In this document: piece after piece, positions 1 through 64,000 of the stretch
How the letters are laid out: each line of letters starts with the position of its first letter
Numbering within the stretch: the first letter of the stretch is position 1
Source: Candidatus Babelota bacterium
GTDB taxonomy: Bacteria; Babelota; Babeliae; Babelales; JAUPTZ01
DNA length: 64,000 bases
Assembly (NCBI GenBank): GCA_030917815.1
Contig: JAUPTZ010000013.1
Coordinates: 3,109 to 67,108 of the forward strand
Direction of reading: 5' to 3'
Position numbers and translations under genes: made by a program
The notes under the pieces: model-generated
Told to the model about the DNA's origin: nothing
Databases searched by the model: none
Seen by the model: the letters and a program-made list of their open reading frames with translations, nothing else

Positions 1-108
1 CGCATGAGCTGTATCAACAACAGCTTTAAGCGCCGATTTCAAATCAACTGGATCTTTAAAGGCAACCTTTTCTTGGGCTTGTCTATGTTTTTTTCCAATA
101 TTCGCCAT
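1..108 (-). CDS. rplA: 50S ribosomal protein L1, first 36 codons (gene runs off the left edge)
   Basis: Reverse strand has ATG at 106-108, then MANIGKKHRQAQEKVAFKDPVDLKSALKAVVDTAHA, open to base 1. The N-terminus is L1-like and the gene sits in the canonical position after rplK. Confidence 0.8.
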   Translation of the reverse strand, partial: MANIGKKHRQAQEKVAFKDPVDLKSALKAVVDTAHA

Positions 109-115
109 TACTCAC

Positions 116-538
116 CTATTCAACTATAAGACCCATACTACGCGCGCTTCCTGCGATAATCTGGCGCGCAGCTTCCAAGGTATGCGCATTCAAATCAGGC
201 ATCTTAATCTTGGCAATTTCTTCGATGGCTGCCCATGAAATCTTACCAACAGTTTGAGTACCTGTTTTGCTCGCACCTTTTTCGATTCCAGCTCGCTTAC
301 GAATTAATTCGCTTGCTGGCGGAGTTTTTATTACAAAATCAAACGTACGATCGGTGTACACGGTCACTTGAACTGGACATGTTTGACCACGTCGATCAGC
401 AGTTGCCGCATTAAATTGTTTGCAGAACTCCATCGCACTCACACCTTGCGGTCCAAGCGCCGAGCCAACTGGTGGCGCAGGCGTCGCACTACCGCCGGCA
501 ATCTGCATTTTTAGTCTGGCTTTCACCTCTTTGGCCAT
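116..538 (-). CDS. rplK: 50S ribosomal protein L11
   Basis: 140-aa [25 protein letters not shown] and [11 protein letters not shown] are hallmark L11 segments. Lies between nusG and rplA. Confidence 0.95.
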
Positions 539-551
539 TGTTGCTCCTTAC

Positions 552-1076
552 CTACACTTTAACTTGATCAAATCCTAATTCGACTGGTGTCATTCGACCA
601 AAAATGCTCACCATCACCGTAACACGCTCATGCTCATCATCTACTCGCTCTACCACCCCAACGAAACCAGAGAATGGGCCGCCAGTAATATGTACTTCTC
701 CACCAACCGCGTATTGCGTACTGTCGATTGATACCGACAATCCACCTTCGATTTGATTGAAAATACGTTCAACTTCACGGTCGGTTAACGCCATCGGACT
801 CTCTCCACCCAAGAATCGGGTAAACCGAGGAACATTAACCACTATTCGATGAGCCTCTCCAACCATCTCCATATGTATTAGGAGATAGCCTGGAAAAATT
901 TTTTCCTTAGCTGCGCCCTGCTCAGAGAACGCACTAATCATTTCGCCTTTTGGCACCAAAATTTTGCCGAACAACTCTTCAGCCTTCTCTTCCTGAACTC
1001 GCTTCTCAAGATCGGCCTTTACTCTATCTTCGTATCCGGTATAAACCTGAACAACATACCACCGCTTCATCAACAC
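552..1076 (-). CDS. nusG: Transcription termination/antitermination factor NusG
   Basis: 174-aa ORF with KRWYVVQVYTGYE (NGN start) and a C-terminal KOW-like GGPFSGFVGVVERVD. secE-nusG-rplK order is conserved. Start may be 1076 or 1070. Confidence 0.92.
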   Translation of the reverse strand: MLMKRWYVVQVYTGYEDRVKADLEKRVQEEKAEELFGKILVPKGEMISAFSEQGAAKEKIFPGYLLIHMEMVGEAHRIVVNVPRFTRFLGGESPMALTDREVERIFNQIEGGLSVSIDSTQYAVGGEVHITGGPFSGFVGVVERVDDEHERVTVMVSIFGRMTPVELGFDQVKV

Positions 1077-1100
1077 ATCCTTAGCTTGAACAACTTCTAA

Positions 1101-1298
1101 CTATCCACCGATAACGTATTTAACCGCAGTAGCAAATCCAGAATCCATGAGACCAAGAATTACCGCACAGACTAGAGCAAACAAACAAACAACGATCGAG
1201 GAGCCAATCAGCTCAGAACGCGTTGGCCATACAATTTTTTTAATTTCCCCAAGAACCTCTTGGAAAAAGAGAAGAGCCTTTGAAAACGCACTGACCAT
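1101..1298 (-). CDS. secE: Preprotein translocase subunit SecE (short form)
   Basis: 65-aa ORF with EIKKIVWPTRSEL followed by one TM helix. Immediately upstream of nusG. Confidence 0.85.
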   Translation of the reverse strand: MVSAFSKALLFFQEVLGEIKKIVWPTRSELIGSSIVVCLFALVCAVILGLMDSGFATAVKYVIGG

Positions 1299-1352
1299 GA
1301 CGACTACCTCTTGCTTATTTTTTATATACTGGTTGTTTTACATCTAACAATT

Positions 1353-1428
1353 TGGCAGGCCAGGAGGGACTCGAACCCCCAACACGCGGATTTGGAGTCC
1401 GCTGCTCTACCATTGGAGCTACTGACCT
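1353..1428 (-). tRNA. tRNA-Trp (anticodon CCA)
   Basis: Hand-folded cloverleaf: acceptor AGGTCAG/CTGGCCT, anticodon loop CTCCAAA, T-loop TTCGAGT, encoded CCA. Confidence 0.9.
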
Positions 1429-1461
1429 ACACCTTATCCTCGAAATACCCCACCCTAATTC

Positions 1462-1537
1462 TGGAGCCCGCGACTGGATTCGAACCAGCGACCTCTCCCT
1501 TACCAAGGAAGTGCTCTGCCAACTGAGCTACGTGGGC
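1462..1537 (-). tRNA. tRNA-Thr (anticodon GGT)
   Basis: Acceptor GCCCACG/CGCGGGC, D-arm GCTCAGTTGGCAGAGC, anticodon loop TTGGTAA, T-loop TTCGAAT, encoded CCA. Confidence 0.9.
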
Positions 1538-1709
1538 GTATAATTTTTATAAAACCGCCCTAATAACCTAGATAATTCGACCCGCGCCTAGACCCACGAA
1601 GAGCAATCATAAAATGATTTCCCAAAAAAGGCAAACCGGATTCATACTTATCTTTAGTTATTTATCCCCTATTTCTCTTAACTTTTTCTCTAGCTTGACC
1701 GAGATATAT

Positions 1710-1940
1710 CCTCCTACGCATAAATGCTTCGGCGGACTGACGTCGCTGCCACACTCCTCCCTCGCTACTGCATCATAGCTACGGCGAACTATCGCACTTC
1801 AATGAATAAAGCCCTCCTACGCCCACATGAGGCTTCGGCGGGCAACGCTTTCGCACTCCATCAGTCAGGCCCTTAAAAAGGATGGCCTGCCAGCTGGAGC
1901 CTCTTTACGGCGTACCTTGCGGCGCCGTAAAGGCGAAAGC
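1710..1940. repeat. Two units of the GC-rich modular hairpin repeat family (1710-1808 and 1811-1940); the second abuts the CCA end of tRNA-Thr(TGT)
   Basis: 1811-1940 aligns almost base for base with 2071-2176 and 2240-2261 (cctcctacgcccacatg.ggcttcggcgg...ctttcgcactccatcagtcaggcc...tggcctgccagctggagcctcttt.cggcgtacctt). Nested stems can be drawn by hand. Confidence 0.8.
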
Positions 1941-2016
1941 TGGAGCCGGCAACAGGACTTGAACCCGTGACCTACTGATTACAAATCAGTTGCTCTACCA
2001 ACTGAGCTATGCCGGC
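1941..2016 (-). tRNA. tRNA-Thr (anticodon TGT)
   Basis: Acceptor GCCGGCA/TGCCGGC, anticodon stem ACTGA/TCAGT with loop TTTGTAA, T-loop TTCAAGT, encoded CCA. Confidence 0.9.
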
Positions 2017-2070
2017 ATCTTTATTTTTCGTACTAAATCACACGACTTACGCCACCCTTCGGAAACATAG

Positions 2071-2261
2071 TCCTCCTACGCCCACATGGGGCTTCGGCGG
2101 ACGACGCTTTCGCACTCCATCAGTCAGGCCGTTAAAGAAAGTGGCCTGCCAGCTGGAGCCTCTTTGCGGCGTACCTTCGACTTCGCTCTTGCGAGCTGCG
2201 TCGTAACGCGCCTTAGCCCAAAAACGGGCGGCGCCGCAACCGCCGCCGCAAAGGCGAAAGA
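2071..2261. repeat. Hairpin-repeat unit abutting the CCA end of tRNA-Gly, with a second module nested in its hairpin loop
   Basis: Same consensus as 1811-1940, plus about 70 extra nt (2180-2245) carrying cgacttcg...cgtcgtaacgcgccttagccc, a module also seen at 9498-9557 and 13708-13766. Confidence 0.8.
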
Positions 2262-2338
2262 TGGAGCGGGAAACGGGACTCGAACCCGCAACCTACAGCT
2301 TGGAAGGCTGTCGCTCTAGCCAATTGAGCTATTCCCGC
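2262..2338 (-). tRNA. tRNA-Gly (anticodon TCC)
   Basis: Acceptor GCGGGAA/TTCCCGC, anticodon stem ACAGC/GCTGT with loop CTTCCAA, T-loop TTCGAGT, encoded CCA. Confidence 0.9.
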
Positions 2339-2378
2339 GCGTTTAGTACCTATATTTTGGTCTGCATTTAGTATTGTG

Positions 2379-2537
2379 CTTTGCGCTCGCCACCGCGGCC
2401 TTTGATCAGCCCTGAGAAGCTTGTGAGCGAGGCGCAGTCGGTCCGCCGTCGCCCTTACGGGCTATGGCGCGACATCCTCCTTCGCCTTATCCTAACTTGC
2501 CGGACGTAAGTCGCGACGAAGCCTTGGCGAAGTCGGA
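2379..2537. repeat. GC-rich repeat-family segment abutting the CCA end of tRNA-Tyr
   Basis: Contains the family words gtccgccgtcgcc, catcctccttcgcc and (reverse strand) tccgacttcgccaaggcttcgtcgcg, matching cccgacttcgcatagcttcgtcgcgg at 13708. Confidence 0.65.
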
Positions 2538-2622
2538 TGGTGGGGAGAACAGGATTCGAACCTGTGAAGGCTTAGCCAACGGATTTACAGTCCGTCCCCT
2601 TTGGCCGCTCGGGAATCTCCCC
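2538..2622 (-). tRNA. tRNA-Tyr (anticodon GTA), long variable arm
   Basis: Acceptor GGGGAGA/TCTCCCC, anticodon loop CTGTAAA, long extra arm, T-loop TTCGAAT, encoded CCA. Confidence 0.9.
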
Positions 2623-2720
2623 GTCAAACACTCTACTATACGCACTAATGAAAACTTCAAAGAAACAAGAAGGGTGATATGATACCGTTTTTACCACAGA
2701 ATGCAACTACTTTTTTTGCT

Positions 2721-3203
2721 TTATTCTTCAACTGCAGCGCCAACCAGGCCGCTGATGTCACCATGGTGCGCCCAATGCAACTCACGTAAACCCTCATTTT
2801 TAGCCAGATATTTAAATGTTAGAGCAAGAATTCGAGCTCGATAGGCCGGTCGCTCAATAAGCGAGGCAATACGATCAGGCCACTCAATAAGGACAATCCC
2901 TCGCGGGTCGTTAAGGTAGTCGGCAAACCCAAACGATTCAAATTCTTCAATGCCACTGATGCGATACAAATCAAAGTGATAAATCGTCACGCCGGCCAAT
3001 GCATACACACTCACATACGAATAGGTAGGTGACACAACCGGCTCAGCAACACCCAATTCAGCACACAATCGCTGCACAAAAGTGGTTTTCCCAGCCCCCA
3101 ACAGCCCGGTCAACGTCATAATCGTTCCTGGCTGCAGCTGGTTACTAAATAGTTTAACTACCGCATCAAGCTGCTGAACCGAGTACTGCATACTTTTTAG
3201 CAT
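2721..3203 (-). CDS. tsaE: tRNA t6A37 biosynthesis ATPase TsaE (YjeE family)
   Basis: 160-aa ORF with P-loop GLLGAGKTTFVQ, SPTYSYV and HFDLYRI motifs typical of TsaE. Confidence 0.85.
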   Translation of the reverse strand: MLKSMQYSVQQLDAVVKLFSNQLQPGTIMTLTGLLGAGKTTFVQRLCAELGVAEPVVSPTYSYVSVYALAGVTIYHFDLYRISGIEEFESFGFADYLNDPRGIVLIEWPDRIASLIERPAYRARILALTFKYLAKNEGLRELHWAHHGDISGLVGAAVEE

Positions 3204-3215
3204 ATCTCATTCCTC

Positions 3216-3842
3216 TCAACCTAGTTTTTTGCGCACGCTAATGCGGGCTTTCTCCTGCTTACTCAGGGAGCCCTTGTTGGTACGCAGCTTCGTCACACTG
3301 TCCTCTTTTTTGCCAACGCCACTAACACTCGCTTCAATCATCAATGAATCGACATCAATGCCCTCCGGCATGTCTTCGAGCTCTATCACATCATTTTCAA
3401 GTTTTGTTATAACAATCTCACCATACCGATGCGAGGTAGCGGCACTTTCTTCTTGCTGGGCACATACCGACTGCACCAACCCCCAAAACTCATGTACCCC
3501 CATAGCCGCACCGCGGTGCACCGCTACACGTTGCTGCAACTCACGATCATTGCTAATTAACAACCCTTTTTCTCGGAGATCTTGCGCATACTGAACCAAC
3601 ACATCATCGGCCTTGCGCCTAGCTCCTGCGTAGATTACTACTAACCCACCAATAATTTCTCGTGTTTTGTGAAGAAACAGCCCACCGTCAAACACTACCC
3701 GGATCTCCTGTATTTCATCACGCTTCGCCTTACGGTAAGCAGAAAGTTTTGAGAGAAACCAATTGACCTGTGCCTCATAGGCCTGACGATCACCCGGATA
3801 TAAAAAGCGCACGACGTTATAGGCATCTATCAATAAAATCAT
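3216..3842 (-). CDS. YacP-like NYN-domain protein (putative RNase)
   Basis: ILLIDAYNVV...VVFDGG...VIYAG...ADD pattern of the YacP/NYN family. The likely start is the Met at 3842; the ORF track extends to 3863. Confidence 0.7.
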   Translation of the reverse strand: MILLIDAYNVVRFLYPGDRQAYEAQVNWFLSKLSAYRKAKRDEIQEIRVVFDGGLFLHKTREIIGGLVVIYAGARRKADDVLVQYAQDLREKGLLISNDRELQQRVAVHRGAAMGVHEFWGLVQSVCAQQEESAATSHRYGEIVITKLENDVIELEDMPEGIDVDSLMIEASVSGVGKKEDSVTKLRTNKGSLSKQEKARISVRKKLG

Positions 3843-3935
3843 ATAAAATAATACCAATCCCAATTGAGTTCATGCTACAAGTTGCGTACACTGCAATCTA
3901 ACATCTCTTTGCAAAAATAATAAGGACCGTATCTC

Positions 3936-4808
3936 ATGGCTCATCTGTCACATATAAAAAATAGAATCCAAACTATTCAAAAAACGCAGAAGATCACCAA
4001 AGCCATGAGATTGATCGCCATGTCGTTTTACTCAAAGTTGGAACGGCAACGATCGATGCTCAACAACTATCGCGCAACCACAAAAACACTCACCAACATT
4101 CTCCATCAGGGGCAGGCAACAATCCCGGCAATTTACGGCGCTCATTCAAAAGCAAAGCCGCAACCATTGATCATTGTATGCTCAAGCGCCAAAGGACTCT
4201 GCGGTGGCCTCAACAACAACATTATTCGTTTTTTTGAACGCTCGCTTATTGCCACCAAAAGCGTAAAGCCGTCATTTATTACCATAGGCAGTAAGGCATG
4301 CGCCTATTTGCAAGACAGCAGTCACGGCACCATCGTGGAAAAAATAGCCGATTACCATCTCAATTCCATCGACAAGCTGGCAACCACTATCGTCAATCAT
4401 ATTCTTACTAAAAAAGAACCGTATACATCGGTCGTTATTTATTACACACATCTTAAGAATTTCTTTATTCAAACGCCTCGCAAAGAACAATTGCTGCCGC
4501 TCGTTACGACGAATGAAGAAACCGGCGAAGCAATAACCGTATCCCCGCTCAAAGAGAGTGAAAAATATCTATGGGAACAAGATCCGGACCGGCTCGGTCA
4601 AGCACTGATACGACAGCACTTATACAGCGAGATCATTTTTGCTTTGTTCAGCAATCTTATCTCTGAAAATGCGGCCCGCTTCATCGCAATGGACCAATCG
4701 ACTAATAATGCGCATAAATACTTAGAAACACTTAATTTGGCCTATAATAAGTCACGGCAAAATATTATCACACGAGAGATTGCCGAACTATCAAGCAGCT
4801 TTGACTAG
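3936..4808 (+). CDS. atpG: F1 ATP synthase gamma subunit, not flanked by other atp genes
   Basis: 290-aa ORF. N-terminal IKNRIQTIQKTQKITKAMRLIAMS and C-terminal ENAARFIAMDQSTNNA...LAYNKSRQNIITREIAEL match the two conserved gamma-subunit helices. Confidence 0.85.
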   Translation: MAHLSHIKNRIQTIQKTQKITKAMRLIAMSFYSKLERQRSMLNNYRATTKTLTNILHQGQATIPAIYGAHSKAKPQPLIIVCSSAKGLCGGLNNNIIRFFERSLIATKSVKPSFITIGSKACAYLQDSSHGTIVEKIADYHLNSIDKLATTIVNHILTKKEPYTSVVIYYTHLKNFFIQTPRKEQLLPLVTTNEETGEAITVSPLKESEKYLWEQDPDRLGQALIRQHLYSEIIFALFSNLISENAARFIAMDQSTNNAHKYLETLNLAYNKSRQNIITREIAELSSSFD

Positions 4809-4912
4809 CCATTGCCTTGGACTCCTTTCTCGCATAAACTACCCCCCGATGTTGACCTCACAGAAAAACATCCCTCATTTCTCTTTTACTCTCAAAACAG
4901 GGATCACCGACT

Positions 4913-5551
4913 ATGACCGATGTACGTGAAACGGTATACATACCGGCTAAAAAAAGCCCAGGACGCCTTGAAGTAATTTGCGGATCTATGTTTTCTGGTA
5001 AAACAGAGGAACTCATGCGACGATTACGCCGCGCCGAGTTTGCCAAGCAAACCGTTCTTACTATCAAGCACCTCATCGATTCTCGCGCACATCACCAATG
5101 CATTCTATCGCATGATGGACAAGAACGCTCGGCCCATCCTATCGACAATACACCACAAGGGATTAGAAAGATTTTAACCCTCGCCTCAACCGGTATTGAT
5201 GTAATCGGCATTGATGAATTACAATTTTTCCCTAAAGAGATTATCCCGGTTATCATCAGCCTTATTGAGCAAGGCAAACGAGTAGTCGTAGCCGGACTCG
5301 ATCTTGATTTTCGGGGCGAGCCGTTTGGCGTAATGCCAACCATAATGGCCCTGGCAGACAGCATTAGCAAACTCAATGCTATTTGCAGCACCTGCGGAAA
5401 AAGCTCTCACTTCTCCCAGCGCATCGTAAACGGTGAACCGGCCAAATATGACGACCCCCTCATGCTCGTAGGTGCAGCTGAAACCTACGAACCTCGCTGC
5501 CGTACCTGTTTTGTTATAGAAAAAAAACCTGAACAAAGGATGTTTTTATGA
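4913..5551 (+). CDS. tdk: Thymidine kinase (TK1 type), copy 1
   Basis: GSMFSGKTEEL P-loop, IDELQFF, and zinc-ligand pairs CSTCG and CRTC. Confidence 0.9.
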   Translation: MTDVRETVYIPAKKSPGRLEVICGSMFSGKTEELMRRLRRAEFAKQTVLTIKHLIDSRAHHQCILSHDGQERSAHPIDNTPQGIRKILTLASTGIDVIGIDELQFFPKEIIPVIISLIEQGKRVVVAGLDLDFRGEPFGVMPTIMALADSISKLNAICSTCGKSSHFSQRIVNGEPAKYDDPLMLVGAAETYEPRCRTCFVIEKKPEQRMFL

Positions 5552-6153
5552 AATCAAAAAAAGGCTCGCTTGAGGTCGTAGCCGGCTGCATGTTCTCCGG
5601 AAAAACCGAGGAGCTTATGCGCCTTGTCCGCCGTGCCGAGTATGCAAAACAGTCGGTTATCACCATCAAACATCGCATCGATAACCGAGTTCATACGGCC
5701 TGCATCAATTCTCATGCCGGGCGCGTACTCGTAGCCTCTGCTGCCGACGATGTTGCCAGTCTCCGCGCCGCTATCCCTCAGAACATTGAGGTTGTCGCCA
5801 TCGACGAAGTACAATTTTTCCCTGCCGAGATTTTCACCGTTATTGAAGAGCTGGTCGATCGTGGCGTCCGCGTCATTGCGGCCGGGCTTGATACCGATTT
5901 TCGTGGCCAGCCGTTTGGCGTAATGCCACAACTCATGACCTATGCCGATCACGTACATAAGCTTTCTGCTATCTGTATGCAGTGCGGCAAAGATGCCCGC
6001 TGGACACAGCGATTAGTCAATGGCAAACCGGCAGATTGGAACGATCCACTCATCATGGTGGGTGCCGAAGATGCGTATGAAGCCCGTTGCCGCACCTGCT
6101 TTTCTATCAACAAACCAGTAACCCTTCATGGCCAAACAAACCGAACGGCATAA
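5548..6153 (+). CDS. tdk: Thymidine kinase (TK1 type), copy 2
   Basis: GCMFSGKTEEL, IDEVQFF, CMQCG and CRTC. The start ATG overlaps the copy-1 stop (ATGA at 5548-5551). Confidence 0.9.
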   Translation: MKSKKGSLEVVAGCMFSGKTEELMRLVRRAEYAKQSVITIKHRIDNRVHTACINSHAGRVLVASAADDVASLRAAIPQNIEVVAIDEVQFFPAEIFTVIEELVDRGVRVIAAGLDTDFRGQPFGVMPQLMTYADHVHKLSAICMQCGKDARWTQRLVNGKPADWNDPLIMVGAEDAYEARCRTCFSINKPVTLHGQTNRTA

Positions 6154-7483
6154 GTGCGCAAGCTGCGGCTTTGTCAGCATTAAATGGATTGGGTGCTGTC
6201 CTGAATGCAAGGCCTGGAACTCACTAGAGCCGTATACGCCAAGTAGCCAAGGACAAACCAGGCAGGGATCATATACGGCGCCTATGGCCACGCTCAGTGA
6301 TCTTGCCGGTGATGCTCACATCGTACGGTACCAAACCGGCATCAAAGAGTGGGATCGGGTTATGGGTGATGGTGGCCTAATGCCCGGGGCCTTTCTGATC
6401 GTAACCGGCGATCCCGGCATCGGTAAATCGACACTTTTGCTGCAAGTAGCGGCCGCTCTAGCAAGCAATTATGCAGTCCTCTACTTTTCATCGGAAGAAT
6501 CGGGCGCGCAGCTTAAACAACGGGGCCTTCGTCTTGGCCTTACCTCAACCCCACTCTTACGCTTTTCTGACTGCGCCGATCTCTCGACTATTATTGCGAC
6601 GGCCCAGGCCGAAAAACCGGCGGTGCTTATCATCGATTCGATTCAGAACTGCTTTGTACAAGAAGAGGAACGACAAACACTACCCGGCTCTATTAATCAC
6701 TTGAAGCAGGCCGGCTTCCTTCTCATGACGCTCGCAAAAAAGCATAACATCACCGTTATCGTAACCGGTCACATAACTAAGGAAGGTCAGATGGCCGGGC
6801 CAAAATTGTTGGAGCACATCGTCGATGGTGTTTTCTATCTTCAAGGAGAAGATCGTTGGCATGTACGTATGCTGCGAGCGGTTAAGAACCGGTTCGGCAC
6901 TATTGATGAGATTGGTTTCTTTGAAATGGCCCCAAACGGCCTTCAGTCGGTTAACAACATCAATGCCCACTTATTAAGCCAGGCTACACACGCACCAGGA
7001 TCGGCTCTCACCTGCAGCATCGAAGGCACCCGGCCGCTACTCCTTGAACTTCAGGCACTCTGCGTACCAACCAAATTCAGCATGCCGCAACGGATAGTCA
7101 CCGGCGTTGACCCTAAGCGAGTTGCACTGATCGCCGCCATCTTAGAAAAGTACTTACAAATCGGTCTGAGTAGTGTTGATATCTTTTTTAAGGTCAGTGG
7201 TGGCTGCACCATCAAAGAAAGTGCCAGTGATCTTGCCATTGCACTTGCCCTCCTTTCTTCGTTCTTTCAACACCCACTACCGGAAAAATCGGTCGCCCTC
7301 GGAGAGATTAGCCTCACCGGCCACATTAAGCCGATTAGCTATCTTGAGCCCCGAATCAAAGAAGCACAGACCTTTGGGCTTACAACGATTTTTATATCGG
7401 AGGAACAGCAGTACCAAGGATCGGGCGCCATGCAGCGATTTAAGAACGTGTATCAATTACTGAAGCTATTTCCTGCCGGCTAG
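6128..7483 (+). CDS. radA: DNA repair protein RadA (Sms)
   Basis: N-terminal C4 zinc finger CASCG...CPEC, Walker A GDPGIGKSTLL, KNRFG motif and a Lon-like C-terminal domain. Confidence 0.92.
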   Translation: MAKQTERHKCASCGFVSIKWIGCCPECKAWNSLEPYTPSSQGQTRQGSYTAPMATLSDLAGDAHIVRYQTGIKEWDRVMGDGGLMPGAFLIVTGDPGIGKSTLLLQVAAALASNYAVLYFSSEESGAQLKQRGLRLGLTSTPLLRFSDCADLSTIIATAQAEKPAVLIIDSIQNCFVQEEERQTLPGSINHLKQAGFLLMTLAKKHNITVIVTGHITKEGQMAGPKLLEHIVDGVFYLQGEDRWHVRMLRAVKNRFGTIDEIGFFEMAPNGLQSVNNINAHLLSQATHAPGSALTCSIEGTRPLLLELQALCVPTKFSMPQRIVTGVDPKRVALIAAILEKYLQIGLSSVDIFFKVSGGCTIKESASDLAIALALLSSFFQHPLPEKSVALGEISLTGHIKPISYLEPRIKEAQTFGLTTIFISEEQQYQGSGAMQRFKNVYQLLKLFPAG

Positions 7484-7490
7484 GAGTCGA

Positions 7491-8378
7491 TTAGGCTGTA
7501 GGGGCGCCCTTAGCCCGAAGAAGCCGCGCAATCTCTTCCCGTTGCGTAGCCGGATATCGAGCAACTATCTGCTCAAGTGTTGGCGTACCAGCCGAACCAA
7601 GCCAGCTAAAATCACGCCCATTCTTAACCAGGAAATCCAATGCCGGAAAATAGTCATCATACTGCTTCAAGCAATGCCAATGTCTTCTAAAAACTTCTGG
7701 CAAGTTCGCTTCAAGAGTATCATCATAGGGAACACCTTCCTCTACAAAAATTTTCAATCTATTCGATGCAATATCTCTGTTGAAGATACTCCATAAACTT
7801 TGCTTCAGCGTACGATAATCAACCAATTTAACGATATTTCTTACCTGGCACTCGGTTAAAAAAGCAAACTGAGTACTCAATATGCCGGGGATCTGATTAC
7901 TCACCTCTTCCGGCGCCTTGACACCCATACGCACCAGCGTATCTACTTTAACGTTACTATCCAGGAACGTAAGCCGATCATCATTGCTCGTTGCGTTCCA
8001 ACACCGTACCACATCGGCTTCGGTCGGAAGAATGAGCGGCCGGCTATACAGAAATGCGGTTGTCAGACTCGCAGCCACGGTTGCAGCCATGTGCCCATAG
8101 AAGGAGGTCCGTAATCGGCGCCACCTTGCCTCCTGCTTCGCTGTTTTCAGCTTTTCGAACTTTGAGGCAGCATCACACATATCTTGATAGACCCCATACG
8201 TTTTATAGGCAGCCGCAGCTGAGACACCCATCGCCAGCATCGTGCTCGATCGTGGTCCTTTGGGGAGAGAGTCATAGAGCTCATCCAATGATGAAGGCTG
8301 CTGAGGCATCACGCAGAAAGCCGGCAAGAGGAGAACCAAAGCTACAAAAGAAACCTTAGACCACGAGGTAAAAGCCAT
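7491..8378 (-). CDS. Hypothetical protein with N-terminal signal/anchor
   Basis: Long ORF. The likely start is MAFTSWSKVSFVALVLLLPAFC at 8378, with AGGA 6 nt upstream. I recognise no family. Confidence 0.6.
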   Translation of the reverse strand: MAFTSWSKVSFVALVLLLPAFCVMPQQPSSLDELYDSLPKGPRSSTMLAMGVSAAAAYKTYGVYQDMCDAASKFEKLKTAKQEARWRRLRTSFYGHMAATVAASLTTAFLYSRPLILPTEADVVRCWNATSNDDRLTFLDSNVKVDTLVRMGVKAPEEVSNQIPGILSTQFAFLTECQVRNIVKLVDYRTLKQSLWSIFNRDIASNRLKIFVEEGVPYDDTLEANLPEVFRRHWHCLKQYDDYFPALDFLVKNGRDFSWLGSAGTPTLEQIVARYPATQREEIARLLRAKGAPTA

Positions 8379-8451
8379 GATGAATCCTACACTATAATAA
8401 ACACTATACCTTTTAACGGTATCAAAAAAATCACCGGAAAACAAACAGAAA

Positions 8452-8473
8452 GGCCTCGGTTTTCACCGAGGCC
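8452..8473. terminator. Bidirectional intrinsic terminator hairpin
   Basis: ggcctcgg-ttttca-ccgaggcc with T-runs on both strands, 29 nt after the stop of the 8502-9242 gene. Confidence 0.65.
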
Positions 8474-8501
8474 TTTTGTATTCTCTTTAGAGAAAGTAGG
8501 A

Positions 8502-9242
8502 TTAGGCAGCTTTAGCAGCTTTTTTAGCAGCTCTGTTAGCCTTAAACTTCTCTACACCGCGCTTACTGCCGTTGTAACCTTTAGTAAACAGGTTTTCATC
8601 GCCAGAAATTTTGCTACCAGCAACGTGGCCAAGAAGACCAAGAGCGGCTGCAGCACTGTACACAGCGGCAAGACGAGCTTTTTCGCTCGCAATGTAACGC
8701 TTAATCAATGTACCATTTGCAAGGCGACGTCCATTAGCGGCCATACCAAGACCGGCACCAAGACCAAGCATTTGCGTTAAGTCACCACCGATAGCGCGGC
8801 GGTTGCTGTAACGGTTTCTTACACGGCCTCCGAATGAAAGTGATGGCTCATCTTCCAATAAAGCCGCTACTTCTTCAATCGCTTTGCCTTCTTGGTTCAT
8901 GCCTAAATTGTATTTTCCAATACTATCCAGATTACCATCAGCCAATATGTTTTCTGCAACGTAACCTTTTTTAGCATAAGGTGATGTACTATAATCATCT
9001 AGAGCTTTTCCAACCTCGGTTGCAGTAAAAGCACCAGGCGTATACTTGGCATCTTCGCCTGTTCCGGCCCATGATCCTTTGCTTCTATCTTCTGTACCAA
9101 ATTCTGTGTCACCCCAGGCGCCAAATTCGTCGCCAATTTGAGTAACATCATCAAATTTTGAAGCCTTAGGCGCTTCAGTCGCTGCATGTACTGCGCTTAC
9201 TGACATAGCAAGAGCTATAAGCAATAACATTTTGTTTTTCAT
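8502..9242 (-). CDS. Secreted hypothetical protein with Lys/Ala-rich C-terminal tail
   Basis: MKNKMLLLIALAMSVSAVHA signal peptide, AGGA 6 nt upstream of the ATG at 9242, glycine-rich hydrophobic stretch, and the tail NRAAKKAAKAA. Confidence 0.65.
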   Translation of the reverse strand: MKNKMLLLIALAMSVSAVHAATEAPKASKFDDVTQIGDEFGAWGDTEFGTEDRSKGSWAGTGEDAKYTPGAFTATEVGKALDDYSTSPYAKKGYVAENILADGNLDSIGKYNLGMNQEGKAIEEVAALLEDEPSLSFGGRVRNRYSNRRAIGGDLTQMLGLGAGLGMAANGRRLANGTLIKRYIASEKARLAAVYSAAAALGLLGHVAGSKISGDENLFTKGYNGSKRGVEKFKANRAAKKAAKAA

Positions 9243-9322
9243 ATACATTCCTTTTCTTTGTAACGTACGTACTCCGATGTTATTCACATCACGGGCACAT
9301 GTTTAAAATCTGCCCATGACTT

Positions 9323-9352
9323 ACTATAATTACAGCGTGAATCAAAAATCAA
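9323..9352 (-). promoter_or_regulatory. Candidate sigma70 promoter for the 8502-9242 gene
   Basis: Reverse strand reads TTGATT-18 nt-TATAGT. Confidence 0.35.
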
Positions 9353-9395
9353 GGGTTTAAACAAAAGTGAGACAACAAAAATCCCCAACACAGAA

Positions 9396-9720
9396 GCATT
9401 TGCTTCGCTGGCTGCGCCTTCTCGCAAAGACTGCCGAATAGGGCAGCTATCAGCCACGCAAAGCTCGCTGATAGCAATAATACACATTATGAAGCGTCCC
9501 GACTTCGTTAAAACTTCGTCGCGGCACGCCTTAGCACCGAATGTGCGGTGGTGGCACTGCGAGGTTTTAACCGTGGCAGTGCCTGTGCCGGATGCCCGGC
9601 GGCAAAACAAGCGTCAGTCCGCTGCGACGCGGACGCATTCTGAGAAACGAGCAGCTCCTGCGAGTGCCGAAGAAAAAAAATTGCACAGCGGTTTATCGCC
9701 TTACGTCAGACCCCCCTAAC
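9396..9720. repeat. Composite of GC-rich repeat-family modules
   Basis: 9498-9557 is about 80 percent identical to 13708-13766. 9596-9671 parallels 49026-49102, including an identical 18-mer cgagcagctcctgcgagt. Also contains ctcgcaaagac. Confidence 0.75.
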
Positions 9721-9764
9721 GTAAAGCACCACTGTGCAATAATATATATCTTGTAAGAAAAGCA

Positions 9765-9842
9765 CCAGGCCCTTCTGAGGGGCCTGTCCGCCGTAGCTCT
9801 GCCCGCTGTAGCCTTTGGCATAAGCGGAAGAGCGTTGGAGGA
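9765..9842. repeat. Repeat-family unit directly after the rpsI stop
   Basis: aggccc-ttctgag-gggcct hairpin, then gtccgccgtagc...gttggagga. This is the same word pair as 30131-30186. Confidence 0.6.
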
Positions 9843-10241
9843 TTAGCGCTTAACGAATTGGAATTTCTTACGCGCTGCTTTTTGTCCGTATTTCTTACGT
9901 TCTTTTACGCGAGAATCAACGGTAAGCAAGCTGTTGGCACGAAGAACCAAACGCAAATTTTCATCAACGGTCAACAAAGCACGCGCAATACCAAGCTTGA
10001 TAGCATCAGATTGACCGGTACGACCGCCGCCTTGAACGTTTGCCACGATGTCGTAACTCTTGTTATGGCCGGTCACATTTAACGGAGCCAACAAGCCTTG
10101 ACGGGTTGCATCGGTATCAAAATATTGTGCATAGTCACGGCCATTGACCACGATGGATCCACTGCCGCTTTTAAGCCACACGCGAGCTGTCGCACTTTTT
10201 CGACGACCAATCCCGTGATGCATTGTGCTACTTTGTTTCAT
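9843..10241 (-). CDS. rpsI: 30S ribosomal protein S9
   Basis: GIGRRKSATARV and the C-terminal DSRVKERKKYGQKAARKKFQFVKR are S9 hallmarks. Confidence 0.95.
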   Translation of the reverse strand: MKQSSTMHHGIGRRKSATARVWLKSGSGSIVVNGRDYAQYFDTDATRQGLLAPLNVTGHNKSYDIVANVQGGGRTGQSDAIKLGIARALLTVDENLRLVLRANSLLTVDSRVKERKKYGQKAARKKFQFVKR

Positions 10242-10297
10242 ATGACCTTTCAGATCAGAAATCGGTTAGTAAACGCTCATAATTCAACGAGCAAGAA

Positions 10298-10325
10298 AGT
10301 ATACTGTGAAAGCTAATTTTGTCAA
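10298..10325 (-). promoter_or_regulatory. Sigma70-type promoter of rpsI
   Basis: Reverse strand reads TTGACA-16 nt-TATACT, about 55 nt upstream of the rpsI ATG. Confidence 0.55.
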
Positions 10326-10335
10326 AATTCGTTTT

Positions 10336-11271
10336 TTATTCCCATCCAAGCGGTATCACTTCACGCACTAAAACACGGGCATTATGGCTTACCGCATCTT
10401 TATCATAAAAGCTTGGATTTGTTCGCGCAGTGCAAGAATGCGTAGTCTCTATATTTTTAATTTGTGTCGTTGGAACACCAATTGACAAGGCAAAACATAC
10501 TTGCCCCGCATAGGCTCCGGTAACACTCCCCGAGTCACCCCAGCCAATATCAGCTCCCTGAAACACAGAGGCTAACTCGCTTGCGCAGTAAATAACCGAG
10601 TACTGTTCACACATCTTAGCCAACTTCTTAGCATAAATGTGTACGACCGCCTCATTGACCACCCACAAAGCACCCATACCGGCCATATGCGGCACGATTT
10701 GAGCAACCACATCGCCAGCCATATCAACCGGAAGTAGCTTGAATTCGACATCATGTGCCTCCAGTTGCAGCATGAGCTGTGCTTTTTCGGCATCAAATTT
10801 ATCAAGGCCTACCTGAGCATCATGCGGAATCAGCACGGTTTTCAGGCCAGGCACAATCTCTTTTAAGACCATAACACAGTGTTCATAGTCAAGCGGCGCA
10901 CTATTCACCCCAATAATCCCCGGCTCAGGAATCTCAAAATTCTTAATCAAACCAACGCCAACCGGGTCTTGGACCCCAATAAACAACTGAGGCATCGACC
11001 ATTTATGCTCATTAATATAGGTCTTTACGTGAGAGCTAACCCACGTGCCGGTTGTTACAATGGCGGCATAGTCATTTTTATTCTGTGCAATAATCGGAAG
11101 CACTTCTTCATGAAGCCTCGTAAGCGAATTTTCTGCTGAGTACACCTCAAAAAGTGGCGGTTCTTCTGGCGAATAAGCATTCATCATGCTTACCACAAGA
11201 CCTTTTACCACGCGGCGTTCCCACGCATTATCATGATGTAATACAACGATTGCAACGCGCTTTCCGGTCAT
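10336..11271 (-). CDS. ABC-type substrate-binding-protein-like protein (ABC_sub_bind/COG2984 type), orphan
   Basis: LFIGVQDPVGVGLIKNFEIPEPGIIGVNS matches the family core PiVF..v.DPv..glv.sl..Pg.NvTGvs. The likely start is MTGKRVAIVVL at 11271. No signal peptide is evident. Confidence 0.6.
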   Translation of the reverse strand: MTGKRVAIVVLHHDNAWERRVVKGLVVSMMNAYSPEEPPLFEVYSAENSLTRLHEEVLPIIAQNKNDYAAIVTTGTWVSSHVKTYINEHKWSMPQLFIGVQDPVGVGLIKNFEIPEPGIIGVNSAPLDYEHCVMVLKEIVPGLKTVLIPHDAQVGLDKFDAEKAQLMLQLEAHDVEFKLLPVDMAGDVVAQIVPHMAGMGALWVVNEAVVHIYAKKLAKMCEQYSVIYCASELASVFQGADIGWGDSGSVTGAYAGQVCFALSIGVPTTQIKNIETTHSCTARTNPSFYDKDAVSHNARVLVREVIPLGWE

Positions 11272-11494
11272 TTTCCATCTGCGTGAGCGAGCAAGGATGA
11301 AACGAAAACGATACCCAAATACAGACAAGGAAAGGAGCGACCGCGGAGAAAAGGATTCTTCGACAAGTCCTAATTCATCTCTAGTGATTAGATTTGACAC
11401 GACAATACTTCCTTACACAGCTACAGGGTTAGACAGCGCATTTACATTAAACAGTGGGGCAATAATAAAACGATTTGCAGATTACGTCAAAAAA

Positions 11495-12121
11495 TCAAGG
11501 CATTAAAAAGGCTTTTACCATCGCATCTCTTGCCTCTTGGTCATCGTACCCGCGGGCACTTAAATAAAACAATTGAGTCGCATCAAGATGGGTAATGGCC
11601 GAGCCATGGCTGCACGACACATCGTCGGACAAAATATCGAGTGCCGGTATTGAGACAGCTCGTGCTCCACTATCGAGCAGTAAATGTTTATGGACCTGAT
11701 CTGCGGCCACTCCGAAAAGATGTGGCGCGATGAAAATGGTGCTCGCAACGGTCGCACGTGACCCACCATCACTCACCCCTAATATACGGGCCGAGCTCGT
11801 TGAATGTGAGGCATTATGCTGCTGCTGCGTAGTCAGCGAGAAATGGCCAGCACCTTTGGTATAACAAGAAACCTCAAGGGTGGCGGCGCTGCCACGCCCC
11901 TGACACTGCATGTTAACGGTCCGCTGCACCTGCCCCCCGGCCACAACGAAAGACCCTTTGTAGACAACGGTCGCATCGGCTTCAACAACCAAGGTAACGG
12001 TCGCCTGCATAACCATTGCATCATCGAACACGGTCATATGAGTCCCGGCCGGAATCGTAAGCGTCACCGCACGATTCTCTTGAAGCTCAACAACTTGAGA
12101 TATCTGCCTCACCTCATTCAT
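11495..12121 (-). CDS. sufD: Fe-S assembly protein SufD, unusually short (208 aa)
   Basis: C-terminal SufB/D fold motifs [28 protein letters not shown]. The start overlaps the sufB stop (ATGA). Confidence 0.75.
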
Positions 12122-13491
12122 CCGATGCTCCCTTCCATTTCCATAGCAATCAAGCGGTTCATTTCAACCGCATACTCCATAGGCAATTCTTTCACGAACG
12201 GCTCAATAAATCCGTTCACAATCAAGGTTCTGGCTTCCGGCTCTGCAATACCTCTACTCATAAGATAGAATAGCTTTTCGGCACTAATTTTCCCTACACT
12301 GGCCTCATGCTGTACATCACTGTCATGAGCCAAGACCTTCATCGTTGGATAGGTATCTGAGCGAGACTTGCCATCAAGTAAGAGCGCATCACACTGCACA
12401 CTCGACTTACAGCGACGAGCCTGTGGGCCAATGCTTACTAAGCCACGATAGCTTGAACGCCCACCATTGCTACTGATCGATTTAGAAATAATGCGTGACG
12501 TAGTCCGTGAAGCCAAATGAATGACTTTTCCACCGGCATCTTGTACCTGCCCCGGATGACAGGCCATGGCTACCGACAAAATCTCGGCCCGCGCGCCTTC
12601 CCCTTTAAGAACAACACAGGGATATTTCATCGTCACCCCACTGCCCAGGTTACCATCGATCCATTCCACCATCGAATTTTCATAAGCGAAAGCCCGCTTG
12701 GTAACCAGGTTAAACACGTTACGAGACCAGTTCTGAATCGTTGAATAGCGCACACGAGCGCCGGGCAATGCAATAATTTCAACAACCGCACTATGCAGCG
12801 AGTTACCACTATAATTAGGAGCGGTGCACCCTTCTACGTAGTGCACAAAGCTTCCCTCATCGGCAATAATAAGCGTTCGCTCAAACTGCCCCATTTGCTC
12901 CGCATTAATACGGAAATAGGTTTGTAACGGAGCGGTCACCTGGACCCCTTTAGGAATATAGACAAAACTACCCCCGCTCCACACCGCGCTGTTCAGCGCC
13001 GCAAATTTGTTATCGTTTGCCGGAATAACGGTGCCAAAATATTTTTTAAAGAGCTCAGGATATTGCGCTAAACCGGAATCACAGTCGAGAAAAACGACCC
13101 CTTGATCAACCCATTCCTGCCGCAGCTTGTGATACACCATTTCCGATTCATACTGCGCGCCGAGACCGGCAAGGTATTGCCGCTCTGCCTGAGGAACCCC
13201 AAGACGATCAAACGTGTTTTTAATATCTTCCGGCACATCGTCCCAAGAAGAATGCTTACCTTCAATCGGCTTTATGTAGTAGTGAATGTCGTTCTGATCA
13301 AGCGCACTTAAATCGGGACCCCACGACGGCATTGGCCGCTCCTCAAAGTATTTTAAAGCCTGCAACCGGAACTCAAGCATCCAGGCCGGCTCGTTCTTGC
13401 GTGCCGAGATTTCACGAACAATTTGCTCGTTCAACCCTTTTTCAGATTTAAATTGATAAAGCTCAGGCGTGCTGAACTGCTCGTGTGACAT
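12118..13491 (-). CDS. sufB: Fe-S cluster assembly scaffold SufB
   Basis: Highly conserved SufB blocks ([44 protein letters not shown]). The likely start is the Met at 13491, preceded by AGGA; the ORF extends to 13539. Confidence 0.93.
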
Positions 13492-13570
13492 AAAAAGTCC
13501 TGTGTAATGCCGCTCTTTAACTATTTCAGTAGTATGCAAAGTTTATTAAAAAAGCACAAGGCCGCCAGCA

Positions 13571-13998
13571 GCGCTAAAACCATTGAATGACTCATAGAAT
13601 GCACGATCTCGCTCCTCCTTGTCCCGCTACACGCTCGCAAGAGCGTCATCGCGAGCGCATGCGTGGCGATCCAGCAGATTATTTGTTACCTATCTCTCCT
13701 GGATTGCCCCGACTTCGCATAGCTTCGTCGCGGCTCGCCTTAGCACGGAACGTACGGAGGCGGCACGGCCTGCAATGCAGACCTCGCAAAGACGGCTGGT
13801 GGCGTCTAGTAAGTATCTACATTGAATTCCGTTGTCTATAGTTCTCGAACAGTAAGCCACTGAGAAAATCTGCCGCAGTGAGCCAGCTCCACGCAGGAAA
13901 GCGAGAGAGGGGTGTTTGAGCGACCGCGTGGACTGCTGGCCACGATAGGCAGCATAGCGCAAGATTTGGCAGTGTCTCATGCGCTAAAACCATTGAAT
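13571..13998. repeat. 392-bp composite repeat element bracketed by an 18-bp perfect direct repeat
   Basis: gcgctaaaaccattgaat occurs at 13571-13588 and 13981-13998. The interior carries the family modules ctggatcgccacg...gatgacgc, ggattgcccc gacttcg..., and ctcgcaaagacgg...acattgaatt.cgttgtctata. Confidence 0.75.
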
Positions 13999-14062
13999 TT
14001 GCCCATCAAATTAACTACCTTAACCTTGTTTTTACAAAGCCCATTATTTAAAGGCGGCCATC

Positions 14063-16216
14063 ATGACACCAAAAAAATATCTGCCCGGTCTTATAACCGC
14101 TCTTGCCACCGGCATCAGCCTTTCAGTAGTTGTTACCACCGGAGCCGGCACCATGCAAAGCCCCTTTCTTAAATTTTTACAGAACGACCCTCTTGATTCT
14201 ATCAGCAAAGCACTCACCACCCTGCCAATACACAGCACCGCAGCCGCAACCGCTCTGGCAAATACGGTCCTGGCCGACGCTGCCGCACTCAAAAAAAATA
14301 TACTGGCCATCGCACCAAGTGAGCGGACCTACGCAAATACCGTACGCGCCTACGATCACATGGCAGGAATCATTGGTATGGCTTGCGATGCACTCCAAAC
14401 GGTCCAATTCCTCAGTACCGACATTGAAAACCGCAGCGCTCCGTATGAAAAAATATTAAATGAGTCGGCACCACTCTATACCGATACCGCATTATACAAA
14501 GCGTTCATAGAATACCGCGATAATGGCATGGCACACGAAACCTTAAACGAGGAGCAAAGGCGGTATTTTGACGAAGCAATAGGCGTGTTCAAATACATTG
14601 GATGCCACAAAGATGAGGCAACATTTGCACGTATTCTTGAATTAAGAAACGCGGTTGAAGAAGCAAAAAATTCTTTTGAAGACACCATCAACTGCGACAC
14701 CAGCGCGGTTGCGTTTGATGAAGCCGACCTCGTTGGCGTTGCTCCCGGCTTCATTGCGGCACAAGAACGAGATGACCAGGGACGCGTCGTTCTCCCCTGC
14801 AACGGTCCAACGGCAGCTGCCGTAATGCCCTACTGCAGCAACCCTGCCGTAAGAAAAGCTCTGCGAAAAGCATTCACTCGTAGAGGATACCCCCAAAACG
14901 TTGATCATTTACAAAAACTATTGCGGCTTCGACAGGAGCTTGCAGAACTTCTCGACTTTAAAGACTACGCCTCCTACGCCCTTTCGTGCTGCATGATCGA
15001 AACACCGACGGCCGCTCATGAGTTTTTAGATACAATCGCTACGCAATCAAACATACTCATGCAAAAGAATCTCGCGGTATTACTCCCCACACTCCCTGAC
15101 GATGTCACCCTTGTTGAGGGGATGCTACAACCATGGGATCTTGCCTACGCTACCAATGCATACCAAAAGGCCCATTTTGACATCGATCCGCGCGAAATTG
15201 CCGAATATTTCCCTATGGAGACGGTAGTAAAAGGTATTTTCTCCATCTACGAAAAATTCTTTGGTATCTCACTTGAATACCATGAGACCATTCCCGGCGC
15301 CTGGAATGAAGAGGTTGGTTGCATAATTGTCTCCACCAAAGATCGCTCTCGCCTCCTGGGATATGTATTTCTCGACCTATTCCCGCGCACACAAAAATAT
15401 TCTCACTTATGCTGTACTCAGGTAGTGCCCCATATCTGGCAGGAGACCGAAAGTGGCGAGCGGCAAGAGATTCCGGCCGTAACCATCATCATCGGCAACT
15501 TTCCGAAACCTGAAGGCGATAAGCCGGCGCTCCTTCTCCATAGCGATGCCGAAGGATTCTTTCATGAATTTGGTCATGCCATGCATGCGATACTCTCCTG
15601 TACCCAGCATACACAGACCGGTGGCATTCCAAGAATGCTGACCGAAGCAACCGGCCTTCCTATAGATTTTGTTGAACTTCCTTCGCAGATGCTCGAAAAA
15701 TGGTTATGGGATCCGGAGATTCTCCAGCTCATAAGCTGCCATTATCAGACCAAAGAACCACTCCCAGCAGCTCTTATCCAAAAGATGATCGCCGCACGCA
15801 ACGCCAAGATCGGTCTTCAAGAAGCATCACAAACCTTCCTCTCCGCAATCTCACTCAGCTACCACGAAACACCAACCCCGGTTGATCTTGATGGTATCCT
15901 GGAAACATTGTACGAAGAGCTACAGCCGGGAATCGCATTTGATAAGGACGATAATAAGTTCTATGCCTCATTTGGTCACCTCGGCATGTATGGTCCTGCC
16001 TATTATGGCTATTCATTATCCCGCGCATACTCTTACGATATCTTTTCCCGTATCAAAGAATATGGCCTCCTAAATGAGGAAATCGGTGCCCAGTTTGTAG
16101 ACTGCATCTTGAAGCCGGGCGGCAGCAAGGAACCGCACGAATTGCTTGCCGATTTTTTAGGAAGACCGGCCTCGGTCGATGCCTATCTGACCTGGCTCAA
16201 AGAGATCGCTTCCTAA
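14063..16216 (+). CDS. M3-family zinc oligopeptidase (thimet/oligopeptidase A-like) with N-terminal signal/anchor
   Basis: 717-aa ORF with the HEFGHAMH zinc motif and overall M3 architecture. Hydrophobic N-terminus LITALATGISLSVVV. Confidence 0.85.
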   Translation: MTPKKYLPGLITALATGISLSVVVTTGAGTMQSPFLKFLQNDPLDSISKALTTLPIHSTAAATALANTVLADAAALKKNILAIAPSERTYANTVRAYDHMAGIIGMACDALQTVQFLSTDIENRSAPYEKILNESAPLYTDTALYKAFIEYRDNGMAHETLNEEQRRYFDEAIGVFKYIGCHKDEATFARILELRNAVEEAKNSFEDTINCDTSAVAFDEADLVGVAPGFIAAQERDDQGRVVLPCNGPTAAAVMPYCSNPAVRKALRKAFTRRGYPQNVDHLQKLLRLRQELAELLDFKDYASYALSCCMIETPTAAHEFLDTIATQSNILMQKNLAVLLPTLPDDVTLVEGMLQPWDLAYATNAYQKAHFDIDPREIAEYFPMETVVKGIFSIYEKFFGISLEYHETIPGAWNEEVGCIIVSTKDRSRLLGYVFLDLFPRTQKYSHLCCTQVVPHIWQETESGERQEIPAVTIIIGNFPKPEGDKPALLLHSDAEGFFHEFGHAMHAILSCTQHTQTGGIPRMLTEATGLPIDFVELPSQMLEKWLWDPEILQLISCHYQTKEPLPAALIQKMIAARNAKIGLQEASQTFLSAISLSYHETPTPVDLDGILETLYEELQPGIAFDKDDNKFYASFGHLGMYGPAYYGYSLSRAYSYDIFSRIKEYGLLNEEIGAQFVDCILKPGGSKEPHELLADFLGRPASVDAYLTWLKEIAS

Positions 16217-16354
16217 GAATACAACCGCCGTTGAAAACCGGATTTTCGCTGTCCCAACCGCAACTTGTTTGACTTCAGAATCACCAATATGCCATAGTGG
16301 TAGGCGATGAATCACTACACCATCACTACTATCATACTAAAGAAGGGATACGTT

Positions 16355-16630
16355 ATGAAAAACCTCATGCTTGCACTTTTAGTTAGCAGCGTTGCAGTAT
16401 CAGCAGTTGTTGCTGAAGAAGCAGAAAGATCGTTCGTTGTTATGGATACGGTTACCGGCGAAATAGATATTTTTGGTGAAGACGGAAGCTTTGTCGCAAT
16501 CACTGAAAACGTAGTAGACGGTTCGCTCAACGTAGAAGCGTTTGACAACCAAGAGAACGAAACATTCGTTACAACACAAACTACCGATGTAGCTATCAGC
16601 AGCGATGACTCAGTCGTAAGCGACAGCTAA
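16355..16630 (+). CDS. Small acidic secreted protein
   Basis: MKNLMLALLVSSVAVSAVVA signal peptide, GAAGGGA RBS 7 nt upstream, Asp/Glu/Val/Thr-rich body, followed by a terminator. Confidence 0.6.
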   Translation: MKNLMLALLVSSVAVSAVVAEEAERSFVVMDTVTGEIDIFGEDGSFVAITENVVDGSLNVEAFDNQENETFVTTQTTDVAISSDDSVVSDS

Positions 16631-16654
16631 TCTAACCAATTCAAAAATAAAAAA

Positions 16655-16678
16655 GGCCTCTTAATCGAGGCCTTTTTT
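16655..16678. terminator. Bidirectional intrinsic terminator between convergent genes
   Basis: aaaaa-ggcctc-ttaatc-gaggcc-tttttt. Serves the small secreted gene (+) and sufC (-). Confidence 0.7.
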
Positions 16679-17435
16679 ATTTAACGTAACCACTTTCTTC
16701 AACTTCAGATGCCAGCCCGGCACCACCGATCTTCGTAATACACCCCTGCTGCATGATATGCACTTGGTCAGGCACAATGTAGTTCAAAATACGGTTGTAG
16801 TGCGTAATAAGAAGTAACGACAGCGCAGGATTATCTGCCTTCACCGCAATTAATGCGGCACACACACGACGCAACGCGTCAACGTCCAGCCCGGAATCAA
16901 CTTCATCAAGAATGGCCAAGGTGGGCTGAAGCACGGCGAGCTGTAAGATCTCGGCCTGTTTCTTCTCACCACCGGAAAACCCGACATTCACGCCTCGCTC
17001 AACAAACGATCGGTCAAGCCCGAGCAACGCCAACTTATCATCCAATAGCTGATTAAATGCTTTAAGCCCTATCTGCTTCTCAGTGCCGGCATACCAGGCA
17101 TTGTAGGCAGTCCGTAACAAATCTTTAAGCGGCAACCCTTCAATTTCATAGGGATACTGGAAAGCTAAGAAAATACCGTGACGGGCCCGAAAATGTGGTG
17201 CTAATGCGGTAATATCTTCGCCATTAAACCGAATGGTACCGGCGGTAACGGTATAGGATGGATGTCCCATAATAACTTGTGCCAATGTACTCTTACCCGA
17301 TCCGTTGGGACCCATAATAGCATGCGTGCTGCCCGGCTGCATTACCAGATCAACACCGTGTAAAATCTGTGTATCATCGATCGATGCCGCAAGATCGGTA
17401 ACCTCAAGGCGCGGATGCAATACGTCAATACTCAT
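16677..17435 (-). CDS. sufC: Fe-S assembly ATPase SufC
   Basis: Walker A GPNGSGKST, ABC signature FSGGEKK, Walker B LAILDEVDSGLD. Confidence 0.93.
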   Translation of the reverse strand: MSIDVLHPRLEVTDLAASIDDTQILHGVDLVMQPGSTHAIMGPNGSGKSTLAQVIMGHPSYTVTAGTIRFNGEDITALAPHFRARHGIFLAFQYPYEIEGLPLKDLLRTAYNAWYAGTEKQIGLKAFNQLLDDKLALLGLDRSFVERGVNVGFSGGEKKQAEILQLAVLQPTLAILDEVDSGLDVDALRRVCAALIAVKADNPALSLLLITHYNRILNYIVPDQVHIMQQGCITKIGGAGLASEVEESGYVK

Positions 17436-17504
17436 GGAAACTCCGTAGTTTTTTCATTTTTAAAGAGAATAAACGCAGTCTACACAAACGCCAAAATAAG
17501 AAAA

Positions 17505-17525
17505 GGGCGGCTGTACGTGCCGCCC
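17505..17525 (-). terminator. Intrinsic terminator after the lipoprotein gene
   Basis: gggcggc-tgtacgt-gccgccc with T-runs on both sides. Confidence 0.6.
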
Positions 17526-17569
17526 TTTTCTTTCTCAAAAGCACCCGAAGGTGCTCATCAACAGAGTCT

Positions 17570-17887
17570 TTATTTTGTGTGCTTTTTCCCTTGCTTCTTA
17601 CATGGGCAACAGGTTTTGTCTTTTACACACACGGTACATTCTTTAGTATCTTCGTTTGAGCCAATAACAGCACCAGCTCCACCAAGAGCTACGCCACCAA
17701 TAGCGGCACCGGCAATGGCCGACCCAGCATTTTTACCGATCAAACCACCAATACCAGCACCAAGGCCAGCACCAAGAATAGTTCCGATAACGGCACCTTT
17801 TTTCTGCTTATCGGTGCAACCACCCATAAAACTCAATGCACCGGCAACGCTAACAAGCATCGCTAAACGGATCATCATATTTTTCAT
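17570..17887 (-). CDS. Glycine-zipper lipoprotein with Cys-rich basic tail
   Basis: MKNMMIRLAMLVSVAGALSFMGGC (lipobox-like), then a GxxxG-rich segment (GAGLGAGIGGLIGKNAGSAIAGAAIGG), then CTVCVKDKTCCPCKKQGKKHTK. Confidence 0.7.
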   Translation of the reverse strand: MKNMMIRLAMLVSVAGALSFMGGCTDKQKKGAVIGTILGAGLGAGIGGLIGKNAGSAIAGAAIGGVALGGAGAVIGSNEDTKECTVCVKDKTCCPCKKQGKKHTK

Positions 17888-18000
17888 AAAGCACGCTCCT
17901 GTATTTTCTCGTATACGCATCAGAGTTCATCGCAACTCTATTAATACAATACGAAAATATAAATGGCAAAAGCAACGGTTTTAACAATGTTTTTCCTACT

Positions 18001-18735
18001 TTAGACCAAAAGCAATGCCTCTTGCGCTACCCAACCGGTTACCCGGCCATCGGTTATTTTAGAGTACAAGGGACCGTTCGGTAGTGCCGCAGATTGGCCA
18101 CCACGCACCGGTGTTGCTGCCGGAATTTTTCCAAGCTCAGAAAAGCGTGGATCGGGGCCGCTTCTCACCGTAATTGATTGCATCGTAACGCCACTCACTG
18201 CGGTTCGGTACTCAATACTCCACCAGGCAAATGCAATACTCAAGCCTATGCACAGGCAGACGAAACTCAACAACCCATATGCGCGCCTACGCCACCAGTG
18301 CCGAACTCGCCCCGCCCCAAATACCAAGAGGAATAGGAGACAAAGTTGCCACACGAGCGGGGGAATAGCGGCACAAAAAGTGGCACTATACCACGAAGGC
18401 GTTGGTGCCTGGCCATGAAGACCACTCTCGGCTTCAAGTCTAAAAATACGTGTTGCGATATCGTAATAGGCAAGCCAGTAAAGGCCGCGCGATGCGCGAT
18501 ACCAATGACGCAAGGCGGTAGCATAATTCTTTCCCCGTGCCGCGCATTCACCCATCCGTACCAATGTCCCCGGCGTTGGTACCTCCTCCTTCTCATAGGC
18601 GGCCAGCGCAGCACTCCATTGCTCATGTGCATACAGCACATCGGCCGCTTCCTCTTGCGCGATGACAACACCGGCACAGGCAATTAAAATCCCTACAAAA
18701 ATGTAGTGCACCCGCACTCTCACCAATTCACTCAT
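18001..18735 (-). CDS. BatE-like protein (TPR-like N-terminus, TM segments, C-terminal SH3b-like domain)
   Basis: Last gene of the bat-like cluster. C-terminal ITVRSGPDPRFSELGKIPAATPV...GWVAQEALL resembles bacterial SH3. Confidence 0.6.
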   Translation of the reverse strand: MSELVRVRVHYIFVGILIACAGVVIAQEEAADVLYAHEQWSAALAAYEKEEVPTPGTLVRMGECAARGKNYATALRHWYRASRGLYWLAYYDIATRIFRLEAESGLHGQAPTPSWYSATFCAAIPPLVWQLCLLFLLVFGAGRVRHWWRRRAYGLLSFVCLCIGLSIAFAWWSIEYRTAVSGVTMQSITVRSGPDPRFSELGKIPAATPVRGGQSAALPNGPLYSKITDGRVTGWVAQEALLLV

Positions 18736-20510
18736 TACTTCCTCCGTAGTTGTCCATTTACCAACTCATACCAGTAAAGTGTTTTATCTAGCAACTCGGT
18801 TTTTACCGACTCTTTCATGGTTTGAGAAGCAAACGCGGCTTGGCTACAGCGATCAATATACGAGGCAAATCCCTCGCTACGCTCAAAATCCCAGCCCCAC
18901 TCATGCGTACGCTGCTTCACATATTCAGCATCAATTTCCTGCGGATCACACCGCCACTCAGCAACCAACAGCGTGATGAAAAACGAGTAGACTTGTCCAA
19001 CTTCTTGCTCGGCAATCAACCTGGTCAAGTAGGCTCGCTGCCGCTTCTGCTCGCTGGTAATCCCTGCCCACTCGGCACACACAAGCACCCAGCGATAAAA
19101 CATATCCTTGAGGAGCACACAGGCAATAAAGCAGGCCAGGTACACCAACCACCACCAGGGAATAACCGGCAATGAAACACCATCGTACACCTTGGTTACT
19201 TCAGGATGCTTCTCCTGCGCCGCCGACTTTTCGACCGATGTATTCTGCCCGCCAGCTACTACTTTTGCTTTCTTAACCTGTATCGAAACCGGCTCACTCA
19301 GCAACGTACAATAACTACCTTTGATCGTATCAAAGTAGGTAAATCGTTGAGCCGGAATCTCGTGAACCCCCTGCTCACCAATTTGCATGATATATTCAAA
19401 CGACTTTGTTCCTTTATTTGGCACTGCCGGATCAAAAACACAGGATGATGTTGATGGATACACTTCCATAGTTTCTGGCAACTGTAATGTCGGCGCTACA
19501 ATAGCATCAAAATTACCGTTCCCAATCACACTAAATGTCACCGTTATGGGCTCATTAAGCTCAACAACCTGTTTATGGGCTCGTACTGCAATTGATTCAA
19601 AACGCCCAACACCATCGACCGGCTCGGTACTCAATGGCAACGGCTTGACCGCAATAATCGTACTGTTAGAGCGAACCGTGCGCTTTTTACCCCCTTGTCC
19701 GAAGAAACTGCCAAAAAACCCCCCCATAAGATTTGCCTGATCTTGATCAGGAACGACAAAATGAGCGGTTGCCGGTCCAACGGTATAGGTTCCTGCACTA
19801 TCGGCCGACACCGCATAATCCTGTTTCGTCACTATCTTTACCTGCCCATTAACTACTTTTTGAGCCGATGTTGCTTTGCCAATTGGCTGCGCTTGTAACT
19901 TACCAAAGACCGGTGGCTGAAGGCCGCGCTCCATCACCTGCCCATCATCTTCCATTGTCACCGTTAAAGTCACCGGCTGGCCAACATAGACTTCATGCAC
20001 ATCAACATCAATTGAACAGGCTAGCGCTTGCCGTGCCGCGCCCCGCTTACCGGCAAACTGGTCATAAGCGGCCGGCTCAACTACCCGTACATCAATAGTA
20101 TTGCTCGTTACCCGGCGACCATTATCTTCTACCACAGCCGGACCAAGGTTATAGGAACCGGTCGTCACCGGACGAAGGTAATACGTATGAGTTATCGTAT
20201 TCTTTGTACGGCCATTTTCCATAATCATGCTGTTTGAGGTGCCGCCACGCGTCACTTCAAAGTGGGGAGAATCTTGCACACCATTAACAACCACATCGCC
20301 TAAGTCACCATCGTCGCGCGTCACTTGCATCACATAGTCATCGCCCTGGCAAACCACCATAACCGGCGTCCCTGTTTCTTCTTCGCGCCCATGCAATCCT
20401 CCCTTTACCTGCAGGTGAATACCGGCGCTCAAGAAGCTTGTGTATAGACTAAAAATTGCTAGCACTAAAATCATAATTCCCAATCCTCTACCATTGATTA
20501 TATCGTACAT
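18735..20510 (-). CDS. BatD-like protein
   Basis: 591-aa ORF with an N-terminal signal/anchor, a long beta-rich ectodomain, a late TM helix (VIPWWWLVYLACFIACVLL) and a cytoplasmic tail. Architecture and position match BatD. The start is uncertain (20510 or 20474). Confidence 0.65.
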   Translation of the reverse strand: MYDIINGRGLGIMILVLAIFSLYTSFLSAGIHLQVKGGLHGREEETGTPVMVVCQGDDYVMQVTRDDGDLGDVVVNGVQDSPHFEVTRGGTSNSMIMENGRTKNTITHTYYLRPVTTGSYNLGPAVVEDNGRRVTSNTIDVRVVEPAAYDQFAGKRGAARQALACSIDVDVHEVYVGQPVTLTVTMEDDGQVMERGLQPPVFGKLQAQPIGKATSAQKVVNGQVKIVTKQDYAVSADSAGTYTVGPATAHFVVPDQDQANLMGGFFGSFFGQGGKKRTVRSNSTIIAVKPLPLSTEPVDGVGRFESIAVRAHKQVVELNEPITVTFSVIGNGNFDAIVAPTLQLPETMEVYPSTSSCVFDPAVPNKGTKSFEYIMQIGEQGVHEIPAQRFTYFDTIKGSYCTLLSEPVSIQVKKAKVVAGGQNTSVEKSAAQEKHPEVTKVYDGVSLPVIPWWWLVYLACFIACVLLKDMFYRWVLVCAEWAGITSEQKRQRAYLTRLIAEQEVGQVYSFFITLLVAEWRCDPQEIDAEYVKQRTHEWGWDFERSEGFASYIDRCSQAAFASQTMKESVKTELLDKTLYWYELVNGQLRRK

Positions 20511-21546
20511 GCTCAGCCGCTTTTTGTGCGCTTTTTTTCAGCAGCTGCTGCTTTTGTAAAGCAGCCTCATCTTGTTGCAGTTTATCCAGAAGCACCATTG
20601 CCCGCTTTTTCACCATCTCAGCATTTGCATCGTACTGTTGCGGCGCTGCCATAGCTTGTTCCATTGCTTCTTTTAATTCTTCTTCAGATACCGCACCTTC
20701 TTGCTCACCAGAAGTCTTTTGGCTCTCTTCAGCGCCTACATCTTGTTTCTTTTCTTCGCCAGTCTTTTCTTCGCCAGTCTGATCTTCACCAGTCTGACCG
20801 CTACCTTCTTTTTCTTCCGACTTAGCCGGTTGCTCCTCTTCCTGTTTATCACCGCTAGATTGCTGCTCTTCCGACTCTTTCTTTTGCTGCTGGCTATGCG
20901 ACTCATCCTGCTTTTGGTCGCCCTCTGATGGCTTTTGTTTACCATCCTGCCGTTTGCTACCGCCCTCTTTTTGATCACGCGGTTGATCATCTTTTTGATT
21001 GTCGCCTTGGTTCTCCTTGTCACCCTCTTGCGATTCATCGCTCTGCTGGTTTTTATCCTCCGACTTATTTTCCTCTTTCTTCTCCTCTTCTTGTTGCTTC
21101 TTTCGCTGCTCAAGCAATGCACGCAATCGATCAACAATTTTTTTACGCTCTCGCGCCGCCGTATGTTCCGCATCAAATACTAACACGTTACCATACCGGT
21201 TCCCGGCATCAACCGCGCGCTTAATCGCCGTATCAAGCGCCGCATCCTTTAGTTCTTTTTGCTCTTGTAGCATCTCGATCAATTGCAACGAAGCCGTATC
21301 GGCCCATGAAAAATAAGCCGGAATAATACCGGTATTTTCCCGATCGTAAAGATCGACCGCTAAAGAAAAATGCCGCTCAGCATTGGCATACTGTTTCTGA
21401 TCTAAAGCGGCTATACCTAAATTATAGCTCGTCACTGGATTGAGTGGATTATCAACCTGTTCTGCTAAAAATTGGTCGGTCAATCCGGCAAATCCGCACC
21501 CAACCACTGTCATGCTGACAGCTACACAATATACAATGTTCTTCAC
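20488..21546 (-). CDS. BatC-like TPR protein with long acidic/basic low-complexity region
   Basis: Lipoprotein-like N-terminus (MTVVGC), TPR-like segment, then about 140 aa of E/K/Q/D/S-rich sequence. That region includes a 15-nt triplicated unit at 20749-20793 (TGEEK-TGEEK-TGEDQ). Confidence 0.65.
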   Translation of the reverse strand: MKNIVYCVAVSMTVVGCGFAGLTDQFLAEQVDNPLNPVTSYNLGIAALDQKQYANAERHFSLAVDLYDRENTGIIPAYFSWADTASLQLIEMLQEQKELKDAALDTAIKRAVDAGNRYGNVLVFDAEHTAARERKKIVDRLRALLEQRKKQQEEEKKEENKSEDKNQQSDESQEGDKENQGDNQKDDQPRDQKEGGSKRQDGKQKPSEGDQKQDESHSQQQKKESEEQQSSGDKQEEEQPAKSEEKEGSGQTGEDQTGEEKTGEEKKQDVGAEESQKTSGEQEGAVSEEELKEAMEQAMAAPQQYDANAEMVKKRAMVLLDKLQQDEAALQKQQLLKKSAQKAAEHVRYNQW

Positions 21547-21556
21547 AGCACCCTCG

Positions 21557-22573
21557 TTATAGTAACCACTCTAGTAAGAGACAACCCCACGTAACCGCTA
21601 GAAATAACGGATATCTATCGTGATAATGTGATATATGACGCTCTTCAAGTTGCTCTCGCTCATAGGCGGCAAGCACGTCAACAATACGTACAATATCACC
21701 ATCATCTTGCGAAACCCGCTCATAGCGACCACCAACGCTAGCCGACAATTCTTGTAATAAAGTTTCATTTAGCGCACTCGTAGCCACCGAACCATCTTTG
21801 TTTTTCGCATAACCGACCATAGTGCCACGTGCGTCATAAAGAGGAACCGGTGCCCCCTGCGTAGTGCCAACGCCCCAGGAGAAAACCGTAATTTTTTCTT
21901 TTGCCACTAAATCGGCAAGCTGTTTTTTGTTAGAGGCGAAATCTTCACCATCGGTAATCAACAATAAAAGTTTATTTTTACGATTTTCACTGCGATTAAA
22001 AATCTCGGCCGCCTTGGTAACCGCCGTACCGATTGCGGTCGTTCCAGAGGAAATAGATTCGGTAGTCACCTGCTCAAGAAAAAGTAAAAAGGTTTGATAA
22101 TCGGCGGTAAGAGGACACTGCACAAAAGCGGTGCCAGAAAATAAAATTAATCCGACACGTTCAAATGAAAGTCGCTCTAATAGCTTACGAACCTTTAGTT
22201 TTACAAAGGCAAGGCGACTCGGTTTAACGTCTTGCGCCTGCATGCTCCCCGAAATATCAAGCGCAATAAGCACATCACGTCCTTCTTGCATTACAGCGAT
22301 CTCTTTGCGTCCCCACTGCGGCTGCATAAATGCAATAGCCATAGCAGCAAGCGCAATCGTCAGTAATACCGCACGAGCAATAAGACGCCATGGCGCAAAG
22401 CCGGGAAGTACGAGTGAGCTGTGCGCACTATGAACCAAATACTTTACGCGGGACCGATACTGCACGCACCACACCCACACGGCAACAATAAGAATCGCCA
22501 TAAGCGGCACACACCACATACGTTCCGGCGCACCCCACAGCAAAAAATGTTCAAATGTAGAATCGTAACTCAT
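21557..22573 (-). CDS. BatB-like von Willebrand factor A protein
   Basis: Two N-terminal TM helices and a MIDAS motif (DISGSM ... ITDGED). The ATG at 22573 overlaps the batA stop (ATGA). Confidence 0.8.
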   Translation of the reverse strand: MSYDSTFEHFLLWGAPERMWCVPLMAILIVAVWVWCVQYRSRVKYLVHSAHSSLVLPGFAPWRLIARAVLLTIALAAMAIAFMQPQWGRKEIAVMQEGRDVLIALDISGSMQAQDVKPSRLAFVKLKVRKLLERLSFERVGLILFSGTAFVQCPLTADYQTFLLFLEQVTTESISSGTTAIGTAVTKAAEIFNRSENRKNKLLLLITDGEDFASNKKQLADLVAKEKITVFSWGVGTTQGAPVPLYDARGTMVGYAKNKDGSVATSALNETLLQELSASVGGRYERVSQDDGDIVRIVDVLAAYEREQLEERHISHYHDRYPLFLAVTWGCLLLEWLL

Positions 22574-23565
22574 ACCAATCCCTTCCAAAGAAACATTCTG
22601 AGTAGCAACTCAGCAATCACACACAGTAATGCAAACCATGCAAACCAGGTAAACGCTTCATGGTATTGCTGAAATAGCGTTGTTTTAATATCGGTTTGTT
22701 CAAGCTTATCAATCGTTTCATAAGCACTCTTCAACTCGGCCGGCGTGTGCACACGATAATAGTACCCGCCGGTTTCGGTTGCTATTTTTTTAAGCATCGC
22801 CGCATCAACATTACTTGGTATCTGGGCCACACGGCCAAATTGATCATAGGTATACGCCATGTTGGCACGGCCAACACCAAGAGTATAAATTTTAATACCA
22901 AATTCACGCGCGAGCCCAATCACCGTGTCGGCATCAATAGGATCATTCTCTGAAGGTACCCCGTCGGTCAGCATCACAATAATTTTACTTTTTGCCGTCG
23001 ACGTACGCAAGCGATTGATACTGGTTGCAAGACCGGTAAAGAGCAACGTATCATTGGCATCAATATCACCAAGTTCTAATTCTTTTACCGTATTCAAGAG
23101 CAATGTTTTATCGAGCGTTAATGGTACTTTCGAGAGAGCCTGCGACGCAAAAAGAACGATGCCTATCGGATCATTAGTGCGCTTAGCAATAAAAGAAAGC
23201 GCCTCTCGTTTTGCCGCTTCAATCCGCTGCGTGCGATCTTTTAAATCATCGAATAATTCCATGCTTCCAGAGACGTCGATAGTAAGCACAATATCGACTC
23301 CCTTAATACACAAATCCCGCTGCGTATCAAGCCATTGTGGCCGACCAATCAACAATGCCAGAGTAATCAGAGCACCAAGACGTAACGCGAAAAGGATGTG
23401 CCGGATAGGCAGCGTAACCGCACTTCCCTGCTGCTTAATCACATGAGCTAGTGCGTAGCGATAGCGAATTTTTCTTTTGAACCACAAAACATACATTCCT
23501 GCCAGCGCCGTTACCCCACCCACCCAAGGAAGTACCCAGGCATAGGCGAATACCAGATTCGTCAT
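22570..23565 (-). CDS. BatA-like von Willebrand factor A protein
   Basis: N-terminal TM helices, MIDAS motif (DVSGSM ... LTDG) and a C-terminal TM helix. Confidence 0.8.
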   Translation of the reverse strand: MTNLVFAYAWVLPWVGGVTALAGMYVLWFKRKIRYRYALAHVIKQQGSAVTLPIRHILFALRLGALITLALLIGRPQWLDTQRDLCIKGVDIVLTIDVSGSMELFDDLKDRTQRIEAAKREALSFIAKRTNDPIGIVLFASQALSKVPLTLDKTLLLNTVKELELGDIDANDTLLFTGLATSINRLRTSTAKSKIIVMLTDGVPSENDPIDADTVIGLAREFGIKIYTLGVGRANMAYTYDQFGRVAQIPSNVDAAMLKKIATETGGYYYRVHTPAELKSAYETIDKLEQTDIKTTLFQQYHEAFTWFAWFALLCVIAELLLRMFLWKGLV

Positions 23566-23588
23566 AACAACTCCTCAGAAAAAGCATC

Positions 23589-24320
23589 TTAATTATCTGT
23601 TTTTCCAATAAACCAATCCCTCACGCGTTCGACAAAATGTTCATGCGATTCATTGGGCGCACGAACAAACGACGGACCAACGTCAAGCAAGACTGGTACC
23701 GCGCTTTGTATAAGAACACTATCTTTGGGATACGCTTTATGTGCGGCGTCAATATACACTGGCACAACCGGCCTTGACAAGACATCTGCGAGCAAAGAAA
23801 ACCCTTTGAAAAATCGATGGATTTCTCCATCACTATAACGCCCTCCCTCAGGAAACAAAAGAACATGCGATTTACCCAGAACCGCCTTCTTTTGAAGCAT
23901 CTTCAAGGCACGCGCACCCTCCATTGCCGAGGTTGCATCGACCATGACATGCATGCGCATCAAAATCCAATTAAGTAGCGGCATTTTACGATACTCATCT
24001 TTACTCAACCATATGCGCGGCGCAGCGCCCAGTAGCGCCTCTATCAAGAGAATATCAAGCGCCGACCCATGATTCATTACAAAAATTACCGGCTCTTCTT
24101 GCGGCATATCATCGCCTCGTATCGCTAACGAAATACCGGCAAGCCACAACCACGTCTTACTCCACCGAGAAGTAAGCCAAAAAAATAGTTTGTTTTTATA
24201 GCGCATTGAATCGGGCAATAGGATCAGCGGCAACACAAGTACCAAAAAGAAAACGCTCATCAAACTACCAAATAGGTAGGTGATGAGCGTTCGTACAATA
24301 ACGTTATGCGATGATGCCAT
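23589..24320 (-). CDS. plsC: 1-acyl-sn-glycerol-3-phosphate acyltransferase
   Basis: Acyltransferase motifs NHGSALD (NHxxxxD) and FPEGGR, with an N-terminal TM helix. Confidence 0.85.
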   Translation of the reverse strand: MASSHNVIVRTLITYLFGSLMSVFFLVLVLPLILLPDSMRYKNKLFFWLTSRWSKTWLWLAGISLAIRGDDMPQEEPVIFVMNHGSALDILLIEALLGAAPRIWLSKDEYRKMPLLNWILMRMHVMVDATSAMEGARALKMLQKKAVLGKSHVLLFPEGGRYSDGEIHRFFKGFSLLADVLSRPVVPVYIDAAHKAYPKDSVLIQSAVPVLLDVGPSFVRAPNESHEHFVERVRDWFIGKTDN

Positions 24321-24359
24321 ACATAATCTCCCGGTTATGTCGGCATCGCACCTACGATT

Positions 24360-25250
24360 TTACCGACTTGTTGGTACTTTTGAAACGCGCTTATGATACG
24401 AGAAAAAGAGCGCGCAGTACAGCAGAAGCAATGTAGAGAGAGCAAAACCTTTTACTTCATTAATCCACTCATGGCGTGTCAGTGCAAAGAGATGATCGGC
24501 AGAATATTCCAAACCAATCGCAATCACCGCAAATAATGTCATCAACCCGGCAGTGTAGGCCCAGTGAGCGTTAAAAAGCTTCGTCCCCTTAGAAATCGAC
24601 TCTCCGATGCCTTTACCCTGCATAATAAAAGCCAATGCATAGGTGCTAAAAATAATTGATAAGCGAAAGAAATAAAAAACCACCGCATACAATGCTACCG
24701 CCGCAAGCCCTAGCCCAATAAGCATACCAATAACACTCAGCGACTTGGGTTGTGCATTATACATGCACCCATAGTAGCCGAGCGTATCAAGCCCCACTTT
24801 TGCCATAACGAGCACCGGCAAAAAGACCAATGCCGCCATAAAAAGCGCCTTTGAGTAACGATACACATAGCTGAAGAATGTGCCCACGCAACTCATCATC
24901 CAGGATAAAAGACTAGTGCTTTTTCTTGTTTTTACTTTAAGCGAAAACATTTGACGACCGAGCTCTGCAATACAAAAAACCGATGCCAGCGAAACGGTAT
25001 ACTCATGAAAAGAAACAGAACCCATGAGGACATGCGCAGACAAGAAAAGCTTTGTGCTCAAGAACGCTTGCGCATCAATCGCTAATAATCCAATCGAGAT
25101 GACGGTACCACATATCAAAATAATGAATGGTGTCATGAGCTGATCGGTTAACGTAACCAGTTCATCCCAATGAGCACCCACACTTAAACCTTTTATAAAT
25201 TTGCGTCCTAATTCGTATGGAAACCTTATCACAGCTCTCTTCCTTTGCAT
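24360..25250 (-). CDS. Polytopic membrane protein, unknown function
   Basis: 296-aa ORF with about 7 hydrophobic segments. I recognise no motif. Confidence 0.6.
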   Translation of the reverse strand: MQRKRAVIRFPYELGRKFIKGLSVGAHWDELVTLTDQLMTPFIILICGTVISIGLLAIDAQAFLSTKLFLSAHVLMGSVSFHEYTVSLASVFCIAELGRQMFSLKVKTRKSTSLLSWMMSCVGTFFSYVYRYSKALFMAALVFLPVLVMAKVGLDTLGYYGCMYNAQPKSLSVIGMLIGLGLAAVALYAVVFYFFRLSIIFSTYALAFIMQGKGIGESISKGTKLFNAHWAYTAGLMTLFAVIAIGLEYSADHLFALTRHEWINEVKGFALSTLLLLYCALFFSYHKRVSKVPTSR

Positions 25251-25440
25251 TAAATCGTACTATCCAGCCGCTACCTGACGGCACTATAGCTACCCCAGTT
25301 TACAATAGGTAGCCCCCTCAACCTGCTCTGCACGTCATCACGCCGCCTTTAACACCATCCGTTCTGGATTGCCACGTCGCACAAAGGCTCCTCGCAAAGA
25401 CGGCCAAAGCGGCCTGTAGAGGCACCTACATTAAACCACA
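25251..25440. repeat. Repeat-family composite
   Basis: cgtcatcacg ... ctggattgccacgtcgcacaaaggctcctcgcaaagacggccaaagcggcc ... acattaaacc. It is the near-identical reverse complement of 28875-28917. Confidence 0.75.
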
Positions 25441-25498
25441 CCACCTATACAGAATCACTAGCTTAGCGATTCATCACAATACAAGAGTTACAAAAATA

Positions 25499-26254
25499 TC
25501 ATGAAATATAGGCGGTTTTCCGCTGTTGATAGAATACCATAAATGCCACCCAGCCAATTTCCCAACTCAGAATATTAACGCCATGAATGATCATATACGC
25601 ACCGTGTTGAGCAATGAAATGATGGCGCACTAAAAAGCTTGAAAGACAAAATGAACCATACGAGAGTGGCGCCATAGCAAGCATAAGAAGAATAATCCCG
25701 GGAAGCTCCTTCCACGTCATAGCACGCGCATGTCGCCATACTTCCCGTGATGAACGATGGCTCATTGGAGTAAATATCGTGGCAACACTCGCAATCGGAA
25801 ACGAACACAGCTTCACCGCAATTAACGGTGCTAGCAATGCAAGGACACCGATCAGACCAAGAAGAAGCTCAAGCGATCCCTCGGTACACACCCAATGAAA
25901 AGCAAAAAGAATACCGGCAATAAGACCATAAACTAAGCAGGACCACCAGACCGAAACCCACCAATGCGCCATCGATTCTTCATGCGATACCGCAACCGAT
26001 CGAATAAGAAAAGGCACATAAAATGGGGATGCCATCATAGCAACTAATGGTGGGATTAAATGAAGTATTTGTCGCAGCAACAACGAAATATAGGGAACAT
26101 GAAAACAGGAAAGTGCACAGATTGCCGCAAAGATACCCAATGACAGGCCAAAACAGGGAAACGCTCTCATTAAAGCGCGACCCACCGCTACACAGAACAC
26201 TGATGAACCCAGATGGGCCACCGAAGAAAGCCAGGTTTTAAAAAGTTTTTTCAT
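25499..26254 (-). CDS. Polytopic membrane protein, unknown function
   Basis: 251-aa ORF with about 6 hydrophobic segments. Confidence 0.6.
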   Translation of the reverse strand: MKKLFKTWLSSVAHLGSSVFCVAVGRALMRAFPCFGLSLGIFAAICALSCFHVPYISLLLRQILHLIPPLVAMMASPFYVPFLIRSVAVSHEESMAHWWVSVWWSCLVYGLIAGILFAFHWVCTEGSLELLLGLIGVLALLAPLIAVKLCSFPIASVATIFTPMSHRSSREVWRHARAMTWKELPGIILLMLAMAPLSYGSFCLSSFLVRHHFIAQHGAYMIIHGVNILSWEIGWVAFMVFYQQRKTAYIS

Positions 26255-26263
26255 ACGTAGAAA

Positions 26264-26290
26264 CTCCCGAACAGATGAACTGTTCGGGAG
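26264..26290 (-). promoter_or_regulatory. 11-bp perfect hairpin between gyrB and the next gene; its 3-prime arm contains the putative RBS
   Basis: ctcccgaacag-atgaa-ctgttcgggag. On the mRNA strand, GGGAG lies 9 nt before the ATG at 26254. It could be a gyrB terminator, an attenuator or an RBS-sequestering element. Confidence 0.4.
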
Positions 26291-26325
26291 TGTATCATTA
26301 GAGTCTAGAGAAAAAAAACAGTCGG

Positions 26326-29010
<2,685 letters not shown>

Positions 29011-29070
29011 GCATTTCAAACAGCTTCGGCTACATTATTATTCACTTATGGCGCTACGATAAACCGAAAT

Positions 29071-29610
29071 ATGAATAACACTCAACAAATCTGTTTTACC
29101 CCCCTTGACCACCATCACATGGCCCAGGCCCGCCGTCTTGCCATGCGCAGCTTACGCAATAACGAAGTACCGGTCGGCGCTGTTATTATAGCGGCCGATG
29201 GTACCATCATCGGCACCGGATATAATCGCATCGAAAAAAAACAATCCCAGCTCGAACATGCAGAGATGCAGGCAATTAGAAAAGCGGTCAAGGTGATTGG
29301 CGGCTGGCGACTTGATCAATGCACCCTTTATGTAACCCTTGAACCATGCATGATGTGCCTTGGTGCACTGCTACTTAGCCGAGTAAAAACAATTATCTAT
29401 GGCGCTCCATCTCATCTCTTTGGCATAAGTATTCTCAACCCGCAACTCCCACCGGTCTACCGCGCTCATACAATAATCCACCAGGGGTTGCAACAGGATG
29501 AGTGCAGTGATATGTTAAAGAACTTTTTTGTAAGAATACGCTCTAATAAGGAGGCCTCGAGTGAGCAACAATGCAGCATTCACCAGCAAAATGAAAGAGA
29601 ACTTGCTTAA
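29071..29610 (+). CDS. tadA: tRNA-specific adenosine deaminase TadA
   Basis: HAEMQAI and PCMMCLGAL zinc-ligand motifs, plus a non-conserved C-terminal tail. Confidence 0.88.
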   Translation: MNNTQQICFTPLDHHHMAQARRLAMRSLRNNEVPVGAVIIAADGTIIGTGYNRIEKKQSQLEHAEMQAIRKAVKVIGGWRLDQCTLYVTLEPCMMCLGALLLSRVKTIIYGAPSHLFGISILNPQLPPVYRAHTIIHQGLQQDECSDMLKNFFVRIRSNKEASSEQQCSIHQQNERELA

Positions 29611-29911
29611 ACGAAAAGCAGAGCTTCAAGAAATCCTTTCAGGGGCGAATCAGATAGTTTCAGACACGCAAGTTAAAGATTCGGGCGACGAAGCACTTAC
29701 CGCTTCAATGGATAACCTCCAAAGCTCGCTCACGCAGTCTGAAGTAGAAGAACTTAATCAAATTAATGCAGCTCTTTCGCGCATCGAACACACCGAATAC
29801 GGTTTATGTATTGATTGTGGCGAAGCTATTGCAGAAAAGCGTCTCGAACATTCACCGTTCTCGGCTCGCTGCATCGTGTGCCAAGAAGAACTGGAACAAT
29901 CACATCGATAA
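29561..29911 (+). CDS. DksA/TraR-family C4 zinc-finger protein
   Basis: Coiled-coil N-terminal part, then CIDCGEAIAEKRLEHSPFSARCIVC (CxxC-17-CxxC). GTG start at 29561 with AAGGAGG 6 nt upstream. Overlaps the tadA 3-prime end by 50 nt. Confidence 0.8.
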   Translation: MSNNAAFTSKMKENLLKRKAELQEILSGANQIVSDTQVKDSGDEALTASMDNLQSSLTQSEVEELNQINAALSRIEHTEYGLCIDCGEAIAEKRLEHSPFSARCIVCQEELEQSHR

Positions 29912-29987
29912 ACAATCCAAGAACTAGCGCTTGATGCTTGCAGCAAAGAAGAGTTTCCTTTAGAATACCGGCCTTCTTCCTTATAAT

Positions 29988-30062
<75 letters not shown>

Positions 30063-30392
30063 GCCTTCGCCGAGGCTACGGCTGGCTGCGCCGCTACCAA
30101 TATAGGCGCAAGACAGACGGAGTAGCGAAGGCTGTCCGCCGTAGTGCACTTAAGCTCCATCGGAGTGAAAGTGTACGTAGGAGGACTGGCTGCCATCCTC
30201 ATAAAATCTTATCTAAAAACGCTATTGCTTACTCTCCTACCAACACCCTATTCATGCACAGTTCACCCTCAGGCTACGGCTGGCTGCGCCGCTACCAATA
30301 TAGGCGCAAGACAGACGGAGTAGCGAAGGCTGTCCGCCGTAGTGCGCCAAAGCTCCACCGAAGCGGAGGTGTACGTAGGAGGACTGGTTGCC
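30063..30392. repeat. Two tandem copies (period 198 bp) of a hairpin-repeat unit starting right after the tRNA-Thr CCA
   Basis: 30073-30147 is identical to 30271-30345 (75 nt), and gtgtacgtaggaggactgg recurs in both. The first copy is closed by agccttcgc/gcgaaggct. Confidence 0.85.
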
Positions 30393-30522
30393 GCCGCAAT
30401 CAAATCCCACAAAAAAACCTCAATTTACTCTTGCCATCACTCTATCAATTCATGCATATTTCTCGTTCATTCAACCGACAGGCATACATACAATACGGCT
30501 CTCTAAGGGAGCTCGTACTCAT

Positions 30523-30765
30523 ATGTTTTACGTCTATTTAATCAGATCAATTAATTTCCCTGAACTCACGTATATCGGCTTCACTCTCAATCTTAATACA
30601 CGCGTCACAGCACATAACAATGGCGAAGCCATTCATACTTCAAAGTACAAACCGTGGAAACTTGAAATGTATTGTGCATTCATTGATGAAGTAAAAGCAA
30701 AAGCATTCGAGAGATACTTGAAATCTGGCTCAGGAAGAGCGTTTGCAAAAAAACACTTATGGTAA
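30523..30765 (+). CDS. Small stand-alone GIY-YIG nuclease-domain protein
   Basis: 80 aa: MFYVYLIRS...TYIGFTLNLNTRVTAHN...KAFERYLKSGSGRAF (GIY...YIG, R, E pattern). The ATG at 30523 is preceded by AAGGGA. The upstream part of the track ORF covers repeat DNA. Confidence 0.75.
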   Translation: MFYVYLIRSINFPELTYIGFTLNLNTRVTAHNNGEAIHTSKYKPWKLEMYCAFIDEVKAKAFERYLKSGSGRAFAKKHLW

Positions 30766-30789
30766 AAGCCTCGCGGATGCCCCTACCCA

Positions 30790-31005
30790 CTAATACAGAG
30801 CCGCTATTCCACTCAGCATTCCCAAAGCCATCAATGCCCACATCAATCGCCACCACAATAGTGATGCTCCCCTAGCTTTGCCACTAATGTGACAAACTAC
30901 AAAGACTCCAACAAAACATACGAAGCTAAAAACAAGAAAAGCCGTAGAGTACGGGCCAGCGTAGCAACCGGCAGGACGAAAAATCGGTATAAAATACATT
31001 GCCAA
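30790..31005 (-). CDS. Small two-TM membrane protein
   Basis: 71 aa with two hydrophobic helices. Starts 2 nt after the preceding gene's stop. Confidence 0.45.
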   Translation of the reverse strand: MAMYFIPIFRPAGCYAGPYSTAFLVFSFVCFVGVFVVCHISGKARGASLLWWRLMWALMALGMLSGIAALY

Positions 31006-31007
31006 GC

Positions 31008-31271
31008 CTAATGAAAAAACTCACGAACAATGAAGTCAATCATACCAAACGCAGCCATCACACCGTAGACAAAAATAATACTCCCAAGCCACTCAAGGCC
31101 AATCGCAAGCCTCATAAGCCGCCGCCTACGCAGACCAGTTGCCCTTTGTGCTGCATACCAAAGAATAAAAAGCGACAGCCCCAGGCATAGCGCCGTAGCC
31201 ACCACCACGTGGTAGGCATAGGGCCACGAGAAGAACATCGTACTTTGCGCCACAGAGCATTTTTCCGCCAT
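31008..31271 (-). CDS. Small membrane protein
   Basis: About 87 aa with 2-3 hydrophobic helices. The ATG at 31271 overlaps the upstream TAA (TAATG). Confidence 0.5.
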   Translation of the reverse strand: MAEKCSVAQSTMFFSWPYAYHVVVATALCLGLSLFILWYAAQRATGLRRRRLMRLAIGLEWLGSIIFVYGVMAAFGMIDFIVREFFH

Positions 31272-32023
31272 TATCTCACCCTCCAAAACCATTTACTCGT
31301 CGAATCGGACTGCACTACTCGTACGTAAAACGTATGAAGCATTGCCACAAAAAAGAGATATAAAATCATTGATACGCCATATTTCGTTGCATATGGCACA
31401 AAATAATGCTCATCAAGCGGCGTCAGATTCCATATCAAAGCATGGAGCTCAAACAAGAGGCCATGGGCCGCTCCAACACAAAGTAAAAACGGTGCATACA
31501 TAAGGTTGAGTATCAACCCATTATATATTGAGTAGAAAAAGCTCTTAAGAGAATACTGAGCATCGAACAAAAAGAAGCTTATCAGCCAAAAAACCGGAAT
31601 CGTATAAATCTGCGGCACTACAAAAAAGAGTAGCGCATAGAATGGCAAGCGCGCACTGTAGCGGATGAAGTAGCCAGCTGTTTTTGCTTCTAGTGAAGAA
31701 CGCACACTGAGCATCATCACAAATGAAACGATCATAAGACTGCAGAGATAAATTCGCGGCGCAGCACCAATGCCATAGTACATCGGGGTAAAATATTCCC
31801 AGAAATGAGAAAAAAGACCGGTACCATCGATATAAAGGTCGACATAACCTGTCCACAGAAGCAACCACCAAGAGAAGTAACAAAGCAGCAGGCTGGAACT
31901 GCGCACAAGCGTATTAAGCGACGCAAGAGAAAGCATAGTCAGCTCTTTCGGCTCGAACAGATCAATTGAGGCATACCACTTATGCAAGAGTGTTTTTAAA
32001 AAGCCGGTTTGTGCGCGATGCAT
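31271..32023 (-). CDS. Polytopic membrane protein, unknown function
   Basis: 250-aa ORF, aromatic-rich, with about 6 TM segments. Confidence 0.6.
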   Translation of the reverse strand: MHRAQTGFLKTLLHKWYASIDLFEPKELTMLSLASLNTLVRSSSLLLCYFSWWLLLWTGYVDLYIDGTGLFSHFWEYFTPMYYGIGAAPRIYLCSLMIVSFVMMLSVRSSLEAKTAGYFIRYSARLPFYALLFFVVPQIYTIPVFWLISFFLFDAQYSLKSFFYSIYNGLILNLMYAPFLLCVGAAHGLLFELHALIWNLTPLDEHYFVPYATKYGVSMILYLFFVAMLHTFYVRVVQSDSTSKWFWRVR

Positions 32024-32180
32024 ATCTTGTCCCTTCTGCCAAACGATTAGTACTCATACTCAGACAACTAGTACACCATAAAAAACCTGTCCAAGGCAAC
32101 TCCAGCTTCAGTAACAAGACACTAGGATGACTCTGATTTGACATTCTCAAACCGATACAATCGCTCAGCATAACAATATA

Positions 32181-33326
32181 TTAGACAAGCGGTTCATTCT
32201 CAGCACCTTCGACAACCGCTCCTTCATCAATACTATGAATAGCGAGAGCAAGGGCCAACACAGCCTCAGCGCAAGCTGGACTATCCAGAAGGTTTTTTTC
32301 AACAATAGCAAAAAGAGCATCGACTAACTGCTGCCTACTCATCCCTGCGGCCAACTGCCCTGCAATCGGTTCAAGCAATAAAAATAACGCTGAATCCTCT
32401 ATGGAAAGGTCACCCTTAACCAGGCCATAAAGCGCCATAATATCATCTAGGCTTTTTGGCATATCGTGCTGAACACCCTCCCCTAAGACAGATCGACAGG
32501 AAAAACTCGATATATGTTTTTCATATTGCTCTGCGAGTTGAGACATAAGATCCTCTCGTCCTAATCCATTGAATGCTGGGTCAAGAGTGGCCACAAGAAA
32601 ATTAGTTTCTCTTATCTGCAAAAAAATAAGCATCTTAATGTGACGAATAAAAGACTCAGAATGGTAAAACAAATCCTCACACACGGTGGTTAAATACTTA
32701 GTATGACAAATAAGCCACGGCGCAAAAAATCCGGTAAAATAATAGGGAATATAAATAGCCCCACCAAAAACAAAATAAGATATCAACGAGCAGACCGCAA
32801 AAAAAATTCTCTCTTGGTCAGAATCAGGCATTTCCCCCAGCTCCTGCAGTACTCTCCCATCCTGAAAAAGCTTTCTATACCGGGACGGATAATAAATGAA
32901 ATATTTCTCACCAATTTTTAATGGCTCTGCATATTTTTCTTGAACGCTAATTGTATCAATCGACAAAACACAATCTGATTCTGAATCACTCTCTTCCTCT
33001 GAGGCTGATTCAGAATCAGAATCAATGCCATCAAAAGAGTGTTTGATCATCTGAACACTCCTTGCTTCAAGTATTTTCTTATATTTTTCAGTCAGCGCCA
33101 CGGTAGAAAATAAAGCCTCTACACAACCATCAGCAGAACGATTTATCCGAACATTAAGGCACCCATGAGACTCACGCTTTACCAGCAACTGCTCATTACG
33201 ACCAAGAGCAAGAGTATACAGAGAGGAATTGCTTCCAACCTCACCTAAGTCAACACTAGAGACATTAAAACTAATCCCACAGAGACTTATACAGAAAACA
33301 TACCACATACTATTATTTAGAAACAT
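32181..33326 (-). CDS. Hypothetical protein with acidic Ser-rich tract and a central hydrophobic hairpin
   Basis: 381 aa. Signal-like N-terminus, DGIDSDSESASEEESDSESD tract, and a roughly 40-aa hydrophobic segment FFAVCSLISYFVFGGAIYIPYYFTGFFAPWLI. Confidence 0.6.
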   Translation of the reverse strand: MFLNNSMWYVFCISLCGISFNVSSVDLGEVGSNSSLYTLALGRNEQLLVKRESHGCLNVRINRSADGCVEALFSTVALTEKYKKILEARSVQMIKHSFDGIDSDSESASEEESDSESDCVLSIDTISVQEKYAEPLKIGEKYFIYYPSRYRKLFQDGRVLQELGEMPDSDQERIFFAVCSLISYFVFGGAIYIPYYFTGFFAPWLICHTKYLTTVCEDLFYHSESFIRHIKMLIFLQIRETNFLVATLDPAFNGLGREDLMSQLAEQYEKHISSFSCRSVLGEGVQHDMPKSLDDIMALYGLVKGDLSIEDSALFLLLEPIAGQLAAGMSRQQLVDALFAIVEKNLLDSPACAEAVLALALAIHSIDEGAVVEGAENEPLV

Positions 33327-33408
33327 TTTACCCCCTTTTGTTTCATAAAATAATAACCATTCCGGACATTAATATTCAAGGCATACAAAAAAAGGGAGTG
33401 CAGGTCAT

Positions 33409-33437
33409 TTGACAATCCAAGGAGCATCAGCTAAAAG
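33409..33437 (+). promoter_or_regulatory. Sigma70-type promoter of the symporter gene
   Basis: TTGACA-17 nt-TAAAAG, 34 nt upstream of the ATG at 33471. Confidence 0.5.
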
Positions 33438-33470
33438 AATGCTTTCTTTTTTCCAGCACAAAGGCTTTAT

Positions 33471-34829
33471 ATGATCGCGCTTATTACCGCATTTATCCTC
33501 TATACGCTCATCCTTATTGGTATTGGCGCTTATGGCTACAAAAAAACCTTGGCCTCTGGTGATTTTGGCACCGGCAACCGCACCATGAACTACTGGATCA
33601 CCGCACTATCAGCCCTTGCTGCCGACATGGGCGTTTATCTCTTTTTTGGCTTGCCTGGCGCTGTCTATCTCTCAAGCACCGAATGTTGGACCGTTTTCGG
33701 CCTCGTCGGCGGGATGTGGGCAACCTGGCATTTCATTGCACCAAAACTCCGTACTCGAAGCGAAGAAAGCAACAGCAGCACCCTTACTCATTTCCTGTGC
33801 ACAACGGCCGGGGATACTCACGGGTACCTCACGATCGTTAGCTCAACATTACTTACCTTCTTCTTTATCTTTTACATTGCGGCCGCTTTTAGCGGTATTG
33901 GCAACATTATTGCCTACACCTTTGGGTCACCCTACTGGATTGGCGTCGTTGCAAGCGCCTGCATGGTTACCTTTTATATATCGGTTGGCGGCTATCTTAC
34001 CGTTGCGCTAGCCGACGCTTTTCAAGGTGTTTTTCTCCTCTCAATGGTAGTCATCGTCCCCCTTATTACCGCATGGAACTTAGCAAAAACCGGTGTTTTC
34101 TCAGGGCCGACTGACTACACTGCATTCACGCCGACAACGATCGGTATTGGCGCCGGTATAGCGGCTGCGGTCAATTGGGGTCTTGGCTACCTTGGTATGC
34201 CACATATTCTTACTAAATTTATGGGAATCGACTCGGTTAAGAACATGAAAAAAGCCCAGTACCTTGGGCTCTCTTTTCAAGCCATTGCGCTGAGTTCCTC
34301 GGCCATTATCGGCCTCCTCGCTCGCTCCTACTTCCACACCCCACCTGCATCGGCCGAAACTCTTTTTTTACATATGGTTATGGAGCAATGCGCGCCCCTG
34401 CTAGCCGGTTTCATTCTCTGCGCAGTTATGGCGGCCGCAATCTCATCGCTTGATGCACAACTTATTGTCTGCGCATCGGTTATTGCCCGAGATCTCTTTA
34501 AGGCAAAAAATGCTCATCAAGAAAAAATCATCACCCGCCTCAGCACGATGGCCATCGCAGCCATTGGGGTCTGCATTGCGCTCACAAACACAAGTACCAT
34601 GTATGCCATGGTCCGCTATGCCTGGTCAGGACTTGGCAGTACCTTTGGCCCACTCGTTGTCATGAGCCTTTATGCACCACAACAACTCACCACCCGAAGC
34701 GCACTGGCCGGCATATTAGTTGGTGGCCTCACTGCCGCCCTTTGGCCTTATTACGGACCATTTTTAGCAACGGCACCGCTTATTCCTGGCTTTTGTAGCG
34801 GCCTCTTTGTTATGTACGCCTTACCCTAG
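33471..34829 (+). CDS. Sodium:solute symporter family (SSF) transporter
   Basis: 452 aa with about 12-13 TM segments. The N-terminal pattern (YLILIGIGAYGYKKT..DF..GNR.M) is typical of PutP/PanF-like SSF proteins. The substrate cannot be called. Confidence 0.75.
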   Translation: MIALITAFILYTLILIGIGAYGYKKTLASGDFGTGNRTMNYWITALSALAADMGVYLFFGLPGAVYLSSTECWTVFGLVGGMWATWHFIAPKLRTRSEESNSSTLTHFLCTTAGDTHGYLTIVSSTLLTFFFIFYIAAAFSGIGNIIAYTFGSPYWIGVVASACMVTFYISVGGYLTVALADAFQGVFLLSMVVIVPLITAWNLAKTGVFSGPTDYTAFTPTTIGIGAGIAAAVNWGLGYLGMPHILTKFMGIDSVKNMKKAQYLGLSFQAIALSSSAIIGLLARSYFHTPPASAETLFLHMVMEQCAPLLAGFILCAVMAAAISSLDAQLIVCASVIARDLFKAKNAHQEKIITRLSTMAIAAIGVCIALTNTSTMYAMVRYAWSGLGSTFGPLVVMSLYAPQQLTTRSALAGILVGGLTAALWPYYGPFLATAPLIPGFCSGLFVMYALP

Positions 34830-36871
34830 TCGCTGTCTACTTTGTTCTTTCGGTACTGAGCGTATTTGTAGAGACCGGCCACTGCAAGCGCACCAGCAGT
34901 AGCAAGACCTGCATAGGCAAAGCCTTGGCCAACTTTTTGTGCGGTGCTCATGCCACCAGCTGCTTTATATGGCGTAAGTCCCCAAAAGGCATGCGCCTTA
35001 TCGGTAAAGCTTTTCTTAACATTGGCAGGAAGCACCCCAACTTCCGCATCATTGGCAATGGCAATCCCGGTTATCGGTGCGCGGCTAATAAATCCCGCAG
35101 TCGGGCTATCACGATCAAGAGATACCGGCACCACAATACCGTCCGGGGATGAACACCAATATTGAAACGGAGAATACGAGAATTGAGACTCTCGCGCATC
35201 CTTACCCCACCAATCATAATACGGTGGTGGATTAACTACAAAGCCACTTGGTATCAATAAAACCCCATCGTACGAAACCGCATGGTCAGCAGTTAAGAAT
35301 TTAACCTGAATCATCGCCCCTACATCACTAGGATTAGCCCACGTTGTTTTAAAATTCTTTATGCTTGTATCAATACCATCTTCAAGTACCGCACTCATTT
35401 CTTTTCCAAGCGCATAAAATGCCGACTCGGCTAAAACCATGGCATTCAACGGAAAAATTTGTACCTCCTCCCTTGCAAGTACCGTTACCTTATTAAGTGG
35501 ACGCATATAAAAAGCACATTGACCGCCAAAGAACTTCGCACTCGCCGCTATAACAAACCCACTTGCGTCGTACGAAAGCTGCAACTGCTGGTAAAGATCT
35601 TGCCGATCTTTATCAATCTTCTTCTGTTTATTTTGATCAGAATCGGAAACACCCACAAGTGCGAGATACGAAGATCGAAGGCTTTCTTGCTTATCTGCGG
35701 TAACCGGATACGCAAGCCCATCAACATATATCTGCCCTGATGGATTTAGTGCTGGATCAAAAAAAGCACCCCCTTGTATAGAAATTGAGGTCGCATCGGC
35801 CGAAAGTGCAAGACCAGCTGTCGTATTTTTCCACGCCGAAAACGCTGGCACAGTAGCGGTCACCGGACTGGTCAATGACAGCGCGATGAAGGTGGTATCG
35901 GTCGGCGTTGCACCACTAACTGCAAGATAATAATCGGCCAATTTCATACCAAAAGAGGTTGGCACGAATATCCGATGTGGCTGTGGTATTATGCCTGAAG
36001 AACTAGCGCTTATGCCATCATGCGACAGTTTATTAAGCCAATATTGCTTTACCGTAATCGGTGCCATGAGAGGATTCATTACTTGATAGATCATGCTTTG
36101 CGGGAGATTATAGGTAGTTGTTCCTATAGTTACCGCTACGGTCGCAGCGGTCGCTGTCGCAACGCTTACGGCAGCCAAAGTATTAGAAATCGTATACGAA
36201 CCAACCACCGGCTGAGGACTGACGTACCCATTTGCTCGAGCACCAATAATAGGGGCATTTTCCGGATTCGAGATATCAAATGCGAGACGCTTACACGGAT
36301 CCATAAGAATATCACAATCGAACGACGAGATCGGATAAGGCTTTGGCACATTCCCTGCCCCGATTGCCACCGCATCATATGCAATAGAGGTCTCATTACC
36401 GCCGGTTGCAAAAGCCTGCAATGCAACAGCCCCCGACGGATATTTTACGCAGACCAAATAATTATCACCATGAATCCACATTCGCGTACGACCATCGGTG
36501 GCAAGCCCAACCCCACTTACATCTACCCAGCGACTCCCATCAAATACCACCGCCAAATAGACCGTTGTCATAACTTGCTTGCCGCTAATCAGTTGTGGTG
36601 TACCATCAGCGTTGTACCAGGCAACCTCTGCCGCATAGTAATACGGCGCAACAAAAATAGGGCTTCCCCCGGGCGGAGAGAGCACTGCTTTACGAAGCGT
36701 GAATAGTGAAAGTTCACCAACCTGATAGATCGGCGCACTCTTACCAGGAGCGAGCTGTGGGGTAATGGCAATCTTCCTCTCTACAAAATCATCAGCAGAA
36801 AGCCACCCACCACCGGAAACAATACAGAGAACTAGAAAACTTTTAAGAACTTTATGTCGCACAGAATACAT
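34826..36871 (-). CDS. Large signal-peptide protein with C-terminal TM anchor, paralog 1
   Basis: 681 aa. N-terminal hydrophobic signal, then C-terminal GFAYAGLATAGALAVAGLYKYAQYRKNK. Roughly three quarters identical to the next gene. Confidence 0.75.
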   Translation of the reverse strand: MYSVRHKVLKSFLVLCIVSGGGWLSADDFVERKIAITPQLAPGKSAPIYQVGELSLFTLRKAVLSPPGGSPIFVAPYYYAAEVAWYNADGTPQLISGKQVMTTVYLAVVFDGSRWVDVSGVGLATDGRTRMWIHGDNYLVCVKYPSGAVALQAFATGGNETSIAYDAVAIGAGNVPKPYPISSFDCDILMDPCKRLAFDISNPENAPIIGARANGYVSPQPVVGSYTISNTLAAVSVATATAATVAVTIGTTTYNLPQSMIYQVMNPLMAPITVKQYWLNKLSHDGISASSSGIIPQPHRIFVPTSFGMKLADYYLAVSGATPTDTTFIALSLTSPVTATVPAFSAWKNTTAGLALSADATSISIQGGAFFDPALNPSGQIYVDGLAYPVTADKQESLRSSYLALVGVSDSDQNKQKKIDKDRQDLYQQLQLSYDASGFVIAASAKFFGGQCAFYMRPLNKVTVLAREEVQIFPLNAMVLAESAFYALGKEMSAVLEDGIDTSIKNFKTTWANPSDVGAMIQVKFLTADHAVSYDGVLLIPSGFVVNPPPYYDWWGKDARESQFSYSPFQYWCSSPDGIVVPVSLDRDSPTAGFISRAPITGIAIANDAEVGVLPANVKKSFTDKAHAFWGLTPYKAAGGMSTAQKVGQGFAYAGLATAGALAVAGLYKYAQYRKNKVDSD

Positions 36872-36928
36872 TGCATTGACCTTTCAAATATCAGGGTAAT
36901 TTTCTCGAAGCGTACTAGTAGGCATACC

Positions 36929-39022
36929 CTAATATCCGTCTGCTTTTCGTTGTCGATACTGGGCGTATTTGTAGAAAGCAGTCAACGCAAGCGCACCGCC
37001 GGCAGCAATACCTGCATAGGCAAAGCCTTGGCCAACTTTTTGTGCGGTGCTCATACCCGCTGCTGCTTTAGTTTCTTCTTTATACGGAGTCAATCCCCAA
37101 AAGTCATGCGCCTTATCGGTAAAATTTTTCTTGAGATCGGCAGAAAGCGCAGTGACTTCCGCATCATCAGCAATAGCAAGACCGGTTATCGTCGACCCGC
37201 TAAAATCAGCAGACAACTGCGACACAACGCCACCCGATGGCGAATACCAGCATTGAAGACATAACGGCGCCATATCATAACGATAATATGGTACCGGATT
37301 AGCTACAAAGCCACCTCTCGTCACTAAAATTCCATCGTACGACACCGCAGCATCGGCGGTCAAAAATTTAACTTGGATCATCGCACCTACTTTACTTGCG
37401 TCGGCCCAGACTTTTTTAAGATTTTTTGCGCTCGTATCGATACCGTCCTCAAGTACCGCATTCATTCCTTTGCCAAGCGCATAAAATGCCGACTCGGCTA
37501 GAGCTACCGCATTCAACGGATTTTGTAGTACCTGATCCCTTGCAAGTACCGTTACCTTATTAAGTGGGCGCATATAAAAACCACATTGACCGGTAAAAAA
37601 TTGTGCACTTGCTGCTATAACAAACCCACTAGCATCGTATGTAAGCTGCAACTGCTGGTAAAGGTCTTGACGATCTTTATCAATCTTTTTCTGTTTATCC
37701 GGATCAGAATCTGAAACACCCACTAGTGCGAGATACGAAGATCGAAGGCTTTCTTGCTTGTCTACGGTAACGGGATAGGCAAACCCATCAACATACATCT
37801 GCCCTGATGGCCTTAATGTCGGATCAAAAAAAGCGCCTCCCTGTATCGAGATTGAGGTCGCATCGGCTGAAAGCGCAAGCCCAGATGCAGTGTTTTTCCA
37901 CGCTGAAAAAGCTGGCACGGTAGCGGTCATCGGACTGGTCAGTGATAACGCGATAAAAGTAGTATCGGCAGGCGTTGCACCACTAACCGCAAGATAATAA
38001 TCGGCTAACTTCATATCAAAAGCAGTGGGGACACACGCCTTAAATGGCTGTGGAGTTACGACGGGGGAACTAGCGGGCAAGGTACCTGCCGAAGAAACAG
38101 CACTTATGCCACCATGCGATAACGTATTAAGCCAATATTGCTCTACTGTAAGCGGCGTTGCTGCCACTGGAGTTTTCGACCCGGCAGCCGGTGTAGCGGC
38201 TATCGACGTTGTGAGAGGATTCATTACTTGATAGATCATGCTTTGCGGAAGATTATAAGTAGTTGTTCCTATAGTTACCGCTACAGTAGCAGCGGTCGCT
38301 GTCGCAACGCTTACTGCAGCCAAAGTATTGGAAATAGTATACGAACCAATCACCGGCTGAGGACCGGCGTACCCATTTGCTTGAGTTTCAATAATAGTGC
38401 GACCGCACGATCCATCAGTATTAAAAAACGTAGCCGGCAGTGTAAGGACATCAAGATCTAACGAAGAAATCGTATAAGGCTTCGGCACATTTGCTGTACC
38501 AATTGCTACGGCATCATATGCAATAGAGGTCTCATCACCACCGGTTGCAAAAGCCCGCAATGAAACAACCCCTGAGGCACTCTTTGAGCAAACCACATAG
38601 TTATCACTATGGGTCCACGTCCGCGTAACACCATCGGGTGCAAAGCCAACCCCACTCACATCTTTCCAGGTGCGTAGAGACGTATCATACATCAACGCCA
38701 AATAGACCGTTGTCGTAACCTGCTTACCACTAATAAGTTTTGGTGTACCACCAGTGTTGTACCAGGTCACCTCTGCCGCATAGTAATACGGCGCAACAAA
38801 TATAGGACTCCCCCCGGCCGGAGAGAGCACCGCTTTACGAAGCGTAAATAGTGAAAGTTCTCCAATACTCAGCTGCGTCATCTTACCGGGAGCGGCCGGT
38901 AGCTGCGGTACCGACACCGAAATTTTCCTCTCCACAAAGTCATCGGCAGAAAGCCAACCACCACCAAAAACAATACCGAAAAATAGAAAACTTTTGAGGA
39001 GCTTATGTCGCACACAATACAT
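36929..39022 (-). CDS. Large signal-peptide protein with C-terminal TM anchor, paralog 2
   Basis: 697 aa with the same architecture. The leader sequence (tttgaaaggtc.atgc.ATGta) is shared with paralog 1. Confidence 0.75.
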   Translation of the reverse strand: MYCVRHKLLKSFLFFGIVFGGGWLSADDFVERKISVSVPQLPAAPGKMTQLSIGELSLFTLRKAVLSPAGGSPIFVAPYYYAAEVTWYNTGGTPKLISGKQVTTTVYLALMYDTSLRTWKDVSGVGFAPDGVTRTWTHSDNYVVCSKSASGVVSLRAFATGGDETSIAYDAVAIGTANVPKPYTISSLDLDVLTLPATFFNTDGSCGRTIIETQANGYAGPQPVIGSYTISNTLAAVSVATATAATVAVTIGTTTYNLPQSMIYQVMNPLTTSIAATPAAGSKTPVAATPLTVEQYWLNTLSHGGISAVSSAGTLPASSPVVTPQPFKACVPTAFDMKLADYYLAVSGATPADTTFIALSLTSPMTATVPAFSAWKNTASGLALSADATSISIQGGAFFDPTLRPSGQMYVDGFAYPVTVDKQESLRSSYLALVGVSDSDPDKQKKIDKDRQDLYQQLQLTYDASGFVIAASAQFFTGQCGFYMRPLNKVTVLARDQVLQNPLNAVALAESAFYALGKGMNAVLEDGIDTSAKNLKKVWADASKVGAMIQVKFLTADAAVSYDGILVTRGGFVANPVPYYRYDMAPLCLQCWYSPSGGVVSQLSADFSGSTITGLAIADDAEVTALSADLKKNFTDKAHDFWGLTPYKEETKAAAGMSTAQKVGQGFAYAGIAAGGALALTAFYKYAQYRQRKADGY

Positions 39023-39153
39023 CGCATGGACCTTTCAAACATCGGGGAAACTTTTACCTATAGATCTCAATTATTTACTAAAGCGCTACCGTTAAATACA
39101 ACAAAATAGATACTCTTCAGCAGAGCACGTTCGACAGAGAAATCAATATAAAG

Positions 39154-39181
39154 TTGACAAAGCTGCGAGAGATGGTAAAAA
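39154..39181 (+). promoter_or_regulatory. Sigma70-type promoter of topA
   Basis: TTGACA-16 nt-TAAAAA with TG at the extended -10 position (TGGTAAAAA). Confidence 0.45.
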
Positions 39182-39252
39182 AATACCTCACATTACATTT
39201 CACCTTTTATGCGACAATACGTCCCATTTTTCACTTGTATTAGGTAACACAC

Positions 39253-41499
39253 ATGCCAAAACTCCTCATTGTTGAATCACCTGCCAAGATAAAAACCATC
39301 GGTAAATTCTTGGGAAAGGAGTTCAAGATCATGTCCACTTTTGGCCATGTCAAAGATTTACCACCTCATAAAATTGGGGTCACCATAACCACCGACAACC
39401 ACATCGACCTTGAATATGTACCCCTCGCCGATAAAGCCGATACGATCGCACAAATTTGCAAGCAAGCACGGCAATGTGATGAAGTCTTTCTCGCATCAGA
39501 CCCTGACCGTGAAGGAGAAATTATTTCTTGGCACATTGGTCAAGAAATAGCCAAGGTACTTAAGAACGGGCAAATCCATCGCATAACATTCAACGAAATT
39601 ACCAAAACGGCCGTTGAGCAGGCTATAGCCGATAAGCGCAGTGTTGATGAGAACAAAGTGCATGCACAGCAGGCACGCCGGGTTCTTGATCGCTGGGTTG
39701 GTTATGAGGTCTCTCCTATTTTATGGAAAAAGATCACCAAAGGGCTTTCGGCCGGTCGAGTACAATCGGTTGGTTTGATGCTAGTCTGCATTCGTGAAGA
39801 TGAAATTACCTCGTTTAAGGTAGAAGAATATTGGTCGATCCATGGCATTTTCACCATTGACGGGGAAACATTTGAGGCCGAATTGGCCCGCGTTAAAGGC
39901 AAGAAGCCAACGCTGGAAACCAAAGAAGTGGTTGATGCCATTATTGCACAGCTCAAAAATACGGCCTATGCCATTAGCAAAGTCACCGACAAGAAGCGAC
40001 TGAAACAACCGGCGCCACCGTTTATGACCAGTTCATTACAACAAGATGCGTTCAATAAGCTTGGTTTCTCGGTTGACCGCACTATGCAGATTGCGCAAAA
40101 ACTCTACGAAGGTCTGCCGCTTCGCGATAAAGATAATCCAGAAGCGCTCATCACCTATATGCGTACCGACTCGCTACGCATCTCCGATACGGCCATGACC
40201 GATGTCCGTGATTACATTAAAACAACGTTTGGCTCTAAGTACTTACCTTCAAAAAGCCGCCAATTTGAGGCCAAAGGTGCATCACAAGATGCCCACGAAG
40301 CGGTACGCCCTATTGATGTAAAACATACACCAGAAAAAGTTGGTCCGTATTTGAGCACCGAACAAGCAAAGCTCTATGAGCTTATTTGGAAACGGTTTGT
40401 TGCCAGTCAAATGGAAGCGGCCGAATATTTCCAACGCACCGTACAAATTGAAGGTGGTGATTATGAGTTCCGCACCACCGGATCAACACTTATGTTTGAC
40501 GGTTTTTTAAACGTCTACCTAGCTGAAGAAGATGAAGAAGAAAAATCGGCAACCATTCCAAAATCAGTAGCTGACGGCAAAGCGGTTGACCTGGCAAAAG
40601 GTGAAGGCAAACAACACTTTACCAAACCGCCAGCTCGCTATACACAGGCTACCCTGGTGAAAGAACTTAAAGAAAAAGATATTGGTCGCCCAAGTACCTA
40701 CGCCGCAATTCTGTCAACGCTCCAAAAACGTAACTACGTGACCGTTGATAACAAACGCTTTGCACCGTCGGAACTCGGCCGCTCCGTAAACAAACTCCTC
40801 ACTGAGCACCTTCCCGACATTATCAACGTTGACTTCACCGCAACTATGGAACAGTCACTCGATAAAATCGCTGAAGGCACCGTAGATCGTGATAGCGTTC
40901 TCCTCGCTTTTTACGCAAAGTTCAGTAAAGACCTGGAAGCGTTTGGTGGCGCTCCAGGGAAAAAGGAAGCACAAAAAACCGACCTCGTATGCCCAGAATG
41001 TGGAAAGTCGCTCTATATTCGCTTTGGCCGTGGCGGTGAATTTGTTGGATGTGAGGGTTTTCCCGACTGCACATTCACTAGCAATTATACTCGGGACGAA
41101 CAAGGGACCATTATGTTGACTGCAAACGAACCAAACCAACCGGAAACAACCGGCCTTAAATGCCCAAAATGTAGCAAAGAGATGGTAAAACGGATTGGCA
41201 AGTTTGGCCCATTCATTTCCTGCTCAGGCTATCCGGCCTGCAAACACATCCACCAAGAAACACTTAAAATGCCCTGCCCAAATTGCGGCAAAGCAATTGG
41301 CAAACGAGCCTGGCGCGGCGGCACCTTCTGGGGATGCACCGGTTACCCAACCTGCAAGTTCGCCGTTTTTAACGATGTACAAGAAACACCATGCCCAAAA
41401 TGCAATAGCCAGCCGTATCTAGTTATCAACAAAGGTAGAGATGGAAGCACCACGCTCTCCTGCCCAAGTAAAGAATGTGGTTATACGTCAAAAGATTAG
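39253..41499 (+). CDS. topA: DNA topoisomerase I
   Basis: Toprim start LLIVESPAKIKTI, active-site region ITYMRTDS, and four C-terminal CxxC...C zinc ribbons. Confidence 0.95.
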   Translation: MPKLLIVESPAKIKTIGKFLGKEFKIMSTFGHVKDLPPHKIGVTITTDNHIDLEYVPLADKADTIAQICKQARQCDEVFLASDPDREGEIISWHIGQEIAKVLKNGQIHRITFNEITKTAVEQAIADKRSVDENKVHAQQARRVLDRWVGYEVSPILWKKITKGLSAGRVQSVGLMLVCIREDEITSFKVEEYWSIHGIFTIDGETFEAELARVKGKKPTLETKEVVDAIIAQLKNTAYAISKVTDKKRLKQPAPPFMTSSLQQDAFNKLGFSVDRTMQIAQKLYEGLPLRDKDNPEALITYMRTDSLRISDTAMTDVRDYIKTTFGSKYLPSKSRQFEAKGASQDAHEAVRPIDVKHTPEKVGPYLSTEQAKLYELIWKRFVASQMEAAEYFQRTVQIEGGDYEFRTTGSTLMFDGFLNVYLAEEDEEEKSATIPKSVADGKAVDLAKGEGKQHFTKPPARYTQATLVKELKEKDIGRPSTYAAILSTLQKRNYVTVDNKRFAPSELGRSVNKLLTEHLPDIINVDFTATMEQSLDKIAEGTVDRDSVLLAFYAKFSKDLEAFGGAPGKKEAQKTDLVCPECGKSLYIRFGRGGEFVGCEGFPDCTFTSNYTRDEQGTIMLTANEPNQPETTGLKCPKCSKEMVKRIGKFGPFISCSGYPACKHIHQETLKMPCPNCGKAIGKRAWRGGTFWGCTGYPTCKFAVFNDVQETPCPKCNSQPYLVINKGRDGSTTLSCPSKECGYTSKD

Positions 41500-41520
41500 T
41501 AACCTTAGCTAAAAGAAAAA

Positions 41521-41543
41521 AGCCGTTCATGAACGGCTTTTTT
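41521..41543. terminator. Bidirectional intrinsic terminator
   Basis: Perfect 18-nt palindrome agccgttcatgaacggct flanked by an A-run and a T-run, between the convergent topA and the 41549 gene. Confidence 0.75.
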
Positions 41544-41548
41544 CTTTA

Positions 41549-42076
41549 TTACTCCTCGGCGAACACATCTATCGGATACGCAGCTTCATATTTAGAAAGG
41601 TATGCCTCCAGCGCTTGCCGCACTTGATAAAGATGCAAAAGCGCCGCCGGCTCCAAACTCTCTTGATCTCCGGTACTCAATAGCGCTAACAAATCATCGA
41701 TCGCAGCGTGACAAGATGATGCCATAACAAGTTGTACTTTCATACACTGGTTGATCTCCACACGAGCTTTATCTGGAGCAGTTGCTTGACTCGGTGTATC
41801 AATAAACACTCCGTTCATAAGACTATCAATAAAGAATGCCATATCTAAGTCTGCTATCATACATTTTGCTTCAAGATAGGTTTTGGCATCATACTTGAAC
41901 TCAAGATATTCATGATGCCGAAAAATATTCCCTACATCATGAACGAGACTCTCATACAATTGCTGACTGCTCATAACAAGCTCATCATGGCCAAAATCGC
42001 TTATAGAATCACTATCTGATGCATTGAGACCAATACTAAAAATTATCACTATTCCCCACAATAGCTTTTTATTCAT
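41549..42076 (-). CDS. Small secreted helical protein (T1)
   Basis: The likely start is MNKKLLWGIVIIFSIGLNA (signal peptide) at 42076; the track ORF extends further to 42256. Confidence 0.6.
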   Translation of the reverse strand: MNKKLLWGIVIIFSIGLNASDSDSISDFGHDELVMSSQQLYESLVHDVGNIFRHHEYLEFKYDAKTYLEAKCMIADLDMAFFIDSLMNGVFIDTPSQATAPDKARVEINQCMKVQLVMASSCHAAIDDLLALLSTGDQESLEPAALLHLYQVRQALEAYLSKYEAAYPIDVFAEE

Positions 42077-42267
42077 ACGTTCGATGCCTTTCGCTTTTGA
42101 GCATGCCCTAAAATGTCTGCTTACACACTGCGCCGCGGGGCGACCAGTGTAAACTCTAACTAAAAAAACAACCATACCGTAGGTATTTTTTCCACCTGGA
42201 CAAACCGGTATTATTGAGGCATCATGACCTTGCTGCTTATTAACCTTAAAGCACAAAGGTCACTCGT

Positions 42268-43308
42268 ATGAACAACTTAAGAACCCTAGTACGAACCGGT
42301 GTAACTATAGTAATAATAGCTTTGCTTGGTTGGTACACCTGGAAGCAAACCATAGCACAACCTCAATACACCATTGGGCTAGTCTATTGCCCTTCATTTC
42401 CGTTTCATGAATCTATCAATACCACTCTCATACAAAAGTTAAAAGCGGACGGCCGCTTTAAGATACAAACATTTGCGGTACCCACCGTCAACGATATGGT
42501 TATCGTCAATTCGATAGGTGGATCGGCATTAGAAAGCACGGCAGATGCTATCGTATCCACCGGCATCAGCTGCTCACAAGCCGTCACTCAATTATCACGC
42601 AAACGCAACTCTCTTAAACCGATTGTCTTTGTTGGAGTAAGCGATCCGGTAAGTTGTGGCATCATCTCCTCGCTTGAAAACCCTGGTGAAAACATCACCG
42701 GCATTAGCTCAAGCCTTCCGTACGATGACAACTTCAACGCAGCCAACCTGCTGATGGTGGTCAAACCAAACACGCGTCATGTATTGTTGCCCTACATAGC
42801 GACTGACAATGAATCTATGGCAAAAAATATCAAAACTACTTTAGCTTCTTATAGTGTCGCCACCACACTTCTCCCGGTTAACAATGAAACCGAAGCACTT
42901 ATGCGCATTACCGGCAAGCTTCTCGGCCATGACACACTGATGTATCTGGAAGACGATGGCTTAGCAGCACAGGGACCGGCAATGGGAAAATTAGCATCAC
43001 AACACAATGTCACTATGTTCGCCGGTTCTATCGACGGAGTAGAAAATGCGGCTCTTTCGTACGTTGCAAACCCGGCCTCTCTGGGAAATCACGCGTTCGA
43101 CCTGATAAAACAGGTGTTCCTCGATCGAAAAAATCGAAGCACTATCCCGGTACAATACGCGGTAATCAAGCGTAATTTGATTATCAACACCGCATTGTGC
43201 AAAGAACAAGGCCTCAAAGATATAAAGCTCTCCCTTACCCCGATTTTGGCACATATTCGCAGCGATGAGCGCTTTGCATTAATGCATGATAACATCATCG
43301 TGAAATAG
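42268..43308 (+). CDS. ABC-type substrate-binding protein (ABC_sub_bind/COG2984 type), membrane-anchored, orphan
   Basis: N-terminal TM helix. PIVFVGVSDPVSCGIISSLENPGENITGISS matches the family core. No permease or ATPase gene is adjacent. Confidence 0.7.
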   Translation: MNNLRTLVRTGVTIVIIALLGWYTWKQTIAQPQYTIGLVYCPSFPFHESINTTLIQKLKADGRFKIQTFAVPTVNDMVIVNSIGGSALESTADAIVSTGISCSQAVTQLSRKRNSLKPIVFVGVSDPVSCGIISSLENPGENITGISSSLPYDDNFNAANLLMVVKPNTRHVLLPYIATDNESMAKNIKTTLASYSVATTLLPVNNETEALMRITGKLLGHDTLMYLEDDGLAAQGPAMGKLASQHNVTMFAGSIDGVENAALSYVANPASLGNHAFDLIKQVFLDRKNRSTIPVQYAVIKRNLIINTALCKEQGLKDIKLSLTPILAHIRSDERFALMHDNIIVK

Positions 43309-43322
43309 AGAAGCCGACAACA

Positions 43323-43796
43323 CTAGCAGCTTTTAAAGGCACTCCCAAAAGTCTTCACTAGAACAGAAAGGTGCTCGACGATTTTCTGGGCATCGCTCTC
43401 TTGCGATGATTTCCCCGCTAGGGCCAAGGCCTGCAAAAGAATCCCGCCTGCCCTGCTCATGAGATCAACCATCTTCTGGTGAATATCGGCATACGCCTCG
43501 GGCACTGCAACTCTTATTATCCCTTTTTGCTCAGCCAGAAGCCGCGCCTTAAAGTAGTTGAGATTCGTATCACCTGAATTTATAAGTGAAGAAAGTGTTT
43601 CCACAAGTTGAGTATATTGCGCAGCAACGTCCGCATACGAAGCCTGAGTAGGATAAGCCATATACACAGGCATCCCATCAACAATAGGTGCACTCGCCAT
43701 CACCCCATATGTGGCCATTTTTTCATCGGCACAATCCATCGCATACGCAGCAACGCCCATACTGACACACAAACCAAAAACTACCTTTTTCATCAT
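43323..43796 (-). CDS. Small secreted helical protein (T2)
   Basis: MMKKVVFGLCVSMGVAAYA signal peptide, with AAGGAA 6 nt upstream of the ATG at 43796. Confidence 0.6.
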   Translation of the reverse strand: MMKKVVFGLCVSMGVAAYAMDCADEKMATYGVMASAPIVDGMPVYMAYPTQASYADVAAQYTQLVETLSSLINSGDTNLNYFKARLLAEQKGIIRVAVPEAYADIHQKMVDLMSRAGGILLQALALAGKSSQESDAQKIVEHLSVLVKTFGSAFKSC

Positions 43797-43873
43797 ATGG
43801 TATTCCTTAATGCAGATTAAAATAGAAGAGGCAGTAGCACCGTACAACACCGCCACCTCTTCAAAAAAAGTAT

Positions 43874-44320
43874 TTAGCCTTCTATCTCAGCATTATGCGC
43901 ATTAATCACTTGCCATAACAATGTGTGCCACGCAGTAAGAAAATCCCTATCTTCCTGCGATAAGGAATCGTGATAGTACTGATTCAGCTGGCAAATATAG
44001 GCCGTGGCAACCCGTGCATAGGCTAAGCGCTCCTCATGCCCAAGATCCACAGCCTGTATTGCAAACAACACGAGCCTCAATGAGGTTTGCAAGAATGTAA
44101 AGCTCGGCACTTCGTTGGCCAGTACAAGTGGCACCGCAGTCCTTGGCGCCATGCGTGGCGGCGTTTCTTTTTGTGGAATGCCCCGACGACCGGCTGGAGA
44201 CCCTGGCGCACCGGCCGGAATTACCTGATAATTTTCGGCCATGGGCACATCGTTATCCATTGCACATACCGTAGCAACGCCGGTGCACAACAGTAGCACA
44301 CTGCAAAGATTTTTTAACAT
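43874..44320 (-). CDS. Small secreted protein with Pro-rich linker (T3)
   Basis: MLKNLCSVLLLCTGVATVCA signal peptide, then PAGAPGSPAGRRGIPQKETPPRMAPR, then a helical C-terminal half. Confidence 0.6.
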   Translation of the reverse strand: MLKNLCSVLLLCTGVATVCAMDNDVPMAENYQVIPAGAPGSPAGRRGIPQKETPPRMAPRTAVPLVLANEVPSFTFLQTSLRLVLFAIQAVDLGHEERLAYARVATAYICQLNQYYHDSLSQEDRDFLTAWHTLLWQVINAHNAEIEG

Positions 44321-44465
44321 ACGTATAATTCCTTATTCATTACCTGATGAAATGAGTAAAAACATACGGCTTTAAGATTCTATGAAACATGATCAGAGGG
44401 GGAAAATATACTATCAAGATTTCATGATAGAAAACAACAGTTAACCGCAGCACCCCTAAAAAGAT

Positions 44466-45080
44466 CTAACAACCAAACACTTCACGATACCGCTTAACCC
44501 GGCCTGAAACGATAAGGTCGCTGGCATATTTAGCATCAATCATGCTCAGTGCGTTGGCACCTAAAACAGAAATACAGGCATCATAGAACAATCGCATGAG
44601 CGCAAAAATGATGCGTCGACGCGATTCTGCAAATGAAAGCGGTATTTCCACCGAATCGGCCACTGCCGGAGAAGCATCACTGAAAAGCCGCCGCACGCAA
44701 GACTTGGTAGCGACATTCAAACGCATTCCTTGCTTCGCAACTTGCGGATGTCGATGATACTCATCACGATAGGCTACATACTTTGCAGAAAGGAAGCTAA
44801 GACTATTCCAAGCGGCCACCACATCGGCTTCTGCACGCATATTGTAGATCACCATAAATGCCTCACCAGCTTGCTCAACCGCTTGCTTTGCCTCTGCATA
44901 AGGAGATAGTGGTGACCCCGGTTCTTCTACAACCGCCGTGACGCCAACCGGATTAGGCGCACACACAAAAAAGGTAAATATACGCCGCATGGTAAGCTCA
45001 TCACACGAAACATCACCGGCCCATGTAACCGAATGCAAGGCACACGTAGCAAATACCGCCAAAAATAGTTTTTTATACAT
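44466..45080 (-). CDS. Small secreted helical protein (T4)
   Basis: MYKKLFLAVFATCALHSVTWA signal peptide; start at 45080. Confidence 0.6.
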   Translation of the reverse strand: MYKKLFLAVFATCALHSVTWAGDVSCDELTMRRIFTFFVCAPNPVGVTAVVEEPGSPLSPYAEAKQAVEQAGEAFMVIYNMRAEADVVAAWNSLSFLSAKYVAYRDEYHRHPQVAKQGMRLNVATKSCVRRLFSDASPAVADSVEIPLSFAESRRRIIFALMRLFYDACISVLGANALSMIDAKYASDLIVSGRVKRYREVFGC

Positions 45081-45213
45081 ACAAAAATTCCCCAATGCAT
45101 TTTCTAAAATACATACGGCTGTGTATAAGAAACTCTGGGACGGCGGAGTGTATCATAGAGAAAAAAAATAAGCGCACTTTTACATGCGCCTATTTTTTTA
45201 CGGTAAGTAGCTA

Positions 45214-46002
45214 CTAAAAGGTGAATGCTGCGTCAGGAGATTCTGCACGATCAAGCAGCCCAGGCTCAGGCAATGCGCCAAGCACCTCCTGAAGTAACGG
45301 ACCATACACCGCTTTAACTTTTCCAGCGAAAGTGCCCTTTTTTCTGGCATACGCCTCATACTCTCCTCTAAATTCCTCAGCAAAAGCTTTAAACTTCAAC
45401 TCTTCCCCAGACTTCCAAGATGCCGCAACACATGCAGAGTATAACGCCGGCAAATGCTTCGCCTGCGAAAAACGGTTAATCAGGCCCTGATACGCGATGC
45501 AATGTTCCGATAGAACCATATATACATCTTGGCAGAGTTGAAGCGCGCTTTTAAGAAACTCCACCATCTCATCTAACGTACAATCAAAACGCTTAGCAGA
45601 CCGAGGATCCAAGATATATATCATACAAGTTTCATCGATGAGCCGCATTAAATGCCCGCCATATTCAGCATGCCCCACAGAGCTGTCATAAAGACAGCCG
45701 CTCAAGTAATCGCTTAATTCTTCGCGGCCTCTCTCTGTTTCTTTTGCATAGAGTTGTTGCGGCGCCGCAACCAATGCAGCGAGATGCTGCATCTGCTTTG
45801 TTGTAAAATCGCGTCCACGTTTTGCTACCGCTGCCATTACTTTATCAACACGCTTCCTGAGTACCTTTTTTCGTGAAGACATCTTTTTTGTCTCTCCTGC
45901 AGATGAAGATACAACCGGAGAAATTGGCTCACTCGATGCACTGGCCAACACAGTGCCCCCAACACTAACCATAATCAACGCACTTACTATTATTTTGTAC
46001 AC
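45214..46002 (-). CDS. Secreted hypothetical protein (T5)
   Basis: GTG start at 46002 with AAGGGA 7 nt upstream. Signal-like YKIIVSALIMVSVGGTVLASA. Confidence 0.6.
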   Translation of the reverse strand: MYKIIVSALIMVSVGGTVLASASSEPISPVVSSSAGETKKMSSRKKVLRKRVDKVMAAVAKRGRDFTTKQMQHLAALVAAPQQLYAKETERGREELSDYLSGCLYDSSVGHAEYGGHLMRLIDETCMIYILDPRSAKRFDCTLDEMVEFLKSALQLCQDVYMVLSEHCIAYQGLINRFSQAKHLPALYSACVAASWKSGEELKFKAFAEEFRGEYEAYARKKGTFAGKVKAVYGPLLQEVLGALPEPGLLDRAESPDAAFTF

Positions 46003-46090
46003 GCACGTGTCCCTTATTCATGAAGTTTATTAAGTAGATGGCTACGCCGCAGCGCTTGGGGAAACGAATTATAGAGAAAAATAAAACTAA

Positions 46091-46840
46091 TTAAACTTTT
46101 TTCGGCACTTCTGCCAAAAGACCATTAATATAGACTATCGCTTGCATAACTCTTTCAGTAAGCAAAGTAGTCAGCTTGGTAAACTCGTTCGTTAGCCGCA
46201 TCCCGGTACGTTGGCATTCATCATACTGCAACACCATACAGGCTTGAAACTCTCTTTTATACGCACGGGCGATACCAAGAAGCTTGGTCAAGGCACTGCT
46301 CTTGCTACACCTTCCCGCAGTACGGTAAGCGCTGTCGCTTTGCCTATATTCCCACTCTAAATCCAGAACCAGTTGCCATCGCTCGCGAAGAGTAAGCACC
46401 TCTGTAAGCATAGCGAGAACATCATGTTCATCTACGCCGCAGCGAGCTACTACTAATCTAGTAATGACTTTAATTAATGCAGCACGCTTCTCATCGTCCT
46501 CTGGAAAGTACACACAGAGACCAGTAAGACACCGCACGACTGCCAAAAGCTCTTCATCTTTAAAGCGTAAATCGGCCACTGCTCGCATAAATCCATACTG
46601 CTCAAACTGCATGAATACACCTTCAGCCACTTCACTCAAGTTTGTAGCCGCTTGTGGTTCAGCTACATGCCTAGCCACTACCGTCATGTCGGCCAGAAGC
46701 TTTGAGTAATCGACTTCCTTAGTAAAGACCGTTAACGATGGAGTGAGTTCCCCTGAGACGGATGAAGGAGAGTCAGCCGCGCTCAATCCATGAGCTAGGG
46801 CACACGAACATGCCAGTATCATCAGTATTTTTCTATGCAT
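46091..46840 (-). CDS. Secreted hypothetical protein (T6)
   Basis: MHRKILMILACSCALAHGLSA signal peptide with a helical body. Confidence 0.6.
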   Translation of the reverse strand: MHRKILMILACSCALAHGLSAADSPSSVSGELTPSLTVFTKEVDYSKLLADMTVVARHVAEPQAATNLSEVAEGVFMQFEQYGFMRAVADLRFKDEELLAVVRCLTGLCVYFPEDDEKRAALIKVITRLVVARCGVDEHDVLAMLTEVLTLRERWQLVLDLEWEYRQSDSAYRTAGRCSKSSALTKLLGIARAYKREFQACMVLQYDECQRTGMRLTNEFTKLTTLLTERVMQAIVYINGLLAEVPKKV

Positions 46841-46916
46841 ACATACTTTCTTTTTTCTGCTCTAAACATACTACAACGCACGGCTGCATAAAAAAATTAC
46901 TGGGAGCGCGAATCTA

Positions 46917-48398
46917 TCACATATAGAAAGAAAAAAGAATGATTTGAACAATAACCCATACCACATCACCGGCTAAAACGCCGGACCAAAACAATGTGCT
47001 TTTCGCCACCCGACGCGTTATCGCACGAATGCCCGCACCGCAGGCAAGTGCAATAATCAAACCATTGGGCATAATAAGACCACCAAATACCATCGCTGCG
47101 TTAATACCTAAGCGATCAAGAAGAAAACCCAGCGCAATACCAAGAAGGACAATCGTCGTATTAAATTGAAAAGTGTTCATCAATAATGCCCGTGAGATTC
47201 CCCGATGCGCAATCAATGGAGAGACACCAAGCGTGAAATGGGTACATAATAGCCAGATAAGGACTCCAATACTCATCGCAGTAATAGCGACTCCATAGTA
47301 TTGTGCACGACGTAACGTTGGCTCATCAATGCCACACTGCTGAGCAATTTTGTAGGAAAACAAACTATCAACAAGCACTCCGCCCGCAATACCAATCAAC
47401 GTACAGGCAATAACCACCGAAACACCCGACACCCCCGGAATACACATCAACGGAATCATAGCAATCGTCATGTAACGACCATAGGTGGCAAGGCCAGTAT
47501 GCGCCGCAAGATCACCTAAATGCCGCAGCAACGGCACTAAAATAATCGCAAAAAAACAAACCCCGGCCAGAGACATATTAAAGTAGTAACAGAGACCGGC
47601 CACCAGCACTCCACTCCACAAATCGGTTTTTCTCAATACCGCCAGAGTTGTTGCTCTTAAAGAAACTATAGAACGCATCGGATGATAGACAAACGGCTTT
47701 ATAAAACTACTCACTAAGAGGCCACTACACAACGCAAACGTCACATCAAGCGTTGAAAGCGCTGGATAGCATTGCCCCAGTGGCGCCACCACCACATATT
47801 TACCGGCCATTCCCACCAACATAGGCATTACAATACTTGTGCCGGCCAGAAACCCGGCCGCCCAACAAACCGGTGACAGCCCAAGTGCCCAAAAATAGTT
47901 AGCGCACCCGGTTGCCATTGCGCACAAGATTCCGCCGCCAAAAATACCGGCTTCAAGTGGACCATAAGAACTTGCAATGGCGCTCGTAACGGCCGCACTT
48001 ACCGGAAACGGTGTCGCATCATGCAGCAATGCCGGCACCGCATGCTTTGCAATGCGGATGCCAAGAATGCCGGCCGATAATACCAGCACTGCCATGAGCG
48101 CGCAAAACCAAAGCGGTGCAGCCATCCAACTCGCCCACAGGGCTGGGTCAATAAAATAAAGCGTAGGAAGCGAGAATCCAATGCCGGTGGCAATAGCACC
48201 TCCAAACGAGGCGGTAATAGTTATCAGGGCAATAGTGCGACTTTCAAGTCGCTTAAAAGAGAATGATCCACCCAACCGCACCATCATGACAATCATTGGC
48301 CCAATCCAGGGCCCCAACCCGGTCGCTAACGAAACATACAATAAGATAGCAGCCGAAAAAACCGTCAACACTGCCGAAAAAATAAGCGTAGATAGCAT
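46917..48398 (-). CDS. Polytopic transporter-like membrane protein (possibly OPT-superfamily)
   Basis: 493 aa with about 14 hydrophobic segments. The N-terminal pattern resembles bacterial OPT proteins, but I cannot verify family membership. Confidence 0.45.
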   Translation of the reverse strand: MLSTLIFSAVLTVFSAAILLYVSLATGLGPWIGPMIVMMVRLGGSFSFKRLESRTIALITITASFGGAIATGIGFSLPTLYFIDPALWASWMAAPLWFCALMAVLVLSAGILGIRIAKHAVPALLHDATPFPVSAAVTSAIASSYGPLEAGIFGGGILCAMATGCANYFWALGLSPVCWAAGFLAGTSIVMPMLVGMAGKYVVVAPLGQCYPALSTLDVTFALCSGLLVSSFIKPFVYHPMRSIVSLRATTLAVLRKTDLWSGVLVAGLCYYFNMSLAGVCFFAIILVPLLRHLGDLAAHTGLATYGRYMTIAMIPLMCIPGVSGVSVVIACTLIGIAGGVLVDSLFSYKIAQQCGIDEPTLRRAQYYGVAITAMSIGVLIWLLCTHFTLGVSPLIAHRGISRALLMNTFQFNTTIVLLGIALGFLLDRLGINAAMVFGGLIMPNGLIIALACGAGIRAITRRVAKSTLFWSGVLAGDVVWVIVQIILFSFYM

Positions 48399-48479
48399 GC
48401 GAATGTTCCTTTAAAACCGGTAAAATGCTCTGTAGGCTACCATACCTAAAAAAAATTTACGCTGAAATGCATTTTTCTA

Positions 48480-48508
48480 AAGACAATCGTTTTTTTATTG
48501 ATTATAAT
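48480..48508 (+). promoter_or_regulatory. Sigma70-type promoter of the tRNA-Arg/Ser/Ser cluster
   Basis: AAGACA-17 nt-TATAAT, 21 nt upstream of the tRNA-Arg 5-prime end. Confidence 0.5.
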
Positions 48509-48529
48509 CACACCTCGTTTTGAAATTTT

Positions 48530-48606
48530 GCGCCCATAGCTCAATTGGATAGAGTACCAGACTACGAATCTGGCGGTTATAGGTTCGACTCCTATTGGGC
48601 GCACCA
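48530..48606 (+). tRNA. tRNA-Arg (anticodon ACG)
   Basis: Acceptor GCGCCCA/TGGGCGC, anticodon stem CCAGA/TCTGG with loop CTACGAA, T-loop TTCGACT, encoded CCA. Confidence 0.9.
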
Positions 48607-48750
48607 ATTTACGCCAACGCGCCTGTGCCAAAGGCTCGGCACGTTGAGGCTTCAGCAGGCTACGCCGTTAAAGGCGCTCGCTGCTTGCCCGAAGATGTCT
48701 TTGAAAAACATTGAATTGTTGTTACACATGCGGTATAACGCATGTGTTGC
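48607..48750. repeat. Hairpin-rich spacer, probably related to the repeat family
   Basis: Hairpins gtgcc-aaaggctc-ggcac, agcag..cgcc-gttaaa-ggcg..ctgct and acacatgcg-gtataa-cgcatgtgt. Contains the family word acattgaattg (also at 13820 and, on the reverse strand, at 28848). Confidence 0.5.
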
Positions 48751-48842
48751 GGAGAGGTGGCTGAGTGGTCGAAAGCGCGCGCCTGCTAAGTGTGTATACT
48801 CGTAATTGGGTATCGAGGGTTCGAATCCCTCCCTCTCCACCA
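48751..48842 (+). tRNA. tRNA-Ser (anticodon GCT)
   Basis: Acceptor GGAGAGG/CCTCTCC, anticodon loop CTGCTAA, long variable arm, T-loop TTCGAAT, encoded CCA. Confidence 0.9.
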
Positions 48843-49102
48843 TCCTGCGCCGCTAAAGCGCAAGACAGATGGTGTCCGCCAAAGCTCCGATAGAGGAGCG
48901 CAGGAGGACCTGGCAGGTATCAGCTTCGCCATATGCTCGCTGATACCAAAAACAACCTCATCCATATATAGTACATTAAGCGACTGCGAGAGCATGCTCG
49001 TGGCAGACGCTGTGGCGGCACAGTCCGCCGGCAAAATTAACGTCAGCCGACACGTCGACGTCGGCACATCCCGCGGAGCGAGCAGCTCCTGCGAGTAACG
49101 AG
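48843..49102. repeat. Repeat-family composite filling the gap between the two tRNA-Ser genes
   Basis: The hairpin tcctgcgc...gcgcagga starts at the first base after CCA. gcgcaagacagatgg matches 30105-30119. 49026-49102 parallels 9596-9671. Confidence 0.8.
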
Positions 49103-49190
49103 GGAGAGATGGCAGAGCGGTTGAATGCGACGGTCTTGAAAACCGTTATGTTGAAAGGCATCGGGGGTTCGAATCCCTCTCTCTCCACCA
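49103..49190 (+). tRNA. tRNA-Ser (anticodon TGA)
   Basis: Acceptor GGAGAGA/TCTCTCC, anticodon loop CTTGAAA, long variable arm, T-loop TTCGAAT, encoded CCA. Confidence 0.9.
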
Positions 49191-49232
49191 TCCTGCGCCA
49201 CTAAAGCTCCGATAAAAAAGCGCAGGAGGACT
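49191..49232 (+). repeat. Short repeat-family hairpin directly after the tRNA-Ser(TGA) CCA
   Basis: tcctgcgc-cactaaagctccgataaaaaa-gcgcagga-ggac. The arms are the same as the hairpin at 48843-48905. Confidence 0.75.
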
Positions 49233-49354
49233 TCACTCTCTGTTCGCCAAAACCAAGATGAAACAATTCAATAAATCATATAAGCTATGTTTTGTAACAA
49301 TGAGTAATCGCAAAGGTCTACCTAAGCGATTGCTTACCAATCCTGGAGAACGAC

Positions 49355-50281
49355 ATGAAGCTTAATCGCGAACAACGTTCAACACTTTTTATTATATGTA
49401 TTTTCCTCGGTGGTACCGCACTCAACCTCTGTGCAAGCGATGAGCTTTGGCATAGAAATTTTAGCGCCGAAGGATTACTCACAGCGGCTGCGAGAAGAAA
49501 ATCAACTGCCATCGCTATCAAAGCGCCCCTCCCTCCTGTTGTCGACTGCTGCCCTTTAGGAACGGTGCAGGTATGCGACGCTGCCAGAATCAATGCCCTG
49601 ATAGCTGAGCGCTACGCCATGTCCAGCCGCACATTTGGCAAGAAATATGGGACATACAGAGCCAAAATATTCATCGGCGAAAAAGTAAGCCGTTCGTTTT
49701 TTGAAGGCACAAAGCGCTATCTCAGTTTTGATTCTTTTGTAAAGCAAGTGCTCGGGGTCTGTGGCCCCACCTGCTCACCGGAACAGCGCTTTAGTCCATT
49801 ACGCACCATCATAAACAATAATGGCATAGATACCGTGTATCTCCCAATCGTAGTCGACGCTTCAGGTAAAACGAGCCTAGACACAACCGCTCATTGCATC
49901 CTTGTCGAGACAAAATTTGATAGCACGCTGCAACGGATGCCAGCATCAACCAAAGAATTATGCGACGGATTATTCAACCAATCAATCAAAAAAATCCTCA
50001 GCTCTGTCATAGAAAAGTTAAACAGGGCAATACGTAGTGACAGCAGTGCAGAACAAACCGATTGCGCACAACATGCCATCGGACAATTTACGCTTTTTGC
50101 GCAAGCACTCGCCTGCGCTAACGTACTCCACGCAGCCACCGTTGTTGATACCAACGGTGCGGTGCATCTTTACCTGCTCACCAACCACGGACAAGCACCA
50201 CTTAAGGATAGCTCGGTCGATGCAGTAACAGCTGAACTATGCGGCCGCCTACCGGGACTTGGTCTATCATCTAAGAAATAA
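49355..50281 (+). CDS. Secreted protein, LYLP/HLYLL family member S1
   Basis: Signal-like STLFIICIFLGGTALNLCA. Motifs TVYLPIVVD and NGAVHLYLLTNHG are shared with S2 and S3. Confidence 0.7.
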   Translation: MKLNREQRSTLFIICIFLGGTALNLCASDELWHRNFSAEGLLTAAARRKSTAIAIKAPLPPVVDCCPLGTVQVCDAARINALIAERYAMSSRTFGKKYGTYRAKIFIGEKVSRSFFEGTKRYLSFDSFVKQVLGVCGPTCSPEQRFSPLRTIINNNGIDTVYLPIVVDASGKTSLDTTAHCILVETKFDSTLQRMPASTKELCDGLFNQSIKKILSSVIEKLNRAIRSDSSAEQTDCAQHAIGQFTLFAQALACANVLHAATVVDTNGAVHLYLLTNHGQAPLKDSSVDAVTAELCGRLPGLGLSSKK

Positions 50282-50309
50282 CTTATCTTTAATCACTTGG
50301 GGGGGCCTA

Positions 50310-51161
50310 ATGACTACAAAACTATCATTAATAGTACTGTGTACGTTATCGATATCGACACCTATTCTGTACGGTGCAGATATCGCACCAGTCGCGCTGG
50401 AAATGGACTTTGTATTTAGCAGGCCATACTACACTACTGACAAGGTACAGTCGGCAATTGCAGCTAGAGTTAGCAAGCATCATATTTCTCCCGAAACGGC
50501 CCAAAAAGCGATAGCTCTTGATGCCAAAGGCAACCTACTAAACACCGTGAGTGATTACTGCAGTTTTGAGGAATTCATACGCATCCTCACCGAGAAAGAC
50601 CCGCGCCATTTATTCAAAAAAACATCTGATAAAAGAGGCATTATCCACAATCTATACCTACCATTTAGTCTAAAAATAACACCAGCCCTTATCGTACCCG
50701 ATGCTGACGACTTCTCTCAGGTAATCCTTGCGCCAGCCGAAAAAGAGATAGAAATAAACATCGACCTAAAGCCTCTGATAACTGAATCTTTTTATGCAAG
50801 CGATGAAGAAATTCCTGAAGAACCACTGCCCCCAGTACAAAGACTAAAACCAGTTATAGATTTTATAGACAAACTCTGTGAGCACTATCACGCCAAAAAT
50901 GCTCAGTATTTTAGCGATCTTTACGACAACAGAGAAAATCGAGGCTCCTACCAACAAGTGTCAGCTCGATCACACATCATCGTCGAACTTGAATGTCTTC
51001 GTAGAATGCTCATCTCAAAAGAATTTTTGCACCTTATTGTCACTCTTGACTTCAAAGGGCAGGTAACCGTTCATGCGATACATGAAGCGGACACAGACTG
51101 TGCAACGCGTGAACTGGCCTGTGAGGAAGCTGCAGCGCTCTTTGGGCTAGATGCAGAGTAA
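50310..51161 (+). CDS. Secreted protein, LYLP/HLYLL family member S2
   Basis: The likely start is MTTKLSLIVLCTLSISTPILYGA at 50310, after a G-run RBS (ttggggggg). Motifs NLYLPFSLK and KGQVTVHAIHEAD. Confidence 0.7.
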   Translation: MTTKLSLIVLCTLSISTPILYGADIAPVALEMDFVFSRPYYTTDKVQSAIAARVSKHHISPETAQKAIALDAKGNLLNTVSDYCSFEEFIRILTEKDPRHLFKKTSDKRGIIHNLYLPFSLKITPALIVPDADDFSQVILAPAEKEIEINIDLKPLITESFYASDEEIPEEPLPPVQRLKPVIDFIDKLCEHYHAKNAQYFSDLYDNRENRGSYQQVSARSHIIVELECLRRMLISKEFLHLIVTLDFKGQVTVHAIHEADTDCATRELACEEAAALFGLDAE

Positions 51162-51254
51162 AAACAGTACGTGCAACATTTTTCTTCCCCAGCCAATAAC
51201 TCAATAAGTACACTACGTACACATCATTGGTTGTAATCATCTGGGGGGAACGTT

Positions 51255-52058
51255 ATGAATCAAAACTATACATCGCTGCTGCAGCTTGTGCTTGTCATTG
51301 CTGCAGTGCTCGCGCCAAGTTGCATGCAAGGCGCTGAAGATGCACCCCACGCAGAAAAAATGTTTCACAACGCATTCGTCACCCAAACAACGCTAGAGAA
51401 ACGGCATATCGGCTCCCACCCTCTCTTTGAAAATCGTGCCGCCATCATCAAGGCCATAGAGACTGAACTCAAGTATCAACATCGTGCACCAGAAGATTGC
51501 ACCGAAGGAATTGTCGAGGCCGCGATAAAAAGTGTAATGCAACGAGCAATAAGGGTAGCATTAGAAAAATCGAGTAATTACCTGAACATTGCAACGTTTT
51601 TGTATTTAAAAACAAAGGGGATCGCATTCAATCTCATCACCACTGAGGCACTCAGCAACCTCTACCTTCCCATCTCATGTGACCAAGGTGAGCTAAAAAT
51701 CGATCTAACACGACGATTCCTTATTGCAGAGACAGCCTGTCATCCAATTATCCAACGACCGGTAAAACTAACGGGAGTCGTCGGTGATGAAATGCAAGAG
51801 ATGCGTAATCTAATCATGTACCTCGATGGTGCGGTACAAACCCTAAAAAAAACCGCGCTCACACCAGTAGAAAGTAAAGAGGCAATCACCGTAGCCACAC
51901 ACTACGACAATAAAATACACAACATAGAGACTGCCACCTATGAATTGCTCGCGTTCTACAATGCACGATTAAGCCTGAGACATCTTATACGAGTAGCAAC
52001 CATTCTAGACGAAAGTGGCGTACTCCATCTCTACCTTCTCCATGAAACAGCCGATTAA
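51255..52058 (+). CDS. Secreted protein, LYLP/HLYLL family member S3
   Basis: Signal LLQLVLVIAAVLAPSCMQGA and a G-run RBS (ctgggggga). Motifs NLYLPISCD and SGVLHLYLLHETAD. Confidence 0.7.
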   Translation: MNQNYTSLLQLVLVIAAVLAPSCMQGAEDAPHAEKMFHNAFVTQTTLEKRHIGSHPLFENRAAIIKAIETELKYQHRAPEDCTEGIVEAAIKSVMQRAIRVALEKSSNYLNIATFLYLKTKGIAFNLITTEALSNLYLPISCDQGELKIDLTRRFLIAETACHPIIQRPVKLTGVVGDEMQEMRNLIMYLDGAVQTLKKTALTPVESKEAITVATHYDNKIHNIETATYELLAFYNARLSLRHLIRVATILDESGVLHLYLLHETAD

Positions 52059-52105
52059 GCAACAATAAAAGCGGCATGTACCGAACTTACTGAAAGATTA
52101 GCAGT

Positions 52106-52540
52106 ATGAAAACCTACCTTGCAGTTATTGAATGTGTCATAGAATATAACCACAAATTTCTCATCATTAGACGCCCAAACAACTCGCAGCAAGCGGCCGG
52201 ACTCCTTTCATTACCAGGCGGAACAGTTGAAGCACTGGATGAAGCTCATCGGTACGATATGCTTCGCAACGCGGTAAAGCGAGAAATCTTTGAAGAGCTT
52301 GGCTTTCATCTCGAAGATCCGATTGATTACGTCCTAACCAGCTATTTTGTGGATAACAAAGGCCGGCATGTCATCGATTCTATTTTTCATCACAAGCTCA
52401 CCAGCATGCCAATCATTATCCCTTCACCAATCGAAGTACCGGCGTACTATTGGATGACTATTGAAGAAATTAATAATGCACCACATGCGCCGGAATGGCT
52501 TAAGAAATATATCGGAGCGGCTCACCCGCGTTTAGTTTGA
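52106..52540 (+). CDS. NUDIX hydrolase
   Basis: The Nudix box GGTVEALDEAHRYDMLRNAVKREIFEELG fits GX5EX7REUXEEXGU. Confidence 0.85.
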   Translation: MKTYLAVIECVIEYNHKFLIIRRPNNSQQAAGLLSLPGGTVEALDEAHRYDMLRNAVKREIFEELGFHLEDPIDYVLTSYFVDNKGRHVIDSIFHHKLTSMPIIIPSPIEVPAYYWMTIEEINNAPHAPEWLKKYIGAAHPRLV

Positions 52541-53740
52541 TTTCTCAGCTAAATCACTCAAAAGCCATCGGCGCACTAAGAGCATACTCACACAAATCGC
52601 CAAGAAATAGAGTGGCATAACATACGGCGTCCCATTATGAAGAAGCCCTATGCCAAACGTCATAAGCGCTGCGATGAGGTAATAAATAAAGCCCAGAACG
52701 CTTGAGGCGGTTCCACTACACCAGCGATAATCGGCTAAAGCAACCGACAACGCACTGCTATTAACCAGGCATCGACCGGCCATTGAAACCATATGTGTTG
52801 CTAAAGTAACGCCAATGAGTGCCAACGAAGAAATCGGCGTGAAGTAGGTACTCACGGCCACACACGAAAAGATACCGGTTGAGGCAATCATCATCCAGAC
52901 ACCACCGTTCAAAACCTGGTCAACCTCATAGCGATCATGCAAATAACTCGCAAGTCGTCCGCCCGCTATCATAGCAATTGCAATAAAGATAAAGCTCATT
53001 CCATACCAGCTTGGAGAAAGCCCGAGAAGCTCAATTAAGTAAAAAGAACCTTCGGAGAAATAGCTGAACATAATGCCACCTACCGACCCAATGCACCAGG
53101 CATAGGCCATGACTCGCTTGTCTCTCAACAAGCGCCATAAAATGTCCACCAACGAAAAAGAACGACGATCATCATGATGAAGTGTTTCAGGCAACTGGAC
53201 CGCCGAAATACCGATCACTACTGCAGCAACCACCGTGAGCAGCAAAAATACATAGGACCAGCCCCATTGCTCCGCAATGAATCCCCCGACCATTGGCCCC
53301 ACCGCCGGTGGAACCCCTAATGCGCTCGACATAGCTGCATAGACCCGGCTCAGCGCCTTGCCATGAAACACATCGCGGCACATCGCCTGACCAATAACAC
53401 TTCCGGCACTTCCGCCAAAAGCCTGCACAAAACGACTCGCTAGCAGCAAATAAATAGAAGAGGAAAAATAGCACCCAACACACCCTATAAGATAGATGGA
53501 AATGCCAACGAGCATACTCGGCTTACGCCCCCAAAAATCCGAAATCTTCCCCCAAAAAAGCATGCCCAATGAAAAAGCAAAGAGATAAATAGTCAGCGTA
53601 TATTCGACCATCGAAACCGAGGTATTCAACGCATGCGCAATATCGGGCAATGAAGGTGAATACACCGTTTCTGAAAATTGAGGAAGCCCTACCAGAGTAA
53701 AAAGTAGCCACAGCGCCGGCTGAGCAGCAGAAGATTGCAT
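52532..53740 (-). CDS. MFS transporter (Bcr/CflA-like drug:H+ antiporter type)
   Basis: 12-TM pattern and the loop motif GKISDFWGRKP (MFS motif A). The likely start is MQSSAAQPALW at 53740 with AGGA 8 nt upstream. Confidence 0.8.
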   Translation of the reverse strand: MQSSAAQPALWLLFTLVGLPQFSETVYSPSLPDIAHALNTSVSMVEYTLTIYLFAFSLGMLFWGKISDFWGRKPSMLVGISIYLIGCVGCYFSSSIYLLLASRFVQAFGGSAGSVIGQAMCRDVFHGKALSRVYAAMSSALGVPPAVGPMVGGFIAEQWGWSYVFLLLTVVAAVVIGISAVQLPETLHHDDRRSFSLVDILWRLLRDKRVMAYAWCIGSVGGIMFSYFSEGSFYLIELLGLSPSWYGMSFIFIAIAMIAGGRLASYLHDRYEVDQVLNGGVWMMIASTGIFSCVAVSTYFTPISSLALIGVTLATHMVSMAGRCLVNSSALSVALADYRWCSGTASSVLGFIYYLIAALMTFGIGLLHNGTPYVMPLYFLAICVSMLLVRRWLLSDLAEKSN

Positions 53741-53828
53741 AACAAAAATCCTAAAATATAAAAAATTAAAGCGGTCCCTTTTATACTCTAAAAAAGAATA
53801 AAACGGTAGTGCAAGTGTGTATGAATAG

Positions 53829-53876
53829 AAAATATCCTGGTGCCGTCCCCCAAACACAGAGGCACCAGGATATTTT
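53829..53876 (-). terminator. Long perfect hairpin terminator after the 434-aa MerR gene
   Basis: aaaatatcctggtgcc-16 nt-ggcaccaggatatttt (16-bp stem), followed on the minus strand by TTTTCTATT. Confidence 0.65.
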
Positions 53877-53881
53877 AGGCT

Positions 53882-55186
53882 TTAAGCGGTTGCTTTTGGT
53901 CTATAGAAAAAAACATAGGCCGCTCGTATCCAGTCATTAACTGCCGAAGAGTTAGACCCACCCATCAGAGGCCCCTCAATCATCGGCACGAGCACCCCGG
54001 TACGCGTATGCACCGTATCGAGCGCCTCTTGTATTATAGCCTGGCGCTTTTTGCGCTCTTCATCAAGCTCAACCCCAAAACCCCCTGCTATAGCTGAAAA
54101 AACAATGCGATGGTGACGTGAGTTATGCATAAGACCGGCTAAATTCTCGATTTGCCTATGTATCTTAAGAAGCAGCTGCTGGCCCGCATCACCGGTAGGA
54201 TCTGTATCAAGATGCTGCACGATACTCTGCTGACACGCAGAGAGCTCTTGTAGTGCATCGACAAAAGCGGCATCAGATGCAATAGCGGTATAATGCTCAA
54301 TCCATTCAGCGAGTTGATTATCCCCAGAAGGCAGCGAATTCTCCGGCAACGCTGCGTAGGCAACCTGTGCTTTTTGCATCCACGCAGACATTTCAGGAGT
54401 TGGCGTTACGGGTACTATCGAAAATTTACTACCCACCAGAGCAGAAACAGGCTCATGAACCGCCGCCGCCAACTCCAAAAACGTCTTATTCATCTCTTGC
54501 GCCTTACGGGCCAATCCGGTAAATATGGCCGTAATCTCACTACGCTCAGCTTCTGTCTTCTTGTTCATATAGGTAGATAAATACTGAGTATTCGCATTCG
54601 CCTTCACTACCCAGTCCATAGCAAACTGACCGGTCGGATCTTGCGCAAGATTATCTTGCAACTCAGATAATGCCGCATAATGATCCCTCATATAGGCCGC
54701 ATACTCCTTATCTTTATAGAGAACGGTAAAGTACTCTATAAGCTGTTTCAATTCCTCATCATTAAGAATTTGGGCTACTTGTGTGTCTTTAAATGCATCT
54801 ATCATGGAATAGACCTCAGTTATATCGATTATCGTTTGCCAATCAACCGACTTCTGCTCCTCGCATTTAACAATGGCAACATCCAATGCCTCACTTGCGC
54901 TCAACATCGCCTGTGCTTTTTTGCGCAGCAAGGTTGCTTGAACACGTAAATGAGCCACGGTAGAGATCTCTTTTCCTAAAATTTCTTTGATCTGAACAAG
55001 TTCAAATCCTAAAAACTTTAACGCCAAGATCTGCTGCAACCGTTGTAAGTCGGCCTCAGAGTACAAGCGATAGCCATTATCCAATCGTATACTCGGCTTG
55101 AGTAAATTAATCTCATCATAATGATGCAGCGTGCGCACCGAAATGCGCATTAATTTACTCAGCTTTCGTACTAACCATTGTGCCAT
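53882..55186 (-). CDS. TipA/Mta-like MerR-family regulator with duplicated C-terminal effector domain
   Basis: The HTH SVRTLHHYDEINLLKPSIRLDNGYRLYSEADLQRLQQILALKFLGF is typical of the TipAL/Mta subgroup. The C-terminal half contains two related segments (LQDNLAQDPTGQFAMDW and VQHLDTDPTGDAGQQLL). Confidence 0.8.
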   Translation of the reverse strand: MAQWLVRKLSKLMRISVRTLHHYDEINLLKPSIRLDNGYRLYSEADLQRLQQILALKFLGFELVQIKEILGKEISTVAHLRVQATLLRKKAQAMLSASEALDVAIVKCEEQKSVDWQTIIDITEVYSMIDAFKDTQVAQILNDEELKQLIEYFTVLYKDKEYAAYMRDHYAALSELQDNLAQDPTGQFAMDWVVKANANTQYLSTYMNKKTEAERSEITAIFTGLARKAQEMNKTFLELAAAVHEPVSALVGSKFSIVPVTPTPEMSAWMQKAQVAYAALPENSLPSGDNQLAEWIEHYTAIASDAAFVDALQELSACQQSIVQHLDTDPTGDAGQQLLLKIHRQIENLAGLMHNSRHHRIVFSAIAGGFGVELDEERKKRQAIIQEALDTVHTRTGVLVPMIEGPLMGGSNSSAVNDWIRAAYVFFYRPKATA

Positions 55187-55207
55187 CGTTCGTCCTCCTC
55201 AATAACC

Positions 55208-55238
55208 AGTATCCGGTATCACGTTACGTGAGAGTCAA
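55208..55238 (-). promoter_or_regulatory. MerR-type promoter/operator (19-bp spacer with dyad) of the 434-aa regulator gene
   Basis: Reverse strand reads TTGACT-ctcacgtaacgtgataccg(19)-GATACT. The spacer contains the dyad TCACG-taa-CGTGA. Confidence 0.6.
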
Positions 55239-55241
55239 GTA

Positions 55242-56084
55242 CTATTTTGCCGCTTCATAAGCTGCCAGTATCCAGTGCATCATTTCAACGGTCATGTCGG
55301 GTCCCAGCTGAACCTTCACGCCAGAGCGCTGCACCGCAAGCCGTATTGCTTTTGATATAAGCTCTACAATGTCCTGTTGCTGCTGCTTGCTCCGCTTTGC
55401 AAAACCGGCGTAAAGCAATGTACCGATAACCTCTTGTGCCTTTTCTCTATGCACTGAGGGTATGCTACCCATGAGAGTACCATACGCCCGCCAACGCATG
55501 CCCCACTCTTTGCCAATTGAGCTGTGAGGATCAACCCCATCGGCCATAAGCACTTTAAGCTCTTCAAGAAGCACCCGCTCCTCATGCATAAGGTCCAAGA
55601 ATTTTCGATCTCTGCTCAGGGCCGCATAATATTCAACCAAATCCCTTAGCTGAGATTCACTCAAAAAGTTCTCATACAGCTCTTTACGCAATGCATCTGC
55701 CATAGAATATACCTCGGTTATATGGACTACTATTTTCCAATCGACCGATTCCCGTTTCTCACAGCGAGCGATCGCACTCTCAAGCGCTTCACGAGCATGC
55801 AATAAAGCCTCTGCTTTTTGTAGCAAAAGATCTGATTGAAGTTGTAAATGGGCAAGCGATGATGATTCGGCCGCTAAAACTTTCTTAATTTGATCTAACC
55901 CAAATCCTAAAAACTTTAAGGCCAAAATCTGCTGTAGTCGTTGTAAATCGATCTCAGAGTAGAGGCGATAGCCATTATCCAGGCGTAAACTTGGCTTGAG
56001 TAAACCAATGCGATCATAATGATGCAATGTCCGCACCGAAATGCGCATAAGCTTACTCAGCTTGTGTATCAACCATTGGGCCAT
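55242..56084 (-). CDS. TipA/Mta-like MerR-family regulator (280 aa)
   Basis: The N-terminal 115 aa are about 75 percent identical to the neighbouring regulator. A single C-terminal effector-type domain carries LMADGVDPHSSIGKEWGMRW. Confidence 0.8.
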   Translation of the reverse strand: MAQWLIHKLSKLMRISVRTLHHYDRIGLLKPSLRLDNGYRLYSEIDLQRLQQILALKFLGFGLDQIKKVLAAESSSLAHLQLQSDLLLQKAEALLHAREALESAIARCEKRESVDWKIVVHITEVYSMADALRKELYENFLSESQLRDLVEYYAALSRDRKFLDLMHEERVLLEELKVLMADGVDPHSSIGKEWGMRWRAYGTLMGSIPSVHREKAQEVIGTLLYAGFAKRSKQQQQDIVELISKAIRLAVQRSGVKVQLGPDMTVEMMHWILAAYEAAK

Positions 56085-56103
56085 TGCCTACCTCCGTATT
56101 AAC

Positions 56104-56134
56104 CAGTCTCCAGTATGACGCTGCGACAGAGTCA
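56104..56134 (-). promoter_or_regulatory. MerR-type promoter (19-bp spacer, degenerate dyad) of the 280-aa regulator gene
   Basis: Reverse strand reads TTGACT-ctgtcgcagcgtcatactg(19)-GAGACT, with the imperfect dyad TGTCG-cag-CGTCA. The flanks are the same as at 55208-55238. Confidence 0.5.
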
Positions 56135-56659
56135 AGGGGCATAGAAAGATTTCGATACAAATCCATCAAGAAATACCATCATGGTCTGCTCATCGTGGAA
56201 TGCCCCGTTCGTAAACGATGACCGAGGCGTATGACCAATCTTAACAAACCCCTTTTTGGTATAGCAGGCAATAGCAGCCTCATTATCACATCGCACCCCA
56301 AGCTGTATCTGTAACAGCCCCATACTCTTTGCATGGAGCATAACCGCATCAAGCAAGCGGCCACCTATCCCCTGGCAACGATAAGTAGGCGAGACATAGA
56401 CGCTAAAAATAGTCCCTCGATGATAATATTTTTGCTGCTGGTGAGGCATTAACGCAATTATGCCACCCACACAACCGTCAACAAAGGCGGCAAAAATACT
56501 TTCCCTTTCAAAGACATGTCGCCACTCTGCTTCGGTCCGATCTTTCTCTTCTTCATACGTAGAGCCAAATCCATCAGGCGAAATAGCAAGCGCTTCAAGC
56601 CTAATAGTTCTCAGCACCGACCAATCGACCGGTAGCAGTTGACGTACCATAATAGCCAT
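56132..56659 (-). CDS. GNAT-family N-acetyltransferase
   Basis: Acetyl-CoA binding motif RCQGIGGRLLDAVMLHAKSMG (Q/RxxGxG/A) in a typical roughly 170-aa GNAT layout. Confidence 0.8.
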   Translation of the reverse strand: MAIMVRQLLPVDWSVLRTIRLEALAISPDGFGSTYEEEKDRTEAEWRHVFERESIFAAFVDGCVGGIIALMPHQQQKYYHRGTIFSVYVSPTYRCQGIGGRLLDAVMLHAKSMGLLQIQLGVRCDNEAAIACYTKKGFVKIGHTPRSSFTNGAFHDEQTMMVFLDGFVSKSFYAP

Positions 56660-56806
56660 AGATAATCCTTATGCTGTAATGCGCAAAAACTGCGGCCACA
56701 TTACCGTCTTTTTTGAACTCACACAAGAGTTCGTGGTTGCATCGTTCACAAAACATGCTAGGCTCGTAGTATCTTTTCTTTAGTCGTCACACTCCAGAGG
56801 TAAAGT

Positions 56807-57163
56807 ATGAGCGAACCACACAAAACGACACAAATCGTCCTCATTTATACAACGGTGTCATCGCGTGAACAAGCCGAGACGATTGCGCGTGCCGTAGTTA
56901 CTGAGCACTTAGCGGCATGTGTGAATATCATGCCCGGAGTTACTTCGTTTTGCTCGTGGAACAATGCGGTAGCAAAGGAAGAGGAATACCTCATCATACT
57001 TAAAACCGGCATTGCACAAAAAACAGCCCTCCTCTCGTGGCTTGACACGCATCACCCCTATACCGTACCGGTACTTTTGAGTGGCTCGGTTGAGGTGAAT
57101 GAAAAATTTGCTCATTTCGTACAATCAGCACTGCACACCAGAAAGGACTTGAATGCCCGATAA
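56807..57163 (+). CDS. cutA: Divalent-cation tolerance protein CutA
   Basis: LAACVNIMPGVTSFCSWNN...EEEYLIILKT...HPYTVP matches the CutA1 family pattern. Confidence 0.8.
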   Translation: MSEPHKTTQIVLIYTTVSSREQAETIARAVVTEHLAACVNIMPGVTSFCSWNNAVAKEEEYLIILKTGIAQKTALLSWLDTHHPYTVPVLLSGSVEVNEKFAHFVQSALHTRKDLNAR

Positions 57164-57710
57164 CGTCATAGTCACCGAACGAATCGTGCTCCGCCACTGG
57201 CGTGAAAGCGACTTTGAGGCATTTTTTGCCATGAATACCGATCCACGGGTCATGGAATTTCTTGGCGAACCGCATACACGAGAAAAATCTAAAGCCGCTT
57301 TTCAACGCATGCAAGATCATATACAAGCACATGGCTTTGGCTTTTGGGCCGTCGGCCTGGTTGATAAACCAGAGAGTTTTATCGGCTTTGTTGGCACCGG
57401 TCATATCGGTTTTGAAGCTCACTTCACCCCGGCCGTTGAAATTGGCTGGCGACTGCTGCCGCAATACTGGGGGCATGGCTATGCAACCGAAGCGGCAAAA
57501 GCGGCTCTCGACTACACCTTTAGCAAAGGGATTGCTGAGGTCGTGGGCTGCACCATCCCGGCAAACGTACGTTCGCAGAATGTTATGCATAAAATTGGTA
57601 TGGAGCGAGATTTCGCCGGCGACTTTAACCATCCCCGCGTTGAGGTCGGCCATCGGCTTGCACCCCATTGGCTGTATCGCATCAAAAATACAGGCATTCT
57701 TCCGCGCTAA
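57153..57710 (+). CDS. GNAT-family N-acetyltransferase (RimJ/RimL-like)
   Basis: TERIVLRHWRESDFEAFFAMNTDPRVMEFLG and QYWGHGYATEAAKAALDY motifs. Overlaps cutA by 11 nt. Confidence 0.8.
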   Translation: MPDNVIVTERIVLRHWRESDFEAFFAMNTDPRVMEFLGEPHTREKSKAAFQRMQDHIQAHGFGFWAVGLVDKPESFIGFVGTGHIGFEAHFTPAVEIGWRLLPQYWGHGYATEAAKAALDYTFSKGIAEVVGCTIPANVRSQNVMHKIGMERDFAGDFNHPRVEVGHRLAPHWLYRIKNTGILPR

Positions 57711-57854
57711 TTAGCCTTTGATCACCCAGAACGGTTGCGCCTTAACCCACAAGCATGTTACACTAATAGAATATAGTCGAACACGGCCAGCTCTATTCAA
57801 GACAATAAATGCAGATAAGGCTTTTGCGCGGCGAGTTCAAGGGGGGTAAAGAGA

Positions 57855-59120
57855 ATGAGAAAAAATATAATTATACCGTATTTTTTTGCTACGATTCTTA
57901 TTGCAACCGCCTATCCACTGCAGGCCCGATGGAACCACCTCGCCACCGCCGGCGTAGCGGTTGCCGGACTCAACTTAGCCGCACAGCTAGCAGACAAAAA
58001 GCAGCGCACTGCATTGTTTAAGGCAAGCACACGCACCAATCAAACGCCTTTCACCGCTCGTATGCGTATGGCATTATTGACCGGATTGCCCTTGGCAGCT
58101 GCACTTATCTATGCATTAACTGGACAACTACCAGCACCGCAAAAAACAGCCACCCCGCCGGCCACTAAACCACTCAGCAAGCCTCAAGAACAACCGATAG
58201 TTCCTCCAGCAGCAAAGCCGACTGCCACCGAGGCACAGAAAAAAGCACTTGGGGAAAAAGTATTAAGCACCTATCGAACCTACGTAAACAATAAAAAATA
58301 TAAGAAAGAGCAGCCATTTAGAAATCTAGTAACGCAAGCAACAACGGCACAAGAAACAAGAACCGCTCTTGAACAAGCGGCCACCAACACCATCATCGAA
58401 AACTACCGTACTATCCGTCATAACCGACAGGGAGCAAGATTTCGGGACGTGGTAGAGCGCGCTCAGGCAGAAGAACGAGATCGCATTGCCCTAGAAGCTG
58501 AAATCGCCCGTTTCGGAGCAGAAGCAGCAGCACAGCGTGTACGAGAAGAAGCGGAACGAATTGAACGGGAACAACGAGTGCATGAAGAGCGCGTAACCAC
58601 TCAAGTAAAGGTTATAACCGATCAACTTGAACAAGTTTTAGAATCTACCGATATTGTAGTCAGCCTCAAAGACGAAATTACAGCCGAATATGAACGTATG
58701 AAAACTCTTCTGACAAGCGGTGGTGCCGCCTTAAGAAATGCAACCACACCAAGCGAGGCTCAGCAGGCAGGTGAGAATGTGCTACGTAATCTTCAAGCCG
58801 CACAAGATGCTGTTGAATCAGCGCAGCGATTAGCTCGATCTGCTCAGGCTGAAGCCGAAGGTATACGGGAAGCATCTCGAACCCTGTACAATCAGCATAC
58901 AGCCTTTGGCCTTGCCGAGCGAACTGCTCCACTGCGTGACACCGCTATGCAAACAGCCGAACAGGCACAGATGGCCGCCCAGGAAGCTGCCGAACGAGTA
59001 CACATGATCAGAGGAAGAACAAGATACGCCATACTGATGGCTCGTGAGTCAATTACCGCGGCACGGAGAACCTTTCCTGGACTAAGTATTATGCCGCCCG
59101 ACTATCCTGATGAAAACTAA
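57855..59120 (+). CDS. Membrane-anchored Pro-rich/coiled-coil protein, unknown function
   Basis: Three N-terminal hydrophobic segments, the linker PAPQKTATPPATKPLSKPQEQPIVPPAAKPTATE, then about 280 aa of A/E/R/Q-rich heptad-like sequence. Confidence 0.65.
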   Translation: MRKNIIIPYFFATILIATAYPLQARWNHLATAGVAVAGLNLAAQLADKKQRTALFKASTRTNQTPFTARMRMALLTGLPLAAALIYALTGQLPAPQKTATPPATKPLSKPQEQPIVPPAAKPTATEAQKKALGEKVLSTYRTYVNNKKYKKEQPFRNLVTQATTAQETRTALEQAATNTIIENYRTIRHNRQGARFRDVVERAQAEERDRIALEAEIARFGAEAAAQRVREEAERIEREQRVHEERVTTQVKVITDQLEQVLESTDIVVSLKDEITAEYERMKTLLTSGGAALRNATTPSEAQQAGENVLRNLQAAQDAVESAQRLARSAQAEAEGIREASRTLYNQHTAFGLAERTAPLRDTAMQTAEQAQMAAQEAAERVHMIRGRTRYAILMARESITAARRTFPGLSIMPPDYPDEN

Positions 59121-59773
59121 TCAAGCTCTTTCGAGGCTGCCGCGACAGTATTCGATCGATACCATTGGAACTGTACGCACAACACAATGCAATACCCAAC
59201 CGCACGCAAACCATTGAATACGCTCTGTATCGGTAGGTTAAGCAGAAACGAAATAATCATCTCCATGAATCCGGCAAAACCCAACATCGAAATGTAGGCA
59301 AAGCTTAACCCTTTAACACTCTTGCGGGCATGATTTTTGAGTACTTGCGGTAGCTGAGTAAAAATCTGTACCACGACCGAGATCCATCCCATTGCATTAC
59401 CAATCGCATCGGGATACCACCAAGCGACAGCTAACATTGCGGCGGTAACGACATGAAGCACCACGTATGAGGCAACCAGAAATGTGCGTGCCTCTTTATC
59501 GCGACAATAGTAAAAGCATTGCATCACCAAGATGCTAATATTAAACATTAACAACGGCTCCATCACTCGACAGGCAAGGGGAAGCATCAGTAAAAAAGTG
59601 TAGACAGTCGTAGCCATGTTACCGGTGTAATCAAAAAACACCATCCGATAACTCAACCCTGACGTAGAACGATTTTTATAATTCAACAAAATTTGCGGAA
59701 TCCCGGCAAAATAATAAATAGTGAATGGAATCCAGGCTGTCCAGCCGTACGAAATAACACTCAACTCGGCCAT
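59117..59773 (-). CDS. Seven-TM PQ-loop repeat protein, paralog 1
   Basis: Two PQ motifs: IPQILLNYKNRSTSGLS and LPQVLKNHARKSVKGLS. Confidence 0.8.
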   Translation of the reverse strand: MAELSVISYGWTAWIPFTIYYFAGIPQILLNYKNRSTSGLSYRMVFFDYTGNMATTVYTFLLMLPLACRVMEPLLMFNISILVMQCFYYCRDKEARTFLVASYVVLHVVTAAMLAVAWWYPDAIGNAMGWISVVVQIFTQLPQVLKNHARKSVKGLSFAYISMLGFAGFMEMIISFLLNLPIQSVFNGLRAVGYCIVLCVQFQWYRSNTVAAASKELD

Positions 59774-59782
59774 ATAAATCCC

Positions 59783-60409
59783 TTACGATGCTCTCTTCTT
59801 TTTACTAAACGATGCAAATTGATAGATAAAGATCGTATAGACTAACAGACCTCGCACCGCATTCAAAACACTTTGTATTGGCAAGAGCCGCCAGTAAGCA
59901 ATTCCAAGCTCAGCACATGCGGCCGAACCAAGCATAACTACATACCAAATACTCAATCCTTCAACGCTTTTTTCTCGCTGATTTTTAATAAGCTGCGGCA
60001 ATTGAAAAATCGCGTATAAAATCGTAAAAAGCCACCCGGTTGAAAAGCCAACCTCAAGTGGGTACATGCCACCCCAAAAAAGAACGGCCAAGGCGATAGT
60101 AACCACCGCAGCGTAGCTGTACGCGATCTCTTTCGAGACACTTTTACGCCCGCTATACCAAAATTCCTGCAAAGCCAACATCGTCCATGCCAATAAAATG
60201 AGTGGATGCATAACCCGATACGCAAACGGCAGGCACATAAAATGGTCGTACAAGAGAGAACACATAAGGCCACTAATGCCCAAAAAAACCGTCCATTGGC
60301 TTAAGCTTTTGGTCGATTGCTTACACCAATTCAAATAAACCTGAGCTAACGGTGCACCGCAAAAGAGGATCATCGGAATCCAGGCAATATACTCGGATAA
60401 ATGAATCAT
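59783..60409 (-). CDS. Seven-TM PQ-loop repeat protein, paralog 2
   Basis: First motif is degenerate (APLAQVYLNWCKQSTKSLS); second is LPQLIKNQREKSVEGLS. Confidence 0.8.
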   Translation of the reverse strand: MIHLSEYIAWIPMILFCGAPLAQVYLNWCKQSTKSLSQWTVFLGISGLMCSLLYDHFMCLPFAYRVMHPLILLAWTMLALQEFWYSGRKSVSKEIAYSYAAVVTIALAVLFWGGMYPLEVGFSTGWLFTILYAIFQLPQLIKNQREKSVEGLSIWYVVMLGSAACAELGIAYWRLLPIQSVLNAVRGLLVYTIFIYQFASFSKKKRAS

Positions 60410-60496
60410 GAATAAAACCTTGGTAATGCGCCTATACGCGTTTTTATCGATAGGCAGCAGTACACCATAAAACGACCTGGTGAAAACAGATATTAT

Positions 60497-61141
60497 CTAT
60501 TTTGCACCACTGTTGCCTGACGCAGTAGCACTAGAACGATTGCGATAGATAAAAAACTGCGCTAGATAAATCAAATAACAGGTCGTGACGCGCAAGGTCG
60601 CTAGTATCGTTGGCATTGGCAACCCGTAGTAGAGGGAAAGCGACAAATCACATATCCCTCCCCACCCAATGGCCGATGAAAACAGAATATTAAAACCAAC
60701 CGTACTTTTACGTTTCCAATTTCGATAAATCTGCGGCATATCGGACATGACACCGGTAATAACTGCTAACCAACCGCCAAGCATCCCGGCCTGTAGCGGA
60801 TACCACTGGCTAAAAATAAGCAGCGCAACCAGCGTAGAAACCAGCTTAAGATAACAGAAGCGGAGCCACCGTTGCTCGTGCCAGATCTTATCGTAAAAAT
60901 ATCCCTGTAGCGCCAAAACAATAATACCGGAAAGACAGGCCGGATAGAGCACTTTATGCGCCAAAGGAAGGTTCAACAGATAGACATATACCGTATAGGT
61001 AGAAACCGCAAAAATACGGAGAAATAGCATCCAGGCGCTTAATCCAACCGCATCACCACGACGATAATTGGTTAAGATTTGAGGCCACGATGCCACCGTG
61101 TATAACGATATTGGCACCCACATTAATACGGTATAGTCCAT
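60497..61141 (-). CDS. Seven-TM PQ-loop repeat protein, paralog 3
   Basis: WPQILTNYRRGDAVGLS and MPQIYRNWKRKSTVGFN. The likely start is MDYTVLMWV at 61141; the track ORF extends to 61204, overlapping pepA. Confidence 0.8.
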   Translation of the reverse strand: MDYTVLMWVPISLYTVASWPQILTNYRRGDAVGLSAWMLFLRIFAVSTYTVYVYLLNLPLAHKVLYPACLSGIIVLALQGYFYDKIWHEQRWLRFCYLKLVSTLVALLIFSQWYPLQAGMLGGWLAVITGVMSDMPQIYRNWKRKSTVGFNILFSSAIGWGGICDLSLSLYYGLPMPTILATLRVTTCYLIYLAQFFIYRNRSSATASGNSGAK

Positions 61142-61169
61142 CAAGTACCTTTCTAGTGTCGCGATGACC

Positions 61170-62678
61170 TTATTTATTGGCCATATATCGACGTACAAAC
61201 TCAACCATTACGCGAACACCGGTTCCGGTTGCGCCCTTACCTAAATACGTTGTACCAGGAATTTTGCTGTCGGTACCAGCAATATCAAGGTGAGCCCAAC
61301 GACGACCTTTATCAATGAAATGCTCAAGGAACAAGGCGGCTGTAATCGCGCCGGCTTTGTAGGTTTGCGATCCAGAGTTTGAAATATCAGCAACGGTTGA
61401 TTCAATAGCCGGCTTATATTCGTCAGACAACGGCAACGGCCACACCTTATCACCGACAAAGAATCCGATATCGGTTAATTCTTTGGCCAATTCTTCGTCC
61501 CGCGTCATAAGACCGGCATAGAAAGGCCCAAAGGTTGCGGCGCATGAACCGGTTAGTGTTGCAATATCGATCACTACGGCCGGATCAAATTTCTTTTGTA
61601 CATAGCACAATGCATCGGACAAGATGAGGCGCCCTTCCGCATCGGTATTTTCAATTTCAACATGCAAGCCATTCATTGCGGTCACCACGTCATCTTGCTT
61701 ACTTGCTCTGCCACTTGGCATATTTTCAACCAACGGCGCAATACCAACAACCCGAACATTTGGTTTAATTTGAGCAATAATTTGTAACGCCGCAAAGACG
61801 GCGGCCGCGCCGGACATATCATACTTCATGCCGGTCATATAGTTGGATGGCTTCAGGCTGATACCACCGGTATCAAAACACACCCCTTTACCCACCAACG
61901 CGATCACCGGAGCGTTTGCATTGTTCACCGGTGCATACTCAAGCATTACAATCTTGCCTTCATGCTCAGAACCTTTTGCTACCGAGTAAAAGCAACCCAT
62001 GCCCATCGCGCGAGCTTCTTCTTGCTCAATAACCGTATATCCAAGGCCAAATTCTTTAGCGATACTAGCGGCTTTTTCGGCCATAACGGCCGGATACATA
62101 TGGTTGCCTGGGGTGTCGGCAAGCGTACGAGCCATGTTCATTGCTTCACCCACCAATGAACCGGTCTTGAGTGTTTCGGCTTTGGTCACATCGGTTGCCG
62201 TAATAAACAGCGATGGCTCCCATAATTTCTTATCTTTTTTAAATGTGCTGTAATGGTAGCTGGCAAGGTGCAACACGGTCGCAATTTGCTCTAAGTAAAC
62301 GTCACACGAAAGACCAAACGGTTTTGGTGCAGGAACACAGACAAGAATTTCTTGGGCTCCGGTTGCTTGAAGGTGATTGTAGCCGCTGCCCAACGCACGT
62401 CGCAGCGTCTCCATATTCTCAACCGATTTTTTATCAAGATCACCAAGACCCACAAAAACAAACGGTATCCCATTAACCACATGGACGCACGACTGCCCCG
62501 CCTTGCCCATAAATTTCATCGCTTTAAATACCGCGGCAAGATCAACACCCTTAAGATAAGGTGCGATAGCGTCACTCGTTAAAGAATTAAAGGTGGTTGA
62601 AATTTCCGAAGCCATAACCGGAACGAGAACAGCACCTATTGTTTGTGCCGCTGATTGAAATGATACTGAAATGCTCAT
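61170..62678 (-). CDS. pepA: Leucyl aminopeptidase (M17)
   Basis: VGKGVCFDTGGISLKP, NTDAEGRL and the GATG region are M17 hallmarks. Confidence 0.93.
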   Translation of the reverse strand: MSISVSFQSAAQTIGAVLVPVMASEISTTFNSLTSDAIAPYLKGVDLAAVFKAMKFMGKAGQSCVHVVNGIPFVFVGLGDLDKKSVENMETLRRALGSGYNHLQATGAQEILVCVPAPKPFGLSCDVYLEQIATVLHLASYHYSTFKKDKKLWEPSLFITATDVTKAETLKTGSLVGEAMNMARTLADTPGNHMYPAVMAEKAASIAKEFGLGYTVIEQEEARAMGMGCFYSVAKGSEHEGKIVMLEYAPVNNANAPVIALVGKGVCFDTGGISLKPSNYMTGMKYDMSGAAAVFAALQIIAQIKPNVRVVGIAPLVENMPSGRASKQDDVVTAMNGLHVEIENTDAEGRLILSDALCYVQKKFDPAVVIDIATLTGSCAATFGPFYAGLMTRDEELAKELTDIGFFVGDKVWPLPLSDEYKPAIESTVADISNSGSQTYKAGAITAALFLEHFIDKGRRWAHLDIAGTDSKIPGTTYLGKGATGTGVRVMVEFVRRYMANK

Positions 62679-62805
62679 GTAAATTCCCTACTGAAAGTAA
62701 GCCACTTGAATTCAATGCGTTGACGTTACCGCGCCATAGCGCGCCAATAGAATCAACATCTTCATTCATAGTAGCTGTGACCAAATACCATAGGGGCAGA
62801 TCATA

Positions 62806-63180
62806 TCAAGAAAGAGAGGGCAGCGCTATCCGTAATGCCTCAAGCGCTAAAAGAACACAGCGCAAACGGGTTGGTCCAACAGCCACCCCAATACGTTCTT
62901 GCATATATTGCGCATTGATCGTTGCAATCTTTGATACCGATAATCCATGAAGATGCTCCATAAGCATTGAGGCGGCCGCTTGGCTCAACACACAGCCTTC
63001 CCCTTGGAATCCACAGGCAATCACTCGGCCATCAACTATCCTGCCCGCAACTGAAATGCGGTCACCACACGATTGATTCACCAGTGCGGCTGAAAAATGA
63101 GGGTTCTCTATAACTCCCCGGTGCCGAGGAAATTTGTAGTGGTCAAGCAGCTCATCGTGGACTAACATGGCGCCATTCAT
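62806..63180 (-). CDS. sufU: SufU/IscU-type Fe-S scaffold or sulfur-acceptor protein
   Basis: DHYKFPRHRG, NQSCGD, GEGCVLSQA and VGPTRLRC motifs. The ATG at 63180 overlaps the sufS stop (ATGA). Confidence 0.8.
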   Translation of the reverse strand: MNGAMLVHDELLDHYKFPRHRGVIENPHFSAALVNQSCGDRISVAGRIVDGRVIACGFQGEGCVLSQAAASMLMEHLHGLSVSKIATINAQYMQERIGVAVGPTRLRCVLLALEALRIALPSLS

Positions 63181-64000
63181 AAGATTTCTCGCCAGCGAGA
63201 GATACAATTGCGTAGTGCTGCAATAAGATGCTCAACCTGCGCCGGTGAATTATACATAAAAAAGCTAGCCCGAACCGTTGCTTTATTGCCCCATAATGAT
63301 GAAAGTGGCTGAGCACAATGATCACCGGCACGCACCGCACACCCATACTGACCCAAACTTGAGGCCAGATCATGAGCATGAATGCCATCAACATAAAAAC
63401 TAACCACATGCCCTTGCGATGACAGCAGCTCCTTATTGCCCACCACATGAACACCCGGGATACTCTCAAGCGCGCCAATGAGCTGCGCACAAAGCGTCGC
63501 TTCCTGCTGCCGCAATGCGGCAAAATCAACGTATTTCGTATAAAAATCAAGTAATGCCCCAAGACCAACCACTTGCGCTATTGGCGGTGTTCCGGCTTCA
63601 AAGCAATGAGGAGCGGCCTGCCACGTCATAAAGTCGTCGGCTACCGCAGCCACCATGCCACCACCAAACCGATACGGCTTCATATGCGCATGCATGCTAC
63701 TTCGCGCATACAAGACACCGAGCCCGGTTGGTCCACCCATCTTATGAACAGAGAAAGCGAGAAAATCACACTCAAGCCTCTCTACATCAATTGGTGCATG
63801 AGCAATCGTTTGTGCCGCATCAATGATTACACCGGCCCCGACAGAGCGAACCTTAGTAATGCACTGACGAAGCAGATAGTTATCAGCACCCCAGATTGGC
63901 CCGAGAACATTTGAGCTCATCGTTGCCGCAAAGACTTTAATAGATTTGGTCAAAAGATGATCAAGCCCGGAAACATCTACACAGGAAGTTATGGGATCAA
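63177..64000 (-). CDS. sufS: Cysteine desulfurase SufS, C-terminal about 274 codons (runs off the right edge)
   Basis: PLP-lysine region FSVHKMGGPTGLGVLY and catalytic loop RAGDHCAQP. The frame is open to base 64000. Confidence 0.9.
   Translation of the reverse strand, partial: DPITSCVDVSGLDHLLTKSIKVFAATMSSNVLGPIWGADNYLLRQCITKVRSVGAGVIIDAAQTIAHAPIDVERLECDFLAFSVHKMGGPTGLGVLYARSSMHAHMKPYRFGGGMVAAVADDFMTWQAAPHCFEAGTPPIAQVVGLGALLDFYTKYVDFAALRQQEATLCAQLIGALESIPGVHVVGNKELLSSQGHVVSFYVDGIHAHDLASSLGQYGCAVRAGDHCAQPLSSLWGNKATVRASFFMYNSPAQVEHLIAALRNCISRWREIL

Follow-up and report, generated by a model that had tools for sequence, protein, structure and literature searches.

The GC-rich trailers that directly follow the tRNA genes of a Tyr-Gly-Thr array in a Candidatus Dependentiae metagenome-assembled genome (MAG) are best explained as ORF-less copies of a widespread, unnamed cassette, in which a tRNA or tmRNA gene is followed by structured hairpin units and a gene for an 80-residue GIY-YIG protein. 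On this explanation the trailers of tRNA-Tyr, tRNA-Gly, tRNA-Thr(TGT) and both tRNA-Ser genes are derivatives of that cassette. The window (the whole stretch of DNA that was analysed, 64,000 nucleotides) holds one complete copy and at least eight ORF-less copies. The link to the nuclease gene, which the original prediction had missed, is the key to what these modules are.

Architecture of the element family

The building block of the family is a GC-rich hairpin unit of about 30 nt with the form S-GWAGC-loop-GCGWAG-S', in which a purine-rich 3x3 internal loop separates a 7-bp stem from a short distal stem. Within the hairpin, GWAG belongs to the internal loop on either arm, and this loop sequence (GWAG/CGWAG) is conserved more strongly than the protein itself. 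Units occur in either orientation and may form inverted pairs, nests or tandem arrays. In the complete cassette they follow the order t(m)RNA-CCA, inverted unit, direct unit, a further direct unit (hereafter RH) and the 80-aa GIY-YIG gene. The cassette starts exactly at the CCA of the tRNA or tmRNA gene: the stem of the first, inverted unit is made of the CCA and three more bases (NNN), the next direct unit has an identical stem sequence, and these two units form a single long helix (P1 plus P2) beginning at the CCA, with P1 reading NNN-CTTCGC / GCGAAG-NNN'. The polarity of the whole element relative to the tRNA and the ORF is constant, and units were found on the 5' side of the GIY-YIG gene only, with none 3' of it. 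The median distance from RH to the start codon is 24 nt (at most 20 nt in 28 of 59 cases, more than 100 nt in 7 of 59), and the 3' arm of RH often bears AGGAGG, although in many variants it is not Shine-Dalgarno-like.

We represented the element by a covariance model (R1), built from a set of loci other than those chosen by protein, and the unit by a second model (R2). The best R1 match in the window is the complete element at 30060..30189 on the plus strand (59.7 bits, E 1.6e-8; R2 29.1 bits on the minus strand; fold z -4.0), which follows tRNA-Thr(CGT) (29988..30062, plus strand). Its inverted unit (30056-30086) includes the CCA of the tRNA, its P1 is GCCTTCGC / GCGAAGGC, and RH comes after these. 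A tandem second copy (30258..30387, plus strand), 86% identical to the first over 148 nt, is without the 5' arm of P1, scores 37.5 bits with R1, is matched by R2 and has its RH at 30342-30375. Downstream of the tRNA and the two elements lies the GIY-YIG gene (30523..30765, plus strand), which starts 140 nt past RH and has its own GGGAG. A promoter-like site is present upstream of the tRNA (29959-29987), and before the ORF there is no terminator and a promoter match only at chance level. The gene is the only copy in the window; tblastn recovered no further copies or remnants there, the array at 1710-2537 included.

The GIY-YIG protein

The product of this gene is a minimal GIY-YIG domain of 80 aa (Pfam PF01541, E 1.7e-14), annotated as 'putative endonuclease' in NCBI record MDQ5890870.1. 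A PDB profile search retrieved 1zg2 at 1.5e-8 and SLX1 at 2e-7, and the AlphaFold2 model (pLDDT 95) is a single compact domain with At-HIGLE and Slx1 as its best folds; Foldseek gave 7wme, 7cq2 and 6sei at TM 0.7, with UvrC at an E of about 1. The invariant residues are Y5, Y17, G19, R27, H31 and E63. Judging by these profiles and the predicted structure, the protein is to be assigned to the Slx1/UPF0213 lineage, closer than to UvrC or I-TevI. At 90% identity the family divides into about 2,300 clusters, and at 50% into more than 1,000; it is annotated only as 'putative endonuclease', and NCBIfam has no name for the protein. Many database gene calls of the family have N-terminal extensions, which probably run into the leader. 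We rejected a phage origin, as the protein is without a PHROG match and among 2.9 million viral contigs the family occurs at 1 locus, and also a role as a recognised defence system, since PADLOC returned nothing beyond a marginal REase_II match (E 0.0078).

Trailers of the Tyr-Gly-Thr(TGT) array

The three genes of the array, tRNA-Tyr(GTA) (2538..2622; Rfam tRNA 56.5 bits), tRNA-Gly(TCC) (2262..2338) and tRNA-Thr(TGT) (1941..2016), all lie on the minus strand with an encoded CCA and were called by both ARAGORN and Rfam. All three carry GC-rich structures directly 3' of the CCA. The original prediction that structured modules are fused to the CCA ends is borne out, with junctions at CCA+1 (gctttcgc after tRNA-Thr(TGT), tctttcgc after tRNA-Gly) and folds at z -4.0 to -4.8. 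The element after tRNA-Thr(TGT) (1808..1943, minus strand; R1 36.7 bits; R2 37.3 bits, E 2.2e-9) consists of P1 (1933-1940 / 1847-1854), a 10-bp hairpin (1932-1923 / 1912-1903), a second hairpin and RH at 1810-1843. The minimum-free-energy fold of this trailer holds the closing stem, the 10-bp hairpin, the second hairpin and the tail hairpin at -67.1 kcal/mol against -49.9 +/- 3.6 for shuffled sequences (z -4.8), none of 200 shuffles being as good. It is followed by a second, partial tandem element (1705..1788, minus strand; R1 25.7 bits; R2 28.4 bits, E 2.1e-6; also a motif match) with its RH at 1707-1737.

The tRNA-Gly element (2064..2261, minus strand; R1 37.6 bits; R2 34.7 bits, E 1.6e-8) has the same parts, namely the P1 closing stem (2254-2261 / 2106-2113), the 10-bp hairpin (2253-2244 / 2171-2162), a second hairpin and RH at 2069-2102, and its fold reaches -96.0 kcal/mol against -79.1 in shuffles (z -3.98). 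The loop of its 10-bp hairpin contains a nested module of about 70 nt (2172..2243, minus strand) of the same superfamily in inverted orientation, over which R1 gives a weak match at 2175-2258. This insert aligns to the reverse complement of 13700-13800 with a score of 55, against a shuffle maximum of 35, in agreement with the module-into-module insertion that had been suggested for it. The trailer of tRNA-Tyr is likewise a full family member (2438..2540, minus strand; R1 27.5 bits, E 0.0046; fold z -4.15 against shuffles), with an inverted unit at 2513-2536 matched by R2 on the plus strand, P1 formed by ATCCgacTTCGCC / GGCGAAggaGGAT, and RH at 2440-2473 matched by R2 on the minus strand (GTCGCGCC-ATAG-CCCgtaaGGG-CGACG-GCGGAC). 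What had been taken for a second family (CGACTTCG..CTTCGTCGCG; 2512-2535, 9500-9523 and 13710-13732) exists as a recurring sequence; it is not separate, being the inverted left-hand unit of this same superfamily.

The Thr(TGT) and Gly copies are 89% identical over 114 nt, and they differ by 14 substitutions, of which 8 fall in 46 unpaired positions and 6 in 90 paired ones. Four of these six make up two compensatory double changes and one more is a U.G to C:G replacement. The first double, A:U at 1928/1907 in the Thr copy to G:C at 2249/2166 in the Gly copy, lies in the 10-bp hairpin and had been predicted correctly; to it we add a second, in which C:G at 1842/1812 of the Thr copy is replaced by U:A in the tRNA-Gly trailer. 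The orthologous Thr(TGT) trailer of a related genome (L211) has U:A, a third state, at a neighbouring pair of the same hairpin.

These observations have already refuted the notion of chance GC-rich sequence or an assembly artefact, to which we accord practically no probability. Such a notion could draw on the MAG source and on the breaking of independent short-read contigs at the repeats; against it stand a separate Logan contig identical to window positions 2204-4074 (all 31 consecutive 60-nt pieces and the last 60 nt match exactly), fold z values down to -4.8, three occurrences of the tail motif CCGCCGAAGC..GCGTAGGAGG with none expected, and the recurrence of the same architecture in hundreds of unrelated assemblies.

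The array had also been read as a series of autonomous promoter-tRNA units, in which the hairpin module would act as a terminator or 3' end-forming signal. The -10-like hexamers on which this was based (TATAGT at 2635-2640 and TATAGG at 2349-2354) do exist, 10-12 nt before tRNA-Tyr and tRNA-Gly, but they have no -35 partner and received no promoter-scan call, and no sigma-70-like promoter was called before tRNA-Gly or tRNA-Thr(TGT). A T-run does follow RH in a few family members elsewhere (e.g. L075, L129 and L141), whereas the RHs of the window are without a T-tract and no terminator was called at the modules. Moreover, since the module lies between the tRNA and a downstream ORF across the family, it must be read through, and the orthologous Gly-Thr spacers of related genomes, at 19-20 nt, leave no room for a promoter. 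We therefore regard autonomous units as very improbable. Intrinsic terminators were rejected as an identity for RH itself: no RH received a call, the only calls in 1300-2800 fell inside the nested insert and a tRNA, and 29850-30900 had none.

Other copies in the window

Beyond the array, a short element (48837..48912, plus strand; R1 33.8 bits; R2 27.4 bits, E 4.3e-6; RH at 48874-48910) follows tRNA-Ser(GCT) (48751-48842), and a truncated one (49191..49230, plus strand) follows tRNA-Ser(TGA) (49103-49190). The latter was recognised from repeat family D20 (92%), sequence and fold, without an R1 or R2 call; it shares its start with the Ser(GCT) copy and ends in GCGCAGGAGGAC. The GC-rich trailer of tRNA-Arg(ACG) (48607-48700) was matched by neither R1 nor R2 and was accordingly not assigned to the family. 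Three plus-strand copies lie away from tRNAs: one at 9498..9585 (inverted unit 9498-9523; R1 18.4 bits; R2 20.3 bits, E 0.001), one at 9765..9846 (R1 31.4 bits, E 0.001) that abuts the 3' end of the opposite-strand rpsI (Pfam Ribosomal_S9, 9843-10241), and a weak one at 13706..13781 (inverted unit 13706-13733; R1 10.2 bits; R2 13.2 bits; motif match). The copies after tRNA-Tyr, tRNA-Gly, tRNA-Thr(TGT), tRNA-Thr(CGT), tRNA-Ser(GCT) and tRNA-Ser(TGA) start next to the CCA; those at 9498, 9765 and 13706 do not. Independent short-read contigs break at these repeats.

R1 matches of 25.7-59.7 bits occur at eight sites in the window, seven of them after tRNAs, and R2 E values range from 2e-9 to 1e-3. 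Six of the nine tRNA 3' flanks carry an element, compared with 1 to 3 of the remaining intergenic gaps, which number about 31 (Fisher p 1.4e-4 with the script's gap count of 1, and about 1e-3 by estimate with 3), which accords with the expectation that copies are commoner at tRNA 3' ends.

Distribution and covariation across phyla

The exact RH pattern was found at 113 or more loci across many phyla, and 33 of 115 matches to it lie 15-122 nt after a same-strand tRNA. In these tRNA-linked loci the boxes CCA-GCYTTCGC...GGCTGGC.GCCAG...GCGAAGGCT are conserved, and in at least 14 of the 33 the next ORF encodes a GIY-YIG protein of about 80 aa. We then used a set of metagenome loci picked by the protein alone (n=68), which is independent of the RNA pattern, and observed a same-strand t(m)RNA 3' end at most 350 nt upstream in 53 of them: 39 tRNAs with many anticodons, 7 tmRNAs and 7 cut T-arm+CCA sequences. 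R1 matches lie just upstream of the ORF in 60 of 80 protein-chosen loci. Many genomes have the gene once, at one tRNA.

In alignment A3, whose fitting to the model inflates the pairing counts, 93.2% of cells are paired and double changes occur in 22 of 25 pairs, whereas slid controls are only 23-47% paired. Double-change cells number 277 against 80 in shuffles, a strong covariation. For the alternative helix CCA+NNN / NNN'TGG the paired share is 89.8%, and double-change cells number 52, where shuffles give 20. On the tRNA-sense strand G.U outnumbers A.C (59 vs 25), and several elements score equally well on the two strands. Tandem arrays without a tRNA are present at two Bacteroidota loci (L034 and L044).

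The expectation that the modules belong to no named repeat family likewise stands. Rfam 15 at gathering score, applied to the window and 11 related loci, returned only tRNA, rRNA and RNase P, with relaxed scans giving noise, and the full-text literature searched, whose coverage leaves subscription journals mostly outside, has no description of the element. Hand comparison rejected a hammerhead core, despite CUGAUGA/GAAA-like letters in the second hairpin, on account of its arrangement, and likewise a kink-turn, sarcin-ricin, bacterial Y RNA and T-box UGGN-NCCA pairing; none of these has family model support. The element thus constitutes a real, large and apparently undescribed family of many bacterial phyla.

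One reading of this linkage is an RNA-processing system, in which the GIY-YIG protein would be an endoribonuclease that recognises the units and their purine-rich internal loop in tRNA trailers, cuts them so that the tRNA 3' end is freed and, like RNase E and RNase III, regulates itself by way of the units in its own leader. The t(m)RNA transcript context of the gene in 53 of 68 loci, the fixed unit polarity relative to the tRNA, the excess of G.U over A.C and the better conservation of the internal loop than of the protein all point in this direction. Prokaryotic Slx1-like GIY-YIG domains have moreover been found fused to a TrmH-like tRNA methyltransferase or to a class-I methyltransferase, which the authors took as a hint of RNA metabolism (PMC1564403). 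On the other hand, the closest solved relatives, Slx1 and the Holliday-junction resolvase At-HIGLE, are structure-selective nucleases acting on DNA (PMC9071465), related genomes mature the same tRNAs with unit-free spacers, the orthologous element of L211 is half decayed, and the gene is often present once per genome at a single tRNA. Taken together, we consider RNA processing an unlikely function of the system.

The second reading places the action on DNA, in the manner of REP/BIME systems: the palindromes would extrude into hairpins or cruciforms, which the structure-specific Slx1-type nuclease would cut and copy, and the RNA folds would be a by-product. Consistent with this are the units in both orientations, inverted pairs, nests and tandems, the tRNA-less Bacteroidota arrays, the similar scores on both strands and a nuclease fold that is that of junction-cutting enzymes; the covariation of all four 6-mer copies (P1, P2 and CCA+NNN / NNN'TGG) could likewise reflect inverted duplication of one palindrome. 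It accords poorly with the G.U bias on the tRNA-sense strand, the constant polarity of the element relative to tRNA and ORF, the closeness of RH to the start codon, the lack of units 3' of the gene, and the position of GWAG inside the hairpin rather than 5' of it as in REPs. We hold such a purely DNA-level system to be improbable.

Insertion, relocation and a proposed mode of propagation

Because related Dependentiae have the same tsaE-Tyr-Gly-Thr-Thr-Trp-secE array with unit-free spacers of 19-56 nt, the trailers are insertions. In those syntenic arrays the Tyr-Gly spacers measure 32 and 56 nt and the Gly-Thr spacers 19 and 20 nt, against 199 and 245 nt in the window; the short-spaced array is the ancestral, polycistronic layout. 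A third relative (L211) retains an ortholog of the Thr(TGT) element that has partly decayed, by about half. The cassette has also relocated: proteins 80-86% identical follow different tRNAs (Tyr/Val, Met/Val and Ala/Leu), a pair after tmRNA and tRNA-Ala is 76% identical, and the closest long-contig homolog of the window's gene (68% identity) follows tRNA-Glu(TTC) and not tRNA-Thr(CGT). The left inverted and right direct units resemble terminal inverted repeats, a criterion of MITEs, and no target-site duplication was seen at the junctions compared with empty orthologous sites.

Based on these observations we propose that the trailers derive from a selfish cassette that rides on tRNA transcription, spreads among t(m)RNA 3' ends and then decays, a proposal to which we give about an even chance of being right. 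The cassette would lack its own promoter and be transcribed by read-through from the tRNA promoter, and tRNA 3' processing would then free an mRNA whose 5' end is enclosed in P1; hairpins at the 5' terminus are well established as stabilisers of mRNA. RH, near the start codon and often with AGGAGG in its 3' arm, may restrain nuclease translation. Together with the derivatives that lack the ORF, the cassette would spread among t(m)RNA 3' ends, possibly aided by structure-specific cleavage of hairpin- or cruciform-forming units, and would later decay. The units in both orientations and the three tRNA-less sites count against this selfish cassette and fit DNA-level behaviour equally. The variable distance from RH to the start codon, the many RH 3' arms unlike a Shine-Dalgarno sequence and, in the window, the 140 nt between RH and an ORF with its own GGGAG also speak against it. 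Further, the ORF-less copies keep their pairing by compensatory change and therefore may be functional rather than decaying. We know of no mechanism by which an 80-aa nuclease without a DNA-binding domain would target CCA ends.

Comparison with known systems

REP/BIME sequences are short GC-rich imperfect palindromes in many intergenic copies, often in inverted pairs, with a GT[AG]G tetranucleotide immediately 5' of the palindrome; their partner RAYT, a single-copy gene of nuclease type, is an HUH Y1 transposase flanked by inverted REPs. The present family resembles them in its many intergenic palindromes, inverted pairs and associated single-copy nuclease-type gene. It departs from them in that the partner is an 80-aa GIY-YIG protein, GWAG is part of the internal loop, the t(m)RNA CCA serves as the anchor of the element, and units occur 5' only. 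HEARO, or omega-RNA, is a structured RNA of about 100 nt upstream of IscB, first known as an orphan motif, present in many phyla and in mobile contexts; it is the guide of IscB, an HNH/RuvC nuclease of about 400-500 aa. The element shares with it a conserved structured RNA directly upstream of a small nuclease ORF, the mobile context and the spread over many phyla, but here the protein consists of nothing more than an 80-aa catalytic domain, a variable segment resembling a guide was not identified, and the Rfam models are without a match.

It is conceivable, although we hold it rather doubtful, that the bare nuclease and the hairpin units form a self-propagating system of an undescribed kind, for which three versions may be put forward. 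In a REPtron-like version the nuclease would cut the hairpin or cruciform DNA of the unit at the CCA junction, copying the cassette between t(m)RNA genes. In a version akin to HEARO and omega-RNA the leader RNA would be a cofactor of the nuclease, and its NNN'-UGG box might pair with CCA ends and thereby confer specificity for tRNA ends. In an addiction version, with modules sitting on essential tRNAs, the cell would come to need the nuclease in order to release those tRNAs.

A further parallel is SegB of phage T4 (PMC2330249), a free-standing GIY-YIG homing endonuclease whose gene lies within a tRNA gene cluster and is passed on as a selfish unit. The Seg and I-Tev enzymes, however, have DNA-binding domains and belong to the UvrC-like branch, whereas the present protein is of the single-domain Slx1 branch, has a conserved structured leader and is nearly absent from viral contigs. 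Genomic islands that insert by means of tyrosine integrases likewise target tRNA and tmRNA genes at the 3' end. In contrast to them the element measures 0.1-0.4 kb, is not accompanied by an integrase-sized ORF between the tRNA and the gene that follows, and shows no direct repeat of the tRNA 3' segment, the repeat families displaying only tRNA-to-tRNA similarity and the junction falling exactly after the CCA. Rickettsia RPEs, Coxiella QMITEs and Neisseria Correia elements are comparable as short, structured and nesting repeats of host-associated genomes, but here no combined signature of terminal inverted repeat and target duplication is seen, the CCA of tRNAs is strongly preferred, the sequence is conserved across phyla and a specific gene is linked. 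Finally, leader hairpins that stabilise an mRNA or mask its ribosome-binding site, including those of RNase E and RNase III, exemplify the principle proposed for P1 and RH; unlike the present units they serve single genes, do not occur in multiple copies, are not mobile and are not joined to tRNAs.

Implications

A family hitherto labelled only 'putative endonuclease' thus has, across many phyla, a conserved structured leader without an Rfam model and a fixed place behind tRNA and tmRNA genes, which provides a concrete starting point for working out what the prokaryotic Slx1-like (UPF0213) nucleases do. The N-terminal extensions in many database calls of this family call for caution in annotation. 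If its transcript comes, as proposed, from read-through of the tRNA, the element would be a new case of a gene borrowing tRNA promoters. It offers an explanation of the GC-rich tRNA trailers, the expanded spacers of tRNA arrays and the breaking of contigs at these repeats in MAGs, those of Dependentiae among them. Should the nuclease indeed mobilise the units, the system would represent a second, independent type of repeat-plus-nuclease association next to REP-RAYT, and no earlier one would be specific for tRNA ends.

Structured trailers on tRNA genes of the window

The minus-strand genes for tRNA-Tyr (2538-2622), tRNA-Gly (2262-2338) and tRNA-Thr(TGT) (1941-2016), identified with both ARAGORN and Rfam, lie downstream of tsaE and are followed by tRNA-Thr(GGT), tRNA-Trp, secE, nusG and rplK. 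All three encode their CCA and have GC-rich sequence immediately after it, as the original prediction had claimed. The trailer folds that it had drawn were reproduced, with stabilities far beyond those of shuffled sequences (-67.1 kcal/mol, z -4.8, for Thr(TGT); -96.0 kcal/mol, z -4.0, for Gly; z -4.15 for Tyr), and three copies of the tail motif CCGCCGAAGC..GCGTAGGAGG are present where none is expected. The Thr and Gly copies differ by 14 substitutions, eight in 46 unpaired and six in 90 paired positions; four of the latter six make up two compensatory double changes, the A:U to G:C change noticed earlier, which is real, and a second, C:G to U:A, in the tail hairpin. The proposed nesting of a further module in the Gly hairpin loop was likewise borne out: the roughly 70 extra nt align with 13700-13800 in reverse complement, scoring well over shuffles. 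An independent assembly matches 2204-4074 exactly. As a separate observation, tRNA-Thr(GGT) and tRNA-Trp (1353-1537), with a 33-nt gap, lead directly into secE-nusG-rplK; the usual bacterial layout has a tuf gene between the two tRNA genes, whereas here there is none.

Elsewhere in the window the tail hairpin is found twice after tRNA-Thr(CGT), once after tRNA-Ser(GCT) and in truncated form after tRNA-Ser(TGA). The element is present at six of nine tRNA 3' flanks versus one to three of about 31 other gaps (Fisher p 1.4e-4, the gap-script value, which takes a count of one for the other gaps). The Thr(CGT) copies are followed by an ORF of 80 aa with a GIY-YIG domain (30523-30765); beside the ORF-less window copies no nuclease pseudogene was found. 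GC-rich, structured sequence (-38.4 kcal/mol, z -1.8) follows tRNA-Arg(ACG) as well (48607-48700); it is matched by neither of our covariance models (R1 for the whole element, R2 for the single unit), and may represent a degenerate module or one of another kind. Other repeated features of the window include tandem paralogous minus-strand ORFs of about 690 aa (34826-36871 and 36929-39022; DNA identity 80-92%), for which Pfam gave no match, and adjacent MerR-type HTH proteins (53882-55186 and 55242-56084) with a 211-nt repeat in common at 81% identity.

Anatomy and covariation of the element

The basic unit is a hairpin of about 30 nt, S-GWAGC-loop-GCGWAG-S'. Its 7-bp stem leads into a purine-rich 3x3 internal loop (GAA/GAA, GUA/GUA, AUA/GAC, among others), beyond which a distal stem adds 2-3 bp. 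R2, whose E-values like those of R1 are rough, places a direct-orientation unit at the 3' end of every window element and inverted units abutting the CCA at 30056-30086, 2513-2536, 9498-9523 and 13706-13733, with no further match at E <0.01 over the 64-kb window. Based on these inverted matches, what had been taken for a second family is instead the inverted left unit of one superfamily, and R1 recovers the Tyr trailer as a full member. The inverted unit has the same stem sequence, CCA+NNN, as the direct unit after it. The two can pair as one long helix (P1 plus P2) or fold as separate hairpins, and covariation is seen in both forms. P1, P2 and the further direct-unit hairpin, RH, are together 93.2% paired, with double changes in 22 of 25 pairs and 277 double-change cells versus 80 in shuffles, while slid controls are 23-47% paired. 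The corresponding figures for the CCA+NNN/NNN'UGG helix are 89.8% pairing and 52 such cells versus 20 in shuffles, and the family has ten or more different NNN triplets. Covariation of both alternatives could reflect an RNA switch or, equally, the inverted duplication of one palindromic unit. On the tRNA-sense strand G.U outnumbers A.C by 59 to 25, which leans towards selection on RNA, although the underlying alignment, A3, was fitted to the model and is biased towards that structure; a purely DNA-level, REP-like system we consider unlikely.

A nuclease family linked to t(m)RNA 3' ends

Scanning 185,579 species genomes for an exact hairpin pattern, an approach biased towards a single RH sequence, yielded at least 113 loci; those listed belong to Sphingomonadales, Dependentiae/Babeliales, Patescibacteria, Bdellovibrionota, Verrucomicrobiota, Bacteroidota, Gammaproteobacteria and others, and some matches, in coding sequence, look like chance. 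Among the 115 matches listed, 33 have a same-strand tRNA 15-122 nt before them, and these 33 have the entire architecture in common: CCA-GCYTTCGC-(small hairpin)-YTCGGCTGGC-N-GCCAG-variable-GCGAAGGCT-GTCCGCC-GWAGC-loop-GCGYAGGAGGAC. The ORF that comes next in 14 or more of these listed tRNA-linked loci starts with M.YVY(L/I)(I/L).S, the N-terminus of the GIY-YIG protein of about 80 aa, and these proteins are 45-65% identical to that of the window.

Because this locus set had been selected by an RNA pattern, a protein-only search was run, sampling the best 80 of at least 580 metagenome loci. Among the 68 with enough upstream sequence, the 350 nt before the ORF contain, on its strand, a tRNA in 39 (19 anticodons), a tmRNA in seven and a cut T-arm plus CCA in seven; R1, built from the RNA-pattern set, matches just before the ORF in 60 of the 80. 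The protein family comprises 2,321 clusters at 90% identity (E <=1e-5) and 1,024 representatives at 50% (E <=1e-10), carries only generic database annotation, is almost missing from viral contigs, and was matched by none of the defence, phage and NCBIfam models. Many of its database gene calls (P0138-P0287) are 98-166 aa long with the domain at the C-terminus, their N-terminal extensions probably being mis-called start codons within the GC-rich leader. We regard as established the architecture, its covariation, and the fact that it is tied to t(m)RNA ends as well as to the nuclease gene.

Several units occur in other settings. In Sphingorhabdus/Parasphingorhabdus (L090 928-1340; also L076, L093, L108) an antisense RH-type unit precedes the gene for RNase P RNA by 23 nt; the P3 hairpin of this RNA is itself unit-like (CCCGCCGGAGCTTTAGCGTAGGAGGG) and could be an inserted unit or mimicry. 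An ORF-less element (L010 5999-6085; also L048, L069, L081) starts immediately after tRNA-Ala(TGC) in an rRNA operon spacer, between that tRNA and 23S rRNA. Two Bacteroidales MAGs (L034, about 1950-2200; L044, 6250-6500) carry tandem unit arrays whose repeat periods are about 31 and 42 nt and which have no tRNA close by; that of L044 is open throughout as a spurious repetitive ORF.

Insertion, loss and relocation

The window belongs to a Candidatus Dependentiae MAG. Its order tsaE, Tyr, Gly, Thr(TGT), Thr(GGT), Trp, secE is kept in three related genomes (L209, L211, L212; TsaE 58-64% identical). Their Tyr-Gly and Gly-Thr spacers are respectively 56 and 20 nt in L209, AT-rich and without units; 32 and 19 nt in L212, AT-rich and without an R2 unit; and 172 and 80 nt in L211, with GC-rich trailers lacking an R2 match, as against 199 and 245 nt with full elements in the window. 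The partly decayed L211 ortholog of the window's Thr(TGT) element retains the first hairpin, with another compensatory change, and has lost its distal half to decay. In L212 tRNA-Thr(TGT) is followed only by a partial element, the left-end hairpin CCAGCCTTAACTCCTTTGGGGTTACGGCTGGCGGGCCAG (3867-3905), without the P1 3' arm and RH, which is a minimal or decayed element; its other spacers are empty. The inserted sequences sit after the CCA and before the short AT-rich stretch leading into the next tRNA. Furthermore, nuclease proteins 80-86% identical are found behind different tRNAs (Tyr/Val, Met/Val, Ala/Leu), two proteins behind a tmRNA and a tRNA-Ala share 76% identity, and the closest long-contig homolog of the window gene, itself behind tRNA-Thr, lies behind tRNA-Glu. 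We conclude that the elements are insertions that move, and count their gain, loss and relocation as demonstrated. Published fusions of this GIY-YIG clade with tRNA methyltransferases (PMC1564403) support a dedicated ribonuclease system for tRNA trailers, but with orthologous sites empty in relatives and some copies decaying this seems improbable.

The same relatives keep two neighboring arrangements: tandem overlapping thymidine kinase genes (window 4913-5551 and 5548-6153; L209, L211, L212), and a lone ATP-synthase gamma-like gene (3936-4808) adjoining a YacP-like NYN-domain gene (3216-3863) and tsaE.

Proposed mode of action and relation to known systems

We propose that the element is a cassette without its own promoter, which would be transcribed by read-through from the tRNA promoter. 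A promoter-like site precedes tRNA-Thr(CGT), only a chance-level promoter match precedes ORF 30523-30765, and no terminator was found between the two. Of the readings considered, the earlier suggestion that promoter, tRNA and hairpin form autonomous units has the least support and appears very unlikely. Processing of the tRNA 3' end would then leave an mRNA with its 5' end enclosed in P1, and hairpins at the 5' terminus are established stabilisers of mRNA. The distance from the RH end to the start codon has a median of 24 nt (at most 20 nt in 28 of 59 loci), and the RH 3' arm often contains AGGAGG; therefore RH probably restrains translation of the nuclease. The protein is modeled confidently as a single domain (pLDDT 95), and its nearest solved relatives, Slx1 and At-HIGLE, are DNA nucleases that cut junctions (PMC9071465), which makes it plausible, by analogy, that structure-specific cutting of hairpin- or cruciform-forming units drives the spread.

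The element matches no Rfam family, the original prediction likewise did not recognise it as a named repeat family, and no description of it was found in the full-text literature, whose coverage was incomplete. Its nearest analogues are REP/BIME with RAYT, HEARO/omega-RNA-IscB, free-standing GIY-YIG homing endonucleases such as T4 SegB, and islands integrating at t(m)RNA genes, and it fails defining features of each. Unlike REP/BIME-RAYT it has no 5' GTAG and no HUH transposase as partner; unlike the homing endonucleases its nuclease has no DNA-binding domain; and unlike the islands it has no tRNA-fragment repeat, its insertions being too small for an integrase-size ORF. We rate its kind as a nuclease gene with associated palindromic repeats, in which the anchoring at the tRNA CCA end and the GIY-YIG partner are new.

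Follow-up and report, generated by a model that had tools for sequence, protein, structure and literature searches.

The chlamydial Pmp and rickettsial Sca proteins are exported, fast-evolving paralogous envelope proteins of host-dependent bacteria, which are expanded in tandem and combine a conserved scaffold with variable loops. As autotransporters, they end in a C-terminal beta-barrel and have passenger domains rich in repeats. Mosaic blocks and a hypervariable segment within conserved flanks are found in Msp2/P44 of Anaplasma, VlsE of Borrelia, pilE/pilS of Neisseria and TprK of Treponema. Such loci, in which antigenic variation proceeds by gene conversion, draw on stores of silent, incomplete cassettes, and recombination tracts are evident in them. 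With regard to the C-terminus, two further groups are comparable. The GlyGly-CTERM/rhombosortase, PEP-CTERM/exosortase and PFE-CTERM systems occur in diderms with type II secretion and join a signal peptide to a C-terminal Gly-rich helix with a basic cluster. Proteins of the Pfam Gly-zipper_Omp and Gly-zipper_YMGG type and of the Rickettsia 17-kDa antigen type contain a weakly hydrophobic helix with small-xxx-small (G/A-x3-G/A) spacing. The gene pair described here, termed A and B, resembles each of these groups in the traits named and departs from each of them in others.

The window, i.e. the whole stretch of DNA that was analysed, comprises 64 kb from an uncultured member of the host-dependent Dependentiae. 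The pair and its surroundings are arranged as follows:

33471..34829, plus strand: gene of a sodium:solute symporter (SSF; Pfam PF00474, E = 1e-46), convergent with gene A, 3' end of the syntenic slot
34826..36871, minus strand: gene A, the downstream copy, 681 aa (QG604_749; ORF call, database identity and family HMM)
36872..36903, minus strand: leader of A, a duplicated copy of the leader of B
36929..39022, minus strand: gene B, the upstream copy, 697 aa (QG604_750, 'hypothetical protein' in the NCBI MAG; ORF call, database identity and family HMM with 781 bits)
39023..39054, minus strand: leader of B, about 32 nt in common with the leader of A; repeat family D6 reaches 39054
39253..41499, plus strand: DNA topoisomerase I gene (topA; Pfam PF01131, E = 5e-124), divergent from gene B, 5' end of the syntenic slot

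An earlier note had described a tandem pair at 34826-39022 with a duplicated leader of about 35 nt. Both open reading frames were found exactly there on the minus strand, and the leaders align over about 32 nt upstream of each ATG, including the stretch tttgaaaggtc.atgc.ATG with its GAAAGG motif. In the leader of B this Shine-Dalgarno-like motif is located 8-9 nt before the ATG. The duplicated unit begins about 32 nt before the ATG and ends about 4 nt beyond the stop codon, with a direct-repeat spacing of 2067-2151 nt, and the 57-nt intergenic junction consists of the leader of A and a unique 25-nt spacer (36904-36928). Since this gap is only 57 nt long, A and B are probably co-transcribed from a promoter upstream of B. 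At the other end, the stop codon of A overlaps the convergent stop of the symporter gene within a CTAG palindrome. The two proteins are 69% identical over 716 columns (BLASTP, E = 0), or 75% over the aligned columns, and the DNA identity over the whole gene is 80.4%.

We consider it fairly probable that A and B represent a lineage-specific tandem duplication of one gene that is single-copy at the topA-SSF slot in related Dependentiae, that they encode an envelope protein which is exported by Sec, tethered to a membrane and relaxed or diversifying in its loops, and that their mosaic similarity needs no conversion. The order topA-X-SSF with a single-copy family gene X was detected in five other lineages (L001/3/4/8, L005, L006/7, the P0007 contig and L010). 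The SSF symporter is the neighbour in L001, L005, L006 and L010, and the convergent stop codons of the family gene and SSF overlap in four lineages. In the tree, A and B are sister sequences (100% bootstrap), and the pair is sister to the single-copy orthologs of L001 and L005 (100% bootstrap). The duplication is more recent than the divergence from the closest lineage sampled. A monophyletic grouping of paralogs in a single genome may also be an outcome of concerted evolution, and it is from the single-copy sister lineages that a recent duplication would draw its whole support. As in duplicates of the birth-and-death type, the copies are adjacent same-strand nearest relatives, the sister slot is single-copy, selection is purifying and the silent divergence is roughly uniform. 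Independent tandem expansions have taken place elsewhere in the family: L009 has three copies, which are monophyletic (98.5% bootstrap) and 30-41% identical to each other, and L011 has at least two. Both lineages have family members that are located away from topA and SSF.

The A/B family evolves unusually fast. Compared with the L001 ortholog, dN is 0.61-0.63 and that of TopA next door 0.071, so that the family exceeds TopA about 8.6-fold and the symporter about 4.6-fold. The identity to the L001 ortholog is 35%, in contrast to 89% for TopA, 87% for GyrB and 81% for SSF. When the window genome is compared with L001, dS of TopA, GyrB and SSF is 1.67-2.19, as compared with 0.50 between the paralogs A and B.

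The family is sparse, and its named members come from Candidatus Dependentiae MAGs. Its fold had been called unfamiliar in the earlier note and is recognised by none of the databases searched. No member gave a significant match in Pfam, NCBIfam or PHROG, and the best PDB sequence-profile match had E = 1.3. The AlphaFold model was usable (pLDDT 70.6), and with Foldseek it yielded best E-values of 0.57 (PDB) and 0.56 (BFVD) at query TM-scores below 0.1, i.e. no match. Homology to a known periplasmic enzyme family was likewise found in none of Pfam, NCBIfam, PHROG, PDB and Foldseek. The mixed beta/alpha ectodomain of about 620 aa has neither a recognisable fold nor recognisable catalytic residues. 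Since the 60 best-conserved columns contain 13 Tyr, 5 Phe, 4 Trp, 7 Gly and 7 Val and not a single His, Cys, Glu or Lys, the family is probably non-enzymatic. In contrast to Pmp and Sca proteins, the C-terminus is helical: in the AF2 model helices run from residue 620 to the C-terminus and a C-terminal beta-barrel is absent, as is any Pfam barrel domain. There is also no autotransporter or other Pfam domain, and there are no internal repeats.

Both ends of the proteins carry segments that bear on their localisation:

38945..39022, minus strand: predicted Sec signal peptide of B, residues 1-26 (MYCVRHKLLKSFLFFGIVFGGGWLSA, followed by DD; heuristic call)
36794..36871, minus strand: predicted Sec signal peptide of A, residues 1-26
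36932..37036, minus strand: C-terminal module of B, a Gly-zipper helix (VGQGFAYAGIAAGGALALTAF) followed by an aromatic/basic tail (YKYAQYRQRKADGY)
34829..34933, minus strand: C-terminal module of A, VGQGFAYAGLATAGALAVAGL followed by YKYAQYRKNKVDSD

The predicted signal peptide consists of a basic n-region and a 14-aa hydrophobic region and has Ala at position -1. On a heuristic reading, every family member with an intact N-terminus begins in a signal-peptide-like manner. At the C-terminus of A and B a Gly/Ala-rich helix is followed by a basic tail (RQRK or RKNK). The module is common to A/B, P0003, P0009 and the 827-aa copy of L009; it is conserved in clade I and in one L009 paralog. The positive-inside basic cluster after the helix appears in the tails YRQRK, YRKNK, YKRRKENK, YRRRQENK and YRANK. 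The small-xxx-small spacing in a weakly hydrophobic helix suggests helix-helix packing or oligomerisation in the membrane. Unlike the Pfam Gly-zippers, this one lies between an ectodomain of about 620 aa and a conserved aromatic/basic YxxYR/K tail, and the Pfam Gly-zipper models gave no match even at E <= 10. Members of clade II have no C-terminal Gly-zipper helix, and a membrane tether may for this reason not extend to the whole family; other members possess different C-terminal amphipathic or Gly-rich modules. The modules for which a swapping is proposed (see below) are the Gly-zipper helix, a short amphipathic helix and long Gly-rich repeats.

Of the signal peptide and C-terminal anchor claimed in the earlier note, the signal-peptide-like segment, the Gly/Ala-rich helix and the basic tail were confirmed, and the anchoring itself is weakened by the marginal hydrophobicity of the helix. 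Its KD19 value is 1.34-1.37 in A/B and 1.02 in P0003, compared with a classical threshold of about 1.6, and the Hessa-scale sum amounts to about +3.3 kcal/mol (+6.2 in P0003). AF2 models a long isolated C-terminal helix with low confidence. Single-pass anchoring by this helix, whose transmembrane nature is a heuristic call, is therefore plausible but marginal.

A Sec signal peptide, an ectodomain of about 620 aa and a C-terminal membrane-association module of Gly-zipper helix and aromatic/basic tail would together allow A and B to be exported over the inner membrane and held at an envelope membrane, in the periplasm or at the surface. [quoted passage not shown] Most likely the proteins would have a structural or binding role where parasite and host meet. 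However, a signal peptide together with a C-terminal transmembrane helix and a positive-inside tail points, in a diderm, to a protein that is anchored in the inner membrane and faces the periplasm rather than to a surface protein, and a role at the host interface would then call for an additional export step.

This topology is also what one would expect of a periplasmic housekeeping protein with an anchor in the inner membrane, perhaps a binding or scaffolding partner of SSF or of envelope biogenesis, whose fast evolution would reflect weak constraint in a reduced genome and no interaction with the host. We regard this explanation as unlikely. It agrees with the periplasmic ectodomain predicted for this envelope type (PMC4776705), with an overall dN/dS that indicates purifying selection, with an acidic mature protein of about 70 kDa and with the tight adjoining of SSF through overlapping stops. 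But the convergent orientation excludes co-transcription with the symporter, the L009 and L011 members have no place beside it, the replacement rate is far above that of the symporter and of TopA, and the searches matched no family of binding proteins or enzymes. A hypervariable loop and repeated independent tandem expansions fit better with an interface under pressure.

A more far-reaching version of the interface reading holds that the proteins are previously undescribed, Dependentiae-specific host-interface proteins of possibly novel fold, such as an adhesin or a host-range determinant. They would occupy a conserved 'hypervariable slot' between housekeeping genes, evolve about 9 times faster than their neighbours and undergo recurrent tandem duplication and swapping of C-terminal modules. 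In this full form we find the proposal doubtful. If it is true, arms races between host and parasite in this largely uncultured phylum would have a marker locus in the topA-SSF slot.

The C-terminal module could, on the other hand, be a cleavable signal of the exosortase, rhombosortase or sortase type, which a dedicated enzyme would remove so that the protein, once secreted by the type II system, becomes fixed to the cell surface. The succession of signal peptide, cargo, Gly-rich hydrophobic helix and terminal basic cluster indeed resembles the tripartite CTERM signals, the hydrophobicity of the helix falls short of what a classical stop-transfer anchor requires, and Dependentiae encode type II secretion components (PMC4776705). 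When five C-termini were compared with the NCBIfam models at E <= 10, with LPXTG, PEP-CTERM, GlyGly-CTERM and PFE-CTERM as the sorting signals in question, the single match was PFE-CTERM in P0003, at 14.3 bits and thus under the cutoff of 24; it covers the transmembrane and basic part and no signature motif, and no curated CTERM model reached its threshold in any member. A motif scan of all ORFs of the window and of L001, L005, L006 and L009 found the module confined to the A/B family, which differs in this from the CTERM signals. Moreover, the module is not always terminal (22 more residues follow it in the 827-aa L009 copy), it is wholly absent from clade II, and the scanned parts of the window yielded no candidate sorting enzyme. 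A sorting signal is thus very improbable.

Along the two proteins, conserved and variable segments alternate:

38366..38470, minus strand: hypervariable loop of B, residues 185-219, alignment columns 186-222 (pN = 0.42, pS = 0.30)
36221..36331, minus strand: hypervariable loop of A, residues 181-217
38213..38347, minus strand: 45-aa conserved block of B, a beta-hairpin in AF2 (strands 246-251, 254-259 and 263-267), the most hydrophobic internal segment
36068..36202, minus strand: 45-aa conserved block of A, counterpart of 38213-38347 in B
38159..38209, minus strand: B-only 17-aa insertion TSIAATPAAGSKTPVAA, Pro/Thr/Ala-rich inter-domain linker (pLDDT < 50 at residues 270-286)
38060..38086, minus strand: B-only 9-aa insertion GTLPASSPV (pLDDT < 50 at residues 309-319)
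37832..38011, minus strand: most constrained block of B, residues 338-397 (pN = 0.03, pS = 0.47)
35765..35944, minus strand: most constrained block of A, residues 310-369
37136..37351, minus strand: variable pre-anchor domain of B, residues 558-629, indel-rich
35021..35284, minus strand: variable pre-anchor domain of A, residues 530-617

The peptide blocks and indels quoted in the earlier note are both present in the alignment, and its description of paralogous exported proteins with conserved and variable blocks is supported. The near identity of the blocks in DNA held for the 45-aa block (94.8%, 128/135) and for the KQESLRSSYLALVGVSDSD block (96.5%, 55/57), but not for MIQVKFLTAD, where it is just 76.7% (23/30). 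Diversifying segments had also been proposed. In the loop (columns 186-222) dN/dS is about 1.3 and replacements are in excess over silent changes (Nd:Sd) relative to the rest of the gene (OR 3.85, p = 4e-4), but dN > dS is not significant in these columns (p = 0.28). The pre-anchor domain has a dN/dS of 0.46-0.70 and two indels.

From this block-wise pattern the earlier note had deduced ongoing gene conversion, and a sliding-window analysis of the pair was carried out. Overall dS between A and B is 0.50, and in windows of 40 codons it never falls below a minimum of 0.20, so that silent sites reveal no conversion tract with dS near zero. No exact nucleotide match anywhere exceeds 45 nt, and silently identical codons form a stretch of at most 19 (p = 0.30). 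Permutation tests showed no significant clustering of silent-site differences (p = 0.30, 0.26 and 0.075). The silent divergence is thus statistically uniform, unlike that of antigenic-variation loci with recombination tracts. In columns 341-400, the most constrained block, 97% amino acid identity is accompanied by many silent changes (pS = 0.47), and the identity therefore stems from purifying selection. Since overall dN/dS is 0.31 and dN is below dS (p = 1.5e-24), both copies are functional and retained under purifying selection. The mosaic similarity is the outcome of uneven selection on an old duplication and not of ongoing gene conversion: constraint varies along the protein, and conversion is not needed to explain the pattern.

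A variable surface-protein system whose copies are kept mosaic by ongoing conversion together with diversifying segments, as in the antigenic-variation loci, could still appeal to the block-wise amino acid identity, the two blocks with 95-96% DNA identity, dips of pS to 0.18-0.19 in columns 221-280 and 481-520, the borderline window variance of silent differences (p = 0.075), the fast evolution of the family, whose excess over TopA would speak indirectly for surface exposure to a host or to immune pressure, and the clustering of paralogs within the genome, which concerted evolution likewise predicts. However, this model is largely refuted at silent sites, and we consider it highly improbable, as tblastn with both proteins found in the 64-kb window just the two full-length genes, each with its own RBS, and no silent or partial cassettes or extra copies, SSR or phase-variation repeats are absent from the window, the closest lineages carry one copy each and the L009 paralogs have drifted apart without homogenisation. 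An old, partial conversion event may have occurred, because the variance test is borderline and pS in the 45-aa block is lowish (0.19).

In the favoured reading of a duplicated gene under uneven selection, the two copies have since the duplication diverged under purifying selection of varying strength along the protein. Structural cores are under tight constraint, and the segments that are relaxed or diversifying comprise the pre-anchor domain, the inter-domain linkers and one loop. The differences between A and B are enriched at columns that vary family-wide (p = 3e-4), and the indels sit in linkers of low pLDDT, with the B-only insertions at about 51. At the site of the TSIAATPAAGSKTPVAA insertion, much longer insertions are present in P0006 and P0007.

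The window is a bacterial chromosome segment (GC about 47%) with nine tRNA genes, which are also its only Rfam matches. The two genes that the earlier note had described as a tandem pair were found as follows:

34826-36871, minus strand: gene A, 681-aa ORF; database entry QG604_749, hypothetical protein of a Candidatus Dependentiae MAG
36929-39022, minus strand: gene B, 697-aa ORF; database entry QG604_750, hypothetical protein of a Candidatus Dependentiae MAG

At the protein level the copies are 69% identical across 716 columns with 58 gap positions (BLASTP), and over 660 aligned codons identity amounts to 75% for amino acids and 80.4% for DNA. The copy spacing derived from DNA repeat families is 2067-2151 nt. 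The duplicated unit starts about 32 nt 5′ of each ATG (36872-36903 and 39023-39054), with a leader holding tttgaaaggtc.atgc.ATG and the SD-like motif GAAAGG, and ends about 4 nt beyond the stop codon; about 25 of the 57 nt between A and B are unique. Each peptide block and indel cited in the earlier note was recovered. The observation is real, but the near-identity claimed for the blocks at the DNA level was overstated: the 45-aa block reaches 94.8% and KQESLRSSYLALVGVSDSD 96.5%, whereas MIQVKFLTAD reaches just 76.7%. Promoter and terminator scans of the locus gave counts that did not clearly exceed those expected after shuffling. Both genes contain long antisense ORFs, 36020-36706 (+) with 38138-38461 (+) and 34799-35149 (+) with 36836-37261 (+), which matched as paralogs in an all-versus-all comparison; these result from the duplication and are unlikely to be genes.

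The block-wise identity of the pair is explained by uneven purifying selection and not, as had been proposed, by ongoing gene conversion. Between A and B we obtained dS = 0.50, dN = 0.158 and dN/dS = 0.31 (Nei-Gojobori), with dN below dS at p = 1.5e-24, which implies two functional copies and a duplication that is not recent. The most conserved block, alignment columns 341-400, combines pN = 0.03 with pS = 0.47, and its identity is kept by purifying selection. Residue differences between the copies concentrate in columns that vary family-wide (Mann-Whitney p = 3e-4), and B-only insertions sit at low AlphaFold confidence (pLDDT about 51). For a loop at columns 186-222, pN is 0.42 and pS 0.30; dN > dS does not reach significance in this loop (p = 0.28), but it carries significantly more replacements per silent change than the remainder of the gene (OR 3.85, p = 4e-4). 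Selection holds the cores tightly and is relaxed or diversifying in the loop, the linkers and the domain before the anchor. A tandem duplicate diverging under uneven constraint is an ordinary and well-known phenomenon.

An old, partial conversion event may have occurred around the 45-aa block, for which pS is 0.19. For ongoing conversion, sliding-window dN/dS revealed no tracts of near-zero dS between A and B, all 40-codon windows having a dS of at least 0.20, and exact nucleotide matches extend to 45 nt at most. The test of conversion against constraint was restricted to the 479 codons at which A and B have the same amino acid, 126 of which differ silently. Clustering of these silent differences was not significant in permutations, neither for the longest silent-identical run (19 codons, p = 0.30) nor for the most extreme segment (p = 0.26), and their variance across windows gave p = 0.075. 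Since, in addition, the 64-kb window holds no further copies or partial cassettes beyond A and B, and no short tandem or phase-variation repeats were found in the locus, ongoing conversion is unsupported and was dropped.

Pfam and NCBIfam gave no match for A or B, Pfam and PHROGs none for any family member, and a PDB sequence-profile search with the family profile was likewise empty. These searches thus gave no sign of a known family or enzyme, including the homology to a known periplasmic enzyme family that the earlier note had set against its surface-protein reading. A word-indexed search of 5.8 billion proteins, with a single protein or the family alignment as query, returned the A/B pair only; when HMMER was run exhaustively on 1.84 billion cluster representatives, nine more came up. 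One of the nine bears an organism name, that of another Candidatus Dependentiae MAG, and none a functional name; most matches of the profile search are nameless, and those with a name are MAG proteins, none of them named as from a cultured isolate. A scan with the alignment of clade I, the branch of the family that includes A and B, yielded a locus in one genome and another in a metagenome. To date this undescribed family has been seen only in Dependentiae-type contigs. Its alignment forms two clades, with the conserved motifs APYYY, W.DVSG, R.W, YYLK, FF.GQ..FY and PYY...Q.WY. The 60 best-conserved columns are mainly Tyr, Phe, Trp, Gly and Val, with no His, Cys, Glu or Lys among them, a pattern that speaks for a scaffold with a structural or binding role rather than an enzyme. 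A phage or plasmid origin was rejected, as tblastn found no relatives in phage or plasmid collections. PYY...W motifs at both protein ends prompted a search for an internal domain duplication, which was discarded at hhalign probabilities of at most 2.5%.

AlphaFold2 on two sequences gave no usable model (pLDDT 27.8); on the 11-sequence family alignment a usable one was obtained (pLDDT 70.6, pTM 0.67). The AlphaFold and Foldseek check suggested in the earlier note returned no match for this model in PDB or BFVD and, judged from the prediction, the family is without detectable fold relatives with the tools used. The model comprises:

residues about 29-160, 211-267, 291-417 and 547-617: beta-rich segments
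residues 270-286 and 309-319: low-confidence linkers, exactly at the indel sites
residues 420-461: helical hairpin, in clade I only according to the alignment
residues 495-533: second helical region
C-terminus: long isolated helix

The conserved block of the earlier note forms a hairpin within the predicted beta-rich segment 211-267.

A signal-peptide-like N-terminus with Ala at -1 is present in all members with an intact N-terminus; the relative P0005 starts past this region in the alignment. A and B end in VGQGFAYAG(I/L)A..GALA...(F/L), followed by YKYAQYR(QR/KN)K. This module of glycine zipper, AYxxY(K/R) and basic residues recurs in the relatives P0003 and P0009 and in one paralog at locus L009, where 22 more residues follow. 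The single-pass C-terminal anchor proposed for A and B is plausible but marginal: a Gly-zipper helix with a basic tail is present, but it is only marginally hydrophobic (KD19 1.34-1.37), with a Hessa-scale sum of about +3.3 kcal/mol for A and B and +6.2 for P0003. Clade II, the other branch, carries a short amphipathic F..RIAAVF motif instead. Curated CTERM-sorting and Gly-zipper models all remained below threshold, and either assignment was rejected; the module was not found in other ORFs of the available sequence. The common denominator, as read from sequence, would be an exported ectodomain of about 620 aa with a C-terminal membrane-association device. The Dependentiae are diderm, with a degenerate envelope, Sec and a type II secretion system (PMC4776705, PMC6561590); the default topology of A and B would therefore place the ectodomain in the periplasm, with a tether to the inner membrane, and surface display would need a further step. 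We regard the family as exported, probably membrane-tethered envelope proteins.

In five other lineages (L001/3/4/8, L005, L006/7, the contig of the relative P0007, and L010) a single copy lies between a divergent topA and a convergent sodium:solute symporter (SSF) gene. In four lineages including the window, the stop codons of family gene and symporter overlap in a CTAG, TTAA or TTAG tetranucleotide; in L010 the genes are 43 nt apart without overlap. The overlaps lie at:

window 34826-34829
L001 11614-11617
L005 10011-10014
L006 11932-11935

The family evolves much faster than its neighbours, with a dN about 8.6 times that of TopA.

Amino-acid identity and dN between the window and L001
TopA: 89%, dN 0.071
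GyrB: 87%, dN 0.090
SSF symporter: 81%, dN 0.134
A/B family protein: 35%, dN 0.61

Against L006, TopA is 83% identical and the family protein 25-27%. Housekeeping dS between the window and L001 is 1.7-2.2, compared with 0.50 between A and B, and the duplication is therefore later than the split of the two lineages. In the NJ tree A and B group together (100% bootstrap), as sister to the single-copy L001/L005 orthologs (100% bootstrap). The pair is a tandem duplicate specific to its lineage and belongs to a fast-evolving family. Unique changes are slightly more numerous in A than in B, at 31 and 22 when P0003 serves as outgroup (p = 0.22) and at 28 and 13 when the relative P0004 does (p = 0.019).

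Tandem expansion arose independently in other lineages: L009 holds three adjacent paralogs in an ABC-transporter context (30-41% identical, monophyletic at 98.5% bootstrap), and L011 at least two copies. The L009 trio (3253-10335; 807, 696 and 827 aa) ends in three different C-terminal modules: about 170 aa of Gly/Ala/Val-rich repeats, a short amphipathic end, and Ala/Gly-rich repeats with Gly-zipper/YQYRANK and the 22-aa tail. This suggests that the tether module was swapped between copies. Two metagenomic contigs carry the family gene as two separate ORFs, L005 (7945-10014; 538 + 146 aa) and L012 (3303-4923; about 307 + 250 aa). Pseudogenisation by a stop or frameshift, or else faulty assembly, could be the cause.

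Dependentiae are widespread, nearly all uncultured parasites of protists, in which exported ORFans with no known role make up almost half of the proteins. The present work defines one such family by its genomic slot, structural model, relative rate and variable C-terminal tethers. With this, the family is a concrete envelope or host-interface candidate, and it could serve as a fast-evolving metagenome marker.

Tandem duplication appears common in this genome: at least four other tandem paralog sets occur in the window, including those at 4913-6153, 53882-56084 and 59117-61204, among them a pair with 54% identity, a MerR-domain pair (45%) and a triplet of ORFs of about 210-235 aa (27-37%). The slot across the symporter is hypervariable as well. 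Here the window encodes an ORFan of 381 aa with a signal peptide and an acidic stretch rich in Ser, Asp and Glu (32181-33326, minus strand), to which the 791-aa ORF of L001 (13125-15500) and the 460-aa ORF of L005 (11632-13014) show no detectable similarity; the next gene along, a multi-pass membrane protein (31271-32023), is 65% conserved. Eight consecutive ORFs of 148-493 aa at 43874-52058 are without Pfam match, at least one of them (43874-44320) with a signal-peptide-like N-terminus, and this run fits the ORFan-rich exported proteome reported for Dependentiae. The nearby ORFs 41549-42256 and 43323-43856 also lack a Pfam match. The GyrB ORF (26326-28854, minus strand) starts at a TTG and encodes 842 aa; its N-terminus extends about 44 residues beyond that of the L001 ortholog (798 aa), and the true start is probably downstream, because the alignment begins at residue 45. 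A Bat-like operon at 18735-23565 (minus strand), adjoined by an acyltransferase gene, comprises a BatD-domain protein, two VWA-domain proteins and an unassigned ORF. Beyond topA, the window has one ABC_sub_bind substrate-binding gene (42268-43308, plus strand), compared with three tandem paralogs each in L001 (2014-5183) and L005 (795-3956), so that these genomes differ in copy number here too, and a distant paralog with 27% identity lies at 10336-11400.

Follow-up and report, generated by a model that had tools for sequence, protein, structure and literature searches.

Hairpins behind two tRNA-Ser genes as probable gene-less copies of a palindromic leader that joins tRNA and tmRNA CCA ends to a small GIY-YIG nuclease gene

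Two serine tRNA genes lie close together on the plus strand of a 64-kb window (the whole stretch of DNA analyzed), and each is followed directly by a GC-rich hairpin. To describe these trailers, we refer to HP2, the right-hand hairpin of the leader presented below, and to R1, a covariance model built from metagenome loci only, with no window sequence in it. The features of the serine region are as follows.

48607-48750, plus strand: trailer of tRNA-Arg(ACG) (sequence; no HP2, no R1 match)
48751-48842, plus strand: tRNA-Ser(GCT), CCA encoded (ARAGORN, Rfam tRNA)
48843-48909, plus strand: Ser(GCT) trailer module (sequence, fold z -3.2 to -3.7, R1 match)
48910-49102, plus strand: rest of the Ser-Ser spacer, GC-rich hairpins (blastn-short, minimum-energy fold, no R1 match)
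49103-49190, plus strand: tRNA-Ser(TGA), CCA encoded (ARAGORN, Rfam tRNA)
49191-49231, plus strand: Ser(TGA) trailer, minimal form (sequence, repeat D20, fold z -2.8 to -3.3)

The original prediction held that hairpins with the same arms begin at the first base after CCA in both genes, and the sequence confirms it. As shown by the coordinates, TCCTGCGC starts at +1 after the A of CCA in both (48843-48850 and 49191-49198), and the complementary arm GCGCAGGA, followed by GGAC, closes each hairpin (48898-48905 and 49220-49227). The enclosed loop measures 21 nt in Ser(TGA), as predicted, and 47 nt in Ser(GCT), not the predicted 48 nt. In the Ser(GCT) trailer, the arm next to CCA resembles S1, the first segment of the leader, and is followed by a small hairpin and the 15-mer gcgcaagacagatgg (48858-48872); HP2 (GTCCGCC...GGAGGAC) then spans 48874-48909, and its 3' arm GCGCAGGA is complementary to S1. 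The Ser(TGA) trailer equals the Ser(GCT) trailer minus 26 nt between two AAAGC repeats, and repeat D20, comprising the last 33 nt of the tRNA and the first 18 nt of the trailer, is 92% identical between the two Ser genes. In both trailers TCCTGCGC is one compensated change away from TCCTTCGC/GCGAAGGA, which places it with S1. R1 matched the Ser(GCT) trailer at 48865-48911 (26.3 bits, E = 2e-4), in keeping with an HP2, and gave no match in the Ser(TGA) trailer, whose putative family membership derives only from homology to Ser(GCT). Although the arms of the long Ser(GCT) hairpin are present, the minimum-energy fold differs from the predicted one: a small hairpin forms on the 5' side, and GTCCGCC...GGAGGAC forms another. 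When the fold takes in the CCA, CCAUC is paired with GAUGG. Fold z-scores of the Ser trailers range from -2.8 to -3.7. The spacer beyond the first trailer had been described as built from modules of the same family. An exact 18-mer common to it and to a distant intergenic cluster (49079-49096 = 9648-9665) hints weakly that this remainder belongs there, whereas the R1 search of 48912-49102 gave no match. Neither tRNA-Ser has a GIY-YIG ORF, or a pseudogene trace of one, behind it.

Elsewhere in the window, the features that bear on these trailers are the following.

29988-30062, plus strand: tRNA-Thr(CGT), which bears the complete cassette (ARAGORN)
30063-30186, plus strand: full leader copy 1 of Thr(CGT) (fold z -5.35, R1 matches)
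30271-30384, plus strand: leader copy 2 of Thr(CGT), without S1 (repeat D6; R1 match 30323-30386)
30523-30765, plus strand: gene of an 80-aa minimal GIY-YIG nuclease (MFYVYLIRS...KKHLW), Slx1/UPF0213-like (Pfam, PDB)
2339-2537, minus strand: tRNA-Tyr trailer (fold; R1 matches at 2511-2537 on the plus strand, antisense to the tRNA, and at 2439-2482 on the minus strand)
2017-2261, minus strand: tRNA-Gly trailer (P1 helix, S1:S3, from +2; HP2 2102-2070; R1 match 2068-2112)
1700-1940, minus strand: tRNA-Thr(TGT) trailer (fold, R1 matches)
9390-9845, no strand assigned: intergenic module cluster with no tRNA, units in both orientations (R1, sequence, 18-mer)

Related modules trail tRNA-Tyr, tRNA-Gly, tRNA-Thr(TGT), and tRNA-Thr(CGT) and are absent behind tRNA-Trp and tRNA-Thr(GGT). 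R1 matched the trailers of Tyr, Gly, Thr(TGT), Ser(GCT), and Thr(CGT), the last of them twice, and nine of its ten best window matches fall inside tRNA trailers; it also matches, in antisense, the stretch immediately after CCA. The expected single family of structured trailers on most tRNAs of the window is borne out by R1, except that the Ser(TGA) and Arg trailers have no match. GYRNAGGAGGRY occurs 6 times versus 0.19 expected, always on the tRNA-sense strand and always inside trailers, and CCA or CA can join a helix in each of the six window trailers. The Tyr trailer has an inverted HP2-like unit as its first hairpin, TCCGACTTCGCC...GGCGAAGGAGGA (2537-2474), and HP2 comes next at 2482-2439. 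The Thr(TGT) trailer has its P1 helix (S1:S3; GCTTTCGC/GCGAAAGC) at 1940-1847 and a pair of HP2-type hairpins near 1854-1809 and 1746-1706. The tRNA-Arg(ACG) trailer, which retains only the S1-like start ATTTACGCC, is probably a degenerate relic; it opens with ATTTACGCCAA, to be compared with GCCTACGCCAAGG after the tRNA-Arg(ACG) of a Dependentiae locus, L078. The modules are not peculiar to this window, and within it they also occur at 9390-9845, away from any tRNA. R1 matches there fall at 9495-9534 (minus strand), 9777-9845 (plus strand), and 9424-9446 (plus strand).

Behind tRNA-Thr(CGT), the trailer runs into the GIY-YIG gene at 30523-30765 as its leader. Leader copy 1 consists of S1 (GCCTTCGC) right after CCA, S2 (GCTACGGCTGGC), S3 (GCGAAGGC), T, and HP2 (30134-30186), and it is matched by R1 in the sense direction at 30125-30188 (32 bits) and in antisense at 30061-30091. 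Copy 2 is a 198-nt tandem duplication (repeat D6). The sequences gcgcaagacagaYgg and gtccgcc are indeed common to this trailer (30107-30121 and 30134-30140) and that of Ser(GCT), as had been noticed from the sequence. The gene is the only GIY-YIG copy in the window, and a search behind the other window trailers found no GIY-YIG pseudogene remnants. Since this sole copy sits behind Thr(CGT), the Ser trailers are, on the evidence of their sequence, ORF-less deletion derivatives of the GIY-YIG leader.

The encoded protein matched Pfam PF01541 (E = 1.7e-14) and, in the PDB, 1zg2 (E = 1.7e-7), SLX1 chains (E = 4e-6 to 7e-4), and 1ywl (E = 2e-3), and it is 100% identical to the NCBI entry 'putative endonuclease [Candidatus Dependentiae bacterium]'. 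Its closest relatives are UPF0213 and SLX1, the latter a family of structure-specific endonucleases (PMC1564403), and we assign it to the Slx1-like/UPF0213 group. Invariant alignment columns include Y5, Y17, R27, H31, and E63, among them the Tyr, Tyr, Arg, and Glu expected of a GIY-YIG catalytic domain. Among the homologues listed, most are 79 to 81 aa long and comprise the catalytic domain only; the subfamily motif is HN.G.S.HT.KY.PW...YLKSGSGRAFA.K, and identity across phyla is 55 to 68%. A C-terminal DNA-binding module is absent, which sets the protein apart from the Seg/I-TevI group. Carriage of the cassette by phages was considered and rejected: the 2.9 million viral contigs of IMG/VR contained no relatives, and the protein matched no PHROG family. 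Comparison with defence-system families returned nothing beyond one marginal restriction-enzyme match.

A metagenome scan yielded 546 protein relatives, and 80 loci were fetched, chosen by protein alone. HP2 lies upstream on the strand of the gene in 73 of these 80, and the S1 signature, a junction of CCA with NNYT[TAG]CGC, is present in at least 54. Upstream DNA extends for 350 nt or more in 55 loci, of which 38 have a tRNA there (more than 15 isoacceptor types) and 7 a tmRNA, while other loci retain tRNA or tmRNA 3' fragments ending in CCA. In the fetched DNA, NNYT[TAG]CGC starts 61 of 117 tRNA ends versus 0.74 expected. Every tRNA-linked copy of the leader has the same register and orientation with respect to CCA. 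Leader and gene together follow tRNA and tmRNA genes in many phyla, with carrier groups that include Dependentiae, Patescibacteria, Alphaproteobacteria, Desulfuromonadales, Methylomirabilota, and the PVC group. Among the carriers in culture are Sphingorhabdus sp. EL138, Aestuariivirga, and Breoghania sp. JC706. HP2 ends no more than 15 nt before ATG in 27 of 73 loci, and this closeness suggests translational control. At one locus (L011), the leader is tolerated beside tRNA-Ala(TGC), a position that is probably within the spacer of an rRNA operon. The cassette measures 0.25 to 0.5 kb and has no integrase inside, which distinguishes it from an integrase island. No conserved right-end motif was found after the stop codon in the fetched loci, and flanking direct repeats or att-type duplications of the tRNA 3' end did not exceed shuffled controls in 51 of 54 loci, the exceptions being L186, L188 (next tRNA gene), and L201 (a 13-nt match). 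In an identical-protein look-up, one protein present in 8 places always had the same downstream context, and neither an empty site nor a presence/absence polymorphism came to light. Full-text literature searches returned no description of the tRNA link of this cassette, and a 2006 phylogenomic survey of the GIY-YIG superfamily does not mention a linkage to tRNA or tmRNA CCA ends or to a leader (PMC1564403).

The cassette begins with a tRNA or tmRNA 3' end, continues with two palindromic units of about 30 nt in inverted arrangement, and closes with the 80-aa GIY-YIG gene. The left unit starts at the first base after CCA and has CCA:TGG in its outer helix, and the right unit is HP2, with the consensus Y-CC-N-CC-G(A/T)AG...CG(A/T)AGG-N-GG-R. 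Pairing in HP2 reaches 92.8%; 5 of its 11 pairs show compensatory changes, with no G-U and 0 one-sided changes. S1 can pair in two ways that are mutually exclusive, and both covary: in HP1, CCA and S1 pair with S2 (96% paired, CCA with TGG in 25 of 25 sequences), and in P1, S1 pairs with S3 (94% paired). Mismatches in P1 are about equally G-U (36) and A-C (38), and this lack of G-U enrichment would be DNA-like behavior. In Rfam, only tRNAs pass the gathering score, and nothing relevant appears in the trailers at E values up to 10; known RNA families such as ribozymes, rtT, and tmRNA-like RNAs were discarded for lack of a match. Several other structural readings were likewise set aside. Strict three-way covariation (S1:S5, S2:S4; a REPIN-like long hairpin) holds in some lineages only. 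The likeness to a Shine-Dalgarno sequence is incidental, because AGGAGGA is one lineage variant and other lineages carry GGCGG, GGGGG, or GACGG in the same place. Protein binding through mimicry of a 5S loop-E, sarcin-ricin, or k-turn motif by the 3x3 G(A/U)A/G(U/A)A loop is without support, and CGAAG in both arms explains the 3x3 loop equally well.

More than 120 exact-pattern hairpins occur in many phyla, mostly without a nearby GIY-YIG gene. Of about 120 genome loci selected by motif, just 3 have the gene within 8 kb; thus, solo hairpins may spread without it. Copies that lack the ORF are often seen at other tRNAs and between genes, and the solo intergenic hairpins are found in both orientations relative to neighboring genes, some of them far from tRNAs. 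Copies within a genome share lineage-specific variants (GGAGG in the window, GTC/GACGG or CCC/GGGGG elsewhere). One 16-kb contig carries two genes and two solo leaders, tandem arrays are twofold in the window and sixfold in locus L171, and one Opitutales MAG contains about 10 exact-pattern copies. With their many intergenic copies and inverted doublets, the palindromes conform to the REP/REPIN type.

We read the Ser hairpins as copies of a conserved palindromic leader that, in many phyla, joins a tRNA or tmRNA CCA end to a tiny GIY-YIG gene. We lean, with slightly better than even confidence, toward a selfish, REPIN- or homing-endonuclease-like element tied to CCA ends, and we give the same weight to the view that the Ser hairpins have lost the ORF and been shortened by deletion from this widespread cassette's non-coding leader. 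Such an element would sit at CCA ends, ride tRNA transcription, and multiply within the genome, and the cassette would decay into gene-less palindromes, some behind other tRNA genes and some in ordinary intergenic DNA. The structure-specific nuclease may cut hairpin or cruciform DNA made by the units, and repair or gene conversion after cutting would copy modules between tRNA loci. The start at +1 would then mark the left boundary of the element, not tRNA termination or processing. From sequence comparison, we infer that the cassette may be mobile.

As CCA pairs with TGG and the orientation to the tRNA is fixed, a function at the RNA level would fit this pattern equally well. The leader would be a cis element co-transcribed with the tRNA, in which HP1 sequesters CCA and P1 frees it, directing or insulating 3' maturation; HP2 would control stability or translation of the nuclease mRNA, and the Ser trailers would be simplified processing hairpins kept for the tRNA. 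We regard this possibility as unlikely overall, but deserving of serious weight. It draws on the invariant CCA register of every tRNA-linked copy, the pairing of CCA with UGG in all 25 sequences, the covarying and exclusive HP1 and P1 that share S1, and the ability of CCA or CA to enter a helix in every one of the six window trailers. The purine-rich 3' arm of HP2 placed 2 to 15 nt before ATG in 27 of 73 loci, the lack of a promoter-like site between Arg, Ser, and Ser, and the leader tolerated beside tRNA-Ala(TGC) point the same way. Some relatives are fused to tRNA methyltransferases (PMC1564403), and these fusions hint at an RNA role, against the selfish-DNA reading. However, neither HP2 nor P1 is enriched in G-U, the same hairpin occurs intergenically in both orientations far from tRNAs, and the copy number, the tandem arrays, and the decay into gene-less forms all have a selfish look; moreover, tRNA-Trp and tRNA-Thr(GGT) manage without a trailer, and the Ser(TGA) version lacks most of the structure.

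That the repeats are generic REP-like GC-rich palindromes moved by another enzyme (e.g., a RAYT/HUH transposase), gathering behind tRNAs as safe, highly transcribed sites where the GIY-YIG gene is just another frequent tenant, strikes us as improbable. The exact-pattern hairpins in many phyla, mostly without the gene, would suit it, as would the GTAG or GAAG tetranucleotide in both arms and the REP/REPIN-like inverted doublets, but HP2 in 73 of 80 protein-selected loci and the CCA-S1 junction in at least 54 are too tight for coincidence, and no transposase-like gene was noticed in passing beside the modules. A self-cleaving ribozyme that cuts its own 5' end in HDV-like or hatchet style, releasing mature CCA and freeing the downstream mRNA, is very improbable. 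P1 does begin exactly at the junction, pseudoknot-like alternative pairings are present, and R2 elements, which cut themselves from the host rRNA co-transcript by a 5' ribozyme, offer a functional parallel. Against this, no ribozyme family matched even at E values up to 10, minimal copies such as Ser(TGA) are plain 8-bp hairpins, and solo copies behave like DNA; an HDV-like topology was rejected on inspection, since the helix order is unlike P1-P2-P3-P1.1-P4. The possibility that the hairpins are intrinsic terminators of the tRNA genes, raised as a point to test with the original prediction, is scarcely credible. GC-rich hairpins do lie directly downstream of RNA genes, but none is followed by a T-run (the Ser hairpins continue into GGACCTGG and GGACTTCAC), there are 0 terminator-like sites in 48400-49400 and 29900-30900, and the same strand carries further tRNAs or the nuclease gene 100 to 260 nt downstream. 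Of RNase Z or RNase E processing, raised in the same place, the sequence analysis gave no sign.

The selfish element that we favor resembles REP/REPIN-RAYT systems in its short GC-rich imperfect palindromes with G(T/A)AG, its inverted doublets, its many intergenic copies similar within a genome, and the single small nuclease-type gene that adjoins them. It differs in that this gene is GIY-YIG (Slx1-like) and not HUH/Y1, in that G(T/A)AG is part of an internal 3x3 loop in both arms and not at the hairpin foot, in the anchoring of the founding copy to a tRNA or tmRNA CCA end, and in a unit sequence that is nearly identical across phyla. The SegB gene of phage T4, a free-standing GIY-YIG homing endonuclease gene, lies in a tRNA gene cluster (PMC2330249). 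SegB-type homing endonucleases share with our element a GIY-YIG gene between or behind tRNA genes, a selfish look, and a patchy multi-copy distribution. In contrast to them, the protein here has 80 aa and no DNA-binding domain and belongs to the Slx1/UPF0213 branch, not to I-TevI/Seg (PMC1564403), and the cassette is bacterial-chromosomal, absent from viral contigs, and equipped with a conserved palindromic leader; homing would be putative here. Prokaryotic Slx1-like/UPF0213 proteins (YhbQ, BH0048) have the same domain, size, and fold family, whereas the present subfamily is tied to tRNA or tmRNA CCA ends and a palindromic leader. Integrase islands also target tRNA and tmRNA 3' ends, and some loci have displaced 3' fragments ending in CCA beside the leader, but the present cassette, at 0.25 to 0.5 kb, has no integrase and in general no att-type repeat; these fragments are better explained by islands inserted upstream of a resident cassette. 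A possible kinship of logic with IS200/IS605 is suggested by the subterminal imperfect hairpins, the insertion immediately 3' of a short fixed target, and the internal sequence (TGG) complementary to the flanking target (CCA), although the enzyme family is another and the loci showed neither a right-end hairpin nor a defined right boundary. The PstI palindromes of Neurospora crassa mitochondria and the GC clusters of yeast mitochondria are likewise GC-rich palindromic repeats that border tRNA genes in a genome richer in AT. GIY-YIG genes are also present in fungal mitochondrial genomes with such repeats, and the repeats were long ambiguous between 'processing signal' and 'mobile element'; they differ in being unrelated organellar sequences, in having no fixed CCA junction, as CCA is not encoded, and in lacking a dedicated adjacent 80-aa nuclease gene.

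More speculatively, and with considerable doubt, the cassette could represent a new class of mobile element in which an Slx1-like GIY-YIG nuclease acts on hairpin DNA, and the element's own subterminal TGG with a covarying triplet pairs with CCA and so sets the insertion or cleavage point. It would then follow an IS200/IS605- or REP/RAYT-like guide-and-target logic with a different nuclease superfamily, its target would be the universal CCA end, the most conserved 3-nt tag in biology, and the Ser hairpins would be miniature non-autonomous derivatives of this class.

The finding, if it holds, would be relevant to tRNA gene annotation and to pre-tRNA 3' processing, since a helix that swallows CCA must be resolved before maturation. 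If the favored interpretation is correct, it would explain the GC-rich structured tRNA trailers in this Dependentiae genome and elsewhere, the assembly breaks at these sites, and a cross-phylum hairpin outside all RNA families. It would offer a tractable test case for whether tRNA-flanking palindromes are processing signals or selfish DNA, and it would draw attention to a very small structure-specific nuclease whose substrate can be predicted. Furthermore, the abundant 80-aa 'GIY-YIG nuclease family protein' of many phyla would gain a genomic niche, the tRNA or tmRNA CCA end, and a partner DNA or RNA structure.

Both tRNA-Ser genes are followed by a trailer, the DNA directly after the tRNA CCA, which opens with the same eight bases, TCCTGCGC, and contains the complement GCGCAGGA, with GGAC at the end of each. 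The relevant features are as follows; CCA is encoded in all nine tRNA genes of the window (ARAGORN and Rfam).

Features of the window
9390-9845: intergenic cluster of palindromic modules in both orientations, free of tRNA and other RNA genes
30073-30220 and 30271-30418: leader duplicated in tandem (198 nt), ahead of the GIY-YIG gene
30523-30765: GIY-YIG nuclease gene, behind both Thr(CGT) leader copies
34822-39054: two adjacent ~2.1-kb segments, 79-92% identity (repeat families D1-D9), probably tandem paralogous genes
46917-48398 (minus strand), with neighbours 46091-46840 and 45214-46002: proteins of 493, 249 and 262 aa, no Pfam match on record, found only in short-read assemblies of one sample series (SRR240111xx)
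48842: 3' end of tRNA-Ser(GCT) (ARAGORN, Rfam)
48865-48911: covariance-model match in the Ser(GCT) trailer
49190: 3' end of tRNA-Ser(TGA) (ARAGORN, Rfam)
54976-55186 and 55874-56084: 211-nt direct repeat, 81% identity, spacing 898 nt

These arms agree with the original prediction, as does the loop of 21 nt; the longer loop measures 47 nt, not the 48 given. The Ser(TGA) trailer is the Ser(GCT) trailer shortened by 26 nt that lie between two AAAGC repeats, and the Ser genes are 92% identical over their tRNA 3' ends and first 18 trailer bases (repeat family D20). The 15-mer gcgcaagacagaYgg and gtccgcc are, as claimed, common to the Ser(GCT) and Thr(CGT) trailers. The family motif GYRNAGGAGGRY occurred six times in the window (0.19 expected), each time inside a trailer and on the tRNA-sense strand. 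Folding energies of the Ser trailers lay 2.8 to 3.7 sd under shuffles; the best fold of Ser(GCT), however, is not the long hairpin proposed but a small 5' hairpin plus a GTCCGCC...GGAGGAC hairpin. The proposed make-up of the remaining Ser-Ser spacer from family modules is doubtful and comes down to one exact 18-mer shared with the 9390-9845 cluster. Upon alignment, the Ser trailers correspond to a Thr(CGT)-type leader without its S1-S2-S3 segments, sharing CTGCGCCGCTA..GCGCAAGACAGAYGG..GTCCGCC, and one compensated pair separates TCCTGCGC/GCGCAGGA of Ser from TCCTTCGC/GCGAAGGA. Ser(TGA) keeps only S1 and the 3' arm and gave no covariance-model match. Trailer hairpins after both tRNA-Ser genes were confirmed, and the phenomenon is far broader than had been predicted; very probably, the Ser hairpins are gene-less miniatures belonging to a cassette family that spans phyla and is linked to the ends of tRNAs and tmRNAs.

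To survey the hairpin, one genome per species was scanned with the pattern GTCCGCCGWAG-N(4-34)-GTAGGAGGA, which gave at least 120 matching stretches. The matches listed come from Verrucomicrobiota and other PVC groups, Bacteroidota, Patescibacteria, Alphaproteobacteria, Bdellovibrionota, and Dependentiae; among them, the majority form genuine hairpins whose inner stem covaries, the majority are intergenic, in either orientation relative to neighbouring genes, and about ten follow a tRNA on the same strand at a distance of 33-190 nt. The entire Thr(CGT) trailer plan, CCA followed by GCCTTCGCC.AGGCTTCGGCTGGC...GCGAAGGC-T-GTCCGCC...GGAGGAC, recurs in several of these ten. This full architecture was present in loci L011 (Sphingorhabdus), L056 (Victivallales), L078 (Dependentiae), L096, and L103 (Alphaproteobacteria), with a small ORF after the hairpin in L056, L096, and L103. 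In Sphingorhabdus sp. EL138 (L011, ~6000-6160), a leader lacking the ORF stands behind tRNA-Ala(TGC), next to tRNA-Ile(GAT), probably inside an rRNA operon spacer; this cultured bacterium would be a convenient experimental host.

A profile of the three small ORFs retrieved a fourth from the window (30523-30765), whose product has a GIY-YIG domain (Pfam E 1.7e-14) and is closest, among solved structures, to UPF0213 BH0048 and SLX1. Across phyla, identity among the four proteins is 48-60%. An NCBI protein 100% the same is annotated "putative endonuclease [Candidatus Dependentiae bacterium]"; source names were confined to "GIY-YIG nuclease family protein," "putative endonuclease," and "excinuclease ABC subunit C," and NCBIfam, PHROGs, and PADLOC yielded no specific name.

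With the protein as sole query, a search of metagenome contigs yielded 546 relatives, from which 80 loci were fetched. A same-strand tRNA lay upstream in 40 of the 80, mostly 95-270 nt off, and many of the remaining fetched loci run out at contig ends; of the 55 loci whose upstream sequence reaches 350 nt or more, 38 carry a tRNA there and 7 a tmRNA gene whose end coincides with the leader's start. Further loci keep 3' fragments, tRNA-like or tmRNA-like and ending ...CTCCACCA, immediately ahead of the leader, with variable genes upstream, most simply explained as ordinary islands inserted in a tRNA or tmRNA gene upstream of an already resident cassette. The cassette stands directly behind tmRNA genes in L148, L175, L177, L179, L183, and L202, and behind tmRNA 3' fragments ending CCTCCACCA in L134, L139, and L180. 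L210 and L211 have the same GIY-YIG protein, with the same catalase gene downstream, and a degenerate ...CTCCACCA tag before the leader, and their upstream genes differ (P-type ATPase versus Fic), which suggests island turnover at the site.

The spacer plan is constant: S1 (NNCTTCGC or NNCTACGC) directly after CCA, S2 (GCTTCG-NN-TGGC), a small TGGC..GCCA hairpin, S3 (GCGAAG-NN), T, the right hairpin unit HP2, and ATG 2 to ~290 nt on. HP2 lies upstream of the gene in 73 of 80 loci, ending within 15 nt of the ATG in 27 of those 73. In all fetched DNA, the S1 signature starts at 61 of 117 tRNA 3' ends (0.74 expected), many without a nuclease gene behind; therefore, gene-less trailers of the kind seen in the window are common wherever the cassette occurs. 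These data show the anatomy of the cassette and a three-way link among CCA end, palindromic leader, and GIY-YIG gene.

A covariance model of S3+HP2, built from 29 metagenome sequences with zero from the window and searched with filters off, matched both Thr(CGT) leader copies (32 bits), the Ser(GCT) trailer (26 bits, E 2e-4), and the trailers of Tyr, Gly, and Thr(TGT), as well as units in the tRNA-free cluster at 9390-9845. In the Thr(CGT) and Tyr trailers, antisense matches fell immediately past CCA; in the 80 fetched loci, they regularly overlapped the last five tRNA bases. The leader is therefore an inverted pair of HP2-like units, the left of which extends into the end of the tRNA. Contigs of the same organism from short-read (Logan) data are interrupted inside the 198-nt leader duplication and inside tRNA-Arg.

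Several signs point to turnover: tandem leader arrays (two copies in the window, six in L171), a single 16-kb contig with two genes and two solo leaders, truncated gene starts joined to new S1, and the Ser(TGA) trailer, made by a slippage-type deletion. The L171 array (1986-2492, 93-nt period) lies between tRNA-Ala(CGC) and the GIY-YIG gene. Upstream of the gene in L172 and L138, a truncated GIY-YIG start (ATGTAYTAYGTY) directly joins a new S1 (GTCTTCGC), which places the tandem-unit boundary at the shared GTCT. L186/L187 is the sole case with ~40-nt direct repeats, resembling a tRNA 3' half, on both sides of the cassette.

In HP2, 92.8% of cells are paired, with both-sided changes at 5 of 11 pairs (36 cells) and one-sided (G-U) change in none of the eleven. 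Two further helices were assessed on 25 non-window leaders. P1 (S1:S3, beginning at +1) is 94% paired with five compensated pairs; HP1, mutually exclusive with P1, is 96% paired and joins tRNA C74-C75-A76 and the first S1 bases to GNN-TGG of S2, with CCA:TGG pairing in 25 of 25 sequences and covariation that crosses the gene-trailer junction. On the main rival explanation, an RNA role, a switch between this CCA-sequestering fold and the CCA-free one would control how the tRNA matures, with HP2 hiding the ribosome-binding site of a nuclease that could be toxic. P1 mismatches are as often G-U (36) as A-C (38), and lineage variants are common to the copies within a genome (GGAGG with a G.A mismatch in the window; GTC/GACGG, CCC/GGGGG, or GCC/GGCGG in others). 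The lack of a G-U excess, the solo copies in both orientations, and such within-genome variants amount to moderate evidence that the palindromes are kept at the DNA level, as single strands or cruciforms; the uniformity within genomes also implies that copies are homogenised or spread there. The readings as known ribozyme, integrase island, or terminator each fail a defining test.

Among the closest systems are REP/REPIN with RAYT. In fungal mitochondria, too, GC-rich palindromes flank tRNA genes. The internal TGG, which would pair with the flanking CCA, recalls guide-target recognition in IS200/IS605. Free-standing GIY-YIG homing endonuclease genes are likewise close, with T4 segB in a tRNA cluster (PMC2330249). 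From each of these, the element differs in enzyme family or in its anchoring to CCA. Rfam 15 holds no family for the hairpin, and neither the full-text literature searched nor the GIY-YIG superfamily survey describes the tRNA link, although the wider literature may differ.

On balance, we lean slightly toward a selfish, DNA-level mechanism. No promoter was detected in most cassette spacers, and the cassette lies 0-300 nt downstream of strongly transcribed RNA genes, which makes read-through its probable mode of expression. The nuclease belongs to the Slx1 family, whose eukaryotic members cut branched and hairpin DNA (PMC1564403), and is therefore proposed to act on hairpins or cruciforms of its own units. 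Repair or gene conversion might then carry copies of the units, at times with the gene, to the 3' ends of other tRNAs, and the hairpin would begin at +1 because the element's left boundary lies there. This selfish mechanism and the RNA role are compatible, because any selfish sequence that becomes part of a tRNA transcript has to leave it processable.
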